Source of the DNA: Candidatus Pacearchaeota archaeon
Lineage (GTDB): Archaea; Nanobdellota; Nanobdellia; Pacearchaeales; GW2011-AR1
Assembly: GCA_017609755.1 (NCBI GenBank)
Contig: JAFCDI010000001.1
Location: 4,400-68,399 of the forward strand
Length of the DNA stretch: 64,000 nucleotides
Reading direction: 5' to 3'
Shown here: piece by piece, positions 1-64,000 of the stretch
Position numbering within the stretch: position 1 is the first letter of the stretch
Layout: each line of letters starts with the position of its first letter
The notes under the pieces: generated by a model
What the model saw: only the letters and a program-made list of their open reading frames with translations
Told to the model about the DNA's origin: nothing
Databases searched by the model: none
Position numbers and translations under genes: made by a program

Positions 1-1574
1 TTGCAGGAGAAACTAGACATTATTTAGATTGGTTTTATGGAATAAATCTCTCAAGAGCACTAATGAATGCAATAAAAACAACTGGAAAATTTAGAATAAT
101 GTCTATTGGAAGAGTTCAAGGTCCAACTTTAAATCTTTTAGTTAAAAAAGAAAGAGAAATACAAAAATTCAAACCAGAAACTTACTGGCAAATATTTATA
201 GAAATAAATGACAGAACAAATTCCCTAGAACTAAAACATAACAAAGATCTTTTTGATAAAAAAGAATTAAAAAAATTTGACAAATTAAAAGGAAAAAAGA
301 TAAAAGTAAAAACAGAAAAAAAAGAACAATTCCTTCCTCCAAATCCTCCTTTTAATTTAACAACTCTTCAAACAGAAGCCTATAAATTTCATGGAATAAC
401 TCCTTCAAACACTCTAAAAGCAGCACAATCTCTTTATCTTTCTGGTTTAATTTCTTATCCAAGAACTTCAAGTCAAAAACTTCCAGAGTCTGTAAACTAT
501 AAAGAAATTCTAAATAAATTAGCTAAAAAATATCAAATTGAAAAATTAATAACAAGAAATACTCCAATTCAAGGTAAGAAATCAGATCCTGCCCATCCAT
601 CAATATATCCTACAGGAAATTATCAAATTTTATCTGGAGATGAACATAAAATTTATGAATTAATTGTTAAAAGATTTTTAGCTTTATTTTGTGATAGTGC
701 AATTATTGATAGTAAAACAATAAAAACAGAAGTAAATAAATTAGTTTTTTCGGCTAGAGGTTCATCAGTAAGAAAAAAAGCATGGATGGAAATATATCCT
801 TCAAAACTAAAGGAAAATGAAATTCCAGATATTAAAGAAAATGCAGAAATAATAAAATGTAGAAATGAGGAAAAACAAACTCAACCTCCAAAAAGATACT
901 CTCCAGCTTCAATAATCTCAGAGCTTGAAAAAAAGAATTTAGGAACAAAAGCAACACGTTCAATGATACTAGAAACTCTTTATGATAGAAATTACATAAA
1001 AGAAAAATCAATAGAAGTTACTCCTCTAGGAATGTCTCTTATATCCACTCTTGAAAAATTCTCTCCAATTATAATTGATGAAGAATTAACAAGAAGATTT
1101 GAAACAGAAATAGAATCAATACAAAAAGCAAAAGGAAATCACAAAGAGAGAGAGAAAAAAATAATTGAAAAAGCAAAAAAAACAATAACTTCAATTTCAA
1201 AAGATTTTGAAGAAAATGAGGAAAAAATAGGAAAAGAGCTTTTAAAGGCAAATTTAGAACATTTTGAAAAAGAAAAACAAGAAAATAAATTAAATATCTG
1301 TCCAGTTTGCAAAAAAGGAAATTTAGGAATAACTTATTCTAGAAAAACAAAAAGATTTTTTATTGCTTGTGATGATTATCCAAATTGTAAAAATACATAT
1401 AGCCTTCCTCCAAATGGAAGTTTTAAAAAAACAGACAAAATCTGTGAGAAGTGTGACTTTCCACTATTAATGAGTTTAAGAAAAGGAAAAAAACCTTGGA
1501 TATTTTGTTTTAATCCTGAATGTCCAACAAACAAAGAAAGAATTGAAAGTTATAAGAAAAAATATCATAATTAA
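1..1574 (+). CDS. topA: DNA topoisomerase IA (TopA/Topo III-like), C-terminal part. The reading frame is open back to base 3, so the 5' end lies upstream of the window.
   Basis: Frame open from position 3 (AGETRHYLDWFYGINLSRAL...). Contains an ISYPRTSS active-site-like motif and C-terminal Cys4 zinc-ribbon motifs (CPVCKKGNL...CDDYPNC, CEKCDFPL...CFNPECP) typical of type IA topoisomerases. Confidence 0.75.
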   Translation, partial: AGETRHYLDWFYGINLSRALMNAIKTTGKFRIMSIGRVQGPTLNLLVKKEREIQKFKPETYWQIFIEINDRTNSLELKHNKDLFDKKELKKFDKLKGKKIKVKTEKKEQFLPPNPPFNLTTLQTEAYKFHGITPSNTLKAAQSLYLSGLISYPRTSSQKLPESVNYKEILNKLAKKYQIEKLITRNTPIQGKKSDPAHPSIYPTGNYQILSGDEHKIYELIVKRFLALFCDSAIIDSKTIKTEVNKLVFSARGSSVRKKAWMEIYPSKLKENEIPDIKENAEIIKCRNEEKQTQPPKRYSPASIISELEKKNLGTKATRSMILETLYDRNYIKEKSIEVTPLGMSLISTLEKFSPIIIDEELTRRFETEIESIQKAKGNHKEREKKIIEKAKKTITSISKDFEENEEKIGKELLKANLEHFEKEKQENKLNICPVCKKGNLGITYSRKTKRFFIACDDYPNCKNTYSLPPNGSFKKTDKICEKCDFPLLMSLRKGKKPWIFCFNPECPTNKERIESYKKKYHN

Positions 1575-1885
1575 ATTTCTATTTTTAATTTATCTTCTAG
1601 ATTTGAATAATCAAAGTAAGAATATGGAAAAACATTTATATCTAGACAGTTTTTAGTGTTCACATTTGGAAAAAAATTTTTAAGATATTCAATATCATTA
1701 TAAGTTATTTTTAAAGAGCCATCTTTTTTTGACATACGATCTATATAAGGCAAAGAAATAATTTTTTTAATAGAAAAAAAAGTAGCTACATATAAATCTT
1801 GTCCTCTTTTTCTTAATCTTCTAGATTTTCTATTCAATTTTCTCATATAATTAGATAAATCAAACATAGAAAAAATAAGAAGCAT
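1571..1885 (-). CDS. hypothetical protein
   Basis: 104-aa ORF in the gap between topA and the Nre-like gene. No recognisable motif. Confidence 0.3.
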   Translation of the reverse strand: MLLIFSMFDLSNYMRKLNRKSRRLRKRGQDLYVATFFSIKKIISLPYIDRMSKKDGSLKITYNDIEYLKNFFPNVNTKNCLDINVFPYSYFDYSNLEDKLKIEI

Positions 1886-1917
1886 ATATTTAAAAATTAT
1901 TCTCTAAAAGCCCTCTA

Positions 1918-3120
1918 CTAAAACCATTCTTGTAATCTTTTTTCTTCTTTAATTTTCTTTAATAATAAACTTTTATTTAAAATAAAAGAAAAATCAAAAT
2001 TATATTTTATTTTTGCTATTTTTTTTGCAGAATTGATTAATTCCTCTCTACTATTAAATTCCATTTCTCTATTAAGAGCTTTTTTTACACTCTCTCTAAC
2101 AACCCAAACACCTAAAGAAGCCCAATAAGATGGAGTTTCTAATCTTACTACTAAAACACTTGCTTGTCTTTTTATTTTATTCAAATATTTCAAAATAGCT
2201 AATCGAGTTGCATAATATCCTCCTGAAGTATTAGAAGCATAATTTTTTCTTCCAGAATAAAATTCAAAATCAGTAGCAGCTTTTATCTCTTTTGAGGAAT
2301 TCCAAGAACTGCCTGGATAATAGAGCTCAAATAATTCATAACTCCAAACATTTGGAAAAAAAAGAATTAAATATTGATTTCCAAGAAACTCTCCAAAAAA
2401 AAGCCCATAGTTTTCTATTTCCTTATATTCTTTAATTTTCTCTATAAGTTGTTTTCCAATAATATCATCTGTAGCAGTAATGCTCCATCGAGTAGGAACA
2501 AGCCTCTTATTCTTTTTTAAACCAATTACACCTACACTCAAAATCTTGCTTAAAGAATACTCATCAAAATTATTTTTATATAAAATTTTTATTCCTTCTA
2601 CTGCCTTTATCTCATCATTCATAACTCTATCTACTTTTTTTGAGATTTTAACATTTCCAGTAATAATCGCCTGTTTTAAATTTGCCCTTAATCCTTGAGG
2701 AGTAATTACTCTGTCTCTTTCTCTTTTAAAAGAAAGTTTATTTTTTAATTCAATTTCAACATTCACTGGTTTAGCTGCGATTGCAATTTCTTGAGCTAGA
2801 TTAACAAATTTTTTATTTAATCTAGAATCCTGTACTTTTGACTGAAATCTTGAATTTAACAAACTATTTCTCAATTTAATTACATCTGAAATATCAAAGT
2901 TATTTTCTGCCCAATATTTTTCATCATCATATAATTTTGCATTTTCATCTTTTTCAAGAGGAGATAAAATTCCAACATTAACTAAAGGATATTTTAATTT
3001 AGAACCAATAAAAACACTTGGAGGAGAAATACTATCTACTTTAGAAATATTTTTTAATTCTCTAAATTTAAAACTGGTTTCTGCAACTTTTTTTAGAACC
3101 TCAAACTTTATATTTTCCAT
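1918..3120 (-). CDS. Nre-family (NreA-like, DUF650/DUF651) putative DNA repair protein
   Basis: 400 aa. The LVPTRWSITATDD region and overall length resemble archaeal Nre proteins as I recall them. Needs an HMM check. Confidence 0.4.
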   Translation of the reverse strand: MENIKFEVLKKVAETSFKFRELKNISKVDSISPPSVFIGSKLKYPLVNVGILSPLEKDENAKLYDDEKYWAENNFDISDVIKLRNSLLNSRFQSKVQDSRLNKKFVNLAQEIAIAAKPVNVEIELKNKLSFKRERDRVITPQGLRANLKQAIITGNVKISKKVDRVMNDEIKAVEGIKILYKNNFDEYSLSKILSVGVIGLKKNKRLVPTRWSITATDDIIGKQLIEKIKEYKEIENYGLFFGEFLGNQYLILFFPNVWSYELFELYYPGSSWNSSKEIKAATDFEFYSGRKNYASNTSGGYYATRLAILKYLNKIKRQASVLVVRLETPSYWASLGVWVVRESVKKALNREMEFNSREELINSAKKIAKIKYNFDFSFILNKSLLLKKIKEEKRLQEWF

Positions 3121-3159
3121 TTTTTAAACAAATTTTCAATATTTAAAAGAATTTATTGT

Positions 3160-3813
3160 TTAGACTATTCCTCTTGAAAAAGTATTCTCTTTTTTCCTTA
3201 TAAAAAATCCATATTTAGAAGAATTAAATCTCTCATTTTTAATTAAATCCTGATATGCATATAAAATAGAAAAATCATTAGAAATTAAAGAAGTGTTTCC
3301 TCTAGAAACACTAAAAACAGCTGCTGTAATTAACAAATCATAATCTGTTTCAGTTAATCTTTTAATTTTTTTAAGAGGTTTATTTCTTCGATATATTTGA
3401 TTATATTTATAATTTTCAAAAATATCTAAATTAATAATTTTATTCTCTTTTTTAAAATTCTTTAACAATTTTTTTCTTTCTTTCATAGCAGAACAAATCT
3501 TTCCAAAATAAACTCTTTCTTTTTTTGAGGATTTTGAACGATTTGAGTAAGGAAGTACTTCTTCAAAAGTTTTATTTTTTGGACATTCAAATTCCTCAGA
3601 AACTCTTTCTGTTAAATAAAACATTCCTTTTTGTTTTAAATACTTATTAAAGAAAATGCAAGAGTCAATTTCAGATTTTTTGCAAGAAATTCTATCTTTT
3701 AATTTTAAAGAAGTGCTACTTTTTGCTTCTAGAAAATTAATAAGAGCAGAAGTGTCTAATAAAATAAAATCAAATTCCTCGCAAATTCTTTCTAAAGGTA
3801 TAAAATTCCCCAT
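3160..3813 (-). CDS. PIN-domain protein (putative ribonuclease)
   Basis: N-terminal FILLDTSALI and a later TDYDLLITAAV give the acidic residues typical of a PIN fold. Confidence 0.45.
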   Translation of the reverse strand: MGNFIPLERICEEFDFILLDTSALINFLEAKSSTSLKLKDRISCKKSEIDSCIFFNKYLKQKGMFYLTERVSEEFECPKNKTFEEVLPYSNRSKSSKKERVYFGKICSAMKERKKLLKNFKKENKIINLDIFENYKYNQIYRRNKPLKKIKRLTETDYDLLITAAVFSVSRGNTSLISNDFSILYAYQDLIKNERFNSSKYGFFIRKKENTFSRGIV

Positions 3814-3855
3814 ACCAATATCTAAAAGTATATATTTAAAAATAATTGTGTGATA

Positions 3856-4602
3856 TTATATCCATCTTTTTTTAAAAATACCCTTATCTCTAATTTCAAA
3901 ATTAATTTCTTTTAAAGGCAAACTTCTATGTTTTAATAAAATTGCTTTTCTTCTTCCTTTTTCATTTTTTAATTCAATTATGCATTTGCTCCAGTATTTG
4001 AATAAATCTCCTCCAACAATATTTGTTTCTCTTTCAACTCCTTTTTTCCAGTCCTCTTCTGATAAAAAATTCATATAAACCTGATTTGTAATTAAAATAG
4101 GAATCTGTTGTTTACGGCATATTTCAGCTAAATTTCTCATTTGTTTTGCTATTTCTCTATTTAATTTTTTAACATTTTCAGAATCTCCTGATTTCTGGGC
4201 ATCTGCTAATTCTAATCTATATAACATTGCCATTCCATCAATAATAATTAAACTAATATGTTCTTTTTTGATTTGTAAAAAAAGTTTTTCAAAAGCTTTT
4301 TTCTGCTCTTCAAAATTAGTTGGTTTTAATAAAAGAATTTTTTCTAAAGTTTTTTCAGATTCTTCTTCAACTAACTGCTTAACTCTTTCACTTGAAAAGC
4401 CTCCTTCTGTATCAACAAAAATAACTCTATTTCCTTTTTTTGCCTGACTACAAGAAACAAGAATTGAAAAATTAGTTTTTCCACTTCCAGGAGGTCCAAC
4501 AATCATAGTAATTACATCTTTTTCATAGCCTCCATAAAGCCATTTATTAAAATCATAACTGCCTGTAGATATTTTATTTGACATAAAAATAATCAAATTC
4601 AA
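3856..4602 (-). CDS. radB: DNA repair and recombination protein RadB (RecA/RadA paralog without the N-terminal HhH domain)
   Basis: Walker A GPPGSGKT near the N-terminus, Walker B IIIDGMA, 248 aa RecA-like core only. Confidence 0.7.
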   Translation of the reverse strand: MNLIIFMSNKISTGSYDFNKWLYGGYEKDVITMIVGPPGSGKTNFSILVSCSQAKKGNRVIFVDTEGGFSSERVKQLVEEESEKTLEKILLLKPTNFEEQKKAFEKLFLQIKKEHISLIIIDGMAMLYRLELADAQKSGDSENVKKLNREIAKQMRNLAEICRKQQIPILITNQVYMNFLSEEDWKKGVERETNIVGGDLFKYWSKCIIELKNEKGRRKAILLKHRSLPLKEINFEIRDKGIFKKRWI

Positions 4603-4625
4603 GAATTAATAAGTATTATTATACT

Positions 4626-4889
4626 CTATTTTAGTTTCTTAAAATCACTTTCTATTTTATCTAAGTCTTTTGTAGCAGCAGAAATTGCATCATTAAGAGC
4701 TTTTTTAGGAGTTTTTCCTTTTGTCTTTAATAACATAATTGGTTTTTCAGTTATATGTTCTCTTTTCCAAGCTGCAAAATTAACAGAAGAATCTTCATTA
4801 AGATAAAATCTCAGAAGTTCTGCAATTGTTAAACTTTCTAACTGAAATTCCATTTCCTCTTTTGCATTCTTAATAATTTTAATCTTCAT
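4626..4889 (-). CDS. rpoL: DNA-directed RNA polymerase subunit L (Rpo11)
   Basis: 87 aa. ESLTIAELLRFYLNEDSSVNFAAWKREHITEKPIMLLKTKGKTPKKALNDAI matches the RpoL/Rpb11 signature. Confidence 0.65.
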   Translation of the reverse strand: MKIKIIKNAKEEMEFQLESLTIAELLRFYLNEDSSVNFAAWKREHITEKPIMLLKTKGKTPKKALNDAISAATKDLDKIESDFKKLK

Positions 4890-4920
4890 AATAGAAATTC
4901 ATTAAATTAGTTTATAAACT

Positions 4921-5691
4921 TTACCTTCCAAAAAGAATTCTGTCCATTTCTTTCTTAGAAATTTCTCCAGTATTTGATTCTAAAATTTCTCTATTCTCGA
5001 TATCTTCTTCTTTCTTTTTGAAATTCTTAAAATTATTTTCAATTTCTTCTATTTCTTCTTCAGATTCAAATTCTGGCTCTTCTTTCATTTTTCTTAAATC
5101 ATCTATTGTTAAAATTTTAGCCTCATTTCTTTCAAAACTAAGTTTTTTTGGATATTTTTCTGGTTTTATCTCTTTTTCGAATTCTGGACGAATAATTCTT
5201 ATATTCAAAAAATTCTCTAATTTGTTAACTAATTTATAATCATCTTCTGGCAAAATTCCTTGCTCTACCATTTTTATAGCAGCTTCTGATTCTTCAATTT
5301 GTTTTGCAAGTTGAGATTGTGTTAATTTTTTTCTTCTTCTTGCTCTCATAATTGTCCAATGAAAATTATCTATCATCTCTGGACGTAATTCTTTTTTCTT
5401 AGGAGCTTTAGATTCATAATTTCTATCTACAATTTCTCTTAGAGTAGTCTCTTGTAATTTTTTTTCAGGATTTTCTCTTTTTTCAGCTTCTTTTATAGAA
5501 CTAGAAGCTCTTTCATAAAAAGTTTGTTTTCTTTCTGCTTCTTTTAATTGAAAAGTAGTTGGTCTTCTAATAATAGGAATATGCTCGTCTCTAGCACATT
5601 TTTCACAAATTTTCACAACTCCTTCATCAGAAATTGCATCAAAAAGTCTAACTCTATTTATCTTTGCACCACAATAAAAACATTCATCCAT
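4921..5691 (-). CDS. zinc-ribbon plus HTH (XRE-type) protein, archaeal MBF1-like, with an acidic C-terminal tail
   Basis: N-terminal CFYCG...CEKC zinc ribbon. Central TQSQLAKQIEESEAAIKMVEQG helix-turn-helix. Glu-rich C-terminus. Confidence 0.45.
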   Translation of the reverse strand: MDECFYCGAKINRVRLFDAISDEGVVKICEKCARDEHIPIIRRPTTFQLKEAERKQTFYERASSSIKEAEKRENPEKKLQETTLREIVDRNYESKAPKKKELRPEMIDNFHWTIMRARRRKKLTQSQLAKQIEESEAAIKMVEQGILPEDDYKLVNKLENFLNIRIIRPEFEKEIKPEKYPKKLSFERNEAKILTIDDLRKMKEEPEFESEEEIEEIENNFKNFKKKEEDIENREILESNTGEISKKEMDRILFGR

Positions 5692-5744
5692 AAAAAAATA
5701 AACTTCAAGTTCTTTTTTAAGATTTCTATACTAAAAAACTACAA

Positions 5745-6404
5745 TTAATACAAATATTTAGACAAATCTTCTACACTATTTAATTCTGAAATTACATTTT
5801 TTTCATTAATTATAACTGTAGGATATTTTGAAATTTCAAAATTTTCCAAAAGAGCATCTAGAGAAACTAAATTACTATCAACTGCAATAGGAATTAAAAC
5901 AATAGAATTTCCATATTCTTGTTTTAAATCAAAAATAATCTTTGACCACACATTTTGAGTTGCTTTAACTGCTAAATCTTTGGTTTGATATTCATACAAA
6001 TAAACAACAGTATTAAAATCTCCACTACATTTTTCTGATATATCAATTGAATTAATCCATAAAAAAGTTCTTAACATATCATATTTTCTATGTGCTATTT
6101 TCAAACCTTCTGTGATTTTTCCAGCAGATTCATATTTTTCAAGAGCATAAGCTTCTTCATAAATATTATTTGCCAATTGTATATTTGAATCAATTAAAAC
6201 TTCGCAAGAGTCTTCTGAATTTATTCTTTCATTTAAAGCAAACATATCCATAAAAAGAACTTCTGATTTAGCATAAAATTGTTCTATTTTATCTAAATTT
6301 TCTCTTTCAAAATTAGCTCCTATAAGCATTCCAAAAATAAAGATAATTATTGTTAATAACAATGCTTCCCAAAAAACTCTTTTTTTATTTTGTAATATCT
6401 TCAT
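5745..6404 (-). CDS. membrane-anchored hypothetical protein (single N-terminal TM)
   Basis: Hydrophobic N-terminus LLLTIIIFIFGMLIGA followed by a soluble domain. Directly downstream of the GT2 synthase on the same strand. Confidence 0.35.
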   Translation of the reverse strand: MKILQNKKRVFWEALLLTIIIFIFGMLIGANFERENLDKIEQFYAKSEVLFMDMFALNERINSEDSCEVLIDSNIQLANNIYEEAYALEKYESAGKITEGLKIAHRKYDMLRTFLWINSIDISEKCSGDFNTVVYLYEYQTKDLAVKATQNVWSKIIFDLKQEYGNSIVLIPIAVDSNLVSLDALLENFEISKYPTVIINEKNVISELNSVEDLSKYLY

Positions 6405-6416
6405 TTTTCTTCTTTT

Positions 6417-7658
6417 TTACCAAGTTCGTTTTCTTTTTAAAAATTTAGTTAGTGAAATCATAAGAATCATAGGATATGCTAATAAGTAAAAAATAAGGTA
6501 AAATCCAAGTGTAAATGCTCCTATATTTGGATAATTCTTTTCTTTTACATTTGAAAGAGCTATAAGTGTAAAAAATAATCCAAATAAAAAAAGAATTATT
6601 CCTAGAAAAATTAAAACATTCATTGTAAGACTTATATCTCTTAAAGCAAGAACTGCTGTTTGAGCCTCAAGAGAGTATTTAGTAGAGAGAAAAGAAAGAA
6701 TAAAATTTCTTGAAAGTCTATATGTTAACATAAAGATTCCAAATAATCCCAAAAGCCAAGACAATATAAAAAAAGGAAGAATAAATGCTCCAAGCATTCC
6801 TTTTCTATTAACTGCTTCTTTTTTATATTTAAAAATTGTTTGTAAACCTCCAATATTCCATCGATTTCTCTGCTTAATCCATTCTTTTATTTTGCTTGGA
6901 GCCACAGAATAAACTCTTGAAGGAACACACATTTTTATTTTCCAATTATTAGCCTGTAATTTCCAAGTAATTTCAATATCTTCTGTTAGATTTTTCTCAT
7001 CAAATCTTCCTATTTTTTCAAAAGCTTTTCTTCTATAAATTGCTAAAGGTCCAGGAGTAACATAAATAGAATCAATAAATTCCAATAATTTTCTACTAAA
7101 TTTAATTACTTTGTATTCTATTGATTGAAGTTTTTCTATAAAATTTTCTCTATTTTTTACTAAAACAGTAGATGTAACTGCTCCAACTTGAGAATCATTA
7201 AAAAAACCAATCATTTTATTTACAGATTTTTTCTCAGGATAAGAATCTGCATCTGTAAATCCTATTAACTCTGTTTTAACAAATTTAGAGCCATAATTTT
7301 TTGCTCCTGCTGCATTTCCTGTATTTTTAGGAGTTTGAACAGCTTTAACAATAGAATATCTTTTCTCATAATCCTTCATAATTTTATAAGAATTATCAGT
7401 GCTACAATCATCAACAATAATTATTTTTTTCAATCCTTTATAACCCATATTTAGAAGAGATTCAATTGTGCCTCCAATATGGTCTTCTTCATTATAACAT
7501 GGAATAACAATACTTAGAGAATATAATTTTTTTGCCTTGGGATAATAAAAAAACTTATCTTTATTCTGAAAATAGATTAATATAAATAGGAAAAAAAAGT
7601 AAAATGCTATGAAGGTGTATACTAAAAATACAATTGTTATAAAGTCCATTTTATGCAA
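6417..7658 (-). CDS. family 2 glycosyltransferase, processive synthase type (chitin/hyaluronan/NodC-like), integral membrane
   Basis: SIVIPCYNEE, DD motif (IIVDDCSTDNS), TDADS and the Q-x-x-R-W motif (QRNRWNIGGLQ), plus N- and C-terminal TM segments. Confidence 0.8.
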   Translation of the reverse strand: MHKMDFITIVFLVYTFIAFYFFFLFILIYFQNKDKFFYYPKAKKLYSLSIVIPCYNEEDHIGGTIESLLNMGYKGLKKIIIVDDCSTDNSYKIMKDYEKRYSIVKAVQTPKNTGNAAGAKNYGSKFVKTELIGFTDADSYPEKKSVNKMIGFFNDSQVGAVTSTVLVKNRENFIEKLQSIEYKVIKFSRKLLEFIDSIYVTPGPLAIYRRKAFEKIGRFDEKNLTEDIEITWKLQANNWKIKMCVPSRVYSVAPSKIKEWIKQRNRWNIGGLQTIFKYKKEAVNRKGMLGAFILPFFILSWLLGLFGIFMLTYRLSRNFILSFLSTKYSLEAQTAVLALRDISLTMNVLIFLGIILFLFGLFFTLIALSNVKEKNYPNIGAFTLGFYLIFYLLAYPMILMISLTKFLKRKRTW

Positions 7659-7713
7659 ATCAACTAGAATTTTCTTGTTTTAAAAGATTATTGTGAAGAA
7701 GTTTTACTTTTAT

Positions 7714-8235
7714 TTAATCTTTTTTAGAAAGATTATTGGATTCTGAACTAACATTAAAATAATCATAAAAATCATCACTTAAACTCAATTCATAAGTGTG
7801 TCCTAATTTCTTTTTTCTAATTAAACTCAAATCAGAGAATTTCTTTATATGGTCATAAGCTTTATTTCCTCTTATTTTAATTATTACTGATTGCTTAATA
7901 GGTTGTTTAAAAGCAATAATAGCCAAAGTTTCTTGTTCTGCTTTTGAAAATTCTGCACTTCCTGTTGCTAATTTATTAATTAAATAAACATAATTTGGTT
8001 TTACATCCATTTTCCACATATTATTCTTCTCAACAATTTCAATTGCAGAATTTTCATCATATCTTTCTCTAATCTTCTCAATAATTCCTGGAATAATTGC
8101 AGGACTTAAATCAGACAATGAGACTAATTCTGGAATTGTTAAAAATCTTCCAGAAATAAAAAAAATCGCTTCTAAAAGCTTAATATATTCCTTTTCTTTA
8201 AAATTTTCAATCTCATCTAGAGTATCGCTTTTCAT
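7714..8235 (-). CDS. scpB: segregation and condensation protein B (ScpB)
   Basis: Two winged-helix repeats. LEAIFFISGRFLTIPEL and ETLAIIAFKQPIKQSVIIKIRG match the ScpB consensus. Confidence 0.65.
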   Translation of the reverse strand: MKSDTLDEIENFKEKEYIKLLEAIFFISGRFLTIPELVSLSDLSPAIIPGIIEKIRERYDENSAIEIVEKNNMWKMDVKPNYVYLINKLATGSAEFSKAEQETLAIIAFKQPIKQSVIIKIRGNKAYDHIKKFSDLSLIRKKKLGHTYELSLSDDFYDYFNVSSESNNLSKKD

Positions 8236-8285
8236 ATATCTAAAAATAACAGAGTCTTTATAAGCATTATTCTCTAATTTTTTTT

Positions 8286-8750
8286 ATGAAAAAAGAGTTA
8301 ATATTTTTTAGTATTATTCTTGTATTGGGAATTTCTCTTTTATTTCTTAGATTAATCAGTCCAAAAGAAATAGATGATGTAACTCCTGAATTTTTTTGTG
8401 CAGAAGAACTTTTAGAAAAAGCAGACATTTTGTTTGTAATTCCTAAATTTAATAACACTCCAATTTCTGAAAATCCTGAATGGTGTGAATATATTCTAAG
8501 TCTAAATAAAACATTAGGATTGCATGGAGTTTATCATACTTATAGAGAATTTGAAATTAATAGAAATCAAGCTTATTTACAAGAAGGCATAGATGAATTT
8601 AAGACTTGCTTTGGATATGAACCAACTCTATTTAAACCTCCTCAAAATAGAATATCTAAAAATAATAAAAAACTAATAAAAGAAAATAATATGACTCTAA
8701 AAACAATTTCCAACAAAATAATTCATAAAATTTATCACTGTCCTTACTAA
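8286..8750 (+). CDS. membrane-anchored polysaccharide-deacetylase-like (NodB/DUF2334-like) protein
   Basis: N-terminal TM. DDVTPEFF (Asp-Asp) and LHGVYHTYRE (H-x-x-x-H) resemble NodB motifs 1 and 2. Weak call. Confidence 0.3.
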   Translation: MKKELIFFSIILVLGISLLFLRLISPKEIDDVTPEFFCAEELLEKADILFVIPKFNNTPISENPEWCEYILSLNKTLGLHGVYHTYREFEINRNQAYLQEGIDEFKTCFGYEPTLFKPPQNRISKNNKKLIKENNMTLKTISNKIIHKIYHCPY

Positions 8751-8985
8751 ATTTATATAAACTAAAAAAATATTCAAGAATATGAATGAAATAAGCGATA
8801 ATATAGATGAAAAAGGCCTTCAAATTGAGATGCCTTGTACTGAAAAAGATAGCCCATATTATGAAAAAGATTACAATAAATTAGAGAATTCTGAAAAATT
8901 TGTACAAGAAATGTATGTCCAAGGAAAAAGTAAGCCATATGAATTCTAAAATCGCAGAACAATACAATTCAATAAAGAATAATTT

Positions 8986-10071
8986 CTAAAGCTTGTATCT
9001 TAAAATAGCTCCAATTCCACCCAAATTATAAAATTGCTCTCCTTCTTCAGTTTCTGTTGAAATAATTTCTATTTTTGAACTAATATTTTCTGCCATTTTC
9101 TTAAGTTCTTTTGCAATCTTTTTATCAGTAGATTTAGATAAAAATAAAATCTCTACAGCACCATATTCTAAAGCTTTTTTTGTGTCTTTTTCTTTTAAAG
9201 TTGCTAATTCTGGATTTTCTCCTAATGTCTCAAAAAATCTTTCCATAAGTTTCTTTTCATAAACAATTTCCTGATTAACCAAAATATCTTGAGATTTTTC
9301 AACTAATTCTTTTAAACCAGATTCATTACTATCTCCAATATCTACTCTTCCAATTATTTTTTCTCTTAATTTAGTAGCTAAATATTCATTATCAATAAAT
9401 TCGTCTTTAGTAGGAATGGGTCCTCCAATTAAAATTCCTTTTAATTTAGGCATTTCAAAAAAGATTTTTTTCATTTCATCTGCAATTCTTTTATAAAATT
9501 CTTTTGTTAGTCCTTCTGTAATTCTATGAAATCTTTGACTTGATTGTCCTCCTGCTCTAACTTTACTTGGAACACCTGAACTCATTTTTTGAATAACTTC
9601 TATTCTTTTTCCCTCTAAAACTCCAATTGTTGCTTCCTTTCTATCCATAACCAATAATCCAAAAACCTCAGAAACCTCTAACATTTCTCTCAAAGGTTCT
9701 AAAACAAACTCCTTATCACATCTATATAATCTCATTTTAATTGGCAAAGGAGGTTCTATTTCCCACAATTGTAAATCCTGTTGTCCTTCAACTTTTGAAA
9801 CATTTCCACAAAAAAGAGCAAGTCCATTTTCAGGAGTTTTCTTTAAACTTTTTAAATATCTTACAAGCTTATCTAGAGCATCCCCCACATTTTTTCGAGT
9901 AGAAGTTGATTTAATATTTTTAGCAGTTGATTTCTCTGCTTCTAATTGTCTCTGAACAGCATTTACATCATATCCTTCAGAAATATAAACACTAATTAAT
10001 TCAGTGTGTCTTCCTTTATGCTGTTCTAATTCTTGTAAAATATCTTCAAGTTCATATTTTGTTATGGCCAT
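8986..10071 (-). CDS. prf1: peptide chain release factor aRF1
   Basis: GGQSSQRF (GGQ motif), NIKS-like region (TAKNIKSTSTRKN), 361 aa. Confidence 0.9.
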   Translation of the reverse strand: MAITKYELEDILQELEQHKGRHTELISVYISEGYDVNAVQRQLEAEKSTAKNIKSTSTRKNVGDALDKLVRYLKSLKKTPENGLALFCGNVSKVEGQQDLQLWEIEPPLPIKMRLYRCDKEFVLEPLREMLEVSEVFGLLVMDRKEATIGVLEGKRIEVIQKMSSGVPSKVRAGGQSSQRFHRITEGLTKEFYKRIADEMKKIFFEMPKLKGILIGGPIPTKDEFIDNEYLATKLREKIIGRVDIGDSNESGLKELVEKSQDILVNQEIVYEKKLMERFFETLGENPELATLKEKDTKKALEYGAVEILFLSKSTDKKIAKELKKMAENISSKIEIISTETEEGEQFYNLGGIGAILRYKL

Positions 10072-10153
10072 AAAACAAAAAGCAAAGCCTAGTTTATAAA
10101 ATTAGTTAATTTAACATAGATAAATTATTAAACAAAAAAGAAATTAAATATAA

Positions 10154-10360
10154 ATGGAAAAAATTCTTTTAATAAGAGATGATTCAAAACTCTCAGAAAA
10201 AGTAGAGAATTATCTAAAAGAGCAAAGAATAGAATATAGTCTTCTTTATTCAAATGAAAAAGAATATTCGAATCTACCTCATATAATAGATCCTAAGCTA
10301 AAATTTATTCCAAAAGGAGAAACAGGATTTAATTTTTATAAACTCTTAAAGAAAAAATAA
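10154..10360 (+). CDS. hypothetical small protein
   Basis: 68-aa ORF in an intergenic position. No motif. Confidence 0.25.
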   Translation: MEKILLIRDDSKLSEKVENYLKEQRIEYSLLYSNEKEYSNLPHIIDPKLKFIPKGETGFNFYKLLKKK

Positions 10361-10362
10361 AA

Positions 10363-12738
10363 TTAATTGAATTCTACTTTAAAATTTCCTTGTTTAATTT
10401 CAACTGCATTTGTTACATTTTTCAAATCATCTAAAACAGATTTTAATCTTGATTTGTCTTTTTCTTCTAGAGTTAGAATTATTTCTTTTTTCATTGAAAG
10501 ATTTTTATCTGATTTAAATTTTCTAACTCTAAATAAAATACTTTCAAATAATTCTCCAGTTTTTTCAATTTTTTTATTAAATTTGAGATTTATTTCTGGC
10601 CATTTAGAAATATGAATACTCTTTTCTTTTTCATATTTTTTATAATATTTTTGATAAATTTCTTCTGTAATAAAGGGAGTTATAGGAGCAATCATTTTTA
10701 AAATAGCTAAAAGAGATTCATATAAAACATATTGAGCTGACAATTTTTTGTCTCCTTCTTCATTATAAATTCTTCTCTTAATTATTTCTAAATAATTGTC
10801 ACAAAAAACTTTCCAAAAAAATTCTTCTACTTCTCTTTTAGCACTAGCAATATTATAATTCATATAATTTTTTTTGACTTTCTCAATAACTTTAGAAAGT
10901 CTTTGTAACATATCTATGTCAATTTCCTCTAGTTTCTTAGGTTTTTTTCTGGAATAATTATTTAGATTAATAAAAACAAAATTAGAAGCATTCTCTAATT
11001 TAGTTAAAAATCTTTTCCCAGAAACCAAATCTTTTTCTTTAAATGAAATATCTGCTCCAAGACTTGCTGTTCCAACCCAATATCTCAAGGCATCTACTCC
11101 ATATTTTTCAATTAATTCATCTGCCCAAACAACATTTCCTTTACTTTTAGACATTCCTTTTCCTCTTTCATCTAAAACATAAGTTCCAATCATTACTCTT
11201 TCCCAGGGTTTTCTATTAAACAATAAATGACTTTTTAAAATAGTATAAAATGCCCAAGTTCTAATTATATCATGAGATTGAGACCTTAAAGACATTGGAG
11301 TTATTTTTTTATAGTTCTTTGAATCTTCCAACCATTTACAAGCAATTTCAGGAGTATTTGAAGATATCATCCAAGTATCAAAAACATCAGAATCAGGAAC
11401 TGCTAATTTTCCACATTTAGGACAAGTTTTTTTATGTTCTAAAGGGTCTAAAGGCAATTCTTCTTTCTTAGGTAAAATAATTTCATTGCAAGTTTCACAA
11501 TACCAAACAGGAATAGGAACACCATAATATCTCTGTCTTGAAATAATCCAATCCCATTTTAAATTTTCAGTCCAATTTTCAAATCTTAATCTCATAAATT
11601 CAGGCATCCACTTAATCTCTCTAGCTCTTTTAATTAATTCTTTTTTATATTTTAAAGTCTTAACAAACCATTGATTTGTAACTAAATACTCTACAGGAGT
11701 ATTACATCTCCAACATACTCCAACAATTTGCTCTAAATTCTCTAATTTTTTTAATCTTTCCTGTTTTCTCAAATCTTCTAAAGTTTTTTCTCTTGCTTTT
11801 TTAATATCTAATCCAGAATAATTTCCTGCTAATTCATTTAGAGTTCCATCTGAATTTAAAATTGATTTAAGTTCTAATCTATACTTCTTCCACCATTCAA
11901 TATCTGTGGAATCTCCAAAAGTACAAATCATTACAACTCCTGTTCCAAAATTCTTATCAACCTTTTCATCAGCTCTAATTTCAACTTTTTGATTAAAAAG
12001 AGGAACAATTAATTTTTTTCCAATTAATTTTTTATATCTCTTATCATCTGGATGAACAAAAATTCCTACACAAGCCGCTAAAAATTCAGGACGAGTTGTT
12101 GCAATTGTTATTTTTTTGTTTTCTTCAGAAACATCAAAATCAATATAATGTAATAGAGTTTTTCTAGTTAAATCCTCGACTTCTGCTTGAGCTAGAGCAG
12201 TTTCATGATAAGGACACCAAATAACTGGCTCTTCTTTTCTATAACAATCTTCTTTTTTTATTAATTCTAAAAAAGCTGTTTGAGCTACTTTTTGAGATTC
12301 AGGAGAAATTGTTTTGTAAATTAAATTCCAATCATAACTATGCCCTAATTTTTTAAACACTCTATTTACATAATCTTGTTCAACTCTCTGACTCTCTTTT
12401 AAACAGAGTTTTCTAAATTCTGCTCTGTTTGTTTTAGATTTATTAATTCCTAATTTTTCTTCAACATATTTTTCAGTAGGAAGTCCATTATCATCAAAAC
12501 CAAGAGAAAAATAAACCTCATAACCCATTTGTCTTCTAAATCTGGCAATTATTTCAAATTGAGTATAATGCAGAGCATGTCCTACATGAAGATGTCCTGA
12601 TGAAGCATATGGAGGAGGAGTATCAATAGAATAAATTTTCTTTTTAGAGTTAGGATTAAATTTATAAATTTCTTGTTTTTCCCAATAATTTCTCCATTTT
12701 TCTTCTATTTCTTTTAAATTCAAATTATCTTTTGACAT
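10363..12738 (-). CDS. valS: valyl-tRNA synthetase (class I)
   Basis: PPPYASSGHLHVGHA (HIGH region, PPP as in ValRS), KMSKSKGN, zinc-knuckle CPKCGK and DVFDTWMISS. Confidence 0.7.
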   Translation of the reverse strand: MSKDNLNLKEIEEKWRNYWEKQEIYKFNPNSKKKIYSIDTPPPYASSGHLHVGHALHYTQFEIIARFRRQMGYEVYFSLGFDDNGLPTEKYVEEKLGINKSKTNRAEFRKLCLKESQRVEQDYVNRVFKKLGHSYDWNLIYKTISPESQKVAQTAFLELIKKEDCYRKEEPVIWCPYHETALAQAEVEDLTRKTLLHYIDFDVSEENKKITIATTRPEFLAACVGIFVHPDDKRYKKLIGKKLIVPLFNQKVEIRADEKVDKNFGTGVVMICTFGDSTDIEWWKKYRLELKSILNSDGTLNELAGNYSGLDIKKAREKTLEDLRKQERLKKLENLEQIVGVCWRCNTPVEYLVTNQWFVKTLKYKKELIKRAREIKWMPEFMRLRFENWTENLKWDWIISRQRYYGVPIPVWYCETCNEIILPKKEELPLDPLEHKKTCPKCGKLAVPDSDVFDTWMISSNTPEIACKWLEDSKNYKKITPMSLRSQSHDIIRTWAFYTILKSHLLFNRKPWERVMIGTYVLDERGKGMSKSKGNVVWADELIEKYGVDALRYWVGTASLGADISFKEKDLVSGKRFLTKLENASNFVFINLNNYSRKKPKKLEEIDIDMLQRLSKVIEKVKKNYMNYNIASAKREVEEFFWKVFCDNYLEIIKRRIYNEEGDKKLSAQYVLYESLLAILKMIAPITPFITEEIYQKYYKKYEKEKSIHISKWPEINLKFNKKIEKTGELFESILFRVRKFKSDKNLSMKKEIILTLEEKDKSRLKSVLDDLKNVTNAVEIKQGNFKVEFN

Positions 12739-12852
12739 AAATAATTAAGAAAATTCCAGTTAATAAAAGTTGGGGTAATAAAAATTAAAACTTATAAAAA
12801 ACCTTAAATAGTCACTAAAACTCTCTAAATTATGGTAAATAATAAAATAAAC

Positions 12853-12987
12853 ATGCCTGCTGGATTTGGCGGGTTAATGAGATATTCAGAAGAGTATGAA
12901 AGTAAATTTAATCTAAAACCAACTCATGTAGTTGCGTTTATAATTCTAATAATTGTTATGAGAATTGTTTTACCTTTAATATTTTGA
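12853..12987 (+). CDS. preprotein translocase Sec61-beta subunit. 44 aa, below the ORF-track size cut-off.
   Basis: MPAGFGGLMRYSEEYESKFNLKPTHVVAFIILIIVMRIVLPLIF: GLMRY-EE motif plus a single C-terminal TM. Ends 3 nt before the NAC ATG. Confidence 0.55.
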   Translation: MPAGFGGLMRYSEEYESKFNLKPTHVVAFIILIIVMRIVLPLIF

Positions 12988-12989
12988 AA

Positions 12990-13319
12990 ATGTTTCCTGG
13001 ACTAAATCCTAAAAAAATGCAAGCAATGATGAAGCAAATGGGAATTGCTCAAGAAGATATTCCCTCTTCAAGAGTTATTATTGAAAAAATAGATAATTCT
13101 AGAATAATTATTGAAAATCCTTCTGTAACAAAAGTAAAAATGCAAGGACAAGAAACATTTCAAATTGCAGGAAATATTTCTGAGGAAAATGAAGAAATAG
13201 GAATTTCAGAAGAAGATATTAAAACAATTGTAGAAAAAACAGGAGTTTCAGAAGAAAAAGCAAAAGAAAGTTTAGAAAAAACAGGTGATCTCGCTGAAGC
13301 TATTTTAGAGCTAAGCTAG
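12990..13319 (+). CDS. nac: nascent polypeptide-associated complex protein (NAC alpha, with a C-terminal UBA domain)
   Basis: MFPGLNPKKMQAMMKQMGI...VIIEKID....IENPSV NAC domain. C-terminal EDIKTIVEKTGVSEEKAKESLEKTGDLAEAI UBA-like. Confidence 0.8.
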   Translation: MFPGLNPKKMQAMMKQMGIAQEDIPSSRVIIEKIDNSRIIIENPSVTKVKMQGQETFQIAGNISEENEEIGISEEDIKTIVEKTGVSEEKAKESLEKTGDLAEAILELS

Positions 13320-13369
13320 TAATTTTAAATCACCAAAATCCATATTAATTTCAAATACTTCTAAAAAAC

Positions 13370-13834
13370 ATGGAAAAAATCTTTGAAAATCTAGAAAAAT
13401 CAGAAAAAAGCTTTCAAACTGCAAGCCATCTTTTGTATGTAACTTATTCTCTTGTAAGAGATAAAAATCTTTTATTAAAAATTTTAACAGAAATAAAAAT
13501 AGGAATTGCAAGCTGCATTAATGCAATACTTCAATATGAATATCTCTATGCAAGAATTAGACTTTCTAGTAATTCTCAAATAAATTTTAAAACATTTATA
13601 GAAAAGTGCTATTCTAGATATAATCTCTCAGAAACGGATATAAAAAGAATTAAAAAAATATTTGATTTAGTTGAAAAACATAAAAAAAGTCCTTTTGAAT
13701 TTTCAAAACAAGAAAAAATAGTTATTTTATCAGAGAATATGAATTCTGAAATAATAACTCTAGAAATAATAAAAGGATTTCTAGAAACATTTAAAAAAAT
13801 TTTAGAAAACGCAAAAACCACAATTTTAAGATAA
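13370..13834 (+). CDS. hypothetical helical protein, tandem paralog A
   Basis: 154 aa. Shares A-x-HLLYV-(T/S) and I-x-x-IN-x-IL blocks with the next gene. Confidence 0.4.
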   Translation: MEKIFENLEKSEKSFQTASHLLYVTYSLVRDKNLLLKILTEIKIGIASCINAILQYEYLYARIRLSSNSQINFKTFIEKCYSRYNLSETDIKRIKKIFDLVEKHKKSPFEFSKQEKIVILSENMNSEIITLEIIKGFLETFKKILENAKTTILR

Positions 13835-13882
13835 ATATAAAAACCCTCTAATCTTAGTTAGATTTACTTCTAAAATAAAAAG

Positions 13883-14323
13883 ATGGAAGACATTATACAA
13901 GAAAAAATTAGTGCAGATCATTTACTTTATGTTAGTCTGAAGTATACTAAAACTTGTGATGTAATTTTAAATTTGCTTCTTAGATGGAGAAAAATGATTG
14001 AAACAAGCATTAATGAAATATTAAAACATGCAAAAAAGAAAAAAAGAATTTCTTCTATTTCTTCAAATGTTGTTGGAAAAATAGAACAAATAAAAAAACT
14101 CTTCAAAAAAAATAAAGAATTTCTAGAAGTCATTGAATTATATGAAATGTTAAGAAAAATTGAAGATCTTAGAAAAGAAAGAATAGGAGAATTCAGAAAA
14201 AATGTTACATTAAAAATTATGTATAAAGGAAAGGAAATTCCTATTAATTTGGAACAACTAAAAATTTATGCTGATTTATTAGAGAAATTTATAAATACCA
14301 CAAAAAACTTTTTGAATTCTTAG
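13883..14323 (+). CDS. hypothetical helical protein, tandem paralog B
   Basis: 146 aa. ADHLLYVSLKY...SINEILK aligns with paralog A. C-terminal halves are also similar. Confidence 0.4.
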   Translation: MEDIIQEKISADHLLYVSLKYTKTCDVILNLLLRWRKMIETSINEILKHAKKKKRISSISSNVVGKIEQIKKLFKKNKEFLEVIELYEMLRKIEDLRKERIGEFRKNVTLKIMYKGKEIPINLEQLKIYADLLEKFINTTKNFLNS

Positions 14324-14407
14324 AATACCAAAAAGCTTTAAATATATGTAAATTTAAAAAATATAAAGAAAAGTTTTATATTTTAAAATAAAAGTTTCTT
14401 ACAACAA

Positions 14408-15181
14408 ATGCAAAAAATAGTAGTTATAACATCAGGAAAAGGAGGTGTTGGAAAAACAACAACAGCAATAAATCTAGGAGCAGCTATGAATTATTTTGGA
14501 AAAGATGTTTTAGTTATTGATGCGAATTTATCAACGCCAAATGTAGGAATACATTTAAATTCTCCTGAAGTTCCAGTAAATCTTAATCATATTTTATCAG
14601 AAAAAGCAGATGTTTCTGAAGCTGTATATGAGCACGAATCTGGATTAAAAATTTTACCCTCTTCTCTTTCTATAAAAGAATTAAAAAGATTAAAACCAGA
14701 AAAATTAAAAAATTTTAAAAAAGATTTTGAAAAACTTGCAGATTATATTATAATAGATAGTGCTGCAGGATTAGGTCATGAAGCTCAAGCAGTAATTGAA
14801 ATGGCAGATGAATTAATTATTGTCACAAATCCTGAAATGCCTGCAATTGTAGATGCATTAAAAGCAATTAAATTAGCAGAGCAAAATAAAAAACCTATTC
14901 TAGGAGTTATTGTTACTCGTGTTAAAAAAAATGATATTGAAATGCAAGCAGAAACAGTAAAAGAAATGTTAGAAATTCCTGTTTTAGGAATGATTCCAGA
15001 AGATTTGATTATGCAAAAAGCTCTAAAAGAAAAAGATGCTGTAGTTCATGTTTATCCAAAAAGTAGGCCATCAAAAGCCTATAAAGAAATTGCTGCAAGA
15101 CTTATTGATGAGATTTATGATTCTGACAAAGATAAAGAAAAATTTTTAGAAAGATTGTTTAAAAAATTAAGATTCAAATAA
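14408..15181 (+). CDS. minD: MinD/ParA-family P-loop ATPase (archaeal MinD-like)
   Basis: Deviant Walker A KGGVGKTT, Walker B IIIDSAAGL, 257 aa. Confidence 0.8.
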   Translation: MQKIVVITSGKGGVGKTTTAINLGAAMNYFGKDVLVIDANLSTPNVGIHLNSPEVPVNLNHILSEKADVSEAVYEHESGLKILPSSLSIKELKRLKPEKLKNFKKDFEKLADYIIIDSAAGLGHEAQAVIEMADELIIVTNPEMPAIVDALKAIKLAEQNKKPILGVIVTRVKKNDIEMQAETVKEMLEIPVLGMIPEDLIMQKALKEKDAVVHVYPKSRPSKAYKEIAARLIDEIYDSDKDKEKFLERLFKKLRFK

Positions 15182-15182
15182 A

Positions 15183-15530
15183 ATGGAAGAAAATATTGGT
15201 TTTAGTGAATGGCAAAAATTAGATTTAAGAGTTGGAGAAATTATAGAAATAAAAGAAATTGAAAATGCAGATAAATTATATGAGCTAATTATAAATCTTG
15301 GAAAAGAAAAAAGAACTCTAGTAGCAGGATTAAAAGAATTCTATTCAAGAGAACAACTAAAAAATAAAAAAGTTATAGTATTTACTAATCTTGAGCCTAA
15401 AAAATTAAGAGGAATTGAAAGTCAGGGAATGCTTTTAGCTGCTGTCTCATACGATGAACATAACAATGAGAAAAGTGTTAGACTTCTTCAACCAGATGGA
15501 GAAATAGAGGTCGGAAGCAGAATTAGTTAA
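15183..15530 (+). CDS. stand-alone tRNA-binding domain protein (Trbp111/EMAP-II/MetRS-C-terminal-domain-like OB fold)
   Basis: LDLRVGEIIEIKEIENADKLYELIINLGKEKRTLVAGLKEFY...VIVFTNLEPKKLRGIESQGMLLA is the Myf/Trbp111 tRNA-binding motif. Convergent with metG, overlapping it by 4 nt. Confidence 0.7.
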   Translation: MEENIGFSEWQKLDLRVGEIIEIKEIENADKLYELIINLGKEKRTLVAGLKEFYSREQLKNKKVIVFTNLEPKKLRGIESQGMLLAAVSYDEHNNEKSVRLLQPDGEIEVGSRIS

Positions 15531-16921
15531 ATCTTTCTAAACAAAATATCTTCTTTCTCAATCTTCTTTGCACTAAATTGTTTAGAAATTTTTTCAGCAG
15601 AACTAGGAATAAAAGGTAAAAGTAACTCAGAAATTTTTAAAATACTTTCTTTTAATTCATAAAGTGATTTTTTATCTTTTGTTTCCCAAATTTTCTTAGA
15701 CTGAACATATTCATTGCAAATATCAATAAATGCAAATATTTCATTCAAAGCTTTATCAAATTTAAAATCTTCAATTAATCTGTCTATTTTCTTAGCATCT
15801 AATTTTTTAATTAATTTATTTTCACATTTTGTAGTTCCATTTTTTTCAATTAATCCAGCAACTCGACTAACTAAATTTCCTAATTTATTTGCAAGTTCAT
15901 TGTTATGTCTTGCAATTAAAGCCTTTTCAGAAAAATCTCCATCTTCTCCAAAAGGAAAATGTCTTAAGCAAAAATATCTTACACTATCTGCTCCATATTT
16001 TTCTACTAAAATTTTCGGAGAAATTGCATTTCCTAATGATTTTGAGATTTTCTGTCCATTAAAAGTTAAAAAACCATGATTAAAAGTAGTTAAAGGTAAT
16101 TTAATTTCTGCTGATTTCAACATAGCAGGCCAATAAACACAATGAAACCAAGTATTATCTTTTCCAAGTAAATGAAGGTTGGCAGGCCAAAATCTCTCTT
16201 TTCCTTTTTTTCTAGTAGCACTATAATAATTGACTAATGCATCAAACCAAACATAAACTACATGGCTTTTATCTAATGGAAATTCAATTCCCCAATCAAA
16301 ATTTGTTCTTGATATACTTAAATCCTGTAAGCCCTCTTTAACTCTACTAATTATCTCATTTCTTTTTGCTCTAGGCAAAATAAATTCTGGAGATTTTTTA
16401 TATAAATCTAAAAGAAATTTAGAATATTTTGAAAGTCTAAAAAAATAACTTGCTTCTCTTAATTTTTCTAGTTTTTTGTTATGAATTGGGCAAATAAAAT
16501 TTGGAGCTTCTCTTTCTGTATAATAAGCCTCACAATCAGTGCAATAATATCCTTCGTATTCTCCTAAATAAATATCTCCTGCCTTATTACATTTTTCTAT
16601 AAATTTTTTAACAATTTGTTCATGGTCTAAATCAGTTGTTCTAATAAATCTATCTGGAATTATGTTCAAACTTTTCCAAGCTTCTTTAAATTTCTCTGAA
16701 ATCTCATCTACAAATTTCTTAACTGGTGTTCCTGCTTTGTCAGCTGCTCTTTGAACTTTTTTTCCATGCTCGTCTGTTCCAGTTACAAAAAAAACTTCTT
16801 CTCCTTTTAATCTATGCCATCTTGCAAGGACATCAGCTACAATTTTCTGATATGCATGTCCTATATGAGGTTCTGCATTCACATAATCTATTGCAGTTGT
16901 AACATAAAATTTATTTTTCAT
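15527..16921 (-). CDS. metG: methionyl-tRNA synthetase, short form lacking the C-terminal tRNA-binding domain
   Basis: HIGHAY (HIGH), KISKSLGN (KMSKS), zinc knuckle CTDCEAYY...CPIH. Confidence 0.85.
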   Translation of the reverse strand: MKNKFYVTTAIDYVNAEPHIGHAYQKIVADVLARWHRLKGEEVFFVTGTDEHGKKVQRAADKAGTPVKKFVDEISEKFKEAWKSLNIIPDRFIRTTDLDHEQIVKKFIEKCNKAGDIYLGEYEGYYCTDCEAYYTEREAPNFICPIHNKKLEKLREASYFFRLSKYSKFLLDLYKKSPEFILPRAKRNEIISRVKEGLQDLSISRTNFDWGIEFPLDKSHVVYVWFDALVNYYSATRKKGKERFWPANLHLLGKDNTWFHCVYWPAMLKSAEIKLPLTTFNHGFLTFNGQKISKSLGNAISPKILVEKYGADSVRYFCLRHFPFGEDGDFSEKALIARHNNELANKLGNLVSRVAGLIEKNGTTKCENKLIKKLDAKKIDRLIEDFKFDKALNEIFAFIDICNEYVQSKKIWETKDKKSLYELKESILKISELLLPFIPSSAEKISKQFSAKKIEKEDILFRKI

Positions 16922-16994
16922 TTTGTATTTCGCAAAGCCTATGAATAATGGCTTTTCATAGAAATAAATTAACTTTGAATATATTTAAAACTAC

Positions 16995-17381
16995 TTATTT
17001 TTCATAGAGATTTGCAACATAATCCTCAATATTTCCTCTTTTTCTCTCAATTAAATCTGTATCTTTTTTTATGTTTTTAGAAACTGATTCAAAACTAACC
17101 AAACTAGGAGAATAAACTGTATCACAACTAACAAACAAATATCTAAAATTAGTTCCAACAACTTTTCCTTCTAATCTCCTTATTTCTTCAAAAGGAAAAT
17201 TCATTATTGTTTTTGAACGAATATTCTCTTTAATTTGATCTAATTTTCCTCCTCTAAATTTGTCATCCACAACCACAAAATGATATCTTACTCTCTCTTC
17301 ATTATCTGGAGAAGTCTGCCAGTTCCATCTTACATGTCTGCTATTTTTGTAAACTTTTCCCATAAATTTTAAAACTTTCAA
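16995..17381 (-). CDS. hypothetical protein
   Basis: 128 aa. No recognisable motif. Confidence 0.3.
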   Translation of the reverse strand: MKVLKFMGKVYKNSRHVRWNWQTSPDNEERVRYHFVVVDDKFRGGKLDQIKENIRSKTIMNFPFEEIRRLEGKVVGTNFRYLFVSCDTVYSPSLVSFESVSKNIKKDTDLIERKRGNIEDYVANLYEK

Positions 17382-17397
17382 GAATTTATAAGAATTA

Positions 17398-18792
17398 TTG
17401 TGTTATAAGGAAAACTTAATAATGAAAAAAGAAAGAGGAATAAAAAAATTAAAACATCAGGCAAGAAGATATAGTATAAAAGAAGGAATATTTGCTTCTG
17501 CAAAAAGTGCGTTTGGAGATAAATTCATTCAACCTTTTGCAATAGCAATAAATACTAGTAGTCCTCTAGTTGCTTTAATAAGCTCTTTATCTGGATTTCT
17601 AGGTCCTTTAAGTCAATTATTTAGTGCTCAAAAACTAGGAAAAAAATCAAGGAAAAAAACAGTTCTTTTTTTTATTCTTTTAGAAACTTTAATGTGGATT
17701 CCCTTTATTTTAACAGCCATTCTTTTTTCAAAAGGAATTATAACAGGCATTCTTCCTCTGTTATTACTATTATCGTTTTCAGTATATATTATTATTTCAA
17801 ATGCTGTTTATCCTCACTGGTTTTCTTGGATGGGAGATTTGGTTGATGAAAAATATCGTGGAAAATGGTTTTCAAAAAGAAATTTATTAGTTGGAATAAC
17901 CTCTGTAGTTTTATCTATTATTTCTGCTTTTCTTTTAGATTATTTCAAACAATTAAATGCAGCAATGATTGGATTTGTTATTTTGTTTTCAGCTGCTCTA
18001 ATATGCAGATTTATTAGTTTTTTTATATTCAAAAAACAATATGAACCTAAATTAAAATTTAAAAAAGAAAACTATTTCTCTTTCTGGTCTTTTATAAAAA
18101 AAGCTCCAGAAAACAATTTTGGAAAATTTACGATCTTTAGGTCATTATTTGCTTTTGCAGGAGCAGTTTCTAGTGCTTTATGGTCTGTTTATCTTTTAAG
18201 ATATCTTGGATTTAGTTATGGAATCTATATGGTTATTTTAGTTTCTGAAGCAGCATTTTCATTGGTGTTAGTGGAATTGTGGGGGAAACTTGCAGATAAA
18301 TATGGAAATTATAAAATTCTAATTATAACCACTATGTTTTTGCCTCTGTCTCCTCTATTGTGGGTTTTACACTCTTCTCCAATATATCTAATATTTGTTC
18401 CTGCATTAGTAACTGGAATTTTTTGGGGAGGATTTGCTCTAGCATGTAGTAATTTCATATATGATAATGTAAGTAAGCAAAAAAGAAGCTTGGGAGTCTC
18501 TTATTATAATATGATGTGGGGAATTGGTGTTTCAGTAGGTGCAGGATTATCTGCTTTACTAATTAAATATCTGCCAATCTGGATTTTTGAACCAATAATT
18601 TCTATTTTTATAATTTCAACAATTTTAAGAATGATAGTAGTTGCATGGTGGATTCCAAAATTAAAAGAAGTTAGAGAAACAAAAAAATTAAGTACAAGAA
18701 ATCTAAGAAAAGCAATAGTAAAACAAATAAAGCCTACTCTAGTAGAAGAAGCTCACCAAATCAGTTCAATTGGAAATTATTTAAGAAAATAA
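17398..18792 (+). CDS. MFS-type transporter (about 12 TM)
   Basis: Multiple hydrophobic segments across 464 aa and a basic C-terminal tail. Start codon uncertain (17398 or 17422). Confidence 0.55.
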   Translation: MCYKENLIMKKERGIKKLKHQARRYSIKEGIFASAKSAFGDKFIQPFAIAINTSSPLVALISSLSGFLGPLSQLFSAQKLGKKSRKKTVLFFILLETLMWIPFILTAILFSKGIITGILPLLLLLSFSVYIIISNAVYPHWFSWMGDLVDEKYRGKWFSKRNLLVGITSVVLSIISAFLLDYFKQLNAAMIGFVILFSAALICRFISFFIFKKQYEPKLKFKKENYFSFWSFIKKAPENNFGKFTIFRSLFAFAGAVSSALWSVYLLRYLGFSYGIYMVILVSEAAFSLVLVELWGKLADKYGNYKILIITTMFLPLSPLLWVLHSSPIYLIFVPALVTGIFWGGFALACSNFIYDNVSKQKRSLGVSYYNMMWGIGVSVGAGLSALLIKYLPIWIFEPIISIFIISTILRMIVVAWWIPKLKEVRETKKLSTRNLRKAIVKQIKPTLVEEAHQISSIGNYLRK

Positions 18793-18826
18793 TAAAATAT
18801 ATAAACAAACCTCAATAAAGAAGCAC

Positions 18827-19465
18827 ATGAAAAATAAAAAATGTAAAAGATGCGGAAAAAAAGTAAATTCAAGAAATAAATTTTGTCCTAATTGCGGATT
18901 TCCTCTAAAAAAAGAGAATTCAAAAGATTGGGGAATGTTAGGTAGAGAAGATATTGAAGAAAGAGATTCTTATTCCAATTCTCCTTTTGAAGGCATTACA
19001 GGAAATTTATTTAACAAGATGTTAGGAGGAGCAATAAAAATGTTAGAAAAAGAAATGAAAAAAGAAATGAAAAAAGAAAGAGAATATCCAAAAACAAATG
19101 TAAGATTAATGATAAATGGAAAAGAAATTAATTTAAAAGAATTAAATAAAAAAGAAAAAGCTGAAAAAAAAGAAAAAGTTTTAGATGATTTCTCAAAAAA
19201 TGAATTAAAAAACTTCTCAAAACTTCCAAAAAAAGAACCTAAAACAAATATAAAAAGATTATCTGACACTCTTATTTATGAAATAAGTTTGCCTGGAGTA
19301 AAATCAATAAAAGAAATTTCAATAAGAAAACTCGAAAAAAGCATTGAAATTAGAGCAGTTTCAAAAGATAAAGCATATTCTAAGATAATTCCAGTAAATC
19401 TTCCTATTTTAGATTATGAATTAGAAAAAGGAAAATTAATTCTTGAATTAGAAACTAAAAATTAA
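18827..19465 (+). CDS. zinc-ribbon protein with a C-terminal Hsp20/alpha-crystallin-like domain
   Basis: CKRCGKKVNSRNKFCPNCGFPL at the N-terminus. C-terminal LIYEISLPGVKSIKEISIRKLEKSIEIRAV...LILELE is sHSP-like. Confidence 0.4.
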   Translation: MKNKKCKRCGKKVNSRNKFCPNCGFPLKKENSKDWGMLGREDIEERDSYSNSPFEGITGNLFNKMLGGAIKMLEKEMKKEMKKEREYPKTNVRLMINGKEINLKELNKKEKAEKKEKVLDDFSKNELKNFSKLPKKEPKTNIKRLSDTLIYEISLPGVKSIKEISIRKLEKSIEIRAVSKDKAYSKIIPVNLPILDYELEKGKLILELETKN

Positions 19466-19504
19466 AGAAAACCTTTAAATAATCTTTCTCAATCAAATAT
19501 TCAT

Positions 19505-19596
19505 GAGGCTGTAGCTCAGCCTGGTTAGAGCACTACTCTGATAATAAAAGAAAATCAGATAGGTAGGGGTCCACGGTTCAAATCCGTGCAGCCTCA
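19505..19596 (+). tRNA. tRNA-Ile(GAU) with a 17-nt intron at the canonical 37/38 position
   Basis: Acceptor gaggctg/cagcctc, D-stem gctc/gagc, anticodon stem ctact/ggtag, loop ctGATaa, T-arm cacgg-ttcaaat-ccgtg. The intron atcag pairs with the anticodon-loop ctgat, giving a BHB. Confidence 0.8.
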
Positions 19597-19636
19597 TACT
19601 CATTAACTTTAAATACTAAAAAAATTCACGTTTAAC

Positions 19637-20209
19637 ATGGCAAAAGGAATGTATCATAAAATAAAAGAAGCCTGGAAAAAACCAGATAAAAAAACTTTAA
19701 GAGAAAGAATGATAGAATGGAGAAAATCTGGAGTTTTTACAAAAGTAGAGAAACCACTTAGATTAGATAGAGCAAGAGCTTTAGGATACAAAGCAAAAAA
19801 AGGATTTGTAATAATAAGAATAAGAATAAAAAGAGGAGGACATAAAAGACCAAGACCAAACAAAGGAAGAAGAAGCAAAAGATTACATGCTAGAAAAAAT
19901 CTAAAAATGAATTATAAATGGATTGCAGAACAAAGAGTTGGAAACAAATACAAAAATTTAGAGATATTAAATTCATATTTAATTGGAAAAGACGGAGTAA
20001 ATTATTTCTATGAAGTAATTTGTGTAGACTCCTCTAAACCTGAAATTAAAAAAGATAATACAATAAATTGGATTACAAAAAAAGCAAATAAAAAAAGAGT
20101 AAATAGAGGATTAACTTCTGCTGCTAAAAAATCAAGAGGATTAAGAAATAAATCTCCTACTTCAAAAACTCGTCCAAGTGTAAGGGCAGGAAAAAGAAGA
20201 GGAAAATAA
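19637..20209 (+). CDS. rpl15e: 50S ribosomal protein L15e
   Basis: MAKGMYHKIKEAWKKP...GYKAKKGFVIIRIRIKRGG matches the L15e family. Confidence 0.9.
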   Translation: MAKGMYHKIKEAWKKPDKKTLRERMIEWRKSGVFTKVEKPLRLDRARALGYKAKKGFVIIRIRIKRGGHKRPRPNKGRRSKRLHARKNLKMNYKWIAEQRVGNKYKNLEILNSYLIGKDGVNYFYEVICVDSSKPEIKKDNTINWITKKANKKRVNRGLTSAAKKSRGLRNKSPTSKTRPSVRAGKRRGK

Positions 20210-20277
20210 TTCTCTAACCAACTAGTAGTTGCAAATACTTATAAATAAAATTTTCAAAGAATTATTAAATTAAAAAA

Positions 20278-20284
20278 AGGAGGA
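20278..20284 (+). promoter_or_regulatory. Shine-Dalgarno-like GGAGGA 6-11 nt upstream of the 20290 start
   Basis: aaaaaggaggaaaaaaATG. Confidence 0.45.
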
Positions 20285-20289
20285 AAAAA

Positions 20290-20571
20290 ATGTTATCTAA
20301 ATTTCCAATAGATTTAGAAAAAGTTCCAAAAGAAAACATTGATAAAGAAATTCTTAGATTAGGAATAATTGCAGAATTAGATGCAATAAGTCTATATGAA
20401 CAACTTGCAGCATATGCACAAGATGAGCATGTAAAAAAAGTTATGTTAGATGTTGCAAAAGAAGAAAAAGAACATGTTGGAGAATTTCAGACACTTCTTT
20501 TTGAAAAAGATCCTGAACAAGTAGAAGAGTATGAAGAAGGAAAAAAAGAAGTTGAAGAAATGAGAAAATAA
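20290..20571 (+). CDS. small ferritin-like/rubrerythrin-family diiron protein (half-ferritin)
   Basis: ELDAISLYEQLA and EEKEHVGEF (E...E-x-x-H diiron ligand pattern), 93 aa. Confidence 0.5.
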   Translation: MLSKFPIDLEKVPKENIDKEILRLGIIAELDAISLYEQLAAYAQDEHVKKVMLDVAKEEKEHVGEFQTLLFEKDPEQVEEYEEGKKEVEEMRK

Positions 20572-20589
20572 TTATTAATTTTTTCAAAA

Positions 20590-20687
20590 ATGGCAGAAAA
20601 AAACAAATTTACAAATGTGAAATATGTGGAAATATAGTTGAAGTTCTACATAAAGGTGCAGGAGAATTAGTTTGCTGTGATAAATCC
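20590..20687 (+). pseudogene. desulforedoxin-like N-terminal domain of desulfoferrodoxin, out of frame with its ATG because of an A7 homopolymer
   Basis: Frame 0 reads KQIYKCEICGNIVEVLHKGAGELVCCDKSMKLIS (Cys4 Dx centre) but has no start codon. ATG at 20590 is in frame +1 (MAEKNKFTNVKYVEI, then stop). Inserting one A in the a7 run at 20597-20603 restores MAEKKQIYKCEICGN. Confidence 0.55.
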
Positions 20688-20963
20688 ATGAAATTAATTT
20701 CTGAAAATCCAGAGGAATTTGGAGAAGAAGAATATGCTAAAAAGCATGCTCCTGTAATTGAAGGAAAAATAGTAAAAATTGGGACAATCAAACATCCAAT
20801 GACAAAGGAGCATTTTATTGAATGGATTGAAGCAGAATCAGAAAAAGGAGAAATCTCAAAAATATTTTTAACACCAACAAATAAACCTCAAGCAGAATTT
20901 AGTTTTAATCCTATAAAGGCAAGAATGTATTGTAATATTCATGGGCTTTGGAAAATTAAATAA
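20688..20963 (+). CDS. sor: superoxide reductase (neelaredoxin/desulfoferrodoxin centre II domain)
   Basis: KKHAPVIE, KHPMTKEHFIEWIE and CNIHGLW supply the 4 His plus Cys ligand set of SOR. Confidence 0.7.
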   Translation: MKLISENPEEFGEEEYAKKHAPVIEGKIVKIGTIKHPMTKEHFIEWIEAESEKGEISKIFLTPTNKPQAEFSFNPIKARMYCNIHGLWKIK

Positions 20964-20993
20964 TTAAAAACTCTTATTTCTTAATAATTCTAG

Positions 20994-21272
20994 ATGCTAG
21001 AATTAACACTGTCTAGAAAAGAGGAAGGTTATTTAATTCTTGGAATAGAAAATTTTATTGTCAAATATAAAAAAGAAAACAGAGAAAAAATAAAAACAAA
21101 TCCTTTAAATATAGAAAGAGTAGTAATTTATTCAAAGAACTGGGATAAAGAAATTTCCAAAATACTTAAAATAGGATTTTATCCAATAATAATTCAGCCT
21201 AATCCAAATAAACAATATTATCCAGGAGAAATAATAGAAATTAAAAATTTAAACAACAAACCCAATCCTTAA
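20994..21272 (+). CDS. hypothetical protein
   Basis: 92-aa ORF. No motif. Confidence 0.3.
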   Translation: MLELTLSRKEEGYLILGIENFIVKYKKENREKIKTNPLNIERVVIYSKNWDKEISKILKIGFYPIIIQPNPNKQYYPGEIIEIKNLNNKPNP

Positions 21273-21296
21273 AAACACATTATTCTTAATAAAAAT

Positions 21297-23000
21297 ATGA
21301 ACTATTCAAAACTTGCAGAGTTCTATGAAGAGGTATCAAGCACTACAAAACGTTTAAAAAAAATAGATATTCTCGCTAAATTTTTAAAAAAATTATCAGA
21401 TAAAGATAGAGAAGTAATGTATCTTTTACTAGGCGACATTTATCCAGAATATGATGAAAGAAGAATTGGAATAAGCAATCAATTAGCTATAAAAGCTATT
21501 TCAAAGGCAACAGGAACAGATGCAAAAAGAGTTTTATTTGAATGGAAAAATCTAGGAGATATTGGAAAAGTTGCTGAGAAATTCACTCTTAATAAAAAAC
21601 AATCAACATTGCAAAGCTCAATTTTAACTACTGAAAAAGTTTTAGAAAATTTAAGAAAACTTCCAGAACTTGAAGGAAAAGGAACAGTTGGAAAAAAACT
21701 AAATCTAATAACAGAGCTTTTAACTTCAGCAAAACCTATTGAAGCATTATATTTAGTTAGAACCTTAATTGGAGATTTAAGAATTGGAGTTCAAGAATCA
21801 ACAATAAAATATGGAATGCTTAAGGTTTTTTTTAAGAATAATAAAAAATATGAAAGCACTCTTCAACAAGCAATAGATAATTCAAATGATTTAGCAGTAG
21901 TCTTTGATATTGCAAAAAAAGGAAAAATTAAAGATTTGGAAAAAGTGCATTTAGAAGTTGGAAAACCAATTAAAGCAATGCTAGCTCAAAAAGTAACTAA
22001 AATAGAAGATGGATTTAAAGCATTAGGAAGCCCATGTGCAATAGAATACAAATATGATGGATTTAGATTAATAATTCATAAACAAGGAAAAAAAGTAAAT
22101 CTTTTTACAAGAAGATTAGAAAATGTTACAAAACAATTTCCAGAAGCTGTAGAATATATTTTAAAATATGTTAAGGGAGATTCTTTTATTCTAGACTCAG
22201 AAGCAGTAGGATATTCTAAAAAAACAAAGGAATATACTGAATTTCAATCAATAAGTCAAAGAATTAGAAGAAAATATAATATAGAAAAAATACAAAAAGA
22301 TTTTCCAGTTGAAATTAATGTTTTTGATATTTTATATTATAATGGAAAATCAAAATTAGAAGAACCCTTTGAAAAAAGAACAGCCTTAATAAAAAAAATA
22401 ATTAAAAATTCTCCATACAAAATAATTTCTGCAAAACAAATAATTACAGGAAATGTTCAAAAAGCAAAAGAATTCTATAAAAAAGCTCTAAAAGATAATC
22501 AAGAAGGAATAATGATGAAGAATCTTAAAGCACCTTATAAACCTGGAAGAAGAGTTGGAAATATGTTAAAAATAAAACCTGAAGAAAGAGATTTAGATTT
22601 AGTAATAACTGGTGCAGAATATGGAACAGGAAAACGTTCAGGTTGGATGTCTAGTTTTATACTTTCGTGTAAAAAAGGAGATAAATATTTAGAAATAGGA
22701 AAAGTTGGAACAGGTATAAAAGAAAAAGCAGAACAAGGAATTTCATTTGAAGAATTAACTAAAAAACTAAAGCCTTTAATAATAAAAGAAAAAGGAAAAA
22801 GAGTAGATTTTAAACCAAAAATAGTTGTATCTGTAACATATCAAGAAATTCAGCGTTCTCCTAATTATAACTCTGGATGGGCATTAAGATTTCCAAGATT
22901 TACTGCATTAAGAACAGATAAACCTCTTTCTGAAATATCCAGTTTAGAAGAAGTTGAAAATGATTTCAAACATCAAAAAAGAAATTGGGAATATGGTTAA
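21297..23000 (+). CDS. lig: ATP-dependent DNA ligase
   Basis: KYDGFRLIIHK (KxDG adenylation motif), 567 aa, EGIMMKNL and other ligase motifs. Confidence 0.9.
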   Translation: MNYSKLAEFYEEVSSTTKRLKKIDILAKFLKKLSDKDREVMYLLLGDIYPEYDERRIGISNQLAIKAISKATGTDAKRVLFEWKNLGDIGKVAEKFTLNKKQSTLQSSILTTEKVLENLRKLPELEGKGTVGKKLNLITELLTSAKPIEALYLVRTLIGDLRIGVQESTIKYGMLKVFFKNNKKYESTLQQAIDNSNDLAVVFDIAKKGKIKDLEKVHLEVGKPIKAMLAQKVTKIEDGFKALGSPCAIEYKYDGFRLIIHKQGKKVNLFTRRLENVTKQFPEAVEYILKYVKGDSFILDSEAVGYSKKTKEYTEFQSISQRIRRKYNIEKIQKDFPVEINVFDILYYNGKSKLEEPFEKRTALIKKIIKNSPYKIISAKQIITGNVQKAKEFYKKALKDNQEGIMMKNLKAPYKPGRRVGNMLKIKPEERDLDLVITGAEYGTGKRSGWMSSFILSCKKGDKYLEIGKVGTGIKEKAEQGISFEELTKKLKPLIIKEKGKRVDFKPKIVVSVTYQEIQRSPNYNSGWALRFPRFTALRTDKPLSEISSLEEVENDFKHQKRNWEYG

Positions 23001-23007
23001 TTATTTT

Positions 23008-23334
23008 TTATGTGTTTAATTCTTCTTTTTTTAATTTTTTAAAAAGAGTTTGATAGAGCTTTAAATCTTTCTTACAAATTTCAACTTTTTCTTTAAGTCC
23101 TTCTTTTTTAAAATCTCTAATTTTATATTTGCATCCTTGTATCTTAACTTCATAATAGAATTTAACTTCTGCAATATCTACTTTTTCAGGAGTTTGCAAA
23201 TTCAAAATAGAATTCAAATTGTACTTTTTTGCTTCTTCAAAACTTAATTTTTTATATTTTTCTGGACCAATATGAATAGAATCATTAAATTTAATCCATT
23301 CTCCTACTTTAAAAAATTTTTCTAGAGTAGCCAT
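23008..23334 (-). CDS. hypothetical protein
   Basis: 108-aa ORF. Confidence 0.3.
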   Translation of the reverse strand: MATLEKFFKVGEWIKFNDSIHIGPEKYKKLSFEEAKKYNLNSILNLQTPEKVDIAEVKFYYEVKIQGCKYKIRDFKKEGLKEKVEICKKDLKLYQTLFKKLKKEELNT

Positions 23335-23417
23335 GATCTAGAAAAAAATAACTCCTTTATAAAACTTACTTTTGCAAATTTCAAAAAAACTATAAACTTC
23401 ATTTGTCTTAATTTTTT

Positions 23418-24506
23418 ATGAAAAAAACCTCTTTTATAGAAAATTATCTTTCTTTAGCAATCAAATTAGTTTTAATTCTTTCTATATTAAATGCTATTCA
23501 AAATCAGTTTTGGCATATAATGTCAACTAATCTTTTTTTGCTTATTTTGTTGTTTGTTCCTCAAATAATAAAAAAATATGAAATAAAAATTCCAAAAATC
23601 TTTGAATGGGCATTACTTATCTTTGTAATTCTTACTCTCTTTATTGGAAAAATAAGTGGAATAATTGCTCCAATATTTTTTGGTATTGCAATAGCTTTTA
23701 TTGGATTATTAATTTCGGCTATACTATATTCAAGTAATCAAATAAAAAAGAATACTTTTCTTATAACTCTGTTTTCCTTTAATTTTGCTGTTAGTTTTGG
23801 AGCATTACTAGAATTATTAAAATTTTTCCTAAAAATTCTAGCAGGACACTCTCTTTCAGGAGATTTATATTCTTATACAATGAGAAATATTTTATTTGTT
23901 ATAACTGGTGCAATAATTGCTGCAATGATTGGATTAGGATATATGAACGGATATTTAAAAATAAGAAAAATTGCAAAAGCCTTTATTAAATTAAATCCTA
24001 ATTTTCTAAAGAAAACTCATCAAGAAGAATTAACTGAATTAATTTCTAAAGGAGAAAATGAGAAATTAGAATTTAAATCAACATTAAGAACAAATCTGCA
24101 TACAAAAGAATTTGATAAGAAAATAGAATATACTATTCTCAAAACAATTGTTTCTTTTCTAAATACTAATGGAGGAACTCTACTTATAGGTATTTCAAAT
24201 AAAGGAGAAATTTTAGGAATACAGGCAGATAAATTTGAAAATGAAGATAAATTTGCTCTTCATCTAACAAACATAATAAAAGAAAAAATAGGTAAGAAAA
24301 ATTTGCATTTGATAAATCTAAGATTATTAAAAATTAAAGATAAATTTATAATGAGAGTTGATTGTAAAGAATCTTCTAAAGAAATTTTTCTAAAATCTTC
24401 TACAGGAGATGAAGAATTTTATATAAGAGTTGGACCTTCAAATAGTCAATTAGTTGGAAGTGAACTAATAGAGTATGTAAATAAAAAATTTAAAAATAAA
24501 AAATAA
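23418..24506 (+). CDS. membrane protein (about 5 TM) with a C-terminal Schlafen/AlbA_2-like putative DNA-binding domain
   Basis: N-terminal 200 aa hydrophobic. C-terminal EKLEFKSTLRTNLHT...ILKTIVSFLNTNGGTLLIGISNKGEILGI resembles the AlbA_2 (PF04326) core. Confidence 0.45.
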   Translation: MKKTSFIENYLSLAIKLVLILSILNAIQNQFWHIMSTNLFLLILLFVPQIIKKYEIKIPKIFEWALLIFVILTLFIGKISGIIAPIFFGIAIAFIGLLISAILYSSNQIKKNTFLITLFSFNFAVSFGALLELLKFFLKILAGHSLSGDLYSYTMRNILFVITGAIIAAMIGLGYMNGYLKIRKIAKAFIKLNPNFLKKTHQEELTELISKGENEKLEFKSTLRTNLHTKEFDKKIEYTILKTIVSFLNTNGGTLLIGISNKGEILGIQADKFENEDKFALHLTNIIKEKIGKKNLHLINLRLLKIKDKFIMRVDCKESSKEIFLKSSTGDEEFYIRVGPSNSQLVGSELIEYVNKKFKNKK

Positions 24507-24567
24507 TCTCGTCGAATCCTTTAAAAAGCTTTATAAAGGAATTTTGCTAATATTTTACTAGTATAAA

Positions 24568-25128
24568 ATGGCAAAAACAACTAGCAATTACAAGATTCAA
24601 AATATTGTTGCTACAACTTCTCTAGAAAAACCTATTCCTTTAACAAAATTAGCTAGAACACAACCTAATACAGAGTATAATCCTGAAACTTTTCCTGGAT
24701 TAGTTTTAAGAATAAAAGAGCCTAAATCAGCAGTATTAGTTTTTTCATCTGGCAATTTAGTGTGTACTGGAACAAAATCAGTTGCTCAAGTAAGAAAAGT
24801 TATACAGGCAGTTATAAAACAATTAAAGAAGATAAATGTGAGTATAACAGCAAAACCAAAGATAACTGTTCAAAATATTGTTGCTTCTGGAACAATTGAT
24901 TTGAAACTTAATCTTAATTTTTTAGCATTAGAAATGGAAAATACAGAATATGAGCCAGAACAATTTCCAGGACTAGTTTATAAATTAATTGAACCAAATG
25001 CTACTTTTCTATTATTTAGCAATGGAAAACTCGTTTGCACAGGTACAAAAAACAAGCAGCAATTAGAAGATAGCATGACTCAGTTACTAAAAAACGTTAA
25101 AATTGCTCAAAAAGAGTACAAAAAATAG
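24568..25128 (+). CDS. tbp: TATA-box-binding protein
   Basis: Two direct repeats (IQNIVATTSL...FPGLVLRIKEPKSAVLVFSSGNLVCTGTKS and VQNIVASGTIDL...FPGLVYKLIEPNATFLLFSNGKLVCTGTKN). Confidence 0.9.
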   Translation: MAKTTSNYKIQNIVATTSLEKPIPLTKLARTQPNTEYNPETFPGLVLRIKEPKSAVLVFSSGNLVCTGTKSVAQVRKVIQAVIKQLKKINVSITAKPKITVQNIVASGTIDLKLNLNFLALEMENTEYEPEQFPGLVYKLIEPNATFLLFSNGKLVCTGTKNKQQLEDSMTQLLKNVKIAQKEYKK

Positions 25129-25214
25129 TTTCACTCCTAAAAAATAATTATAAATTCTAAAACTACTTTATAATATATATAAATCTATAAAAACTTATTA
25201 CATATTTTCTATAT

Positions 25215-27266
25215 ATGGAAGAGGAAGAAGAATTATCTCAGAATCCAGAAAAGGATGCAAGATCAAAAAAAGAAGAATTTTTAATAGAAGCAAAAAACTT
25301 TTTTGATTTTTATAAAAAAGAGTTGGGAGATTCTATTAGAAAAGCCAATAATGTGATTCATATTGATTTTCTCAAATTAACAGAATTTTCAAATAAGTTA
25401 TCTGATGAAATTCTTGCAAATCCAGAAGAGGCTCTTGGATTATTTGAATTAGCAATTGAAGAGTTAGGATTAATAAAAGATGCTAGAATAAGATTAATTG
25501 ATCTTCCAAAAAGTCAGGAAATAAAAGTAAGAAATATTCGTTCAAAACATCTAAATGAATTAATTGTCATTGAAGGAATAATTAGACAAGCATCTGATGT
25601 AAGGCCTCAAGTTGTAAATGCGAAATTTGAATGTCCTAGTTGTGGAATAGTTATAAGTGTTTTGCAAATAGAAAAAAAGTTTAGAGAACCTTCTAGATGT
25701 TCTTGTGGAAGAAAAGGAGGTTTTAAATTAATAAGTAAAGAAATGGTTGATACTCAAAGATTAGTTGTTGAAGAGTCTCCTGAATCTCTTTCAGGAGGAG
25801 AACAGCCAAAAAGAATAAATGTTTTTCTAAAAGAAGATTTAGTTGAACCTAAAATGGAAGAAAAAACAACTCCAGGAAGCAGAATAAAAATAATTGGAGT
25901 TTTAAAAGAAGTTCCAGTTCCTCTAAGTTCAGGAGGATTATCAACTAGATTTGAATTAGCTATTGAAGTAAATAATATAATTCCTTTAGAAGAAACTTTT
26001 GAAGAATTAGATATTAATGAAGAAGATGAAAGGCAAATACTAGAACTTGCTCAAGACCCTCAAATCTTTGAAAAACTTGCTAGAAGTATTACTCCAAGTG
26101 TTTGGGGATATGAAGAAATAAAAAGATCTCTTGTTTTACAATTATTTGGAGGAGTTAAAAAAGTTCATGCAGATGGACAAATAAATAGAGGAGATATTCA
26201 TATTCTTTTAATAGGTGATCCAGGAGTTGCAAAATCAGTAACATTAGGATTTATGGCTAAAATATCTCCAAAAGGAAGATATGTAGTTGGAAAATCAACT
26301 TCTGGAGCAGGATTAACAGCAACAGTAGTTAGAGACGAATATCTAAGAGGATGGAGTTTAGAAGCAGGAGCAATGGTTCTTTCTAATAAAGGACTGGTTT
26401 GTATAGATGAATTAGAAAAAATGGATCCTCAAGATAGAAGTGCAATGCATGAAGCAATGGAACAACAAACTGTAACAATAAGTAAAGCAAATGTTCAAGC
26501 AACATTAAGAGCAGAAACTTCTGTTTTAGCTGCAGCAAATCCAAAATTTGGAAGATTTGACCCTTATCAATCAATAGCTCAACAAATTGATATTCCTCCA
26601 ACTCTAATTAATAGATTTGATGTAATATTTACTTTAAGAGATATTCCTGATAAAATAAAAGATGAAAAAATAGCAAGTCATGTTTTATCAGAACATCGAA
26701 AAGAAGGAGAAGATATGTTAATTCCAAAAGATCTTTTTAGAAAATATGTAGCTTATTCAAAACAAAGAGTAAAACCTCAATTAAGTGAAGAAGCAGTAGA
26801 AGAATTAAAAAAATTCTATGTTGAATTAAGAAACAAACCAGTTTCCTCAGAAAGTGCAATGAGGCCTATTCCAATTTCTGCTAGACAATTGCAGGCTCTA
26901 ATTCGTATGGCTGAAGCATCTGCAAAAATAAAGTTAAATAATACTGTAAAAAAAGATGATGCAAAAGAAGCAATTGAATTAATGAAGTACTATTTAATGC
27001 AAGTAGGATATGATTATGAATCAAAAACATTTGATATTGACAAGATATATACTGGAATGACCACCTCAAAAAGAAATAAAGTTTTGACAGTTAGAGAAAC
27101 AATAACTGCTCTTAAAGAAAGAATAGGAGAATTAATTCCCATTGAAGAAATAGAAAAAGAATTAGAAGAAAAATTAACAAAAGAAGAAATAGAATACTCT
27201 ATAAATGAGCTAATAAAAAATAGTGTAATTTATCAACCAAGGCAAGGATATGTTCAAAAATTGTAA
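25215..27266 (+). CDS. mcm: MCM replicative helicase
   Basis: Zinc finger CPSCG...CSCG, Walker A GDPGVAKS, Walker B CIDELEKM, arginine finger SARQ, 683 aa. Confidence 0.9.
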   Translation: MEEEEELSQNPEKDARSKKEEFLIEAKNFFDFYKKELGDSIRKANNVIHIDFLKLTEFSNKLSDEILANPEEALGLFELAIEELGLIKDARIRLIDLPKSQEIKVRNIRSKHLNELIVIEGIIRQASDVRPQVVNAKFECPSCGIVISVLQIEKKFREPSRCSCGRKGGFKLISKEMVDTQRLVVEESPESLSGGEQPKRINVFLKEDLVEPKMEEKTTPGSRIKIIGVLKEVPVPLSSGGLSTRFELAIEVNNIIPLEETFEELDINEEDERQILELAQDPQIFEKLARSITPSVWGYEEIKRSLVLQLFGGVKKVHADGQINRGDIHILLIGDPGVAKSVTLGFMAKISPKGRYVVGKSTSGAGLTATVVRDEYLRGWSLEAGAMVLSNKGLVCIDELEKMDPQDRSAMHEAMEQQTVTISKANVQATLRAETSVLAAANPKFGRFDPYQSIAQQIDIPPTLINRFDVIFTLRDIPDKIKDEKIASHVLSEHRKEGEDMLIPKDLFRKYVAYSKQRVKPQLSEEAVEELKKFYVELRNKPVSSESAMRPIPISARQLQALIRMAEASAKIKLNNTVKKDDAKEAIELMKYYLMQVGYDYESKTFDIDKIYTGMTTSKRNKVLTVRETITALKERIGELIPIEEIEKELEEKLTKEEIEYSINELIKNSVIYQPRQGYVQKL

Positions 27267-27304
27267 CAAAAACTTATAAAGTCCTTTATTTTTCAATTAG
27301 AATT

Positions 27305-27928
27305 ATGACAGATGAACAATTTAAAAGAAATATTGCATATAAGCTAAGAATTGGAGATATTTTAATGGGAAAACCTATTTTAGATGGAGAAAGGTTTTCT
27401 TTTTTAGAATTAGGAGATAAAAAAATAGTTAGAGTTAATGTAATAGGAAATATTGTTGAAAGATTTGATAGTGAAGGAGAAAAAAGATTTTCAGTTCTCA
27501 CTCTTGATGATGGTTCTGGACAAATAAAACTTAGAATTTTTGCAGATGATGTAGAAAAGTTCAAGAATATAAATCAGGGGCAAACTGTATTAATTATTGG
27601 ACTTTTAAGACATTTTAATAATGAGATATATATTAATCCTGAGATAATTAAGGAAAAGGATTCAAAATATCTTTTAATAAGAAAATTAGAAACAGAAAAA
27701 AATAAAATTCAAAAAGAACCAGTTGCGAGAGAGCAAATAATTGCTGTAAAAGATAAAATTCTTGGAGCAATAAAAAGTGCAGAAGATGAAGGTGGAATTG
27801 AAATCGATAAAATAATAATGGGATTAAAAAATATTTCTCCCGTAATTATAAATCAAGAAATTCAAAAATTTCTAGAAGAAGGAATTGTATTTGAGCCTCG
27901 TCCAGGAAAAGTTAGATATCTAGGCTAA
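27305..27928 (+). CDS. OB-fold plus winged-helix protein, RPA32-like single-strand-binding subunit candidate
   Basis: VNVIGNIVERF...VLTLDDGSGQIKLRIF OB-fold pattern. C-terminal GGIEIDKIIMGL...EGIVFEPRPGKVRYL wH-like. Immediately downstream of mcm. Confidence 0.4.
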   Translation: MTDEQFKRNIAYKLRIGDILMGKPILDGERFSFLELGDKKIVRVNVIGNIVERFDSEGEKRFSVLTLDDGSGQIKLRIFADDVEKFKNINQGQTVLIIGLLRHFNNEIYINPEIIKEKDSKYLLIRKLETEKNKIQKEPVAREQIIAVKDKILGAIKSAEDEGGIEIDKIIMGLKNISPVIINQEIQKFLEEGIVFEPRPGKVRYLG

Positions 27929-28225
27929 ATTATATTTAGAATAATCAAGTTTTAATTCTGTTTTAAAATTCTTAATCTTTCCATAATTTTTTGCAAATTT
28001 TTTAGTGTTCTCTAAAAAAGCAGAATTATAGAGAGTAATTAAATTAGGTTTCTTTAAATCTATTTTAATAATTGGCCTTCCAAATTCTTTTACAATTAAA
28101 CTAGAATTATTTTCTATAAGTTCCCATTTAAAATTCTCTTTTGCAATTTTTACAACTTTTTCTAAATCTTCTTTAGTAAAATTATTATTAATTTTTTCTT
28201 CTATATTACTCATAAAGAAAATCAA
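27920..28225 (-). CDS. hypothetical protein
   Basis: 101-aa ORF. Confidence 0.3.
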   Translation of the reverse strand: MIFFMSNIEEKINNNFTKEDLEKVVKIAKENFKWELIENNSSLIVKEFGRPIIKIDLKKPNLITLYNSAFLENTKKFAKNYGKIKNFKTELKLDYSKYNLA

Positions 28226-28273
28226 AAAAGATTATTTATAAAACTTTATATACTTAAAGATGCAGCCTAATTT

Positions 28274-28681
28274 ATGGATTATGAAAAACTACTAGAAGAA
28301 GCTCACAAAAAAATAAAAAAAATAGAACATAGCAGCGAAAGATTTGAAATACCTAAAATTGAAGGTCATTTTGAAGGAAAAAAAACAATTCTTACAAACT
28401 TTCTTCAAATTGCATCTCATCTTAGAAGAAAACCAGAACATCTTCAAAAATTTATACTAAGAGAATTAGCAACTTCTGGAAATTTTGAAGGAGAAAGATT
28501 AATTTTAAATAATAGAATTCCTAGTGCCAAGATAAATTCTAAAATAGAAGATTATGTTAAAGAGTTTGTATTATGTAGAGAGTGTAAAAAACCTGATACT
28601 GAAATTGTTAAAGAAGACAGATTAACCTTTGTTCATTGTCTTGCTTGCGGAGCAAAACACTCTGTTAGAAGCAAAATATAG
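28274..28681 (+). CDS. eif2b: translation initiation factor 2 beta subunit (aIF2-beta)
   Basis: 135 aa, C-terminal C2C2 zinc ribbon CRECKKPDT...CLACGA, eIF2-beta/eIF5 family layout. Confidence 0.75.
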   Translation: MDYEKLLEEAHKKIKKIEHSSERFEIPKIEGHFEGKKTILTNFLQIASHLRRKPEHLQKFILRELATSGNFEGERLILNNRIPSAKINSKIEDYVKEFVLCRECKKPDTEIVKEDRLTFVHCLACGAKHSVRSKI

Positions 28682-28739
28682 AAAAAATCCTTTTTCAGAA
28701 GGTTTAAAAAATAAAAATTCCTTACAAAAAGAAGTAAAC

Positions 28740-28745
28740 GGAGGT
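28740..28745 (+). promoter_or_regulatory. Shine-Dalgarno GGAGGT 7 nt upstream of the ATG at 28752
   Basis: acGGAGGTaaaaaaATG. Confidence 0.45.
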
Positions 28746-28751
28746 AAAAAA

Positions 28752-28943
28752 ATGGTTGAAGGATACAGTGTTAAAGCAAAGAAAAAAGTTAAGATAAAAG
28801 ATCCTGTTATTGTGCAAACTGCTCGTGGAGGATACATGGCAAAAGGAAAATGTCCTGAAACAGGAATAACTGTTTGTGCTATGCTATCTAAAGAAAATGC
28901 AGAAAAAGCAATAGAGTCTGGTGAAGCTAAGAAAAACTTTTAA
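28752..28943 (+). CDS. small hypothetical protein (63 aa)
   Basis: Strong SD then ATG. MVEGYSVKAKKK...KGKCPETGITVCAM. The ORF-track N-terminal extension from 28629 is unlikely because it overlaps aIF2-beta. Confidence 0.35.
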   Translation: MVEGYSVKAKKKVKIKDPVIVQTARGGYMAKGKCPETGITVCAMLSKENAEKAIESGEAKKNF

Positions 28944-28967
28944 TAATTCTTATTTTTTATTTTTTGT

Positions 28968-29267
28968 ATGGTAATTATAAATGTAATAAAATCCTATAGA
29001 GATATTGTTGCAATTTGTGATTCAGAATTAATTGGAAAAAAATTTGAACAAGGAAAATTTCAATTAGATGTAAAAGAATCTTTTTTTAAAGGAGAAGAGA
29101 TTATTGAAGAAAAAGCTCTTAAAATTCTAAAAGACATGGAAAAAGAAGATGCAACTTTTAATATTGTTGGAAAGAAATCAATCTCGCTTGCATTAAAAGC
29201 AGAAATTATTGAAGAAAAAGGAATAAAGAAAATACAAAACATTCCTTTTGCACTTGTTTTAATTTGA
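28968..29267 (+). CDS. hypothetical protein (possibly DUF424-like)
   Basis: 99 aa. AICDSELIGKKFEQGKFQLDV pattern. Weak. Confidence 0.3.
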   Translation: MVIINVIKSYRDIVAICDSELIGKKFEQGKFQLDVKESFFKGEEIIEEKALKILKDMEKEDATFNIVGKKSISLALKAEIIEEKGIKKIQNIPFALVLI

Positions 29268-29301
29268 GTAGTTTTATAAACTCTCTCATTTTTTAAGAAA
29301 T

Positions 29302-29619
29302 ATGAAACCTAAAGAAAATAACGAAGAAAACAAAATACAAAGAGCAAAATTACCAAGAGGTAAAGAGATAATTGGAATTATAGAACAACGATTAGGAGGA
29401 AATAAAATGAATGTTAGTTGTTTAGATGGAAAAACAAGAAATTGTAGAGTTCCAGGAAGATTAAAAAGAAAATTATGGTTAAGACCAAATGATATAGTTA
29501 TTATTGAACCTTGGGAATTAGATGATTCAAAAGGAGATGTTTTATTCAAATACAATAAAAGCCAGATAAAATGGCTTAAAAAAAACAATTATTTAGAAAC
29601 AGAAAAATCTGAATTTTGA
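29302..29619 (+). CDS. eif1a: translation initiation factor 1A (aIF1A)
   Basis: S1-like OB. GIIEQRLGGNKMNVSCLDGKTRNCRVPGRLKRKLWLRPNDIVIIEPW matches eIF-1A. Confidence 0.85.
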   Translation: MKPKENNEENKIQRAKLPRGKEIIGIIEQRLGGNKMNVSCLDGKTRNCRVPGRLKRKLWLRPNDIVIIEPWELDDSKGDVLFKYNKSQIKWLKKNNYLETEKSEF

Positions 29620-30134
29620 TTAATAAAATGAAAATCATATTATCTGAAAAACTTCCAAGAATTCTAAAAAATAAAGCAAGATTAGAGAAAAAATTAAATA
29701 TAAAAATAAGTAATAGAGGAAAAGAGATTAAAATAGAAGGAAAACCAGAAGAAGAATATATTGCTGAAAAAGTAATTGAAGCTTTAAATTTTGGATTTCC
29801 TTTTTCAGTAGCTATTCTTATTAAAGAAGAAGATTTAGAATTTGAAATGCTCAATATAAAAAATTACACTTCTAGAAAAGATTTAAAGAGCATAAGAGCA
29901 AGAATAATTGGAAAAGCTGGAAAAACTCTAAAAACTCTTTGTCAATTAACAAAATGTAATTTTGAGATAAAGGAAAATAGAGTTGGAATTATTGGTTCTG
30001 CAGAATTAATTAAAAATGCTCAAGAAGCAGTAATTTCAATTGTTCAAGGAGCAAAACAATCAAATGTTTATGCTCATTTAGAAAAAAATCAGCTTAAACC
30101 TGTTGTTGATTTAGGTTTAAAAGAAGATTTCTAA
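29616..30134 (+). CDS. KH-domain RNA-binding protein (Dim2/Pno1-like)
   Basis: Two KH-like segments with a GXXG loop, RIIGKAGKTLKTL. 172 aa. Confidence 0.6.
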   Translation: MINKMKIILSEKLPRILKNKARLEKKLNIKISNRGKEIKIEGKPEEEYIAEKVIEALNFGFPFSVAILIKEEDLEFEMLNIKNYTSRKDLKSIRARIIGKAGKTLKTLCQLTKCNFEIKENRVGIIGSAELIKNAQEAVISIVQGAKQSNVYAHLEKNQLKPVVDLGLKEDF

Positions 30135-30143
30135 GTAATAAAA

Positions 30144-30236
30144 CGTCCCGAGGAGGACTCGAACCTCCGACACCATGGTAACTGCGATTTTTTATAACCT
30201 AACAGCCATGCGCTCTACCAACTGAGCTATCGGGAC
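30144..30236 (-). tRNA. tRNA-Asn(GUU) with a 20-nt intron at the canonical position
   Basis: On minus strand: acceptor gtcccga/tcgggac, D gctc/gagc, anticodon stem catgg/ccatg, loop ctGTTa + intron ggttataaaaaatcgcagtt + a. Intron gcag pairs with ctgt (BHB). T-arm ggagg-ttcgagt-cctcc. Confidence 0.8.
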
Positions 30237-30314
30237 ATTATAATTCTAAATGCAAGATTCTTTTAAAGTTTACTATAGCATTAATTTTAAATAGATTCTT
30301 TTCTATTAAAAAAC

Positions 30315-30902
30315 ATGGAACTAAATAGAGCAATACAAGAAAGAAGAAGTATTCGAAAATTTAGAAGTGCGAAACCAGATTGGAGATATATTTTAGAGTG
30401 CATTGATAGTATAAGATATGCTCCAATGGCTGGAGGAAACTTTACCTTAAAAGTTATTTTAGTGGATGAAAAAGAAAAAATAATAAAACTCGCAGAAGCA
30501 TCACAACAAGAATTTATTAAATCTGCTCCTTATATTTTAGTAGTTTGTTCTGATAATTCAAGAACAATAAATGCATATGGAGAAAAAGGAGAAAGTTTTT
30601 GTAAACAACAAGCAGGTTCAGCAATTCAAAACTTTTTATTAAAAATAACAGAAAAAAGATTAGCTACTTGTTGGATAGGATATTTTGTTGAAGAGCAAGT
30701 AAAAAGAATTCTAAAAATTCCTGAAAAAATAAATATTGAAGCAATGTTTCCAATAGGTTATGAATTAGGAAAGCCTGAAAAAAGAAGAGTAAAAGCTAAT
30801 CTAGATAAGGCCCTTTATTTTAATGAATATGAAAAGGTTCAAATGAAGAAAATTCCAAAAATAGAAGGAAGAAGAATTGGAAAATTTAGAAATAAAAAAT
30901 AA
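30315..30902 (+). CDS. nitroreductase-family flavoprotein
   Basis: RRSIRKF N-terminal motif and 195 aa, as in the NfnB/NADH-oxidase family. Confidence 0.7.
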   Translation: MELNRAIQERRSIRKFRSAKPDWRYILECIDSIRYAPMAGGNFTLKVILVDEKEKIIKLAEASQQEFIKSAPYILVVCSDNSRTINAYGEKGESFCKQQAGSAIQNFLLKITEKRLATCWIGYFVEEQVKRILKIPEKINIEAMFPIGYELGKPEKRRVKANLDKALYFNEYEKVQMKKIPKIEGRRIGKFRNKK

Positions 30903-30917
30903 TTAATTCTATAAAAT

Positions 30918-31421
30918 TTAAGCAGTTCCAGAAGTTTTTCTTGAAGCTGTTTTAGGATTAGTCATTTGAGAAATAGGTGTTGAATCTAGAGTTGATTTTC
31001 TTGGATGACTTGAAACTGCTTGTTTTGAATTAGTTGAAGGCTCTGTCTTAGAAGCTGAAGGTGAAATTTTTGAAGTTGTTGGCTTTTCAGTTTTAGTTTT
31101 AATTGGTTTTTCTTTTTTTAGTGGAGTCTGAGTTTCAGTCAAATCAATATCTAATTCAATTCCTTTAAGAATTTTTAAAGCAAGATTTGTAAGAGCTCCA
31201 AATAATAATCCACTAATAAATCCTATAATTGTATACGATAGCAAAATAACTAAAAGAGACATTCCAAATCCTAATCCAATTAAAGTTAGAAAATTAAAAC
31301 TAGAGAAATTAATTAAATAAACAACTAAAAGAATAAAATCCATTATTACTGCTATAAAAGCTCCTAACAATCCACAAAATAGAGCCAATCTTAGCACATT
31401 AAATCTATTTATAGTTGCCAT
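30918..31421 (-). CDS. membrane protein with a Ser/Thr/Pro/Lys-rich C-terminal low-complexity region
   Basis: Two or three TM at the N-terminus, then TQTPLKKEKPIKTKTEKPTTSKISPSASKTEPST.... Confidence 0.35.
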   Translation of the reverse strand: MATINRFNVLRLALFCGLLGAFIAVIMDFILLVVYLINFSSFNFLTLIGLGFGMSLLVILLSYTIIGFISGLLFGALTNLALKILKGIELDIDLTETQTPLKKEKPIKTKTEKPTTSKISPSASKTEPSTNSKQAVSSHPRKSTLDSTPISQMTNPKTASRKTSGTA

Positions 31422-31538
31422 TTTCCTCTTTTATGAAACAATAAAAGAAAAACACTATAAAAACCTTGCTAAAAAATGCCTTTCTCCTAAAAAGAAGAAA
31501 GGCAAAATAAAAACTATTTTATAAATTAAAATAAAAAA

Positions 31539-32618
31539 TTACTTAATAACTTCAATACCTAAATCAGACATTTCCCTTGATACAGGAACACTTGATTCTT
31601 CAAGACTTCTTCCAAGCACATAAGGAGAAGAAACTCCTGTCATAATTGTTATTACTCTAACTTTTCCAGTAAATTCTTTGCTAATTCTAGCTCCAATAAT
31701 AACTTGTGCTTCTGGATTCAAATTCTCAGAAACTGCTCTTCCAATCACATCAAACTCTTCTAATTTCAAATCAGGTCCACAAGTAACATGTATTAAAGCT
31801 CCGCTAGCACCTTGATAATCCACGTCAAGTAGAGGATGTGTAAGGGCTTGCTTTACTGCTTCCATAACACGGTCTTGTGTATCTGCTTCTCCAATACCAA
31901 TAACTGAAACACCACCATCTTTCATAATTGATGAAACATCTGCATAATCCAAATTAATCAAACTTGGAAGCGTAATTGTTTCTACAATTCCTTTAACCAT
32001 AGTGCTCACAAGTTCGTTTGCAACTGCAAAAGCCTGCTCAATAGGTAATTGTCCTGCAATATCAACAAGCCGATTATTGTCTAGAACTATACATGTATCT
32101 GTTACATCTCTAAGTTCTTGCAATCCAAATTCAGCTTTGTCAATTCTTGCTTTTTCTGATTCAAAAGGCATAGTTACTACTCCAATAACAACTGCTCCTG
32201 TTTCTTTAGCAAGTTGAGCAATTACTGGTGCTGCTCCTGTTCCTGTTCCACCACCTTCTCCAGCAATTACAAAAACCATATCAGCTCCACCAACCATTTT
32301 CTTAATATCAACTACTGCTTCTTTTGCAGCTTCTCTACCTCTCTGAGGTTTTCCACCACACCCTAATCCTCGAGTCAATTCTTTTCCTATCAAAATCTTT
32401 TCATCTGCTTTAGTAACACTTAAATGAAGTGCATCTGTATTTGCTGCATAAATTGAAGCACCATTAATACCTTTGTTAAAGAGCCATGTTACTGCATTAC
32501 AACCCATTCCACCAACTCCAATAACCTTAATATTTGCTTTTCCAGCTCTAAGTTCATCAAAATTAATGCTGTGAGTTCCTGTGTTTGCTATTGCCTCTTT
32601 TGCAAAATCTAATACCAT
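31539..32618 (-). CDS. ftsZ: cell division GTPase FtsZ
   Basis: Tubulin signature GGGTGTGAAPVIA, GVGGMGCNAV. 359 aa. SD cctcc at 32627-32631 on minus. Confidence 0.9.
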   Translation of the reverse strand: MVLDFAKEAIANTGTHSINFDELRAGKANIKVIGVGGMGCNAVTWLFNKGINGASIYAANTDALHLSVTKADEKILIGKELTRGLGCGGKPQRGREAAKEAVVDIKKMVGGADMVFVIAGEGGGTGTGAAPVIAQLAKETGAVVIGVVTMPFESEKARIDKAEFGLQELRDVTDTCIVLDNNRLVDIAGQLPIEQAFAVANELVSTMVKGIVETITLPSLINLDYADVSSIMKDGGVSVIGIGEADTQDRVMEAVKQALTHPLLDVDYQGASGALIHVTCGPDLKLEEFDVIGRAVSENLNPEAQVIIGARISKEFTGKVRVITIMTGVSSPYVLGRSLEESSVPVSREMSDLGIEVIK

Positions 32619-32817
32619 CTTTTTAACCTCCTTATAACTTTATATTCCTTTTCTACGAAAAGTTTATATAGCTGGCATACTTCCAACTATTGTTAAGGAA
32701 AAGAGGAGAAATCACCTCTATACAACTACTAATTATTCAACTCCTCAATTGAATAATTAATATATAAAAATAGCAATAGAGAATTCTTTAAATAAATTTT
32801 GGTGATAAAAAGAAAGT

Positions 32818-33390
32818 TTATTTTAAACTTTTTTCTAGATTTTCAATCTTTTTCCAAGTGTTTTTTAGTTTGATATTTGCCCTTTTGACTAATATTTTTA
32901 AAAAATTATCATTCACAAGAATTTTTCCATTATTAATTATTGGAAATTCTAATCTTTCTGTGCTATTTAACTCAAGAACATATTTTGTATTTACTGCAAT
33001 AATTCCTGATTTTTTCCAACCTGCTAATTTTGCTTTAAAATATAATTTGTTTGCACTCTCTAATTCTCTACTTGCAACATGAAGAGCACAAGGATCTAAT
33101 TTAAACTTAATTAATTGTTTTGTTTTTTCTGCAATCTCTTGCAAATCTTCTTTTAATTGTTTAAAACTAATTAAATTATGATATCTTTTAAGAAACAAGT
33201 TTCTTGCTTTTTTATCTTTATCTGGAATTATTATTATTCTTCCAGAACAAGAAGAAGTTGTATAATAATTATCTAATTTATTTATTTTATTGCATAATTT
33301 AACAATTTTCTCATCCCATTTTCCAATAGAGGATTTATCTTTTCTAGATAAAACATCTTTTTTTCTCTGCAAGAAAATATCTCTGAGCAT
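32818..33390 (-). CDS. taw3: tRNA wybutosine-synthesizing protein 3 homolog (Taw3/TYW3 methyltransferase)
   Basis: YTTSSCSGRI matches the (S/T)xSSCxGR signature of TYW3. 190 aa. Confidence 0.65.
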   Translation of the reverse strand: MLRDIFLQRKKDVLSRKDKSSIGKWDEKIVKLCNKINKLDNYYTTSSCSGRIIIIPDKDKKARNLFLKRYHNLISFKQLKEDLQEIAEKTKQLIKFKLDPCALHVASRELESANKLYFKAKLAGWKKSGIIAVNTKYVLELNSTERLEFPIINNGKILVNDNFLKILVKRANIKLKNTWKKIENLEKSLK

Positions 33391-33715
33391 TATAAATAAA
33401 ATAAGAAAATCTTTATATATTTTAAGGAGCTATCTAAAATATGAGAATAAGTCTTTTGGTCCTGGAGATATCAAATATCATTATCAAAAAATCCTTAGAA
33501 TAAAAGAAAAAGCTTTACAAAAGCATATTGAAAACCTTGCTAAAGTATTAGCAGAATCTAGTCATTCTATTGCTATTGTTCCAGATAAAGGAATTTGCTT
33601 AGAGATAACAAAATCTTATAAAAAACAAGGTGGAAAAGAGCATTTGCAATAATTCCAAAAAATGATAACAAATACAGAATAAAACATTTAAAGGAAAATA
33701 TAAAAAATAATTTAT

Positions 33716-34075
33716 TTGATGAAAAAAATAAACTTAAAAACATGGCAAGAAAAATTATTTAATCTAGTAGTATATGGAGATGTTTGCCTTTATTTAGGCT
33801 CTAGTATTGGTTCAAATGCTGAATTATTAGCATCTGTTTATAGATATAATAAATTAAATAAATTTAAAAAAGATAAAAAGAAATTTGACAAAGAAATCAT
33901 AGCAGGTTCAAAAAATTCTTTAACATTTTTAATTTACACTCCTTTTTTAAAATCAAAAATATTTTCTAGAGAAATAGAAATCTACTTAAAGAAATATAAT
34001 CTTAAATTAGAGTATATTAAATCTCCAAAACAACTTAAAGAAAAACTTGAAAAACTAACTCTTTTCAAGAATTAA
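33716..34075 (+). CDS. hypothetical protein
   Basis: 119-aa ORF. Confidence 0.3.
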   Translation: MMKKINLKTWQEKLFNLVVYGDVCLYLGSSIGSNAELLASVYRYNKLNKFKKDKKKFDKEIIAGSKNSLTFLIYTPFLKSKIFSREIEIYLKKYNLKLEYIKSPKQLKEKLEKLTLFKN

Positions 34076-34720
34076 AGCATTTATTCCTTCTTTTTTACAC
34101 AATTCAACAAACTCTTCAGCATCTGATTTAGTTCCAATTATACTTGCATAATGCATTGGAATTGCTAAAGTAGGTTTAATAATTTTAGCTGCTTCAACTG
34201 CTTCTTCAACATCCATTGTAAATCTTCCTCCAATAGGAAGAAGAGCAACAAATTCTTTTCCTGATTGCCTATATCCTGTTAATTTTTGCATTTCAGGAAT
34301 AATATCAGTATCTCCAGCATGATAAATTAAAACATTGCCAATTTTTATTAAATATCCTACCCATCCTTCATCTTTAGAATGAAAATGTTTATCAATATTA
34401 TAAGCAGGTAAAACAGCTAATTTCATATTTCCTAAACTAAGCTCTCTTCCAGATTCTACTATTTCCATTTCAATAGATTCTTCAAATCGAGTTATTTTAC
34501 TTTGACAATCTGCAGGAATAATTATTTTTGTTCCTTCTTGAACAATTTTCTCAATATCTGCAAAACTGCAATGATCATAATGGCTATGAGTAAGAAGAAT
34601 TATGTCTGCTTTTTCATCTGTTTCTTTAATATTATAAGGGTCTATGTAAATTGTCTTAGAATTTTTTATTAAAAATCCAGAATGTCCTAACCATTTTATT
34701 TCTATATCTTTTATATGCAT
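34055..34720 (-). CDS. MBL-fold metal-dependent hydrolase (UPF0173-like)
   Basis: IKWLGHSGFLI and LLTHSHYDHCS (HxHxDH motif). Confidence 0.7.
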   Translation of the reverse strand: MHIKDIEIKWLGHSGFLIKNSKTIYIDPYNIKETDEKADIILLTHSHYDHCSFADIEKIVQEGTKIIIPADCQSKITRFEESIEMEIVESGRELSLGNMKLAVLPAYNIDKHFHSKDEGWVGYLIKIGNVLIYHAGDTDIIPEMQKLTGYRQSGKEFVALLPIGGRFTMDVEEAVEAAKIIKPTLAIPMHYASIIGTKSDAEEFVELCKKEGINALILEKS

Positions 34721-34765
34721 AAATTCTCAAAGAGCTATTGATTTTTAAACTTAATTGCAGAAAAT

Positions 34766-35056
34766 CTACTTTTTTAAATTTTTAAAATAACCAATATAAT
34801 ATTCAGGATAATATTCACCATCTATTTCAGGAGGAAATTCATAATATTCTCCAAGCAATTCAACTACTTTTTTCAAATAATATCTTGCTTCTTCTTCACT
34901 TTCAGAAAATTTCATTAAATCATAAATAGTAATTTCTGCCTCAAGTTCTAAAGAACCTCTAACAGGAGGAAAATAACTAAAACGATTCTCTTCAAGAACC
35001 ATTGTAAATAATTCTTGCTTAAGTATTTCCAAGATTTCTTCAGGAGTTTTATTCAT
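34766..35056 (-). CDS. hypothetical protein
   Basis: 96-aa acidic ORF. Confidence 0.3.
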   Translation of the reverse strand: MNKTPEEILEILKQELFTMVLEENRFSYFPPVRGSLELEAEITIYDLMKFSESEEEARYYLKKVVELLGEYYEFPPEIDGEYYPEYYIGYFKNLKK

Positions 35057-35149
35057 AAAATAATAAATATAAAAAAATATAATTATTTTTTGGTTTATAG
35101 TAAAAAATTAATTAAAAATAAAAAAAGAAAGAAAAAAACAAAACTAAAA

Positions 35150-35203
35150 TTATTCTTCGTCTTCTTCGTCCATATCTTCCTCTTCGTTCATATCTTCTTC
35201 CAT
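35150..35203 (-). CDS. 17-aa acidic micro-ORF (MEEDMNEEEDMDEEDEE) behind a perfect Shine-Dalgarno. Speculative.
   Basis: On minus strand GGAGGTAAAACC ATG ... TAA. SD cctcc at 35211-35215. Confidence 0.2.
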   Translation of the reverse strand: MEEDMNEEEDMDEEDEE

Positions 35204-35310
35204 GGTTTTACCTCCATTTTAGATAAAAAGTCCTTAATCTAATTGGCTTTTAAAGATGAATTTACACTGCAAAATTAAGAAAAAACCTACAAAAGATTTA
35301 AAAAGCGGTT

Positions 35311-36597
35311 TTAAGGATTAAATCTATTTGGAGTTCTTGGAAAAGGTATTGCATCTTTTATTGTATCAAAACCACATATCCATGCAACTAATCTCTCAAT
35401 TCCTAAACCAAATCCAGAATGAGGAACACTTCCATATCTTCTTGAATCAAGATACCAATTTGAAGCACCTAAATCTATTTTAGCTTTTTTTAATCTTTCA
35501 ATTATTTTATCTAAATTAGGTTCTCTCTGTGAACCATCAACTAATTCTCCAATTTTTGGAGCTAAAAGATTAAAATTAGTTCCTGTTCCAGGTTTTTTTA
35601 AATCTTCTCCATGATAAAATTTCAAAAGACTCAAAGGATAATTAGTTACAAAAACAAATGAATTTCCATAATATTTTGCTAAACTTCTCTCTTCTGCAGA
35701 ACCAAAATCATCTCCATATTTTATTTTATGTCCTTTAGTTCTTAACTTTTCAACAGCTTCTTTATAACTAATTTTCTTAAAGGGACTTTTAACTTTTTTA
35801 AGCATTGAAATGTCTGCTTCTAAAATTTCTAGCTCTTTTTTATTTTCTTTAAGAATTTTATCAATAACATAAACAATGCATTTTTCTGCTATATTCATAT
35901 CATCTTCTAAATTCATCCAAGCCCCTTCTAATTCATAATGCCAAAATTCTGTTACATGCCAAGGAGTTTTTGATTTTTCTGCTCTAAAACTAGGAGCAAT
36001 AGCATAAACTTTTTCAAAAGCATTTACAAAATTTTCAGCATAAAATTGCCAAGATTGAGTCATATAAGCTTTTTTTCCAAAATAATTTACTTCAAAAACT
36101 TCAGAACCTCCTTCACTCGCTGCTCCACTCATTGAAGGAGCCTGAATTTCAATAAATCCATTTTTATGTGAGAACTCATGCAAAGCAAATAAAACAGCTG
36201 AACGAATTTTCATGCTCGCAGTCATTTTTCTACTTCTCAGCCAGAGATGTCTTCTATCTCCTAAAAGTTCTTCATTTAAATCTTTTTGAATTGGAAATTC
36301 ATTTGAGAATCCAATAATATTTATTTTATCTACAGAAATTTCATATCCTGTAGGAGCTCTTTTATCTGCTTTTATTATTCCTTCAATTTCAACAGAAGTT
36401 TCTACTTGCAATTTATCAATTTCTTCCCAGTTTTCCTCAAATTTTTCTCTTTCTAAAACACATTGAATAATATCTGTAGAATCTCTTAAAATCAAAAATT
36501 TTCTTTTATTACTTCCTCTTTCTCTATAAATCCAACCACGCACAGCTATTTTTCCTTTTTTCTTTTCAATAGCCTCTGAAATAGAAATAAATTTCAT
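35311..36597 (-). CDS. asnS: asparaginyl-tRNA synthetase (class IIb)
   Basis: Motif 3 region YGSVPHSGFGLGIERLVAWICGFDTIKDAIPFPRTPNRFNP is AsnRS-type. N-terminal OB anticodon-binding domain. Confidence 0.8.
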   Translation of the reverse strand: MKFISISEAIEKKKGKIAVRGWIYRERGSNKRKFLILRDSTDIIQCVLEREKFEENWEEIDKLQVETSVEIEGIIKADKRAPTGYEISVDKINIIGFSNEFPIQKDLNEELLGDRRHLWLRSRKMTASMKIRSAVLFALHEFSHKNGFIEIQAPSMSGAASEGGSEVFEVNYFGKKAYMTQSWQFYAENFVNAFEKVYAIAPSFRAEKSKTPWHVTEFWHYELEGAWMNLEDDMNIAEKCIVYVIDKILKENKKELEILEADISMLKKVKSPFKKISYKEAVEKLRTKGHKIKYGDDFGSAEERSLAKYYGNSFVFVTNYPLSLLKFYHGEDLKKPGTGTNFNLLAPKIGELVDGSQREPNLDKIIERLKKAKIDLGASNWYLDSRRYGSVPHSGFGLGIERLVAWICGFDTIKDAIPFPRTPNRFNP

Positions 36598-37874
36598 GGT
36601 GTTAATCTCCTTCTATCTCTTGGAAATAAAGTTCCTTCTCTAATATTTTCAAGTCCAAGAATAGCATAAGTTAATCTTTCTAATCCAATGCTCCAACCTC
36701 CATGATAAGGCGCACCATATCTAAAAGCATCAATATACCATTTAAAATTTTCTGGATTTAATTTTTTAGATTTTAACTGATTAATTAAAATTTCTGGAAT
36801 ATGAACTCTCTGTCCTCCAGAAGAAATTTCAACACCTCCATACACTGCATCAAATCCTCCTGAAATTCCTTTTTTTTCTTCTTTAGGCCAAATATAAAAT
36901 GGCTTCATATCTATAGGCCAATCATATGTAAAAATAATTGTATTTGGAAAAAGAGCACATAGTTTTTTTTCTGCTTCTGGTTCAAAATCATCGCCTATTT
37001 TAATTTTAAATCCTTCTTTTGCAAGAATTTTTACTGCTTCTTCATAAGTTAAATATTTTACTTTAGGAATCTTTAAATTCACATCTAATAATTTTAATTC
37101 CTCTGAACAATTTTCAATAACTTCTTTAACAATATATTTTACTGCGCCTTCTAAATGTTTCATAACTTCAATATCATTAGCAAAGGCACATTCAATATCC
37201 ATTTGTCTTATTTCATTAATATGTTTAGAAGTGTCATGTTTTTCAGCTCTCCAAATTGTATTTGTTGAAAATACTTTTTCTAGAGAAATAGCCATTAATT
37301 GTTTATATAGTTGAGGACTTTGAGCTAAATATGCTTTTTGATTAAAATATTTTATTTCAAATAAATCAGTTCCTCCTTCTGTTGAAGTTGCAATAATTGC
37401 TGGAGGCTGAATTTCAATAAATTCTCTATCATAAAAATATTTTCTAAAAGCATTTATAATTGTTGATTGTACTCTAAAAATTGCTTTTATTTTAGGCTTT
37501 CTAACATCTAAACTTCGATAATCTAATCTTCTAGGCAAATCAGAAATAACTGTTTTTTCATTAACTTGAATAGGTAATTTTTCAGCTCTACTTAAAATTT
37601 TTATATCAGAAACTTCCACTTCAACATCTTTACGAACAAATTCTGCTTTGATATTTGCTTTTTTCACTTTTCCTTTTATCTCAATAACTGATTCAAGAGT
37701 TAAATTAGCAACTTTGTCTACTAAGTCCTTATTCTTTACAAGACATTGCACAATGCCAGAACTATCTCTTAAAAGAAAAAAAGACATTTTAGACATTGTT
37801 CTTGATTCATAAATCCATCCCTTTAAGAGAACTTCTGAATTTAATTTCAAATTTCTAACATAAGAGCGTTCCAT
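36594..37874 (-). CDS. aspS: aspartyl-tRNA synthetase (archaeal type, class IIb)
   Basis: YGAPYHGGWSIGLERLTYAILGLENIREGTLFPRDRRRLTP with the archaeal AspRS C-terminal FPRD..RLTP. Overlaps asnS by 4 nt. Confidence 0.8.
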   Translation of the reverse strand: MERSYVRNLKLNSEVLLKGWIYESRTMSKMSFFLLRDSSGIVQCLVKNKDLVDKVANLTLESVIEIKGKVKKANIKAEFVRKDVEVEVSDIKILSRAEKLPIQVNEKTVISDLPRRLDYRSLDVRKPKIKAIFRVQSTIINAFRKYFYDREFIEIQPPAIIATSTEGGTDLFEIKYFNQKAYLAQSPQLYKQLMAISLEKVFSTNTIWRAEKHDTSKHINEIRQMDIECAFANDIEVMKHLEGAVKYIVKEVIENCSEELKLLDVNLKIPKVKYLTYEEAVKILAKEGFKIKIGDDFEPEAEKKLCALFPNTIIFTYDWPIDMKPFYIWPKEEKKGISGGFDAVYGGVEISSGGQRVHIPEILINQLKSKKLNPENFKWYIDAFRYGAPYHGGWSIGLERLTYAILGLENIREGTLFPRDRRRLTP

Positions 37875-37908
37875 AATTAAAGTAGAAAAAGGGAATTTAT
37901 TAAGTTTA

Positions 37909-39342
37909 TTATTTCAAATATTTAGAGATTATTTCACTTATCTCTCTTCCACTAATCTTTCCTGCAAATTCTTTCATAATTAATCCCATATATGCTTTTT
38001 CAGAGAGTCCTGGTTTTTCTTTTATTAATTTAATTATTTTTTCCTCAATTTCAGATATTTCTAATTTTTCTTCTTCTGCTTCTTCTCCTTTTACAATTTT
38101 TTCTAAAACAAATTTAAGATTTCCTTCTGATATTTTTCCCTGTTTTACTTTTTGTAAAATAGAGTCAATATGTAAATCAAGAATTTCTTCTACTTCACTT
38201 AAATTCTTTTTATTTCTAGCAGCAATCTCTCTAGGATACATTAAAAGAATCTTTGCTATTAAAATTGGATTGTTAATAATTTTTAAAAGAGCTTTAAATT
38301 CTTCAAATTTGTTTTCCTTAAATAATAATTTAATCATATCTTTATTAAGTCCCATTTTATCCAAATCTTTTTCAATTTCTTTTTTTAATCTAGGAAGCTC
38401 TTTTTTTGCTTCATTAATAAGATTTCTAGAAATTTTTAATAAAGGTAAATCAGTTTCAGGATACATTCTAGAACTTCCTGGAAGAGGCCTCAAAAATTTT
38501 GAAGTTCCATCAGATAAAACATTTCTAACTTCCATTTCAGTAGGCTTTTTATCATCTGATAATTTTTTTTGTCTTTCAATTTCTTTTTCAATTGCTTGAA
38601 TAAATATATTCATATTTTGCATTCCTTTCATTTCAACTCTATTTTCTCCTCTAATGGAAAGATTCACATCTTGTCTAATAGTTCCTATTCCTCTTTTCAC
38701 TTTACAACTTCTAAGAATTTCTCCAATCTGCAATGCAGTTTCTTTTGCATGCTCTGCATTTTTAATTTGAGGAGCAGTAACAATTTCAACTAAAGGAATT
38801 CCCAATCTATCTAATCTATAAATTTCTCTTGTATCTGTCCTCTCAATAATTCTAGAAGAATCTTCTTCTAAAAATAAAGATTCAATATTTACTTTTCCCT
38901 GAAAAGTATTTACAAAACCATTCATAGCAATTAAAACAGTTCTCTGAAAACCAGAAGTATTAGAACCATCAATAACAGTCTTTCTCATAATTTGTGTAAG
39001 TGGAACAATTTTCATATTCATTAAAAGAGCTATTTGAATCGCTATTTTCAATGCTTCTGAATTTATTTCAGAAGGAGGCTCTTCATCTAATTCAACCAAA
39101 CAAGTAGTATCTTCATATCCTTGATAAACAAAATCCTTATTTAATTCTGCTTGATGCAGAGCAGCAATATCAATTTCTCCGCTTTCTCCTGGAACAGCGT
39201 GAAGTTTTCTTTTAATTTCAAAATCAGGTTTCTCTTTTCTCAAAACACTTGGACAAGCACAAAATAATTTAGAACTATCTAATTGTTGATGAATTTCCAA
39301 GCCTGCTTTAAATTGCAATTTTTTATAATCTATTTTAGACAT
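37909..39342 (-). CDS. gatE: Glu-tRNA(Gln) amidotransferase subunit E-like (GatB/GatE family, short 477-aa form)
   Basis: N-terminus GLEIHQQLDSSKLFCACPS resembles the GatE (HQQL) start. C-terminal GatB/YqeY-like helical domain. Lacks the insertion typical of roughly 620-aa GatE. Confidence 0.6.
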   Translation of the reverse strand: MSKIDYKKLQFKAGLEIHQQLDSSKLFCACPSVLRKEKPDFEIKRKLHAVPGESGEIDIAALHQAELNKDFVYQGYEDTTCLVELDEEPPSEINSEALKIAIQIALLMNMKIVPLTQIMRKTVIDGSNTSGFQRTVLIAMNGFVNTFQGKVNIESLFLEEDSSRIIERTDTREIYRLDRLGIPLVEIVTAPQIKNAEHAKETALQIGEILRSCKVKRGIGTIRQDVNLSIRGENRVEMKGMQNMNIFIQAIEKEIERQKKLSDDKKPTEMEVRNVLSDGTSKFLRPLPGSSRMYPETDLPLLKISRNLINEAKKELPRLKKEIEKDLDKMGLNKDMIKLLFKENKFEEFKALLKIINNPILIAKILLMYPREIAARNKKNLSEVEEILDLHIDSILQKVKQGKISEGNLKFVLEKIVKGEEAEEEKLEISEIEEKIIKLIKEKPGLSEKAYMGLIMKEFAGKISGREISEIISKYLK

Positions 39343-39372
39343 AAATAAAAAAGAGAATCAGATTATTTAAAA

Positions 39373-40188
39373 TTATTCAATATTGATCCTTGGAATAATA
39401 CTAAATAAAAGATTTTTCTCTAGAGTATTTTCTTTTAAAGACCTCCATTCATCGGAAGCCTTTCTAAAATACTCTGAGTTTATTCCAGCAATCACAGATA
39501 AAATTTCTATATCATAAAGATCAGAAACAAATCTCAATTCTTCTGCAAAATCTAAATCAGTAGGAGTCATCATAGCATATCTTCTGTAAGAATCAATTCT
39601 TTCTAATCTCTTAGCAATTTCCTTTTCATTTAGATTTAATGTTTTAGAAAGAGCTTGCTTAAAATGAGGATTCCTTATTAAAGAGTTTACGCTTCTAGCT
39701 AATTTTGGGATAACAATGTCTTCTGGAGAAGAAACAACATACGTTCCTTTACTTTTTTCAATTATCTTTCTTTTTGAATTATTTAATTCTCTTTCTAATC
39801 TATTTTTTGAATTGTCGAAACTTTTTTTATTTCTTCTTGAAAATTCAATAAGTAATTGCTCTCCTTTTTTGTTTTCAACTTCTAAATTAAATGCTCTAGA
39901 ACGTTGTTTAGTTTCAACAAGATATCCATTATCCTCAAGATATTCTCTAACAATTTTAGTAAATTCCTTAAAATCCGAGTAATTTAATGGTCGAACAACA
40001 GAAAGGTCAATATCAGAAGTTGGTCTTCTACAATTAGAAGGTATATAAGATTGTGTAGCCATTCCTCCCACCACATAATAAGGCTCTTTATCTGTTAAAG
40101 TTCCAACTGCTTCTAAACCAACTCGAGCAAACCTATCATCGAGTGTTACAGGATTAACTTTTAGTTTTCTTACTTCTCCTTTTACCAT
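39373..40188 (-). CDS. Pol-beta-superfamily nucleotidyltransferase, AbiEii/DUF1814-like
   Basis: GGMATQSYIPSNCRRPTSDIDLSV gives a GG ... (D/E)h(D/E)h signature with AbiEii-like spacing. No adjacent AbiEi-like partner. Confidence 0.45.
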   Translation of the reverse strand: MVKGEVRKLKVNPVTLDDRFARVGLEAVGTLTDKEPYYVVGGMATQSYIPSNCRRPTSDIDLSVVRPLNYSDFKEFTKIVREYLEDNGYLVETKQRSRAFNLEVENKKGEQLLIEFSRRNKKSFDNSKNRLERELNNSKRKIIEKSKGTYVVSSPEDIVIPKLARSVNSLIRNPHFKQALSKTLNLNEKEIAKRLERIDSYRRYAMMTPTDLDFAEELRFVSDLYDIEILSVIAGINSEYFRKASDEWRSLKENTLEKNLLFSIIPRINIE

Positions 40189-40304
40189 AAGATATTTATC
40201 ATCTTTTTTCCTTATAAATCTTTCTATATGTAACTCCTAAAGAGTTACAACTATAACTAAATTAGAGTAATAACATTTATAACTTTTATTTTTGTGTTAT
40301 AAGC

Positions 40305-40736
40305 ATGAAGAAAAAAAGAGGAAAAACTCAAAATCAAAAAACTAAAGGAAAATCTAATGAAAAAGAATTACATCTTCTAGTTTTTAATACTCCCAGAACA
40401 TTTGGACAAAAAGCTTCAGATAGATTAACAAAAATAGCAGGTAGTTGGGGATTTATAATTGGATTTCTTGTTTTTATTGCGATTTGGATGTATTTTAATG
40501 TGCATATTCTTATTCAATATCAATTAGGAAAACCCTGGGATCCTTATCCATTTATTCTATTAAATCTAATTTTATCTTGTCTCGCAGCAATTCAAGCTCC
40601 AATAATTTTAATGAGTCAAAATAGACAAGCTCAAAGAGATAGAATTAAAGCTCAAAATGATTATAGAGTAAATAAAAAAGCAGAAGAAGAAATAAGAGAA
40701 ATAAAAAATCTTTTATTGAAAAGAAAACACAAATAA
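40305..40736 (+). CDS. DUF1003-family membrane protein
   Basis: Two TM. DPYPFILLNLILSCLAAIQAPIILMSQNRQAQRDRIKAQNDYRVNKKAEEEI matches my recollection of DUF1003. Confidence 0.5.
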   Translation: MKKKRGKTQNQKTKGKSNEKELHLLVFNTPRTFGQKASDRLTKIAGSWGFIIGFLVFIAIWMYFNVHILIQYQLGKPWDPYPFILLNLILSCLAAIQAPIILMSQNRQAQRDRIKAQNDYRVNKKAEEEIREIKNLLLKRKHK

Positions 40737-41138
40737 TTACTTCTTTTTATAAGAATTATCTTTTAAAATTATTCCAAAATCTTTTTCATCTAAAGGAGAA
40801 ATAACTAAAATTCCTTGTTCTCTAAGAGACTTTATTTGTTTTTTTAAGGAACCATATATTTTTTGAATCTTTTTTTTATCTCCTCCATAAGAGTCTCCAA
40901 AATTATAAGCATTGTAAAGTGTAAAGTCAAAAATATCTGTTTCTCCTTTTACATTCGCTAATGAATATTCTATGTTTAAATTAACTCTAAGATTATTTTC
41001 ATTTAATAAATTTAAAATATTTCCATTTAATCTTTGTTCTAATTTAATATTCACTTTTTTTGGTTTAGCTTCGACTATTTTTTTAGTTGCTTCATTTATA
41101 TTTTTAGGTCCAAAAACCGAATATCTTAAATTTTTCAT
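40737..41138 (-). CDS. hypothetical protein
   Basis: 133-aa ORF. Confidence 0.3.
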   Translation of the reverse strand: MKNLRYSVFGPKNINEATKKIVEAKPKKVNIKLEQRLNGNILNLLNENNLRVNLNIEYSLANVKGETDIFDFTLYNAYNFGDSYGGDKKKIQKIYGSLKKQIKSLREQGILVISPLDEKDFGIILKDNSYKKK

Positions 41139-41389
41139 TTTAAAGTTTAGTTCAAAGAGATAAAAGCTTTTTAAATTTTTTGAAAATTTAAGAAGATTTA
41201 TAAAAATTAAAAGTTTGAATAAATAATGGAAAATAAAACAATTGAAGAAATTTTTAGAAATGCTTTAAAAGAAAATATTGAGGAAATATCAGAAGAAAGA
41301 GCAGATAAAATTTTTTATAGAATTAGAAAAGAGTATGAAAAAAGATTGAATCTTGAGAATAAAAACAAATATAATTTTTATAATAAAAA

Positions 41390-42646
41390 CTAAATTGTTA
41401 ATCTTTTATTAAATTCTCCAACAAAATTGTTCAGCATTCTCTCTCTAATTTTCCAATTCTTATGTCCCAAAACCCATCCTAATTTAACTAAAGCTGTTTC
41501 AGCAAGCATATCTTCTAAATAAATTACTCCTGTTTCTAATAATTCTCTTCCTGTAGAATAAACAAGAGGATCTAATCTTCCATAAATTGTTTGAGGAGCA
41601 GCACAGACAATTATTCCTTTTTTAATAACTTCTTTTAATTTTTTAGTCCAACTTAATCTAGATTCTTTAGTTGCAACATGCCCTAAACCCATCATTTCAA
41701 TTACAATTCCTCTATAATTATTTTTAACATAATAATCTAAAATATCTGGATTTTGTCCCGGATAAAATTTTAATAAAGCTACTTTTTCTTCAAAAAAAGT
41801 ATCTGCTTTCACTTTATTTTTATTTCTAATATTATAATCTGAAATTTTAGAAAGAGTATCTTTAGATATTTTTGCAAAAGGTTTTCCATTAACTACTTGA
41901 AATGCGTCTCTTTTAGAAGTGTGAAGTTTTCTTACTTTTACTCCAGGCATTGCATAACAAAAATCATCATTAGAAGATGCATGCCCTACAACCATAACTT
42001 CTGCAATATCTGAAATAGCTGCTAATGCAGCACATCTCAAATTTAAATTAGCATCTGAAGAAGCTCTATCAATACTTCTTTGAGAATAAGTTAAAACTAC
42101 TGGCTTGTTTACTTTTCCAAGAAAAAAAGAAAGTGCAGAAGAAACATAATGCAAACTATCTGTTCCAGAAGTAACAATCACTCCTTTAAGATGCATTTCA
42201 TTTAATAATTTTTCAACTTCCTTTGCAATTTTTTTCCAATCTTTAAAATCCATATTCTCAGAGCCTTTCATAAAAGGAATTCTTATTTTTGAAACATTAA
42301 CTTTTTCAAAAAGTTCTGGATAAATTTTAAACAATTCTTCAGGAGTATTTAACCATTTAACTGCTCCTGTCTTAGAATCTAGTTTAGAAGCAATTGTTCC
42401 TCCAGTAAGCACCATTGCTATATCTGGCTTCTTACTACTTTTTTCAATTTTCAAAGAAGTTTTCTTTTCTTTTGCTTTTTTTAAAGTTCTAATATAAGAA
42501 ATTTCTCTTTTATCAAATCCAATATTATATCCTGAATTCAATTTTAAAAGAATTTTTCCTTTTTCAGATTTAGGAGTTTCTAAAAGAACTCCTTCATAAA
42601 TAGTCTTCATTAAATGAATTTCTACATAATCTCCTGGATTTGCCAT
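41390..42646 (-). CDS. gatD: Glu-tRNA(Gln) amidotransferase subunit D (GatD, asparaginase-like)
   Basis: VLTGGTIAS asparaginase signature with an N-terminal extension. 418 aa. Confidence 0.75.
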   Translation of the reverse strand: MANPGDYVEIHLMKTIYEGVLLETPKSEKGKILLKLNSGYNIGFDKREISYIRTLKKAKEKKTSLKIEKSSKKPDIAMVLTGGTIASKLDSKTGAVKWLNTPEELFKIYPELFEKVNVSKIRIPFMKGSENMDFKDWKKIAKEVEKLLNEMHLKGVIVTSGTDSLHYVSSALSFFLGKVNKPVVLTYSQRSIDRASSDANLNLRCAALAAISDIAEVMVVGHASSNDDFCYAMPGVKVRKLHTSKRDAFQVVNGKPFAKISKDTLSKISDYNIRNKNKVKADTFFEEKVALLKFYPGQNPDILDYYVKNNYRGIVIEMMGLGHVATKESRLSWTKKLKEVIKKGIIVCAAPQTIYGRLDPLVYSTGRELLETGVIYLEDMLAETALVKLGWVLGHKNWKIRERMLNNFVGEFNKRLTI

Positions 42647-42678
42647 GATTTTTCTAAGAAACTATAAATTAAAAATGT

Positions 42679-43074
42679 TTACACAGTTAAAATATCAAAG
42701 ATAATTCCTATAATTAAAGCTAAAATAGAAAGAAGAAAAATAAGAGCAGAATTCCATCTTGATTTTGAAGTATATGTTGTAATTATAACATGCATCAAAG
42801 CCTTTTTTTGTAGGGAGGTTATGCCTTTTACTTTTTTAACTACTTTATTTAATTCATAGTCTTCTATTAATTTGATTCTTCTTGTTTGTGCATCAAAACG
42901 ATGTCCAAAGTATATAATAAATCCTACTGTTCCAATATACCAAGATATTTTTACCCAAAGAGGATTATAAAAATTTAAAACAATAATAATTCTATATGCT
43001 AAAGTAGCTATAATTCCAATTAAAAAAAATGAAAATCTAGTAGAACTACCTAAATTTTTTATTTTTTCTTTCAT
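42679..43074 (-). CDS. small membrane protein (3-4 TM), hypothetical
   Basis: Hydrophobic segments throughout 131 aa. Confidence 0.35.
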   Translation of the reverse strand: MKEKIKNLGSSTRFSFFLIGIIATLAYRIIIVLNFYNPLWVKISWYIGTVGFIIYFGHRFDAQTRRIKLIEDYELNKVVKKVKGITSLQKKALMHVIITTYTSKSRWNSALIFLLSILALIIGIIFDILTV

Positions 43075-43080
43075 TTTAAT

Positions 43081-44223
43081 TTATCTCAAAGCTAAAAAAA
43101 CCTCCCTAATTGCTCCTAAAATAAATATTCCAATCAAAAACCAAATTAAAAATTTATTAACAGGAATTTTATATTCTGGTTTTCGGCTTCCTTGTTTTTT
43201 TGCTTTTTTAATCATTAAAAGAACTAAAACAGCAGTTAATCCTCCTGCAACAACACCTCCTATAGAAAGAATGTGAGTAAATGAAAAAAAATCAAAAAAT
43301 CTAATAAATACAAAAATTAAAAGAGGAAGAACTGAAACAAAAAACCAGGCTTTTCTTCTTTCCATTCTTTCATCAAAAGTAAAATTTTCTTCTAGAGCAT
43401 TTCCAAGTGCAAGCCAAGAAGTAAACATTGTAAAAAGTCCTAAAAAAATAAAAAGAGGCCCTAATGCTAAAGTTGATATTTCTGGAGTTTGAATGCCTTT
43501 ATATCCTACAACAATTAAAGTAAAAACAAAATAAAAAATTACGCAAATAAGAGTTCCAGTAAAAAGAGCTTTTTTAACTAGTTTTTCTCTGCCCTTTAAA
43601 ACAATTCTTATTTCTGGAATTGCATGAAAAGACATTAATGCAAACAAAATTACTCCAAAAGGTAGAAAAATATTGCTAAAATTAATATTTATTAAATTAG
43701 AATAATCCACTTTCTTAAAAAAGAAAATAATTATAAAAACAAGTAATCCTAAAACAATTGAAACTCCTATTTTTTCAAATTTTTTCAAATTTTTAAGTCC
43801 TTTCCACAATAATCCAGACATTCCAATTCCAAATAAAATTCCAAACAAAGTTGTATGACTTAAATCTCCAAAAACTAAAAAACTCAAACTTTCTCCTGCA
43901 CCAAGCATATAAGCTAAAATCGCAGAATAAATACCAAAAATAGTTGCAAATTCCATAAATTTTCTTCCTCTTTTTCCAAGATATCTATCTGCATATCCTA
44001 TTAATTGATGCTCTCCTTTAGTTCTCAAACAAATTTCTCCAAAATAAAGATTAACTAAAAGAAGAATTCCTCCAAGCAAAACAATATAAAATACTGCTGC
44101 AAAAAAGCCTGCTTGAGCTGCAACATAAGGAATACCTAGTACTCCTGCTCCAATACAAGTTCCAATAAGTATTGAAATTGCAATTACAAGATTTTTTTTA
44201 TCAGCACCTATTTTTAATTCCAT
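43081..44223 (-). CDS. amino acid transporter (Aa_trans/aromatic amino acid permease-like, about 11 TM)
   Basis: 380 aa polytopic. N-terminal IGAGVLGIPYVAAQAGF motif typical of amino acid/auxin permease-family carriers. Confidence 0.55.
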   Translation of the reverse strand: MELKIGADKKNLVIAISILIGTCIGAGVLGIPYVAAQAGFFAAVFYIVLLGGILLLVNLYFGEICLRTKGEHQLIGYADRYLGKRGRKFMEFATIFGIYSAILAYMLGAGESLSFLVFGDLSHTTLFGILFGIGMSGLLWKGLKNLKKFEKIGVSIVLGLLVFIIIFFFKKVDYSNLININFSNIFLPFGVILFALMSFHAIPEIRIVLKGREKLVKKALFTGTLICVIFYFVFTLIVVGYKGIQTPEISTLALGPLFIFLGLFTMFTSWLALGNALEENFTFDERMERRKAWFFVSVLPLLIFVFIRFFDFFSFTHILSIGGVVAGGLTAVLVLLMIKKAKKQGSRKPEYKIPVNKFLIWFLIGIFILGAIREVFLALR

Positions 44224-44240
44224 TTCAACTTCTTTTTTTA

Positions 44241-44385
44241 TAGGCTCGGAGGGAATTGAACCCTCATCTACAGGGTTTTTCAGCGATTTACACTTTTAAT
44301 CCATCAAGGGAAGGTAGTGCGGTAGGAAACCATTAGGTGTCCTTCGCTCCGAAACCTGTCATCCTATCCATTGAACGACGAGCCT
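44241..44385 (-). tRNA. tRNA-Arg(UCG) with an approximately 73-nt intron at the canonical 37/38 position (145-nt gene)
   Basis: On minus strand: acceptor aggctcg/cgagcct (7 bp), U8, D-stem gttc/ggat, anticodon stem acagg/cctgt (5 bp), loop ttTCGg + intron + c, variable agat, T-arm gaggg-ttcaatt-ccctc. BHB: central helix tttc/gaaa, bulges gg(a) and aac, outer helix agcg/cgct. Confidence 0.65.
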
Positions 44386-44559
44386 TTGAAAAGAGGCAAA
44401 CTTACTTTATTTCAATTGATTTTTCAGATGTAAGTAGAGCCTAAAAATATAATGAAAAAAAGGTTTTTATATCTTATTTATTTTTATCAAAAAACTTAAA
44501 AAAATAAATAAAAGCTAATCAAACCTTAATTTAATAAACCCAAAATAACTTATTTTAAT

Positions 44560-46008
44560 ATGACTAAAAAATCTAAAGAAGGATTAAGTGTAAAAAAACA
44601 AGAAAATTTTAGTGAATGGTTTAGTCAAATTCTAAAAAAGGCAGAATTAATAGATTTAAGATTAGATTTAAAGGGATTTATGGTTTATCGTCCCTTAGCT
44701 GCTCAAATAATTGAAAATATGTTTAAATTATATGAAGAAGAACTTCAAAAAAGAGGGCATGAATTAACTAGAATGCCTATGGTGATTCCAGAAGAAAATC
44801 TAAAAAAAGAGGCATCTCATGTTAAAGGATTTACTCCAGAAGTTTTTTGGTTAAAAGAAATAGGAAATGAAAAATTAGCATTGAGACCAACAAGTGAAAC
44901 ACTTTATACTCCAATGTTTAGTTTATGGATTAATAGTTACAGAGATTTGCCAATGAAACTATATCAAAAAGGTTCTGTTTTTCGTTTTGATACAAAAGCA
45001 ACTCGCCCATTAATCCGTACAAGAGAAATTATTTGGATAGAAACTCATAATGCTTTTGCAACAAAAGAAGAAGCTGAAAAACAGGTTCAAGAAGATATTG
45101 AAATAACAGAAAAAGTAATGCATCAAAAATTTGGAATTCCTTTTTTACCAATGAAAAGACCTTCTTGGGATAAATTTCCAGGAGCAGAATATACAATTGG
45201 TTCAGATGTTTTCATGCCAGATGGAAAATTAATTCAACAACCTTCAACGCATTTAATGGGACAAAAGTTCTCAAAAGTGTTTGAGGCAACCTTCAAAAAC
45301 TTCAATGAAAAAAAAGAATATTTGTGGACTACTGCTTATGGGCCTGCAATATCTAGAATTTTTGCTTCTATAATTGCTACTCATGGAGATGATTCTGGAT
45401 TAATTATTCCCTTTTGCATAGCTCCAACACAAGTAATTATAATTCCTATCTTTAATGCAAAAAACAAAAATGTTCTTCTCAAAGAAGCTAAAAAAATAAA
45501 GAAAAAATTAGAGAGTCTTGGAATAAGAAGTAAAATAGATGATAGTGAAAAAAGACCTGGAGAAAAATATCATATTTGGGAATTAAAAGGAGTTCCTTTT
45601 AGAATAGAAATTGGAGAAAAAGAATTAAATTCAAAAAAAGTAACTCTATATACTAGAGATTTAGGAAAAAAAGAATTCTTGAAAACTAAAGAAATTTCAA
45701 AATTAAAAAAACTTGGAAAAATTTTCGATGAAAGAATAAAAGAAAAAGCAGAAGAAATAATGAATGGAAGAATTTTAAATGCTAAAACAAAAGAAGAATT
45801 AAAAAAAATAATAAAAAACAAAAAAATTGCCAGAATTAATTTTTGTTCCACAAAAGAATCCGGAGAAAAATGTGCACAAATTATTGAAAAAGAAATTAAT
45901 GCAGAAATTAGAGGAAATCTAGCAAATAAAAAAGAAAAAGCAACAGGAAAATGTATTATTTGTGGAAAATCTGCAAAAGAAGTAGTCTATGTGGGAAAAA
46001 GCTACTAA
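44560..46008 (+). CDS. proS: prolyl-tRNA synthetase (archaeal/eukaryotic type)
   Basis: Class II motifs (FRFDTKATRPLIRTREIIWIETH), C-terminal zinc-binding CIICGK extension. 482 aa. Confidence 0.85.
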   Translation: MTKKSKEGLSVKKQENFSEWFSQILKKAELIDLRLDLKGFMVYRPLAAQIIENMFKLYEEELQKRGHELTRMPMVIPEENLKKEASHVKGFTPEVFWLKEIGNEKLALRPTSETLYTPMFSLWINSYRDLPMKLYQKGSVFRFDTKATRPLIRTREIIWIETHNAFATKEEAEKQVQEDIEITEKVMHQKFGIPFLPMKRPSWDKFPGAEYTIGSDVFMPDGKLIQQPSTHLMGQKFSKVFEATFKNFNEKKEYLWTTAYGPAISRIFASIIATHGDDSGLIIPFCIAPTQVIIIPIFNAKNKNVLLKEAKKIKKKLESLGIRSKIDDSEKRPGEKYHIWELKGVPFRIEIGEKELNSKKVTLYTRDLGKKEFLKTKEISKLKKLGKIFDERIKEKAEEIMNGRILNAKTKEELKKIIKNKKIARINFCSTKESGEKCAQIIEKEINAEIRGNLANKKEKATGKCIICGKSAKEVVYVGKSY

Positions 46009-46250
46009 TTCTAAAAAATATATTCTTTATGTAAAGTCAGAATCAAAAGAGATATTAAATACTATCTAGTAGGAGAAGAATTACTTTTAGAACAATCTTT
46101 TATTCGCATTCTATACAGGAGTTTAATTCATCTTCTAATCTAAAAGTTATCTCTAAAAGAAGACTCAATTCATCCTCCACTTTTTTTTGCTCCATTTTCT
46201 TTTGGGACTCCATTTTATTAAATTCCCAATTTAAAACAGAAGTATCTTGG

Positions 46251-46290
46251 GCCTGAATTTACTAAGAAGAAAGTTCAATTCAATTCAGGC
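46251..46290. repeat. perfect 9-bp inverted repeat (gcctgaatt ... aattcaggc) with a 22-nt loop. A third cctgaatt copy lies at 46303-46310.
   Basis: Read directly in the 410-bp non-coding gap 46009-46420. Confidence 0.6.
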
Positions 46291-46420
46291 GCAAGAGAGA
46301 TACCTGAATTAAATTGGAATGTTTTTAATCAGAGTGTAGACTAAGCAATTTCTAGACATTGGCTTAAACTTCCACTCATCATTCATAGAATAATTAAGAA
46401 ATTCTTATTTTTATATTTTT

Positions 46421-47464
46421 CTATTTTAAAGCTTTAATTAATTCTTCTTGAAATCTATCCAGATTATTAAAACTTATTTGAATTCCAACCGCTGCTTCGT
46501 GTCCTCCTCCAGTAGCTCCTTCAAAATTTTCAAGTACTTTAAGAACAGGTTCTCTAATATTTTTTCCTCTTATAGATATTCCTACTCTAGAACCAGAAAT
46601 TTTTGCAACAGCAATTATTTTTTCAGGAAAAAGATATTTTAGCTTATTAGAAATTTCTGCACTCATACTTATATCTCCACTATATTTAAAAAAAATTATT
46701 TTTTCAAAAGTATTAGCTTGTTTTTTTGCTTTATCAATTAATTTTTGATATTTTGAGTATAGTTCTCTAAATCTTTTATGCATAGAGTGTGTCTGAGAAT
46801 TATCTTCTAAAACTTCATAAGGAGATTTAACTTTTCTAAGAAATTTCAACATATTAATTACATTAGTTGTTCTATCCATTAAAGCAAAACAAAAAATTCT
46901 TGCAATTTTTCCAATTTGAGAATTATAATATATTTCAAAAGCATCTTCAGAACTCACAGATAAATCTGGAAAATCCTTTTTAAAATTCAAATAATATTTT
47001 GGAACAAATTTATCAGAAATACATCCAACAATTGCTATCCATCTATCTTCTTTTTTATTTGATATTTGATAGCAAAGAGCAGTAACAGGCTCATTTGATT
47101 TTTCTGTATTAAAAACAGGATTATAATAATTTACAAATTTAGGAATTTTTTTTCTATCTATATTATGATGGTCTATCCAAACAACTGGAAGATTAATCTC
47201 TCTTACTCTCTTAAAAAATCCTTCAGAAACCTCTGGCTGATCTAAAATAAAAAGATAATCTGGCTTTAATTCATTAATTTTTCTAAAATAATCTTCTGTT
47301 AATTCTGGAGAAGTTTTTATTGGAAAACCTTTTCCTTTATCAATATATCTCTGTAACAAAAGAAAAGAACAAAGCCCATCATTATCATTATCAAAAAAAA
47401 ATAAAGGATTCTGTGCTTTTTCTAGATGAACTCTAATTTCTTTAATCTGATTTGCTGTCAACAT
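46421..47464 (-). CDS. DHH/DHHA1 phosphoesterase (NrnA/Pde2-like, candidate c-di-AMP / pApA phosphodiesterase)
   Basis: DNDNDGLCSF (DHH motif I), WIDHHN (DHH), C-terminal GATGGGHEAAVG (DHHA1 GGGH). 347 aa. Starts 1 nt after the disA stop. Confidence 0.75.
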   Translation of the reverse strand: MLTANQIKEIRVHLEKAQNPLFFFDNDNDGLCSFLLLQRYIDKGKGFPIKTSPELTEDYFRKINELKPDYLFILDQPEVSEGFFKRVREINLPVVWIDHHNIDRKKIPKFVNYYNPVFNTEKSNEPVTALCYQISNKKEDRWIAIVGCISDKFVPKYYLNFKKDFPDLSVSSEDAFEIYYNSQIGKIARIFCFALMDRTTNVINMLKFLRKVKSPYEVLEDNSQTHSMHKRFRELYSKYQKLIDKAKKQANTFEKIIFFKYSGDISMSAEISNKLKYLFPEKIIAVAKISGSRVGISIRGKNIREPVLKVLENFEGATGGGHEAAVGIQISFNNLDRFQEELIKALK

Positions 47465-48550
47465 TTAAATTTTCTTTCCCATTCTTATTTTCTCTCTTAA
47501 ATTGTATATTTCTTCTTTAAAAAAAGTTACCAATCCTTCGTTTCCCAAAACTTCCAAGAGTTCTTCATCACTTGCCAAAAGCACTTTATCTAATCTTTTA
47601 AATTTCTTGATTAAGGAAGTTATATGTCTCTCTAAAAGATTTGTTTTATTTAGAATTCTCTTTCCTTTTGGAGAGATGGGTTTGTCATGAAGCTCTTCAA
47701 AAAGCATTCTAGAAATATTCATTGGTTCTAATAAAAAATCAAAATCCATTCTACTCAAAAGTTTAGATGCAAAAGAAGGATTAGAAGAAAAATAATCTTT
47801 AAGAAGCATTTTCTCTTCTTTATCTATATTTTTTATTGCTTCCTTTAATCCCATATTAATCACCATTCCTTCTTTTCCTAGTTCTGCCAAATATCTTTTA
47901 ATAATTCCTGAAATTCTTTTAATAATTTCTAACCTTTGTAAAACAGAAGAAACATCATTTATTGTGACTATTCTTTTCAACTCCAATGCATTTAGATTGT
48001 CTAAAACATCATTAAATATTTCTTTCTGTCTTTCAAGAGTTTGTAAAGTTTCTGTTGCTCTTCTAATAATTTCAGAACTTTCGTCTAATTCATAAGAAGT
48101 ATCTTTATAATACAAAGTTATTTTGTTTTTTCTTTCAGAAACAGCAACAACAAGAGTTTGAGCTTGTTTTGATGTTCTATCTGCTGCCTTATGTCTTGTT
48201 CCAGTTTCTTTTGTGCTTATGCTTGAACTTGGAGAAAGAAGAGTATTTGCATGAAGAATCTTTTTTAAATCTCCAGATAAAATAATTGCTCCATCCATTT
48301 TAGCTAATTCAACTAATCTTTGAGGACTAAATTTGGAATTGATTCTAAATCCTTTTTCAACAATTTTTTCTAAATTTCCATTATCTGCTACAATAAGTGC
48401 ACCCATTCTAGCTCTTAAAAGATCATTAAGAGCAGTTCGTATTGAAGTTCCAGGCGCAAACATTTTAAGAACATCTATAAAATCTTTTTCTTTTATCTTT
48501 TTCTTTTTAGAAGTTTTAGAACTTTTTTTAGTTGATTTATTTTTCTCCAT
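47465..48550 (-). CDS. disA: DisA-type diadenylate cyclase (c-di-AMP synthase, DAC domain plus C-terminal helical/HhH region)
   Basis: RMGALIVADNG...FSPQRLVELAKMDGAIILSGD...ETGTRHKAADRTSKQAQTLVVAVSERKNKITLYY is the DisA_N/DAC signature (DGA, TRH(R/K)AA). 361 aa. Confidence 0.8.
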   Translation of the reverse strand: MEKNKSTKKSSKTSKKKKIKEKDFIDVLKMFAPGTSIRTALNDLLRARMGALIVADNGNLEKIVEKGFRINSKFSPQRLVELAKMDGAIILSGDLKKILHANTLLSPSSSISTKETGTRHKAADRTSKQAQTLVVAVSERKNKITLYYKDTSYELDESSEIIRRATETLQTLERQKEIFNDVLDNLNALELKRIVTINDVSSVLQRLEIIKRISGIIKRYLAELGKEGMVINMGLKEAIKNIDKEEKMLLKDYFSSNPSFASKLLSRMDFDFLLEPMNISRMLFEELHDKPISPKGKRILNKTNLLERHITSLIKKFKRLDKVLLASDEELLEVLGNEGLVTFFKEEIYNLREKIRMGKKI

Positions 48551-48605
48551 AGAAAAAAGAAAGGCTAAGAATATATAAGTTTTTAGTAGAAATAATTCTT
48601 AAAAA

Positions 48606-49502
48606 TTATTTTATAGAAGAGTAGATTAAAGGGAGCGCTATTGTTGCATCGCAAGAAACATCTACAAAATTTGCTTGACTTTTCATTTTTCCCCAAGAGA
48701 TTCCTTCTCTTAAAGGTGCTCCAGAACTTCCTCCTGGTTCAGGCCTGTCTGTTGTTATTTGTATTCCAAAATCAGCTCCTTTTGAAAATTGTAAAGATTG
48801 TTGAATGAAATTTTTTGGCAATCCTCCTCCCACATAAATCACTCCAGTTTTTTTTGATTTCCAAGAAAAATCAATTATTTCATTCATATCTCCAAAAACA
48901 TCAATATTTGTTTCTCCTCTTCCTGCTGCAATTCTTCCCCACATCATAAGCCCTAGTCCTGAATCTGCAATACCTGGACAAAAAATCGGTATTTTTTTTT
49001 TATAACATTTCTTAAGAATTCCTCCTCCAGGAGAAAGTTCTCCTAACTTCCATAAAAAATCCTTAATATTGTCACATTTTCTTAAAATGTCATAATTTTC
49101 ACTAAAAAAATCCTCTAATTTTTCATAAACTGAATTTTTCATAAGAATGTTGTAGATTCTATCAATTCCTTCTTTATTTAGCTTTTCATCATTCTCAAAC
49201 TCACTTCCTAAATAATGTTTCTCTCCTAAATCTTCAATTAAATCATGAGTAAGAGTTGCTCCTGTTGTAACAAAAACATCCACTCTATCTAATAAATCAA
49301 GAATAACTGATTTCATTCCTGCTGGAACCATTGCACCTGCAATTCCCAAAAAAATCTTACAGTTTCCATCCTCAAACATTTGCTTCATTATAGAACTTGC
49401 TTCAGCTATTTTTCCTGCTCCAAATCCAACTCCTGAAAACCCTCTAACTAAATCAGAGACTTTCATAGAATTTTCTATTTTTAAATGTTTAACTTCTTTC
49501 AT
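48606..49502 (-). CDS. dys: deoxyhypusine synthase
   Basis: FLGIAGAMVPAGM...VDVFVTTGATLTHD pattern. 298 aa. Confidence 0.75.
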   Translation of the reverse strand: MKEVKHLKIENSMKVSDLVRGFSGVGFGAGKIAEASSIMKQMFEDGNCKIFLGIAGAMVPAGMKSVILDLLDRVDVFVTTGATLTHDLIEDLGEKHYLGSEFENDEKLNKEGIDRIYNILMKNSVYEKLEDFFSENYDILRKCDNIKDFLWKLGELSPGGGILKKCYKKKIPIFCPGIADSGLGLMMWGRIAAGRGETNIDVFGDMNEIIDFSWKSKKTGVIYVGGGLPKNFIQQSLQFSKGADFGIQITTDRPEPGGSSGAPLREGISWGKMKSQANFVDVSCDATIALPLIYSSIK

Positions 49503-49569
49503 ATTACTTTCAAAAAAAATTAAGTTTAAAAAGATATGTAATTAACTATGAAAATGGAGAATTATTGAA

Positions 49570-49806
49570 ATGAAAAGATTTGGAAAAAGCATAATAAAAA
49601 GATTTGGAAAAGGAAAATTAAGAGGATATTCTGTAATACAACTTATAGAAACATCTTCAATAACTATTCACTTTGATGAAATAGAAAATAGAGCTTTTAT
49701 AGACATTTTTAGTTGCAAAAAATTTGATGAAAAAAAAGCAGAAGAATTTTCAAGAGAATTTTTCAAAGCAGAAAAATCTAAAATAAAAACTTTATTCAGG
49801 AATTAA
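49570..49806 (+). CDS. S-adenosylmethionine decarboxylase-like protein (SpeH-type), N-terminally short
   Basis: LIETSSITIHFDEIENRAFIDIFSCK resembles the E-S autoprocessing site and H...F.C motif of AdoMetDC. Only 78 aa, with an in-frame stop directly upstream. Confidence 0.4.
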   Translation: MKRFGKSIIKRFGKGKLRGYSVIQLIETSSITIHFDEIENRAFIDIFSCKKFDEKKAEEFSREFFKAEKSKIKTLFRN

Positions 49807-49867
49807 TAAGACTTATATTATTTAGAATCTAAATCTTTTTAAAGAAAAAACTCCAATTAAAAATACA

Positions 49868-50053
49868 ATGAATAAGTGGTTAGGCATTCTTGCTGGATTA
49901 ATTTTAGTAGCTGTTACAATCTATCTTGCTGGAATGAATATTTGGGGATTTAGATACGCTGCAATAAGTGTCTTTAAAGGAATGCTAATTTGGATAGTTT
50001 TCTTTATTGGATTATTATTAATAATTCTTGGAATAACTGACTTAAAAGATTAG
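49868..50053 (+). CDS. small membrane protein (2 TM), hypothetical
   Basis: 61 aa, hydrophobic. Confidence 0.3.
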   Translation: MNKWLGILAGLILVAVTIYLAGMNIWGFRYAAISVFKGMLIWIVFFIGLLLIILGITDLKD

Positions 50054-50649
50054 TTTCCAAAAATAAATATTAAAGTTCCTTCTATAATTGCTGCAATAAG
50101 CAATAAAGGAAGAACAATTAATAAAAAGGTTTTTATAGAATTTACAAACAAATATCTAAATTTATCTATACCTTTTTTTTGAAAGACAAAACTGCCTAGC
50201 CTCAATCCAATTCCTAATGCAAGAAAAATTGCAGGTAATTCAAATATTCCATGAGGAAGAATTCTCCATAAACTAGAAAAACCATTTTCTGCGATACTTA
50301 AAGAAGAAACAAATCCCAAAACATAGCCATTAAGCAAAAGAGCTAAAAAAGGAAAGACTCCTAGAAAAAATCCAAAAATCATTCCAAAAAAACTACTTGA
50401 TAAATTATTAAGGAGGATAAATAAAATCAATTCAAATCCAGATAGTTTAGAGGTTTTTTCTAATAAATCTGTTATTAATTCTAGAATGTAATTTAACAAA
50501 TTTCCAGAAGCAGGAAAAATAAATGCTAAAAGAAAAGATACAAAAAAGATAATAATAGAAAAATAAATAAAATTTTTAGATTCTCTTAGATATTTCCAAA
50601 TATTTTTATACTCTTCTTTAATATTAAATTGTTTCTTTCTATTAGCCAT
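50050..50649 (-). CDS. SpoIIM/DUF95-family membrane protein
   Basis: Conserved LPHGIFELPAIFLA motif and 5 TM. 199 aa. Confidence 0.6.
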   Translation of the reverse strand: MANRKKQFNIKEEYKNIWKYLRESKNFIYFSIIIFFVSFLLAFIFPASGNLLNYILELITDLLEKTSKLSGFELILFILLNNLSSSFFGMIFGFFLGVFPFLALLLNGYVLGFVSSLSIAENGFSSLWRILPHGIFELPAIFLALGIGLRLGSFVFQKKGIDKFRYLFVNSIKTFLLIVLPLLLIAAIIEGTLIFIFGN

Positions 50650-50650
50650 T

Positions 50651-51322
50651 CTATGAAAAACGCCTTGAAATTGCTCTTGTTTTGTTAGGATATCTTTTTT
50701 TCAGATAAATTCCATAAAGTATTCCTGCAATCAATCCTCCAAAATGAGCGGTATTTCCTATTCCTAAATTAGTTGTTATTGAAATTAACCATAAAACAAC
50801 TAAAAGTCCTATAGCAGCATATTTGATTTTTATTGGAATTGGAATAAACATTACATATACTGGAAGATTTGGAGTCAACAATACTAAGATTCCAACCAAT
50901 CCAAATAAAGCACCTGAAGCTCCAACAGCATAAGCATTAAAATCAGCTAGAAAAACCAAAGAGAATAAAACAAAAAACAATCCTGCAACTAATCCAGAAA
51001 TAAGATAAAAACTTAAGTATCTTTTTCTTCCCAAAATTCTTTCAATCAAAGAACCTATAAAAAATAAAGAAAGCATATTAACAAAAAGATGAAAAAAATT
51101 TGCATGCATAAACATCGAAGTTAAAAAAGTCCAAAGATATTTTCCTGCAAAGATATTTGCAGGTTGCAATGCAATAGAATTAAGAGATAAAAGCTCTGTA
51201 GAAAGAAGTATTGAAAACAAAATAAATAAAATTACATTGATTGAAATTAGAATTGTATTTAAACTAAGCTTTTTAAAAAAATTATTTTTTTCTTTAACAG
51301 GAATTCTATAAACTCTAACCAT
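50651..51322 (-). CDS. rhomboid-family intramembrane serine protease
   Basis: GASGALFGLVG (GxSG catalytic Ser) and a later His in AHFGGLIAG. 6 TM. Confidence 0.75.
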   Translation of the reverse strand: MVRVYRIPVKEKNNFFKKLSLNTILISINVILFILFSILLSTELLSLNSIALQPANIFAGKYLWTFLTSMFMHANFFHLFVNMLSLFFIGSLIERILGRKRYLSFYLISGLVAGLFFVLFSLVFLADFNAYAVGASGALFGLVGILVLLTPNLPVYVMFIPIPIKIKYAAIGLLVVLWLISITTNLGIGNTAHFGGLIAGILYGIYLKKRYPNKTRAISRRFS

Positions 51323-52150
51323 TTATTTTTTTCTTTTAGAAGATTTAGAAGTTTTAATTGATTTTTTCTTAACTATCTTCTTTTTTACTAGTGCTTTTTT
51401 CTTAACAACCTTTTTCTTAATTGTTGCTTTTTTCTTAACAGGTTTCTTTTTAGCAACTTTCTTTTTTACTGAAGCTTTTTTCTTAACTATCTTCTTTTTT
51501 GTAGTTGATTTTTCTTTTTGCAGTTTCTTTCGAGTTGCTTTTCTTTTAGCTGCAGCAATTGCTTTTTTTCTTGCTTTTTCTTTCTCTTCTTTCTTAATCT
51601 CTTTTAAACGTTGCTTGTCTAATTTTTCCTGTTCCTTATTAACCTCTAATTGAATAAGTTTTAATTTGCTTTCTAATTTAGAGATTTCTTTTTTTAATTC
51701 CCGCAATAATTTAGTGTTGTCCTTTAAAGTATAAACCTCTCCACATTCATTGCAGGTGAAATCGTGCAAAAGAGCGTTTTCTTGGTTAACTTCTATATTA
51801 CATTGAGAACAAACATAAAATTCTTTACTCTCTCTACTTTTAACTTGATTTTTTAATTGAATTATTTTCTGAGAAACTATTTCAGACAAAAATTCTAAAG
51901 ATTTTAAAACTTCTATTTTCCAAAAATAAGTATACCATCCTTTTCTTTTATCTTTTTTTCTTATAGATGAAATTAATCCGTGGTCAGCTATTTTATAGAG
52001 AATATTTCTAGTTTGATTAATTGTAATTCCTAACTTCTTTGCTATTATAAATTCGTTTACATATTTTTTTCCATCGAGCATATCAATTATGTCTTCTGCC
52101 TGTTTTCCGACGACAATTGTTATTACTTCCTTGAGAAATGTTTTAAGCAT
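51323..52150 (-). CDS. tfe: transcription factor E (TFE/TFIIE-alpha homolog) with a C-terminal lysine-rich KKKPVKKK repeat tail
   Basis: N-terminal winged helix, zinc ribbon CSQCN...CNECG, then about 90 aa of K(3)-[VA]-x-K(3) repeats. Confidence 0.75.
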   Translation of the reverse strand: MLKTFLKEVITIVVGKQAEDIIDMLDGKKYVNEFIIAKKLGITINQTRNILYKIADHGLISSIRKKDKRKGWYTYFWKIEVLKSLEFLSEIVSQKIIQLKNQVKSRESKEFYVCSQCNIEVNQENALLHDFTCNECGEVYTLKDNTKLLRELKKEISKLESKLKLIQLEVNKEQEKLDKQRLKEIKKEEKEKARKKAIAAAKRKATRKKLQKEKSTTKKKIVKKKASVKKKVAKKKPVKKKATIKKKVVKKKALVKKKIVKKKSIKTSKSSKRKK

Positions 52151-52290
52151 CCTTTTATTAAAAAAAATCCAAATAAATACCTTTCGGTTAATTTTATAAA
52201 AAGATAAAAGTTTTTAAACCTATATTGTATTTTATATATATCAAAAACTCTATGTTAAATAACATCCGTTAAAAAGAGTTAAAAGAAAAG

Positions 52291-52953
52291 ATGGGATTAT
52301 TTAAAAAAGAAAAAGGAAGTAAAGAAAAGAATTTTAAAGAACTTCCACACTTACCAGAACTTCCTAAACTTCCAGAATTAGAAGACTATGGAAATTCTGA
52401 ATTTTATTCTAAATCAATCCATCAACTTCCTAAATATCCAAATAATTCAGCTGGAGATAAATTTTCTCAATATAGCATTAAAGAAGCTGTAGCTGGGGGA
52501 AAAGAAGGTGAGGGAAGTTTTGAAGCAGATGACTTTGCAAGTTCTTCGCAAATGATGCCAAAAGCTCCCAAAAAACAATTTGTTCAAGAAATTCCTGATA
52601 TTTCAGATGAAGATGAACAAGAAAAATATACTTTTTCTACAGAAGAAAGTCCTCAAGAAGTTTTAAATGAGTCTCTAGGAGCAAGTACTCGAGAAATTGC
52701 TGAAATTCCTAGATTTTCAAGAAAAATGCAAAAACAAGAACCTATCTTTATTAGATTAGATAAATTTGAAGAAAGCTTAGATTTATTTAAGAAAGTAAAG
52801 AAACAAATTTCAGAAATAGAAACAATGTTAAAAGATATTAAAAAGCTTAAGGACGAAGAAGAAAAAGAACTAGAATTGTGGGAAAAAGAAATGCAATCAA
52901 TTAAAATTCAAGTTGAAAAAGTTGATAGAGATATTTTTTCTAAAGTAGAATAA
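52291..52953 (+). CDS. hypothetical acidic coiled-coil protein (LPELPKLPEL repeats at the N-terminus)
   Basis: 220 aa. C-terminal PIFIRLDKFEESL...coiled coil is similar to the next gene. Confidence 0.35.
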   Translation: MGLFKKEKGSKEKNFKELPHLPELPKLPELEDYGNSEFYSKSIHQLPKYPNNSAGDKFSQYSIKEAVAGGKEGEGSFEADDFASSSQMMPKAPKKQFVQEIPDISDEDEQEKYTFSTEESPQEVLNESLGASTREIAEIPRFSRKMQKQEPIFIRLDKFEESLDLFKKVKKQISEIETMLKDIKKLKDEEEKELELWEKEMQSIKIQVEKVDRDIFSKVE

Positions 52954-52955
52954 AA

Positions 52956-53312
52956 ATGGCAGAAGTAATCCACATAAAATTAGATTACAATGAAGCACTT
53001 CAATCTAAAAAAGATATTCTAAATTCTGAAATGGGTTTATTAAAAATTGCAAAAGCCATAAAAAATCATAAAATTCTAAGAACAGAAGAATTAAAAATCA
53101 AATTAAGAGCATCTAGAAAATTAAAAGATTTAAAATCAAACATTTCAAAACTTCAGACAACTCTTCCTAAAGTAAAAATACCTGAAATTCTAGAAAAAGA
53201 AGAGGATGAAGAAAATACTAAAACAAAACAAAAAATAGAAAAAAGACCTTATGATGCTAGTCTAGAAGAACAATTACAAGAAATTCGAGAAAAATTAATG
53301 CAACTAAAATAA
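52956..53312 (+). CDS. hypothetical coiled-coil protein, paralogous to the C-terminus of the preceding gene
   Basis: VIHIKLDYNEALQ... aligns with PIFIRLDKFEESL.... Confidence 0.35.
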   Translation: MAEVIHIKLDYNEALQSKKDILNSEMGLLKIAKAIKNHKILRTEELKIKLRASRKLKDLKSNISKLQTTLPKVKIPEILEKEEDEENTKTKQKIEKRPYDASLEEQLQEIREKLMQLK

Positions 53313-53352
53313 TATCAAATAATTTTTAAAACTCTTCTTTCTTAAAATAAAT

Positions 53353-55053
53353 ATGATAAATAGAAAAATATTAATAGAAAAATATCTAAAATTCTTTAAA
53401 TCAAAAAACCACAAAATTATTCCTAATGCTCCTCTAATTCCTGAAAATGATCCAAGTGCTCTTTTCATTTCAGCGGGAATGCATCCTCTAGTTCCTTTTT
53501 TACTAGGACAAAAACATCCATTAGGAAAAAGATTAGTTAGCATTCAAAAATGCATAAGAACAACAGATATAGAAGAGGTAGGAGATAATTGCCACCATAC
53601 TTTTATTGAAATGCTTGGAAATTGGAGCCTTGGAGATTATTGGAAAAAGAATTCAATTAAATATAGTTTAGAATTTTTAACAGAAATTCTAAAAATTCCA
53701 AAAAAAGAAATAAAAGTTACTTGTTTTAAAGGAGATAAAAATTCTCCAAAAGATATTGAATCCGAAAAGATTTGGAAAGATTTAGGAATTAAAAAAATAG
53801 AATTCTTAGGAAAAAAGGAAAATTGGTGGGGACCAGTAGGAAAGACTGGGCCTTGTGGCCCAGACACAGAAATATTTGTTAAGAATATAGAAATATGGAA
53901 CAATGTTTTTATGGAATACTTTCAAAATAAAGAAGGAAAACTAGAATTTCTTAAGCAAAAAAATGTAGATACTGGAATGGGTTTAGAAAGAACTTTAGCA
54001 ATTTTAAAGGGTTATGAAGACAACTATCTAACAGAAATATGGATGCCTATTATAAAAAAAATAGAAGAAATCTCTAAAAGAAAATACTCTGAAAATAAAG
54101 AAATTACTAAGATTATGAGAATAATTGCAGACCATATAAAGGCCTCAGTATTTATACTTGCAGAAGGAATTGTTCCAGGAAATTCAGAACAGAGTTATGT
54201 TTTAAGAAGATTAATTAGACGTGCAGTTAGATATGGAAAAAAATTAAATATGAAGAATTTCACAATTTCAATAGCAGAACCAATTTTTAAGATATTTGAG
54301 AATTATGAAGAACTAAAAACAAACAAAAAGAAAATTCTAGAAGAATTAAAAAAAGAAGAAGAAAGATTTTCAAGAACATTAGAAAAAGGTTTAAATAGGT
54401 TTCAGAAATTTGCAAAAGATAAAAATGAACTTTCTGGAAAACAATGTTTTCTTTTATATCAGAGTTTTGGATTTCCTATTGAAATGATTGAAGAAGAGTG
54501 TCAAAAACAAAAAATTAAAATCTCTAAAAAAGATTTTGAAAAAGCAAATAAGGAACATCAAAAAATTTCTAGAACAGCAACAGCAGGAAGATTCAAATCT
54601 GGTTTAGCGGATTCTTCAGAGTCAACAACAAAATTGCATACAGCAGCGCATTTATTATTACAAGCTCTTAAGATAATACTCAAAAAGAATTCAATAGTTC
54701 AAAAAGGTTCAAACATAACTCCAGAAAGATTGAGATTAGATTTTTCTTTTTCTAGAAAATTAACAAAAGAAGAAATAGAAAAAATAGAAAATTTAGTAAA
54801 TGCTCAAATTCAAAATTCTTGCGAGGTAATTAGAAAAGAAATGCCTTTAAAAGAAGCAAAGAAACAAGGCGCTTGTGGAATCTTTGATAAAAAATACGGA
54901 GATAAAGTTTCAGTTTATTCAATAGGGAATTTTTCAAAAGAAATTTGTACAGGCCCTCATGTAAAAAATACTTGTGAACTAGGAAAATTTAAAATAATAA
55001 AAGAAGAGTCAGTTGGAGCAGGAATAAGGCGTATTAAAGCAATATTAGAATAA
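53353..55053 (+). CDS. alaS: alanyl-tRNA synthetase, short form (catalytic plus editing domains, no C-terminal C-Ala domain)
   Basis: NDPSALFISAGMHP, QKCIRTTDIEEVGD..HHTFIEMLGNWSLGDYWK. Editing-domain HTAAHLLLQALK (HxxxH) and ICTGPHV (CxxxH). 566 aa. Confidence 0.8.
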   Translation: MINRKILIEKYLKFFKSKNHKIIPNAPLIPENDPSALFISAGMHPLVPFLLGQKHPLGKRLVSIQKCIRTTDIEEVGDNCHHTFIEMLGNWSLGDYWKKNSIKYSLEFLTEILKIPKKEIKVTCFKGDKNSPKDIESEKIWKDLGIKKIEFLGKKENWWGPVGKTGPCGPDTEIFVKNIEIWNNVFMEYFQNKEGKLEFLKQKNVDTGMGLERTLAILKGYEDNYLTEIWMPIIKKIEEISKRKYSENKEITKIMRIIADHIKASVFILAEGIVPGNSEQSYVLRRLIRRAVRYGKKLNMKNFTISIAEPIFKIFENYEELKTNKKKILEELKKEEERFSRTLEKGLNRFQKFAKDKNELSGKQCFLLYQSFGFPIEMIEEECQKQKIKISKKDFEKANKEHQKISRTATAGRFKSGLADSSESTTKLHTAAHLLLQALKIILKKNSIVQKGSNITPERLRLDFSFSRKLTKEEIEKIENLVNAQIQNSCEVIRKEMPLKEAKKQGACGIFDKKYGDKVSVYSIGNFSKEICTGPHVKNTCELGKFKIIKEESVGAGIRRIKAILE

Positions 55054-55069
55054 AAAATAAATTAAGTCC

Positions 55070-55456
55070 TTATAAAAATAATTCTATAAATACCCAAACC
55101 ATTAAAGCCAACCAAAGAAGTATGTATAGCCAATATGTTTTGAATAAAGTTTTATCTTTCATATGTTTTTCATAGATCGGAATTATTTTCTTAATTGGTT
55201 CTGCAAATCCTATTGCTATAAAAAGAGCTGCAAATGCCATAATTGCAAAGATTTCAACAACTGTAAAGACTTGAATTAAATAGTAAAATACAACTACCAA
55301 CAAGATGAAAACTACTAGCTTAAAGATTATCTCTTTTTTATACAGTCTTTTTGTAAGATTCATCCAGGCTTTACCATTAATTAAAAGAACCAACATCTTA
55401 ATTGCTGCAACAATTAATAAAACCAATGCTATGATTTCTACTGGTGTAAATGCCAT
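55070..55456 (-). CDS. small membrane protein (4 TM), hypothetical
   Basis: 128 aa, hydrophobic. Confidence 0.3.
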   Translation of the reverse strand: MAFTPVEIIALVLLIVAAIKMLVLLINGKAWMNLTKRLYKKEIIFKLVVFILLVVVFYYLIQVFTVVEIFAIMAFAALFIAIGFAEPIKKIIPIYEKHMKDKTLFKTYWLYILLWLALMVWVFIELFL

Positions 55457-55508
55457 TTATTTCTCCTCCTTTTAAAAATATTAGACTAAACTAGTATTTA
55501 ATTCTTTT

Positions 55509-56504
55509 TTATAATCCATATCTTCTTTGAAGAATTCTAAAACTAAAATGTTGAAAAAAATTAAGTCCTCCTCTTTGCTCTATTCTTCTTCGCATTTCTT
55601 TTAAAATTTCTGAATCTCTATACTCTCTCATATATTTCAAAGAAATTCCTTCAGAAGCTTTAATAATCTTAGGATAAGAAGTTAATTTTTCTCCTCCCAA
55701 ATAAATATTTTCATTATCTGCAAGAATAGAGGGCCCAGTAGCCTCCACAAAACAATAACTAGTATTTAAAAATCCATATTCTTCAGGACATTTTATTCCA
55801 ACTGAATCATGATTTTCTTTTTCATGATAAAAAAACACTGTTTCATATCCTATTTCTCTAAGAAGAAAAACAAGCAATTCTGATTTAGAAGCACAAGTCC
55901 CTTGTTCATTGTATAAAACTTCATAAGGATATCTCGAATAATTAATCGAATATCCTCCTACAGAAAGAGATTCATTTGAATATCCAAATTCAATATTTTG
56001 AACAAGACTTATAGCTATTCGAGCCTGATTTTCTGTATTTTTTTCTAAATTTTGTATTTTAATAACTAAAGGCATTAATAGAATTCTCTGATTTTCTTCA
56101 TTTATTTTTCTTAGTTTAAAATCATCTTTTTTAGGTTCTTCTCCATTTGAATAAAAAAGATAATCAGGAGAATAAAAAAGATAATTCGCCATTTTTTCAT
56201 AAACTATCATAGAAATATTAAATTCTTTTCCAGAGAAAAAGTAAGTTAAATTTATTTCTTTAGGATTTTCTTGATAGGGAGAAATACATAAATTTCCTTG
56301 AATTTCAGTTAAATTTGGACATCCGCAAATAGATGCTTTCTCAATTAAAATTCCATTCTCGTCGCAAAAATAAGGAGAATTTTTAGAACACTCTCCAATT
56401 TTTGTTCCATCTCCACAAGAATTAAAGCTATCAAAAAATCCAGCACTTCCAAAATTAATTAAAAGAATAAACAGAAAAATTAAGAAATATTTTTTAAAAT
56501 TCAT
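55509..56504 (-). CDS. secreted Cys-rich protein with a possible transglutaminase-like (Cys-His-Asp) core
   Basis: N-terminal signal/TM. QGTCASKSELLVFLLREIGYETVFF...HDSVGI resembles a transglutaminase-like catalytic core. Weak. Confidence 0.3.
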   Translation of the reverse strand: MNFKKYFLIFLFILLINFGSAGFFDSFNSCGDGTKIGECSKNSPYFCDENGILIEKASICGCPNLTEIQGNLCISPYQENPKEINLTYFFSGKEFNISMIVYEKMANYLFYSPDYLFYSNGEEPKKDDFKLRKINEENQRILLMPLVIKIQNLEKNTENQARIAISLVQNIEFGYSNESLSVGGYSINYSRYPYEVLYNEQGTCASKSELLVFLLREIGYETVFFYHEKENHDSVGIKCPEEYGFLNTSYCFVEATGPSILADNENIYLGGEKLTSYPKIIKASEGISLKYMREYRDSEILKEMRRRIEQRGGLNFFQHFSFRILQRRYGL

Positions 56505-58954
56505 TCTAAATAAATTGCAGGCCTTTGGAGTTTTGCTTTTTTGGATATATTTAAAGGATCATACTTATTTTTATCATTAACCAAAAAAAGATTAATTTTC
56601 TTTGAAAATCTTTGATTAATCAAATTAATATCATATATCTCCTTATCTTTTGGAAGAATATAAACATAAATTTTCTTTTTATTCTCCACTAATTTAAGAA
56701 TATTGTTAATATCTCCAATCAATTTATCAATTGCTAAATCTTGCTTTTCAAAAATTTCTTTTATTTTTTTCTTATTCGCAATAGGCCATTTTTGTAGATT
56801 AATAAAATTTTTATTTCCTAGTTTATGCCAAAGTTCTTCTGTAATATGCGGGCAAAAAGGATGAAGCAATTTTAGAAAATTTTCTAAAATATTCTTGGAA
56901 GTTTTTAAAGGAAGAGCATCAAAAAGTTCTCTTAACTTAATTACGGCTAAATTATATTTAAAATTAGAAATATTTTCTTCAATCTCTAAAATACATTTAT
57001 TAATTTTACTCTCAATTCTTGTATCTGCTTTTCCAATTTTTACTTTATTAAAATATTCCATTACTCTTTTTATAAATCTAAATGCTCCTGAAATTCCTTT
57101 TTCACTCCAATCAATATCTTTATCTGGAGAAGCCATAGAAACTAAAAAAAATCTAGCTGTATCAATTCCATATTTTTCAGAAACTTCCTCTGGCAAAATA
57201 ACATTTCCTTTTGATTTAGACATAACAGAACCATCCTCTCCATGCAACATTCCTTGATTAAATAAATTTAAAACAGGCTCATTAAAATTCAATAATCCCA
57301 AATCTCTAAGAAATTTTGTATAAAATCTAAAATAAATCAAATGCATACATGCGTGCTCTTTTCCACCAATATATTGGTCTATAGGCATCCAATATCTAAC
57401 TTTTCTTTCATCAAATATTTTTTTCTGATTTTTAGAATCGCAATATCTTAAAAAATACCAAGAAGAATTAACAAAAGTGTCCATAGTATCTGTTTCTCTT
57501 TTAGCAATTCCTCTACATTTAGGACATTTAATTTTAATCCATTTTTCGTTTGTCTCTAAAGGGTTGCCCTTTCCAAATTCAACTTTATCTGGTAATTCTA
57601 TAGGCAAATCTTTTTCAGGAACAGGAACCACTCCACATTTTTCGCAATAAATGATTGGAATAGGAGTTCCCCAATATCTCTGTCTTGAAATCAACCAATC
57701 TCTTAATTTATATTGGGTTGCTTTTTTTCCTAAATTTTTCTTATTAAGATATTTAATTATCTCTTCTTTTGCTTTTTCACTTTCAAGTCCATTAAAATTT
57801 CCTGAATTAATTAAAGTTCCTTTTTCAACATAGGCTTTTTCTTTTACATTTCCTCCCTTAATAACCTCTTTAATTGAAATATTGTATTTTTTTGCAAATT
57901 CAAAATCTCTAAAATCGTGTGCAGGAACAGCCATTACCATTCCACTGCCATAATCAGCAACTACAAAATTTCCAATCCAAATTGGAATTTCATCTCCATT
58001 AATTGGATTTTTTGCATAAGAGCCTGTAAATACTCCCTCTTTTTCTAAATTTCCCAAATCTTTTTTACTAGTTGTTTTTATTTTCTTCAAAAAATTGTCA
58101 ACTTCTTCTTTTTGTTCTGCTGTAACTAAATTATTTAATTTAGAATGTTGAGCAGAAATAACCATAAAAGTAACTCCATAAATTGTATCTGGACGTGTTG
58201 TAAAAATAGGCCATTTCTCTCCATTAATTTCAAATAAAATTTCAACTCCCGAACTTTTTCCTATCCAGTGTTTTTGCATGGATTTTACCTCATCAGGCCA
58301 ATTATTAAGATTATCTAAATTATCATTTAATTCTTCTGCATAATCTGTTATTTTAAAAAACCATTGCTCTAAATTTTTAATCTGAACTTCAGTATTCTCA
58401 TGTCTCCAACATTTTCCATTGTGTACTTGTTCATTTGCCAAAACAGTATTGCATTGAGGACACCAATTAACAGGTGCTTTTTTTCTATAAGCCAATCCTT
58501 TTTCATACATTTTAAGAAAAATCCACTGGTCCCATTTATAATAACTAGAATCAGAAGTTTTCAGCATTCGGCTCCAATCATAACTTAATCCAAGAGATTT
58601 TTGCTGTCTTATAAAATTTTCAATAGAATTCTCTGTATATTTTTTTGGAGAAATTCCAACTTTAATAGCTGCATTTTCAGCAGGTAATCCAAGAGAGTCA
58701 TATCCCATAGGATAAAGAACATTAAATCCCTTCATTCTTTTAAATCGAGCACAAATATCTCCAATAACATAATTAAAAGCATGCCCCATATGTAATCCAG
58801 AACCAGAAGGATAAGGAAACATTTCTAAAATATAAAACTTCTTTTTTTTACTTTGTTGCTTAACTTCAAAGATTTTTTTATTTTCCCAATTTTTCTGCCA
58901 TTTGGATTCAATTTTTTTAAAATCTATTTCCATGAGAAAATAAAAACTCAGCAA
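56501..58954 (-). CDS. leuS: leucyl-tRNA synthetase (archaeal type)
   Basis: MFPYPSGSGLHMGHA (HIGH), VMSKSKGN (KMSKS). 817 aa. Confidence 0.85.
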   Translation of the reverse strand: MLSFYFLMEIDFKKIESKWQKNWENKKIFEVKQQSKKKKFYILEMFPYPSGSGLHMGHAFNYVIGDICARFKRMKGFNVLYPMGYDSLGLPAENAAIKVGISPKKYTENSIENFIRQQKSLGLSYDWSRMLKTSDSSYYKWDQWIFLKMYEKGLAYRKKAPVNWCPQCNTVLANEQVHNGKCWRHENTEVQIKNLEQWFFKITDYAEELNDNLDNLNNWPDEVKSMQKHWIGKSSGVEILFEINGEKWPIFTTRPDTIYGVTFMVISAQHSKLNNLVTAEQKEEVDNFLKKIKTTSKKDLGNLEKEGVFTGSYAKNPINGDEIPIWIGNFVVADYGSGMVMAVPAHDFRDFEFAKKYNISIKEVIKGGNVKEKAYVEKGTLINSGNFNGLESEKAKEEIIKYLNKKNLGKKATQYKLRDWLISRQRYWGTPIPIIYCEKCGVVPVPEKDLPIELPDKVEFGKGNPLETNEKWIKIKCPKCRGIAKRETDTMDTFVNSSWYFLRYCDSKNQKKIFDERKVRYWMPIDQYIGGKEHACMHLIYFRFYTKFLRDLGLLNFNEPVLNLFNQGMLHGEDGSVMSKSKGNVILPEEVSEKYGIDTARFFLVSMASPDKDIDWSEKGISGAFRFIKRVMEYFNKVKIGKADTRIESKINKCILEIEENISNFKYNLAVIKLRELFDALPLKTSKNILENFLKLLHPFCPHITEELWHKLGNKNFINLQKWPIANKKKIKEIFEKQDLAIDKLIGDINNILKLVENKKKIYVYILPKDKEIYDINLINQRFSKKINLFLVNDKNKYDPLNISKKAKLQRPAIYLE

Positions 58955-58964
58955 CTTTTAAATA

Positions 58965-59504
58965 TTGTCTTATACTAATAATAGCATGAAAAAGATAATT
59001 GCTCATTTAACTGGACAAATTGTTTCAAGTAATACTTCTGAGGCAAAATTTCTTCATAAAAAAAGTAGTTTCGGAGAAATAATAGATGATAAAATCCAGT
59101 ATTCTTTAGCAGAAACTCTATATTTATTAGAAAAAGGAAAAATGGAGATTAATTTCCGTTCAAAAAAACTCTCAACAAAAGAACTACTAAATAAATTTAG
59201 AAGAATTGATAAAAGAATACAACTAAAATATCCTGTATTTAGAAATTTAAGAGAAAAAGGTTATTTAGTAAAAACCGCTTTAAAATTTGGAGCAGATTTT
59301 AGAGTTTATGAAAAAGGAGCAAAAATAGGAAAACAGCATGCAAAATGGATTGTGTTTGTTGATTCTGAGACAAATAAAATCACTTGGCATGAATTTTCTG
59401 CAAAAAATAGAGTTGCTCATTCAACAAGAAAAAATTTACTTCTAGCAATAGTAGACGAAGAAAACAGCATTACTTATTATGAAATTAGATGGTTAAAGCC
59501 TTAG
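58965..59504 (+). CDS. endA: tRNA-splicing endonuclease (EndA, homotetramer-type about 180 aa)
   Basis: LKFGADFRVYEKG...HAKWIVFV...RVAHSTRKNLLLAIV carries the catalytic Tyr/His/Lys region of the archaeal splicing endonuclease. Confidence 0.8.
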   Translation: MSYTNNSMKKIIAHLTGQIVSSNTSEAKFLHKKSSFGEIIDDKIQYSLAETLYLLEKGKMEINFRSKKLSTKELLNKFRRIDKRIQLKYPVFRNLREKGYLVKTALKFGADFRVYEKGAKIGKQHAKWIVFVDSETNKITWHEFSAKNRVAHSTRKNLLLAIVDEENSITYYEIRWLKP

Positions 59505-59554
59505 ATTTTTTAATTTTATCTTAATCTTTAGAAATTATAATCTTAAAAAGATTT

Positions 59555-60238
59555 CTATTTTTTCTTAATTTTATCCATAATCCAAATTGTGGCATACATA
59601 AAGGGTGTATCAATAAGAGCTATTAATATTTTCAAAACCCATTGCCCAAAAATAAGAGGCCAAATTGGAAAAATTCCATAAAATGCGATTGTTATAAAAA
59701 TTATAGAATCAATAAATTGGCTTACAATTGTTGAGGCATTATTTCTTAACCAAAGATATTTTCCTTTTGTCTTTTTTTTCCAAAATTGAAATGCCCAAAC
59801 ATCGTGATTTTGACTAACAATATATGCAAGAAAACTCGCAATTACAATTCTAGGAGTTAAAGCAAGAATTTTTGAAAACATTTCAGAAATTTCTAAAGCA
59901 TAGGATGCAGATTCCCAAGCAAGAACAATATAAACAGAAATTATTAAAACAAGATTTGCAAAAAATCCTGCCCAAACAGCTTTTTTTGCTTTAGATTTTC
60001 CCCATTTTTCAGAAATTATATCTGTAATAAAAAAGGTCATTGAAAAAACAATTACTGATGCTGGAACCGTTAAAGGACCAAAAACAACAATTTTATTTGC
60101 AAAAATATTGGCCATCACAACTAAAGAAGCTACAAAAGCAATAGGAAACTCTACCCCATATCTCTTTCCTAAGATTCCTGCAACAGAACCAATTGCAAAT
60201 GTTGCCAAAATCCAAATTATCACCAATAAAATTGACAT
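59555..60238 (-). CDS. YhhQ/DUF165-family (queuosine-precursor / vitamin uptake transporter-like) membrane protein
   Basis: 227 aa, 6 TM. N-terminal region similar to the Vut_1 family as recalled. Confidence 0.5.
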   Translation of the reverse strand: MSILLVIIWILATFAIGSVAGILGKRYGVEFPIAFVASLVVMANIFANKIVVFGPLTVPASVIVFSMTFFITDIISEKWGKSKAKKAVWAGFFANLVLIISVYIVLAWESASYALEISEMFSKILALTPRIVIASFLAYIVSQNHDVWAFQFWKKKTKGKYLWLRNNASTIVSQFIDSIIFITIAFYGIFPIWPLIFGQWVLKILIALIDTPFMYATIWIMDKIKKK

Positions 60239-60300
60239 ATTTTCTATAGTCTATTCTAATTTATAAAAATATTTATAATCTAGCTGTTCTTGAATTAACT

Positions 60301-61194
60301 ATGCCTGCTCAAGACACATCAAAAATAAAAGAAAAAATACTAGAAATTCTAAGAAGAAGAGGACCTTGCCTTCCAGTCCATATTTCAAGTGAGATAAATA
60401 TGAGTATTTTATTTACCTCTGCTTTTCTCTCTGAACTAGTTTCTGAAAAAAAAATAAGAATGAGCTATATGAAAGTTGGAAGTTCACCTATTTATTTAAT
60501 TCCAGGACAAGAGAATCTTTTAGAGAAATTTGCATCCTATCTCAAAAGTAAAGAAAGAGATGCATTTGAATTGCTTAAAAAAAATAAATTTTTAGTTGAT
60601 TTCCAACAAGAGCCAGCTATTAGAGTTGCATTAAGAGCAATAAAAGATTTCGCAATTCCTTTTGAAGAAAAAGACAAATTAATTTGGAAATATTATACAG
60701 AAAAAAGTTCTGGAATTAGATTAGCTGCTCCAATTGTACACTCAAAACCACAAATAAAAAAAGAGGAAATTTTAGAAAAAAAAGAAGAAAAAAATTTAGA
60801 TATTTTTGAAAAAGAGAAAAAAGCCCAAAAAGAGATTTCTAAAAAAACAACTTCTAAAAAAACAACTCGTAAAACATCTGCTTATGATAAAAAAAATGAA
60901 AGATTCTTTAATAAAGTAAAAGAATTTTTAGATAAAAAAGAAATTAAAATTTCTGATATTGAAGGTTTTAGTAAATCCGATTTAATTTTAAAGGTAGTTG
61001 ATGGAGGAACAGAAAAAATTCTAGTTGCATATAATAAAAAAAGAATAGGTGAAACTGAAATACTAAATGCATATAAAAAAGCTTCAGAAAAAGAACTTCC
61101 TTATATGATTTTAAGTCTTGGAGAACCTTCAAAAAAACTCATGAATTTTGTAAGAGCAATAAGAAATCTATCTAAAATTTACAAAATTACATAA
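60301..61194 (+). CDS. winged-helix domain protein, function unknown
   Basis: N-terminal KILEILRRRGPCLPVHISSEINMSILFTSAFLSELVSEKKI is wH/MarR-like. 297 aa. Confidence 0.3.
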   Translation: MPAQDTSKIKEKILEILRRRGPCLPVHISSEINMSILFTSAFLSELVSEKKIRMSYMKVGSSPIYLIPGQENLLEKFASYLKSKERDAFELLKKNKFLVDFQQEPAIRVALRAIKDFAIPFEEKDKLIWKYYTEKSSGIRLAAPIVHSKPQIKKEEILEKKEEKNLDIFEKEKKAQKEISKKTTSKKTTRKTSAYDKKNERFFNKVKEFLDKKEIKISDIEGFSKSDLILKVVDGGTEKILVAYNKKRIGETEILNAYKKASEKELPYMILSLGEPSKKLMNFVRAIRNLSKIYKIT

Positions 61195-61232
61195 ATAAAA
61201 AGCTTTAAAAAACAATTTAAATTCTGTTTAAA

Positions 61233-61424
61233 ATGGGAAAAATAAAATCAAAAACAATTAGAAGATCTTCACAAGCACTAATTGAAAAAGGAATAGAGTT
61301 TGAAGAGGATTTTGAAAAAAATAAAAAAATATTAGGAAATACAATGCCTAGTAAAAAATTAAGAAATCGTATGGCTGGATTTTTAGTGAGAGAGAAAAAA
61401 CAGAAAAATAAAAATCAACCTTAA
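61233..61424 (+). CDS. rps17e: 30S ribosomal protein S17e
   Basis: MGKIKSKTIRRSSQALIEKG...PSKKLRNRMAGF matches S17e. Confidence 0.8.
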   Translation: MGKIKSKTIRRSSQALIEKGIEFEEDFEKNKKILGNTMPSKKLRNRMAGFLVREKKQKNKNQP

Positions 61425-61455
61425 AACTTTTAAATTAACTAATTCTAGTAATTTT

Positions 61456-61527
61456 GGCTACATAGTTCAGTGGTAGAACGCTAGTCTCATGAGCTAGAGG
61501 TCCTGGGTTCAACTCCCAGTGTAGCCA
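61456..61527 (+). tRNA. tRNA-Met(CAU), elongator-type (G1:C72), no intron. Could alternatively be the Ile2 (agmatidine) tRNA.
   Basis: Acceptor ggctaca/tgtagcc, D gttc/gaac, anticodon stem ctagt/gctag, loop ctCATga, T-arm ctggg-ttcaact-cccag. Confidence 0.85.
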
Positions 61528-62154
61528 TTATAATCGATTTAATCTTTCCTTATGTTTGGGATTAATAAAACCTATTTTTCTAGCGAAAATTTTAAGATTT
61601 TTCCTTCCATTAGATTGAATCCTATACTGTTGCTTCCATTTCCAAACTTTAGTTTTTCTTTCATAAAATTTACAATTAATTTCAGAATCATTAAAGAATT
61701 TACAAATTTGTTTCATTAACTTTTTAGATATTGAACTAGCTTCTAAACGAGGATATAAAAGATTAGGGTTTTTAGTTAGTACTAAACTTCCATCAGCGGC
61801 AAAATATCCTTGTACAACATATTTTACCAAATTACGTTCATAAAATAATTTTGGAATATTAATTGTGTTTCCTTTCTTTCCAATAGGAAACCCTAAAGAA
61901 GCCATAAAATCAAATAATTTAGCATCTGTAAAATTAAATTCAATTACTCCATACTTTGGCCTTAATTTAAAATTAGTTTCTTTTCCTCTTAATTTTCTTA
62001 AAATAGGAACAATAATCTCATGAACAAAAGAGCCATCATCATGAATGCAAGAAGAAATTGTAATAAATTTCATATTTCTTCTAATTAAACTTAAAGAGCC
62101 GTCATCCAACAAAATTCCATAAAAAATAGCGAAATTTTTGTTTATTTTAAACAT
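61528..62154 (-). CDS. free-standing LAGLIDADG homing endonuclease (double-motif)
   Basis: Two LAGLIDADG motifs, ILLDDGSL and GYFAADGSL. 208 aa. Stop codon abuts the 3' end of tRNA-Met. Confidence 0.7.
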   Translation of the reverse strand: MFKINKNFAIFYGILLDDGSLSLIRRNMKFITISSCIHDDGSFVHEIIVPILRKLRGKETNFKLRPKYGVIEFNFTDAKLFDFMASLGFPIGKKGNTINIPKLFYERNLVKYVVQGYFAADGSLVLTKNPNLLYPRLEASSISKKLMKQICKFFNDSEINCKFYERKTKVWKWKQQYRIQSNGRKNLKIFARKIGFINPKHKERLNRL

Positions 62155-62288
62155 AATATAAATAAGATATCAAAATTTTATAATCATTGCCCTTATGTTC
62201 TTCCTATATAAAAATATCTAAATTAAAAAAAGCTAAAGGGTTAAAATCCCTCCAGAGACATTTTCAATCTTTTTAAATAACAAATAAG

Positions 62289-62735
62289 TTAATCAATCTC
62301 TTTTCTTATTTTTTCTGCATATTCTTTTTCTTCATTGTCTTTATACTTTTTTGTTGGCCAAAAATTATCCATTCCATCATTCTTCCAACGAGGAATCAAA
62401 TGAAGATGAAAATGAGGAACATCTAATCCTACAACAGAAAGAGCAACATAATCTGGTTTTAGAGTCTTTTTAAGAGCAATTACAATATCTTTTGATTTTA
62501 TAGTTAAATAACTTAAAATTTTGTCTGGAACCTCATAAAACCACTGAAAATGTTTTTTTGGAATAACTAAAACATGTCCATAATTAACAGGATTTATGTC
62601 AAGAAAAGCCAGAATTTTTTCATCCTCATAAACTTTATTATAAGGAATTTCTCCTTTAATTATTTTGCAAAAAATACAATTTTCCATAATACAAATAAAA
62701 TAAAACAATTTAAGAATTTTTCTAAATTGTTTCAA
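62289..62735 (-). CDS. HIT-family (histidine triad) nucleotide hydrolase
   Basis: CIFCKII N-terminus and the HFHLHLIP histidine triad. Confidence 0.8.
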   Translation of the reverse strand: MKQFRKILKLFYFICIMENCIFCKIIKGEIPYNKVYEDEKILAFLDINPVNYGHVLVIPKKHFQWFYEVPDKILSYLTIKSKDIVIALKKTLKPDYVALSVVGLDVPHFHLHLIPRWKNDGMDNFWPTKKYKDNEEKEYAEKIRKEID

Positions 62736-62781
62736 ATATATTTACAATTAATTAATAAAATAAAAAATAAAAAATTACTAT

Positions 62782-62982
62782 TTATTTCTTTTTCTTTTTA
62801 ACAGGTTTCTTTTTGGCAAGTTTTTTCTTAACAACCTTTTTCTTAACAGGCTTCTTTTTAGCAACCTTCTTCTTTACTAGCGCCCTTTTCTTAACAGGCT
62901 TCTTTTTAGCAACCTTCTTCTTTACTAGCGCCCTTTTCTTAACAGGTTTTTTCTTAACTGCCTTTTTCTTTTTAGCTGGCAT
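62782..62982 (-). CDS. 66-aa lysine-rich basic repeat protein (histone H1/Hc1-like low-complexity chromatin or nucleic-acid binder candidate)
   Basis: MPAKKKKAVKKKPVKKRALVKKKVAKKKPV.... SD GAGGTG 4 nt upstream. Built on a 48-bp tandem repeat. Confidence 0.5.
   Translation of the reverse strand: MPAKKKKAVKKKPVKKRALVKKKVAKKKPVKKRALVKKKVAKKKPVKKKVVKKKLAKKKPVKKKKK
62843..62938. repeat. perfect 48-bp tandem direct repeat (2 copies plus a degenerate third) encoding KKRALVKKKVAKKKPV units
   Basis: ttaacaggcttctttttagcaaccttcttctttactagcgcccttttc occurs twice in immediate succession. Confidence 0.75.
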
Positions 62983-63101
62983 TTATCCACCTCACTTTTT
63001 AATTAATAATATTAAGAATAAAATCTTTAAAAAGTCTTCGGTAAAATTTTTAGTAAGAATTAATTTTTCCGACGATAAAAAAAGAGTCTATTAGAGATTT
63101 G

Positions 63102-64000
63102 TTATATTTCTTCAAATTTTTTATTTTTCTCAATTAATTCTTTTAAAACATTTACTAGCTCAGAAATTTTAACTCTAATCTGTTTAGTGGTATCTCTGTC
63201 TCTAATAGTCGCATCTTTATTTTTCAAACTTTGATCGTCAATTGTTATACAAAAAGGAGTTCCTATTTCATCATTTCTCGCATATCTTCTTCCAATACTT
63301 CCTGATTTGTCATAAGCCACATTCCATTCTTCTCTTAAATCTCTTAAAATTTCTTCAGCAATTTTTTCAAAATCTCCTCTTTTAACTAATGGAAAAATAG
63401 CTGCTTTTACAGGAGCTATTTTTTTGGGAAATCTAAACATGCTTCCTTCTTTTCCAACATCATAAAAAACATCTAACAAAGCCCAAATATTTCTATCAAC
63501 TCCAAAACTTAATTCCAAAACATGTGGAAGAATTTTTTTATTTTCATAACTAACTTCTAAATTTTTCTTAGAGACTTTAGCATGTCCTGATAAATCATGG
63601 TCTGTCCTATAATGAACTCCTGCAACCTCTTTAAATCCGCCCAAAGTATCAAAATCAATTTCAACATCAAAATGAATTTTATTATAAAATGCTCTTTCTT
63701 CCTTACTTAATTCTCTTAATCTAAATTTTTGTTTAGGAATTTCTAGAATTTTCAAATAAAATTCCTGAACTTTTAATGCATAATATAAATAAAATTTAGG
63801 AAGTTTTAACTTTTCATTGGCTTCTTCGCAAGTTATCTCTTCAATATTTTCTTTTTTAGATAATTTAATTCTAAGCTTCTTATTTTTAACGTCGTTCCAT
63901 TTCTCATGCTCTTCTATTTTATCAGAATCAAAAAAAATCTGTAATTCAGCCTGACTAAATTCTCTCAATCTAAAAAACATTTGTCTTGGAGAAATTTCAT
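63102..64000 (-). CDS. glyS: glycyl-tRNA synthetase (archaeal/eukaryotic type). C-terminal part only; the N-terminus lies beyond the window end.
   Basis: FRLREFSQAELQIF (motif 2), PHVLELSFGVDR (motif 3), anticodon-binding GRRYARNDEIGTPFCITID. Confidence 0.8.
   Translation of the reverse strand, partial: EISPRQMFFRLREFSQAELQIFFDSDKIEEHEKWNDVKNKKLRIKLSKKENIEEITCEEANEKLKLPKFYLYYALKVQEFYLKILEIPKQKFRLRELSKEERAFYNKIHFDVEIDFDTLGGFKEVAGVHYRTDHDLSGHAKVSKKNLEVSYENKKILPHVLELSFGVDRNIWALLDVFYDVGKEGSMFRFPKKIAPVKAAIFPLVKRGDFEKIAEEILRDLREEWNVAYDKSGSIGRRYARNDEIGTPFCITIDDQSLKNKDATIRDRDTTKQIRVKISELVNVLKELIEKNKKFEEI

Follow-up and report, generated by a model that had tools for sequence, protein, structure and literature searches.

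Introduction

The canonical archaeal tRNA genes with bulge-helix-bulge (BHB) introns were reportedly catalogued by Marck and Grosjean in 2003. Archaeal tRNA introns span 11-129 nt, with medians of 12-25 nt except among the ~65-nt, C/D-bearing introns of tRNA-Trp, and the textbook BHB motif has a central helix in which the first two bases of the anticodon are paired to intron bases (PMC4090602). The tRNA-Trp(CCA) intron of Haloferax volcanii and the Euryarchaeota is long (~65-105 nt), phylogenetically conserved, located at position 37/38 of a single isoacceptor, and harbours a box C/D guide. Among DPANN archaea, disrupted tRNA genes include the split tRNAs of Nanoarchaeum and the non-canonical introns of ARMAN lineages, and the predicted tRNA sets of these organisms are incomplete (PMC5829648, PMC3239211). 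The splicing endonuclease EndA is also relevant here, as the M. jannaschii-type enzyme is described as strict for the BHB, and DPANN versions with an extra loop go together with a larger number of disrupted tRNA genes (PMC5829648).

Here we examine one such gene in a 64,000-nt stretch of a Candidatus Pacearchaeota genome (the whole of which we term the window). We are highly confident that positions 44385 to 44241 on the minus strand hold a tRNA-Arg(UCG) gene, interrupted at the canonical position 37/38 by a 73-nt BHB intron that would be removed through the ordinary EndA pathway. With the canonical BHB-intron genes it shares the intron position, a 4-bp central helix which uses anticodon bases 34-35 (fitting the definition in PMC4090602), a 3-nt 3' bulge, an h' helix, an EndA encoded in the genome, and an intron length within the 11-129 nt range. 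It differs from them in the length of 73 nt itself, in a 5' bulge of perhaps 2 nt, and in a three-helix intron fold that is conserved, being common to lineages with ProRS only 50% identical. The intron resembles that of tRNA-Trp(CCA) in being long, phylogenetically conserved, at 37/38 and in one isoacceptor, whereas it interrupts the Arg UCG isoacceptor of a DPANN archaeon, and has neither a C, D' or conserved C' box nor guide complementarity to the tRNAs of the window. As with the disrupted tRNA genes of other DPANN genomes, default predictors miss the gene and an apparent gap in the tRNA set would follow; unlike those genes, it is neither split, permuted nor multi-intron, its intron position is canonical, and its EndA resembles the plain homotetramer type of M. 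jannaschii. Our literature search found no paper describing this tRNA-Arg(UCG) intron. The splicing mechanism is in all likelihood the textbook archaeal one; what is mildly unusual is the combination of exon-level conservation of the intron with patchy intron states at one syntenic site.

Results

In tRNA sense, from 44385 to 44241, the gene reads AGGCUCG UC GUUC AAUGGAUA GGAU G ACAGG UUUCGG (73 nt) C CCUGU AGAU GAGGG UUCAAUU CCCUC CGAGCCU A, in which the acceptor, D and anticodon stems and the T arm are all found. The acceptor stem pairs AGGCUCG (44385-44379) with CGAGCCU (44248-44242), leaving the A at 44241 as discriminator; the T arm (GAGGG-UUCAAUU-CCCUC) is of consensus type, the variable loop has 4 nt, and CCA is not encoded in this gene. 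An earlier, sequence-only reading of the window had given these coordinates, this acceptor pairing and this T arm, all of which are present, but on the minus strand, the strings it quoted being the tRNA sense. The exons have a G+C content of about 51%, against 26.6% for the window. Arginine identity elements, as established for E. coli ArgRS, are A20 and C35. The D loop AAUGGAUA supplies G18, G19 and A20, the matching A is invariant across the orthologue alignment, and with its U34 C35 G36 anticodon the tRNA would thus present both elements. The gene and its surroundings comprise the following features.

44349-44385, minus strand: exon 1, tRNA positions 1-37, with the acceptor 5' strand, D arm, anticodon stem 5' strand and U32 U33 U34 C35 G36 G37 (from ARAGORN -i, covariance model R1 and intronless orthologues)
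44350-44352, minus strand: anticodon UCG, positions 34-36 (from sequence and ARAGORN; UCG in 13/13 sequence-distinct orthologues)
44276-44348, minus strand: intron of 73 nt between positions 37 and 38, AGCGAAGGACACCUAAUGGUUUCCUACCGCACUACCUUCCCUUGAUGGAUUAAAAGUGUAAAUCGCUGAAAAA (absent from six intronless orthologues; matched by covariance model R2)
44241-44275, minus strand: exon 2, positions 38-73, with C38, anticodon stem 3' strand, variable loop, T arm, acceptor 3' strand and discriminator A
44386-44442, minus strand: lineage-specific stretch of 57 nt that opens with a duplicate of AGGCUC (from upstream-region comparison; unique in the window and loci)
44443-44468, minus strand: promoter-like A/T block aaaaacctttttttcattatattttt (conserved in L001, L017, L019 and L021)
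43081-44223, minus strand: amino-acid permease, flanking gene, its ATG 17 nt downstream of the tRNA
44560-46008, plus strand: ProRS, flanking gene

In relatives, the A/T block lies directly 5' of the tRNA, and in the window the 57-nt insert intervenes. Judging from this arrangement the block is a putative promoter, and the 57-nt stretch probably forms part of the tRNA 5' leader.

Default ARAGORN detected three tRNAs in the window, with tRNA-Arg(UCG) not among them; when introns were allowed, it returned tRNA-Arg(tcg) at c[44241,44385] with a 73-nt intron. The Rfam tRNA model gave no match to the window copy, either at the gathering threshold or at E<=10 on 801-nt and 176-nt sub-windows, and the Rfam scan reported the T arm alone, as a tmRNA fragment. 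For covariance model R1 we took six intronless orthologues from other genomes, leaving out the window sequence. Under default filters it matched 44241-44385 on the minus strand over its full length (model positions 1-72) with 73.1 bits (E=1.2e-20), followed in the window by tRNA-Met (36.6 bits, the next best) and tRNA-Ile (17.5 bits); the match to tRNA is far beyond chance. With filters off, the match was split into two exon halves, because the 145 nt of the gene exceed the length band of the model. Splicing in silico at G37/C38 produced a 72-nt product which default ARAGORN calls tRNA-Arg(tcg), and its cloverleaf evaluates to -24.5 kcal/mol. Rfam RF00005 scores the intronless orthologues at 54-65 bits and the intron-bearing L001, L009, L017, L019, L020 and L021 at 38-51 bits. 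As L019, which is two exon bases away from the window copy, reaches 45.7 bits with this model, the miss on the near-identical window copy is attributable to a filter artefact. Several claims of the sequence-only reading are settled by these scans. Its choice of Arg(UCG) over Pro is borne out by R1, by the anticodon of all 13 orthologues, and by ARAGORN with introns, which agrees with it on coordinates and isotype; the exons do fold as a cloverleaf under covariance-model scoring; and its warning that the gene is easy to miss was apt, since default ARAGORN and Rfam both skip it.

A tRNA-Arg(UCG) gene occupies the same site, directly upstream of the permease gene, in 13 sequence-distinct relatives (L001, L003, L005, L009, L017, L019, L021, L034, L036-L039 and L041), with ProRS adjacent or nearby in 11 of them. 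The permease-linked gene is present on every related contig fetched that reaches the site, L040 stopping short of it, and L007 and L008, two metagenome assemblies made independently, carry the identical sequence. The organism occurs in ERZ27248454 and JGI 3300033148. Its ProRS has homologues with the labels Candidatus Pacearchaeota, Nanoarchaeota or Nanobdellota, which places the window in a DPANN archaeon, and between L009 and the window identity is 50% for ProRS and 46% for the permease. Apart from the promoter-like block, intergenic flanks are unalignable among relatives. Pattern scans of genomes and metagenomes, for which the 12+12 bases around the splice sites served as the search pattern, returned mostly bacterial chance matches, the real ones being L009, L017, L019-L022, L025 and L027; invariance of the splice sites among such pattern-derived homologues is not independent evidence, because those 24 bases were the search pattern. 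The intron occurs in four states at this site.

No intron: L003/L004, L005/L006, L034, L036, L037, L038 (from orthologue comparison)
Homologous intron of 68-80 nt: L001/L002/L025, L009/L022, L017/L035, L019, L020, L021, L027 (the 5' exon of L027 is cut by the contig end)
Different intron of 35 nt: L039
Different intron of 56 nt, barely alignable: L041

The intronless copies all read GGUUUCGG followed directly by CCC, with the anticodon loop UUUCGGC, and L001 stripped of its intron is nearly identical to L003. The junction is G37/C38 and the intron is 44348-44276, because only the excision of A(i1) through A(-1) reproduces the intronless loop. The 38/39 placement by ARAGORN is one base off, and was rejected; it would give UUUCGGA, as against UUUCGGC in all intronless orthologues. 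A 73-nt intron at 37/38 had been proposed from the sequence, and the interval set by the intronless orthologues agrees with it. The intron model, R2, also matches exactly 44276-44348 (98.8 bits), albeit by construction, as the window copy is in the model. No further copies of the intron, such as a mobile element might leave, were found by R2 in the window or in 20 loci, where the next best match had 21.8 bits (E about 0.07). The elements of the BHB motif and of the intron, together with the endonuclease gene, are as follows.

44351-44354, minus strand: BHB central helix 5' strand, U32 U33 U34 C35, pairing with G(-6) A(-5) A(-4) A(-3)
44278-44281, minus strand: BHB central helix 3' strand, GAAA, intron positions -6 to -3 (from sequence)
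44348-44350, minus strand: 5' bulge, G36 G37/A(i1), with predicted cleavage after G37
44275-44277, minus strand: 3' bulge, A(-2) A(-1)/C38, with predicted cleavage before C38 (junction from intronless orthologues)
44344-44348, minus strand: P1 (h') helix 5' strand, AGCGA, intron nucleotides 1-5, pairing with UCGCU
44282-44286, minus strand: P1 (h') helix 3' strand, UCGCU (from RNAfold of each of eight introns)
44324-44343, minus strand: P2 hairpin, AGGAcACC-UAAU-GGUuUCCU (in 8/8 homologous introns; 100% of cells paired)
44290-44320, minus strand: P3 hairpin, GCACU-ACCU-UCC-CUUGAU-GGA-UUAAA-AGUGU (from RNAfold of each sequence)
58965-59504, plus strand: EndA, tRNA-splicing endonuclease of 179 aa (Pfam PF02778 and PF01974, tRNA_int_endo N and C)

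The 3' bulge has 3 nt (A A C38), and the 5' bulge would shrink to 2 nt with A(i1) paired to U(-7), as the MFE and alifold structures have it. In L039 and L041, whose introns are different, both bulges are a clean 3 nt, and the central helices are UUUC/GAAA and UUUC/GGAA, respectively. Both pairings on which the sequence-only reading had based its near-canonical BHB (UUUC/GAAA and AGCG/CGCU) are present, and the qualifier is accurate because the 5' bulge may be 2 nt, not 3. A register in which U32-34 pair with A(-1) to A(-3), as drawn by RNAalifold and MFE folding, is thermodynamically equal but leaves the splice sites outside the bulges; the BHB register, which adds C35:G(-6), was therefore retained.

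The gene at 58965-59504 had already been named as that of EndA, an identity which is corroborated by both Pfam domains and by its best PDB match, the homotetrameric M. jannaschii EndA (1A79, E=1.2e-34). The protein can be aligned to 1A79 almost without gaps, its catalytic Tyr, His and Lys falling in matching columns (frvYe..kqHa..trKn), and in the aligned region no insertion relative to the M. jannaschii enzyme is evident. Because of this near-gapless alignment, with catalytic residues in place, the protein is predicted to be a single-subunit EndA of the homotetramer type. A 2-nt 5' bulge would depart from the strict 3-nt rule, in a genome whose EndA has no evident insertion when set against its strict M. 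jannaschii counterpart.

The sequence-only reading had called the intron unusually long, and at 73 nt it is indeed far above the 12-25 nt medians while remaining within the archaeal range. All eight homologous introns, when folded alone with RNAfold, adopt the same Y shape composed of P1, P2 and P3. Changes that keep the helices were observed in P1 (C-G to U-A in L009; G-C to G-U in L001, L017 and L027) and in P2 (C-G to U-A in L001; a C.U mismatch to A-U in L009), and P3 has G.U to C-G in L009 (CCACU/AGUGG) and a re-written stem of 8-10 bp in L017 (GCACAUCU/AGAUGUGU). In the model-fitted intron alignment, 92% of cells are paired, versus 26-45% when the partners are slid. Covariation amounts to two double-sided pair changes, which 51 of 500 shuffles do as well, in a small sample of eight rows that includes five close relatives. 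P3 is mis-registered in the divergent rows (L009, L017 and L020) of alignment A5, and the covariation counts from A5 understate the per-sequence folds because these rows were not re-registered. Support for the Y fold is good as regards recurrence, and only modest as regards statistics. Identities to the window copy are as follows.

L019: exon 97%, intron 93%
L021: exon 97%, intron 95%
L001: exon 77%, intron 84%
L017: exon 97%, intron 78%
L020: exon 85%, intron 76%
L009: exon 73%, intron 76%

From these values the intron appears about as conserved as the tRNA body in lineages with the homologous intron, although part of the intron identity is ascertainment. The block CACUACCUUCC is nearly invariant, and its pairing partner varies. 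No Rfam family matched the intron.

Other structured RNAs were also considered for the intron and rejected. Inspection by hand shows that a k-turn at the ends of the intron, or at GCG-AAG-GA, would have AU or AA, not GA, on the opposite strand beside the stem, and a terminal k-turn from CUGA would require a GA.AG arrangement that is impossible with the intron 5' end. An H/ACA guide in P3 was similarly discounted by hand, since its internal loop amounts to no more than 4+5 nt (3+1 in L009), its 3-bp upper stem lacks a k-turn, and there is no conserved ACA box. A hammerhead-like three-way junction was a 12.9-bit noise match, on the opposite strand only.

Discussion

The arrangement of splice sites, helices and endonuclease suggests an orderly processing pathway for tRNA-Arg(UCG). 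The primary transcript would fold such that U32-C35 pair with the GAAA near the intron 3' end, placing the splice sites in the flanking bulges (GG/A and AA/C), where the homotetramer-type EndA is expected to cut after G37 and before C38. An RtcB-type ligase would then join the exons into a 72-nt tRNA with the loop UUUCGGC, with CCA presumably added after ligation. The excised intron is probably circularised, in which case its back-spliced junction would read CUGAAAAA followed by AGCGAAGG. The most economical role for the Y fold is that of a scaffold, which may hold the distant splice sites together and shield the cloverleaf from a long insert.

Two quite different readings would undo parts of this account. 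The intron might nest a box C/D sRNA that guides 2'-O-methylation, as in the Haloferax tRNA-Trp intron; the sequence-only reading had raised this on account of UGAUGG and CUGA elements, both of which are present in the window intron (44301-44306 and 44280-44283, 17 nt apart), and in length (73 nt) the intron comes near the C/D-bearing tRNA-Trp introns, whose median is ~65 nt (PMC4090602). However, RUGAUGA occurs in none of the eight homologous introns, and there is neither a C box nor a D' box. The C'-like UGAUGR is confined to the window copy (1/8), where UGAUGG runs from the end of the apical loop in P3 into the 3' side of the apical stem, and relatives have UUAUGG, UUAGGG, AAUUGG, UUUGGA or UUGAGU at this site. 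Although CUGA is present in seven of the eight introns, it is explained by the splice-site helices, its first two bases lying in h' and its last two in the BHB central helix, and L027 has UUGA, a G-C to G-U change in h'. The usual spacing in archaeal guides is 12 nt, which the 17 nt between UGAUGG and CUGA exceed. The putative guide, consisting of the 12 nt upstream of CUGA, has no target: the longest intron-tRNA complementarity is 5-6 nt among four window tRNAs (the window being without rRNA), and the reverse complement of the guide was found only as the antisense strand of the intron itself. A scan of the intron against the C/D families of Rfam returned noise only, sR28 being the sole one to match within it (9.4 bits versus a gathering score of 39). 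An intronic guide is accordingly so improbable as to be nearly negligible, and the suggestion fails. To regard the gene as a decaying pseudogene or chance cloverleaf, with the real tRNA-Arg(UCG) elsewhere in the genome, is also very improbable. Such decay could be read into the absence of an Rfam report for the window copy, the two G-U pairs in its D stem, and the extra 57-nt insert that separates it from the conserved promoter-like block, but it is difficult to reconcile with 73.1 bits under R1, exons 97% identical to those of L019 and L021 (both accepted by Rfam), and orthologue stem differences that are compensatory, with 14 double-change pairs in the A1 consensus fold. The same syntenic place in 13 sequence-distinct relatives, and the identical sequence in the L007 and L008 assemblies, likewise speak against decay.

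A third reading is compatible with the ordinary BHB-intron gene, and adds to it: the Y-shaped intron of ~70 nt may itself have a function. It could persist as a stable RNA circle, bind protein, or act in cis on the maturation of tRNA-Arg(UCG) as a regulator or chaperone, and purifying selection would have preserved it in some lineages of Pacearchaeota and Nanoarchaeota. Intron identities to the window that rival those of the exons (exon/intron 77/84 in L001, 73/76 in L009 and 97/93 in L019) speak in its favour, particularly as L009 is divergent in its ProRS and permease (only 50% and 46% identical), and as flanking intergenic DNA is unalignable beyond the promoter-like block. The Y fold common to 8/8 introns, and the near-invariance of CACUACCUUCC even though its pairing partner varies, point the same way, and exon-level conservation is more than a pure scaffold would need. 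Against this, the intron can be dispensed with, as its loss, truncation or replacement in other lineages shows: loss was precise in at least six orthologues (L003, L005, L034, L036, L037 and L038), L039 is down to 35 nt, and L041 has the barely alignable 56-nt replacement. Neither an Rfam family match nor a second copy in the window or loci supports a function, and the measured identity is partly ascertainment. On balance we consider a functional intron rather unlikely, if worth entertaining. The narrower proposal, that the Y intron is a selectively maintained non-coding RNA of Pacearchaeota and Nanoarchaeota, working either as a stable circle of intron RNA or as an element, centred on CACUACCUUCC, that binds protein or RNA, is distinctly unlikely. 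If true, it would be the second instance, after the C/D intron of tRNA-Trp, in which the intron of an archaeal tRNA has its own function.

For the tRNA-Arg(UCG) gene with an ordinary BHB intron, the practical value of these observations lies in annotation. Misses by default finders feed the apparently incomplete tRNA sets of DPANN genomes (PMC5829648), and here could be misread as a missing decoder of CGA and CGG. More broadly, one syntenic site records tRNA introns that have been kept, shortened or precisely lost, in the form of the 68-80 nt Y shape, 56 nt, 35 nt and none. The window has two other intron-bearing tRNAs, tRNA-Ile(GAU) at 19505-19596 with a 17-nt intron and tRNA-Asn(GUU) at 30144-30236 with an intron of ~20 nt, and in both, as paired by hand, the central helix is formed in the same manner at 37/38, between positions 32-35 and the intron.

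Detection of interrupted tRNA genes

Rfam model RF00005 did not report tRNA-Arg(UCG) (window 44241-44385, minus strand) at the gathering threshold, nor when slices of 801 and 176 nt were searched at E<=10. The orthologue in the related contig L019 (3089-3234), the exons of which differ from those of the window copy by two bases, is matched by the same model at 45.7 bits. The failure to report the window copy is a false negative that depends on the filters.

Two further genes in the window carry introns between positions 37 and 38:

30144-30236, minus strand, tRNA-Asn(GUU), assigned by hand, intron of about 20 nt
19505-19596, plus strand, tRNA-Ile(GAU), intron of 17 nt

The former scores 60 bits in Rfam and is labelled 'tRNA-??? 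(tt)' by ARAGORN; in the central helix of its bulge-helix-bulge (BHB) motif, G C A G pairs with C32 U33 G34 U35. The central helix of tRNA-Ile(GAU) is CUGA/UCAG, and h', the helix inside the intron, is nearly lacking, such that an A-rich loop is closed by one U-A pair.

With introns allowed and a relaxed threshold, ARAGORN made four additional tRNA calls in the window (7727-7933, 9935-10085, 15699-15889, and 55472-55588), with 'introns' of 25-117 nt. None is supported by Rfam or by R1, a covariance model built from six intronless tRNA-Arg(UCG) orthologues, and the last overlaps ORFs; all four are probably false positives.

Divergent introns in related contigs

Two orthologues of tRNA-Arg(UCG) have shorter introns at 37/38, both with 3-nt bulges of the textbook type:

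L039 4923-5031, intron of 35 nt
L041 4923-5050, intron of 56 nt

The L039 intron looks like a truncated form without P2, one of the hairpins of the 73-nt intron; that of L041 is scarcely alignable.

Flanking sequences

Two elements lie 5' of tRNA-Arg(UCG):

44386-44442, minus strand, 57-nt stretch separating the tRNA 5' end from the promoter-like block
44443-44468, minus strand, promoter-like block adjoining that stretch

The 57-nt stretch is missing in all relatives compared, and in L001, L017, L019, and L021 the tRNA lies immediately 3' of the promoter-like block. It begins with AGGCUC, a copy of tRNA nucleotides 1-6, and this repeat resembles a target-site duplication. The stretch folds as a weak hairpin (-8.5 kcal/mol), and no further copies were found in the window or the loci searched.

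On the 3' side, 17 nt separate the tRNA from the start codon of the amino-acid permease gene on the common strand (window 44223-44241), and no T-rich stretch is present in this gap. As the close layout is kept at the equivalent site in L001, L005, L019, L021, L034, and L038, this conserved, tight arrangement suggests that the tRNA and permease genes are co-transcribed.

In L036, the complete ProRS gene is closely followed, on its downstream side, by a second, 59-residue fragment that matches the ProRS C terminus (4929-5105; 75% identity).

Follow-up and report, generated by a model that had tools for sequence, protein, structure and literature searches.

A DisA-family diadenylate cyclase gene paired with a RecJ-clade DHH/DHHA1 phosphoesterase gene in a Pacearchaeota-type archaeon: a candidate make-and-break pair for c-di-AMP

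Organization of the gene pair and its surroundings

The window (the whole stretch of 64,000 nucleotides from contig JAFCDI010000001.1 that was analysed) belongs to a Pacearchaeota-type (DPANN) archaeon and carries a two-gene operon, in which the genes of a DisA protein (361 aa) and a DHH/DHHA1 protein (347 aa) follow each other head-to-tail on the minus strand (Table 1). The reading frames, coordinates and motifs given for both genes in the original prediction were all recovered from the sequence (MDGAI, ETGTRHKAADRTSKQ and VVAVSERKNKITLYY in the DisA protein; DNDNDG, DHH and GGGH in the DHH/DHHA1 protein). The tight same-strand arrangement likewise stands: the TAA of the first gene directly abuts the ATG of the second, with no spacer between them. 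In 11 related loci, the corresponding gap comprised 2-8 nt. As the junction leaves no room for a promoter, co-transcription of the two genes is to be expected; the TATA-like box in front of the DisA gene might represent the putative promoter of a leaderless or near-leaderless transcript (read from the sequence).

Table 1. Features of the gene pair, its flanks and the distant replication and repair genes of the window (positions of the window).
Feature	Position	Strand	Basis
DisA-family diadenylate cyclase gene, archaeal HhH-less clade, 361 aa	47465..48550	-	ORF; NF010009; 3c1y alignment
DAC (cyclase) domain, residues 39-150	48101..48436	-	PF02457
DGA motif of DAC domain	48287-48295	-	sequence
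R-H-K replacing RHR in DAC domain	48188-48196	-	sequence
DisA helical linker domain, residues 155-283	47702..48088	-	PF10635
C-terminal domain, ~residues 290-361, alignable to DisA domain 3, both HhH signatures gone	47468..47683	-	Pfam, alignment
TAA-ATG junction, DisA stop (TAA 47467-47465) abutting DHH start (ATG 47464-47462)	47462..47467	-	read from sequence
DHH/DHHA1 phosphoesterase gene, RecJ-clade "mini-RecJ", 347 aa	46421..47464	-	ORF; Pfam; NCBIfam; AF2; fold matches
DHH catalytic domain, ~residues 1-220; D25/D27/D29, D75, D98-H99-H100 (47165-47173), D151	46805..47464	-	132-member alignment
DHHA1 domain, residues 256-347; S297-x-R299, G319-G-G-H322 (46499-46510)	46424..46699	-	PF02272
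TATA-like box TTATATAT, 21-28 nt 5' of DisA ATG, putative archaeal promoter	48571..48578	-	sequence reading
Deoxyhypusine synthase gene, same-strand upstream neighbour of DisA	48606..49502	-	Pfam PF01916, E 4.2e-91
ProRS gene, other flank of conserved slot	44560-46008	+	synteny
MCM gene	25215-27266		
Ligase gene	21297-23000		
Nre gene	1918-3120		
Topoisomerase gene	63-1574		

The deoxyhypusine synthase and ProRS genes form the borders of a conserved slot that contains the DHH gene, with or without DisA, as judged from synteny across 80 related loci. The local genes code for aminoacyl-tRNA synthetases, GatD/E, TFE, a rhomboid protease, a permease and deoxyhypusine synthase; the replication/repair-rich context that had been proposed was therefore not found: the near neighbours are translation and housekeeping genes, and MCM, ligase, Nre and topoisomerase are all located at least 19 kb from the operon. 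The GC content of the operon (27-29%) equals that of the remaining window, and its base composition is unremarkable. The search for a c-di-AMP riboswitch in the window yielded none (the Rfam matches were three tRNAs only), nor was a c-di-AMP receptor or a second, paralogous DHH gene detected among the window genes.

The DisA protein

According to the profile searches, the first gene is a genuine, archaeal member of the DisA-type diadenylate cyclases, in agreement with the original prediction: its product scored 331.8 bits with the NCBIfam equivalog model NF010009 (cut-off 201), 96.6 bits with Pfam DAC PF02457 (threshold 27; E 9.5e-28) and, likewise above the cut-off, 106.6 bits with the DisA-linker PF10635 (E 1.2e-30). 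The match to the DacZ model was at E 2.4e-4. Full-length alignment with the Thermotoga maritima enzyme (TM0200, 3c1y; E 5.7e-57) revealed the same three-part layout as in the bacterial proteins, including those of Bacillus subtilis and Mycobacterium, and the DAC domain with DGA and T/I-R-H motifs is shared with them as well. Asp-86, Gly-87, Ala-88, Arg-119, His-120 and Lys-121 are invariant in 32 archaeal homologues. Cyclase activity of the window protein is predicted. Of the expected DGA/RHR residues, DGA and the first two of RHR are thus kept, whereas the third position is occupied by Lys in the window protein, by Lys, Gln, Thr or Met over the wider archaeal clade and by Arg in most bacterial sequences; Lys was also present in two of the sampled bacterial DisA. 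This change from RHR to R-H-K had been overlooked in the earlier description of the locus. The Thr-to-Ile replacement in the "GTRH" stretch of some archaeal DisA was considered as a possible sign of a dead cyclase and dropped, as Ile is common in RadA-linked bacterial DisA, too.

A further difference to the bacterial enzymes lies in the C-terminal domain. In the window protein, the Pfam HHH domain gave no significant match (HHH_2: E 0.23); correspondingly, none of seven archaeal DisA matched significantly, in contrast to HHH, HHH_2 or HHH_5 matches in all three bacterial DisA (E 1e-5 to 1e-6). The bacterial hairpins "PRLP" and "GIGE" are replaced by "T-NLLE" and "GNEG" across the archaeal clade. 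This loss counts against DNA scanning, which had been regarded as fitting the genomic context, and for a plain cyclase role. Little or no DNA binding by the window protein and a lack of inhibition by branched DNA are predicted.

In the distance-based tree, the DisA of Pace- and Woesearchaeota were separated from the bacterial ones at a bootstrap support of 100/100; the mean identity was 47% inside the archaeal clade and 38% between the two groups. The archaeal clade is therefore old, deep and archaea-specific; cyclase and helical linker domains are retained in it, and both HhH motifs as well as the bacterial association with RadA have been lost. Recent horizontal transfer was rejected in view of base composition and clade depth.

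The DHH/DHHA1 protein

The second gene codes for a DHH/DHHA1 partner with all catalytic motifs, as proposed. Its product exceeded the Pfam cut-off for DHHA1 (PF02272; 33.0 versus 25.9 bits) and remained slightly below that for DHH (26.5 versus 28.1 bits); like the DisA scores, these values lie far above chance level. Among 132 family members, Asp-27, Asp-29, Gly-30, Asp-75, Asp-98, His-99 and His-100 of the catalytic domain as well as Gly-320, Gly-321 and His-322 of the DHHA1 domain are invariant, while Asp-151, Ser-297, Arg-299 and Gly-319 are nearly so. With these motifs intact, an active enzyme is predicted.

The original prediction had assigned the protein to the NrnA/Pde2 enzymes. The two-domain make-up, the size and the motifs (DxD, D, DHH, D, GGGH) indeed agree with those of NrnA-clade (COG0618) c-di-AMP/pApA phosphodiesterases and nanoRNases of ~310-350 aa, e.g. 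Staphylococcus aureus Pde2/NrnA (8iu7), Borrelia burgdorferi DhhP (9r7o), T. maritima TmPDE (5o1u), Mycobacterium tuberculosis CnpB/Rv2837c (5jju) and B. subtilis NrnA, and a shared chemistry on short 5'-phosphorylated substrates is plausible. In the model organisms, the genes of these enzymes are not known to adjoin disA. The clade assignment, however, did not hold. In the NCBIfam scan of the 132 relatives, the RecJ_archaeal model matched 132 and bacterial recJ 129, in contrast to only seven matches of the NrnA model (best E 2.5e-4), which gave none for the window protein at E<0.01. Profile comparison with PDB chains placed every NrnA type beneath all RecJ types: the top matches were the Methanothermobacter RecJ-Cdc45 protein (7bhi, E 8.7e-19), MjRecJ2, PfuRecJ and GAN, with E values of 1e-19 to 1e-14 for archaeal RecJ versus 3e-9 for the best NrnA type and 0.075 for Rv2837c. 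An AF2 model calculated from the 132-sequence alignment (pLDDT 97; single-sequence version 37.7) found its best Foldseek match in RecJ-Cdc45 with bound ssDNA (E 2.8e-17). A DHH-type pAp phosphatase of Methanothermococcus thermolithotrophicus (8a8k), a sulfate-assimilation enzyme unconnected with any cyclase, displayed low similarity (profile E 1.2e-7).

By profile and fold, the nearest proteins are those of the archaeal RecJ family (arCOG00427-like), i.e. GAN/RecJ-Cdc45 of Thermococcus kodakarensis (5ghr), Pyrococcus furiosus (5x4h) and M. thermautotrophicus (7bhi), MjRecJ2 (6tvv) and the HAN-type PF0399 (5yh1), whose DHH and DHHA1 domains are active as predicted for the window protein. The latter is nevertheless clearly distinct from them: it reached 37.9 bits with RecJ_archaeal (cut-off 360) and 16.8 bits with GAN (cut-off 850), i.e. 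about a tenth of the family cut-offs, it lacks their OB/Zn-ribbon additions, and with 347 aa compared to ~430-480 aa it is ~90-130 residues shorter. The reduction mainly affects the stretch between motif IV and DHHA1 (~120 residues from the aligned DHH core to DHHA1 versus ~200 in 7bhi). Based on its sequence, the protein is a compact RecJ-clade metal-dependent phosphoesterase, a "mini-RecJ", and is not NrnA/Pde2-like.

Linkage of the two genes across genomes

The co-occurrence of the pair in relatives, proposed as a check, was confirmed: the DHH gene is positioned downstream of DisA on the same strand in 34 of the 41 informative loci with archaeal-type DisA. The bacterial loci are organized differently, with a DHH neighbour in 0/27 and RadA upstream in 26/27 (the radA-disA operon); no archaeal DisA locus had RadA upstream, and in the window the upstream place is taken by deoxyhypusine synthase. 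In the crown group, DisA adjoins DHH in 16/17 informative loci. The pairing persists at 40-49% DisA and 41-50% DHH identity in deep lineages (L105, L110, L113, L114, L116, L119, L121 and L125), in which the synteny with deoxyhypusine synthase and ProRS has mostly dissolved.

The reverse dependence was not observed. In 38 of 72 related species, the DHH gene occupies the slot deoxyhypusine synthase–X–DHH–ProRS without DisA at that place, and it was also present in five deeper lineages in unrelated, varied housekeeping contexts. The position between deoxyhypusine synthase and DHH is filled by DisA, by an Orn/Arg-decarboxylase-like gene or by nothing; a toxin-antitoxin pair, a lipoprotein gene or an Lrp-type regulator gene at times intervenes between DisA and DHH. 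On the DHH tree, DisA presence switches ~16 times. Mean DHH identity was 62.1% with and 62.5% without DisA, and no residues of note were specific to the DHH proteins of DisA-positive genomes (one column differs, 86% versus 32%). The linkage is thus real but one-sided: DHH is common without DisA, whereas archaeal DisA mostly occurs with DHH. In these archaea, DHH belongs to the resident core genes, with a job independent of DisA; roughly 526 GTDB species genomes carry it. Both genes already bear names from automatic annotation, so that any novelty resides in the clade features and the linkage.

Functional interpretation

The reading that accounts best for these results, which we hold tentatively and at somewhat less than an even chance, is that the cyclase is tied to a resident hydrolase clearing c-di-AMP/pApA. 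DisA would convert two ATP to c-di-AMP, and the DHH enzyme, produced from the same transcript, would always be present beside it. In its everyday role, the DHH enzyme probably acts on short 5'-phosphorylated oligonucleotides or nucleotides; when paired with DisA, it would also cleave c-di-AMP, the linear pApA formed from it, or both, yielding AMP and thereby curbing an "essential poison". This proposal is favored by the DisA membership of the first protein (NF010009 score, DAC and linker domains, full-length alignment, invariant DGA and R-H), by the operon geometry with the TAA abutting the ATG and gaps of up to 8 nt in relatives, by the linkage that is conserved in archaea and absent from the 27 bacterial loci, by the invariant catalytic motifs of 132 DHH relatives, and by the HhH loss that points to a plain cyclase. 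The known need of c-di-AMP producers for a phosphodiesterase, which is mostly of DHH/DHHA1 type (PMC10249747, PMC12699388), points in the same direction.

Several observations speak against a make-and-break role or restrict it. One is the placement of the DHH protein in the RecJ rather than the NrnA/GdpP clade. To our knowledge, the DHH-type c-di-AMP/pApA phosphodiesterases all belong to the NrnA/GdpP clade, and we know of no RecJ-clade enzyme that cuts c-di-AMP. The persistence of DHH in the 38 species without DisA and its equal conservation there imply that any role in c-di-AMP metabolism would be secondary; the sticky gene order, in which the ProRS adjacency is likewise conserved, weakens the linkage argument; the RHR to RHK change in a cyclase of predicted activity and the window's lack of a c-di-AMP receptor or riboswitch count against the proposal as well. 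A DHH protein that groups with RecJ and shows no linkage to disA had been named as the combination that would overturn the original prediction; the grouping with RecJ holds and the missing linkage does not. Since only one half of this combination applies, a make-and-break role can be upheld, though in altered shape.

A nuclease partner, which we regard as rather unlikely, is one alternative. The mini-RecJ might be an ssDNA/RNA exonuclease or a Cdc45/GAN-like replisome factor wired to DisA as bacterial DisA is to RadA/Sms; it would supply the DNA/RNA contact missing in the HhH-less DisA and would tune c-di-AMP synthesis (or itself respond to c-di-AMP), with no messenger breakdown. In bacteria, RadA has an inhibitory effect on DisA. 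The RecJ_archaeal and recJ model matches throughout the family, the RecJ and GAN chains at the top of the PDB profiles and the ssDNA-bound best fold match all agree with this, as do the core, DisA-independent status of the gene, which would suit a factor of replication or repair, and the DNA-repair protein as operon mate of bacterial DisA in 26/27 sampled loci. Furthermore, a RecJ/Cdc45 homologue has been argued by Makarova et al. to be necessary in every archaeon (PMC3307487). On the other hand, the protein scores far under all curated RecJ/GAN cut-offs, it is shortened precisely between motif IV and DHHA1, the site of the GINS-binding insert, and it is devoid of an OB fold; its gene, flanked by deoxyhypusine synthase, DisA and ProRS, lies outside the S15/S3Ae/Pcc1 neighbourhood typical of GAN (PMC3307487). 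The absence of DisA's own DNA-binding motifs would also be odd for a DNA-surveillance module.

Functional coupling might be lacking altogether, which we consider improbable: a single ancient insertion could have brought DisA in front of a strongly expressed housekeeping gene, after which it would have been inherited there and repeatedly lost, so that the adjacency would reflect slow gene-order change and promoter sharing. The variable occupancy of the slot, the functionally unrelated ProRS as an at least equally constant neighbour, the repeated presence flips of DisA, the DHH conservation irrespective of DisA and the occasional unrelated genes between the two would be consistent with such a history. 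It is opposed by the intact pair in the deep lineages with dissolved synteny, by the nearly complete adjacency in the crown group, by the common strand with spacers near zero and by the notable coincidence that the partner stems from the superfamily supplying most c-di-AMP hydrolases. Finally, a bacterial NrnA/Pde2-type make-and-break cassette gained horizontally as one self-contained unit, as originally suggested in view of the otherwise bacterial DisA family and the NrnA/Pde2-like domain make-up, is already contradicted and very improbable, given the RecJ-clade DHH family that is resident in relatives without DisA at the locus, the RadA instead of DHH neighbours of bacterial DisA, the GC content matching the window and the deep split between archaeal and bacterial DisA.

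Relation to archaeal c-di-AMP signalling

Archaeal c-di-AMP systems described so far are of the DacZ type, as the original prediction had stated (PMC6741144, PMC12699388); DAC-domain proteins are documented for euryarchaeotes (PMC10249747), in recent papers, c-di-AMP of archaea is presented as a DacZ-based trait of euryarchaeotes (PMC12699388, PMC10249747), and dacZ is absent from DPANN (PMC12699388). As far as the 2023 work is recounted in PMC12699388, the known archaeal system resembles the window pair in combining an archaeal cyclase with a DHH/DHHA1 hydrolase; it differs in its cyclase (pyruvate-kinase-C plus DAC instead of DisA type) and in its phosphodiesterase (NrnA clade with TrkA_N instead of RecJ clade), and that account does not speak of an operon of the two genes. 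DPANN archaea are not named as c-di-AMP users in current reviews, and the DisA-DHH pairing is widespread there: the window locus and hundreds of relatives represent a different cyclase class in Pace- and Woesearchaeota, marked by the loss of the DNA-binding motifs and by a constant operon mate. A literature search linking DisA or "DNA integrity scanning" with DPANN found no report, although an earlier mention in print is possible.

A farther-reaching proposal, in our view rather doubtful, is that DPANN run a second, unrecognised archaeal c-di-AMP system, in which a RecJ/Cdc45-like partner of DisA has taken the place of both RadA and DNA binding. It would act either as a c-di-AMP/pApA phosphodiesterase, the first one from the RecJ clade, or as a cyclase regulator that senses nucleic acids, and would couple the messenger to replication or to the turnover of RNA in these ultra-small symbionts; about half of the sampled species do without the cyclase. 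A hydrolase as partner would extend c-di-AMP turnover to RecJ-clade DHH enzymes; with a nuclease, the pair would be the archaeal equivalent of the RadA-DisA checkpoint of bacteria. Both proteins are small and soluble, so that direct expression and assay are feasible, and the natural presence/absence polymorphism of DisA among species provides a built-in comparative experiment.

Operon layout and genomic surroundings

All motifs quoted in the original prediction were found in the two ORFs, and reading of the sequence confirmed the two-gene arrangement: the ATG of the second gene directly abuts the TAA stop codon of the DisA gene. The TATA-like element TTATATAT is a putative promoter of a leaderless transcript that would span both genes. 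The window is strongly AT-rich (GC content of 24-30%) and, judged by its sequence, archaeal; it carries archaeal-type genes for deoxyhypusine synthase, TFE, tRNA-intron endonuclease, MCM and Nre, and close homologues of the DisA and DHH proteins carry the names Candidatus Pacearchaeota, Woesearchaeota or Nanoarchaeota.

Table. Positions of the two-gene operon and of further features in the window.
Feature	Position	Strand	Remarks
DisA gene	47465-48550	-	ORF, 361 aa
DHH/DHHA1 gene	46421-47464	-	ORF, 347 aa
TATA-like TTATATAT	21-28 nt upstream of DisA start		within 55-nt spacer after deoxyhypusine synthase gene
Deoxyhypusine synthase gene and S-adenosylmethionine-decarboxylase-like ORF	48606-49806		flanking the operon
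S-adenosylmethionine-decarboxylase-like ORF	49570-49806		78 aa
Tandem class-II synthetase paralogue	35311-36597	-	Asp/Asn/Lys-type
Tandem class-II synthetase paralogue	36594-37874	-	Asp/Asn/Lys-type
GatB/GatE-family gene	37909-39342
GatD gene	41390-42646
Alanyl-tRNA synthetase gene	53353-55053	+	566 aa
tRNA gene	19504-19597	+
tRNA gene	30143-30237	-
tRNA-intron endonuclease gene	58965-59504
Schlafen/AlbA_2-domain protein	23418-24506	+	362 aa
MCM gene	25215-27266

The archaeal type of DisA

The first protein exceeds the Pfam thresholds for the DAC and DisA-linker domains, scores 331.8 bits against the NCBIfam DisA equivalog (cut-off 201), and aligns over residues 17-348 with Thermotoga maritima DisA (E 5.7e-57). 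Its DGA motif is intact; the expected RHR reads RHK, the lysine being invariant in 32 close homologues. By these sequence features, it represents a distinctive archaeal form of DisA.

Metagenome contigs were scanned with a DisA profile, and the archaeal-type and bacterial loci obtained were compared with each other (49 archaeal-type sequences, including that of the window, and 27 bacterial ones). The active-site motif is RH[K/Q/T/M] in the former and mostly RHR in the latter; the C-terminal hairpins read "T-NLLE" and "xNEG" as against "K[IV]PR[LI]P" and "V[ED]GIGE.RA"; and Pfam HHH models matched none of seven archaeal-type proteins tested, whereas all three bacterial ones tested were matched. 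Of the 41 archaeal-type loci that were informative, 34 have a DHH gene downstream on the same strand, whereas RadA/Sms is located immediately upstream in 26 of the 27 bacterial ones. Since both groups separated in 100/100 bootstraps (trees were calculated by neighbour-joining on the sampled loci) and mean identity amounts to 47% inside the archaeal group versus 38% between groups, the archaeal-type sequences form an old, diversified clade in which the cyclase and linker were retained, but the helix-hairpin-helix (HhH) signature and the RadA partner were lost. With this signature lost, a DNA-scanning role, originally proposed by analogy with bacterial DisA, should not be assumed.

The DHH/DHHA1 partner

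The second protein belongs to a family of 808 cluster representatives (E≤1e-3), nearly all of 330-360 aa. D27, D29, G30, D75, D98-H99-H100 and G320-G321-H322 are invariant in a 132-member alignment and D151, S297, R299 and G319 nearly so; it is therefore predicted to be an active phosphoesterase. The proposed NrnA/Pde2-type identity did not hold, as the family falls into the RecJ clade: NCBIfam RecJ_archaeal was matched by 132/132 members (best E 1.9e-25), bacterial recJ by 129, RecJ_Meth by 116 and GAN by 31, as compared with only seven for NrnA (best E 2.5e-4), the curated cut-offs of the RecJ, GAN and NrnA models being reached by none of the 132. Searched against PDB sequences, the family profile ranked Methanothermobacter RecJ-Cdc45 (8.7e-19), MjRecJ2, PfuRecJ and GAN at the top, followed by bacterial RecJ (1e-9) and NrnA-type chains (3e-9 to 0.075). 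Foldseek with the alignment-based AlphaFold model (pLDDT 97) likewise placed RecJ-Cdc45 first (2.8e-17), ahead of archaeal pAp phosphatase (1.3e-15) and Pde2/NrnA (1e-10), although the fold alone does not settle the substrate because the inter-domain angle influences these scores. Archaeal RecJ/GAN chains are ~90-130 residues longer than the protein, mostly between motif IV and DHHA1, and the protein lacks an OB fold; overall, this "mini-RecJ" combines RecJ-like ancestry with a build resembling small-substrate DHH enzymes.

Linkage of the two genes

The pairing is real but one-sided. From the DisA side it is conserved, persisting in lineages whose DisA identity has dropped to 40-49% and whose flanking synteny is largely gone; unrelated genes are found in between in some relatives, namely an opposite-strand pair resembling, by eye, a nucleotidyltransferase and DUF86-type (HEPN) toxin-antitoxin (locus L092, 1070-1878), a small lipoprotein-like ORF (L001, 1941-2339; L083, 1756-2139) and an Lrp/AsnC-like regulator (L053, 4550-5509). 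Of the seven informative archaeal-type loci without a downstream DHH gene, six fall into a basal archaeal DisA sub-clade or branch deeply in the tree, one of these sequences being named Pacearchaeota and another Woesearchaeota. The basal sub-clade (L120, L123, L127, L128, L131, L132; signature "[IV]KGWRILSKT-SL") follows an operon logic unlike that of the main clade: no DHH gene was present downstream wherever the sequence was long enough to show one. Its neighbours vary, with RFC subunits in L132 and, in L123 and L127, uncharacterised ORFs of which some, judged by eye, probably encode membrane proteins.

From the DHH side the pairing is far less constant. Among the best 80 loci from the 526 GTDB species genomes in which the scan detected a DHH relative, DisA lies directly upstream in 31 (gap <200 nt; 2-8 nt in 11 of these) and nearby in three (492-1450 nt); it is missing from 38 in which 1.2 kb or more of upstream sequence was available, and eight have too little upstream sequence to be informative. 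The order in DisA-less loci is unchanged (deoxyhypusine synthase - X - DHH - convergent ProRS), X being nothing or an Orn/Arg-decarboxylase-like gene (L006, L013, L034, L068, L070, L166). On account of this replacement and of the flanking genes, the DisA slot is part of a polyamine/hypusine cluster; the S-adenosylmethionine-decarboxylase-like ORF matches only the C-terminal two-thirds of its Pfam model. DisA presence changes ~16 times on the DHH tree, compared with 30 when labels are shuffled, which suggests repeated loss, the deep DisA-positive branches having been sampled via DisA and hence being biased. Because DisA precedes the DHH gene in 16 of 17 informative crown-group cases, it has rarely moved elsewhere, and DisA-less species, judged from their loci, most likely lack it altogether. 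DHH conservation is equal in DisA-positive and DisA-negative genomes (62.1% versus 62.5%), all catalytic residues being invariant in both sets, and five deep family members (28-33% identity) occupy varied housekeeping contexts with no DisA nearby. The DHH locus L079 and the DisA record P0090, titled "Candidatus Omnitrophota bacterium" and "Bacilli bacterium", respectively, probably stem from contigs mis-binned in public MAGs, as their proteins share 58-67% identity with Pacearchaeota proteins and have archaeal neighbours.

Functional interpretation

The cyclase gene is hardly ever encountered unless the DHH gene follows it directly, whereas the DHH gene thrives on its own; such a pattern is in keeping with an accessory cyclase tethered to a housekeeping hydrolase that was already resident. 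As an excess of c-di-AMP is toxic and DHH/DHHA1 enzymes make up most of its known hydrolases (PMC10249747, PMC12699388), make-and-break would be the simplest mechanism: DisA would synthesize c-di-AMP, and the co-expressed mini-RecJ would remove it and/or pApA in addition to its everyday action on short 5'-phosphorylated substrates. We favor this explanation tentatively, at slightly less than an even chance. In the main rival explanation, which takes the RecJ ancestry at face value, the partner might instead be a nuclease or Cdc45-like factor in the role of RadA, possibly replacing the lost DNA contact, which we consider rather unlikely. The generally sticky gene order here supports a third reading, in which the adjacency is simply inherited, with functional coupling absent; this seems improbable. 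Horizontal acquisition of an NrnA/Pde2 cassette as a unit, as first proposed, is very improbable, being contradicted by the resident DHH gene, the normal base composition, the deep archaeal DisA clade and the sampled bacterial DisA genes, none of which has a DHH neighbour.

As gene calls, both genes are unremarkable and already part of the annotation, the label DisA having been given to clade members in NCBI records from the PIN-series Crystal Geyser MAGs onwards, if not earlier. According to a 2025 paper (PMC12699388), dacZ is absent from DPANN, and c-di-AMP is phylogenetically restricted within Euryarchaeota; a literature search, with the key DAC-architecture review outside its coverage, found no paper tying DisA or any DAC to DPANN. 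What sets the locus apart are the archaeal DisA clade without HhH and RadA partner and with RHR replaced by RH[K/Q/T/M], the RecJ-clade identity of its partner, and an operon, conserved but asymmetric, in archaea currently placed outside c-di-AMP signalling.

Additional features of the window

Two of the three tRNA genes (93-95 nt) are scored as tRNA by Rfam and assigned no anticodon by ARAGORN; they probably contain introns, consistent with the tRNA-intron endonuclease gene. The alanyl-tRNA synthetase comprises the catalytic and second additional domains without the C-terminal C-Ala domain, whose fold is related to DHHA1, and may represent a split or truncated AlaRS; such forms are known from Nanoarchaeum. 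The tandem class-II synthetase genes overlap by 4 nt and adjoin the GatB/GatE-family and GatD genes in an indirect-aminoacylation cluster. The gene of the Schlafen/AlbA_2-domain protein lies between those for DNA ligase and MCM.
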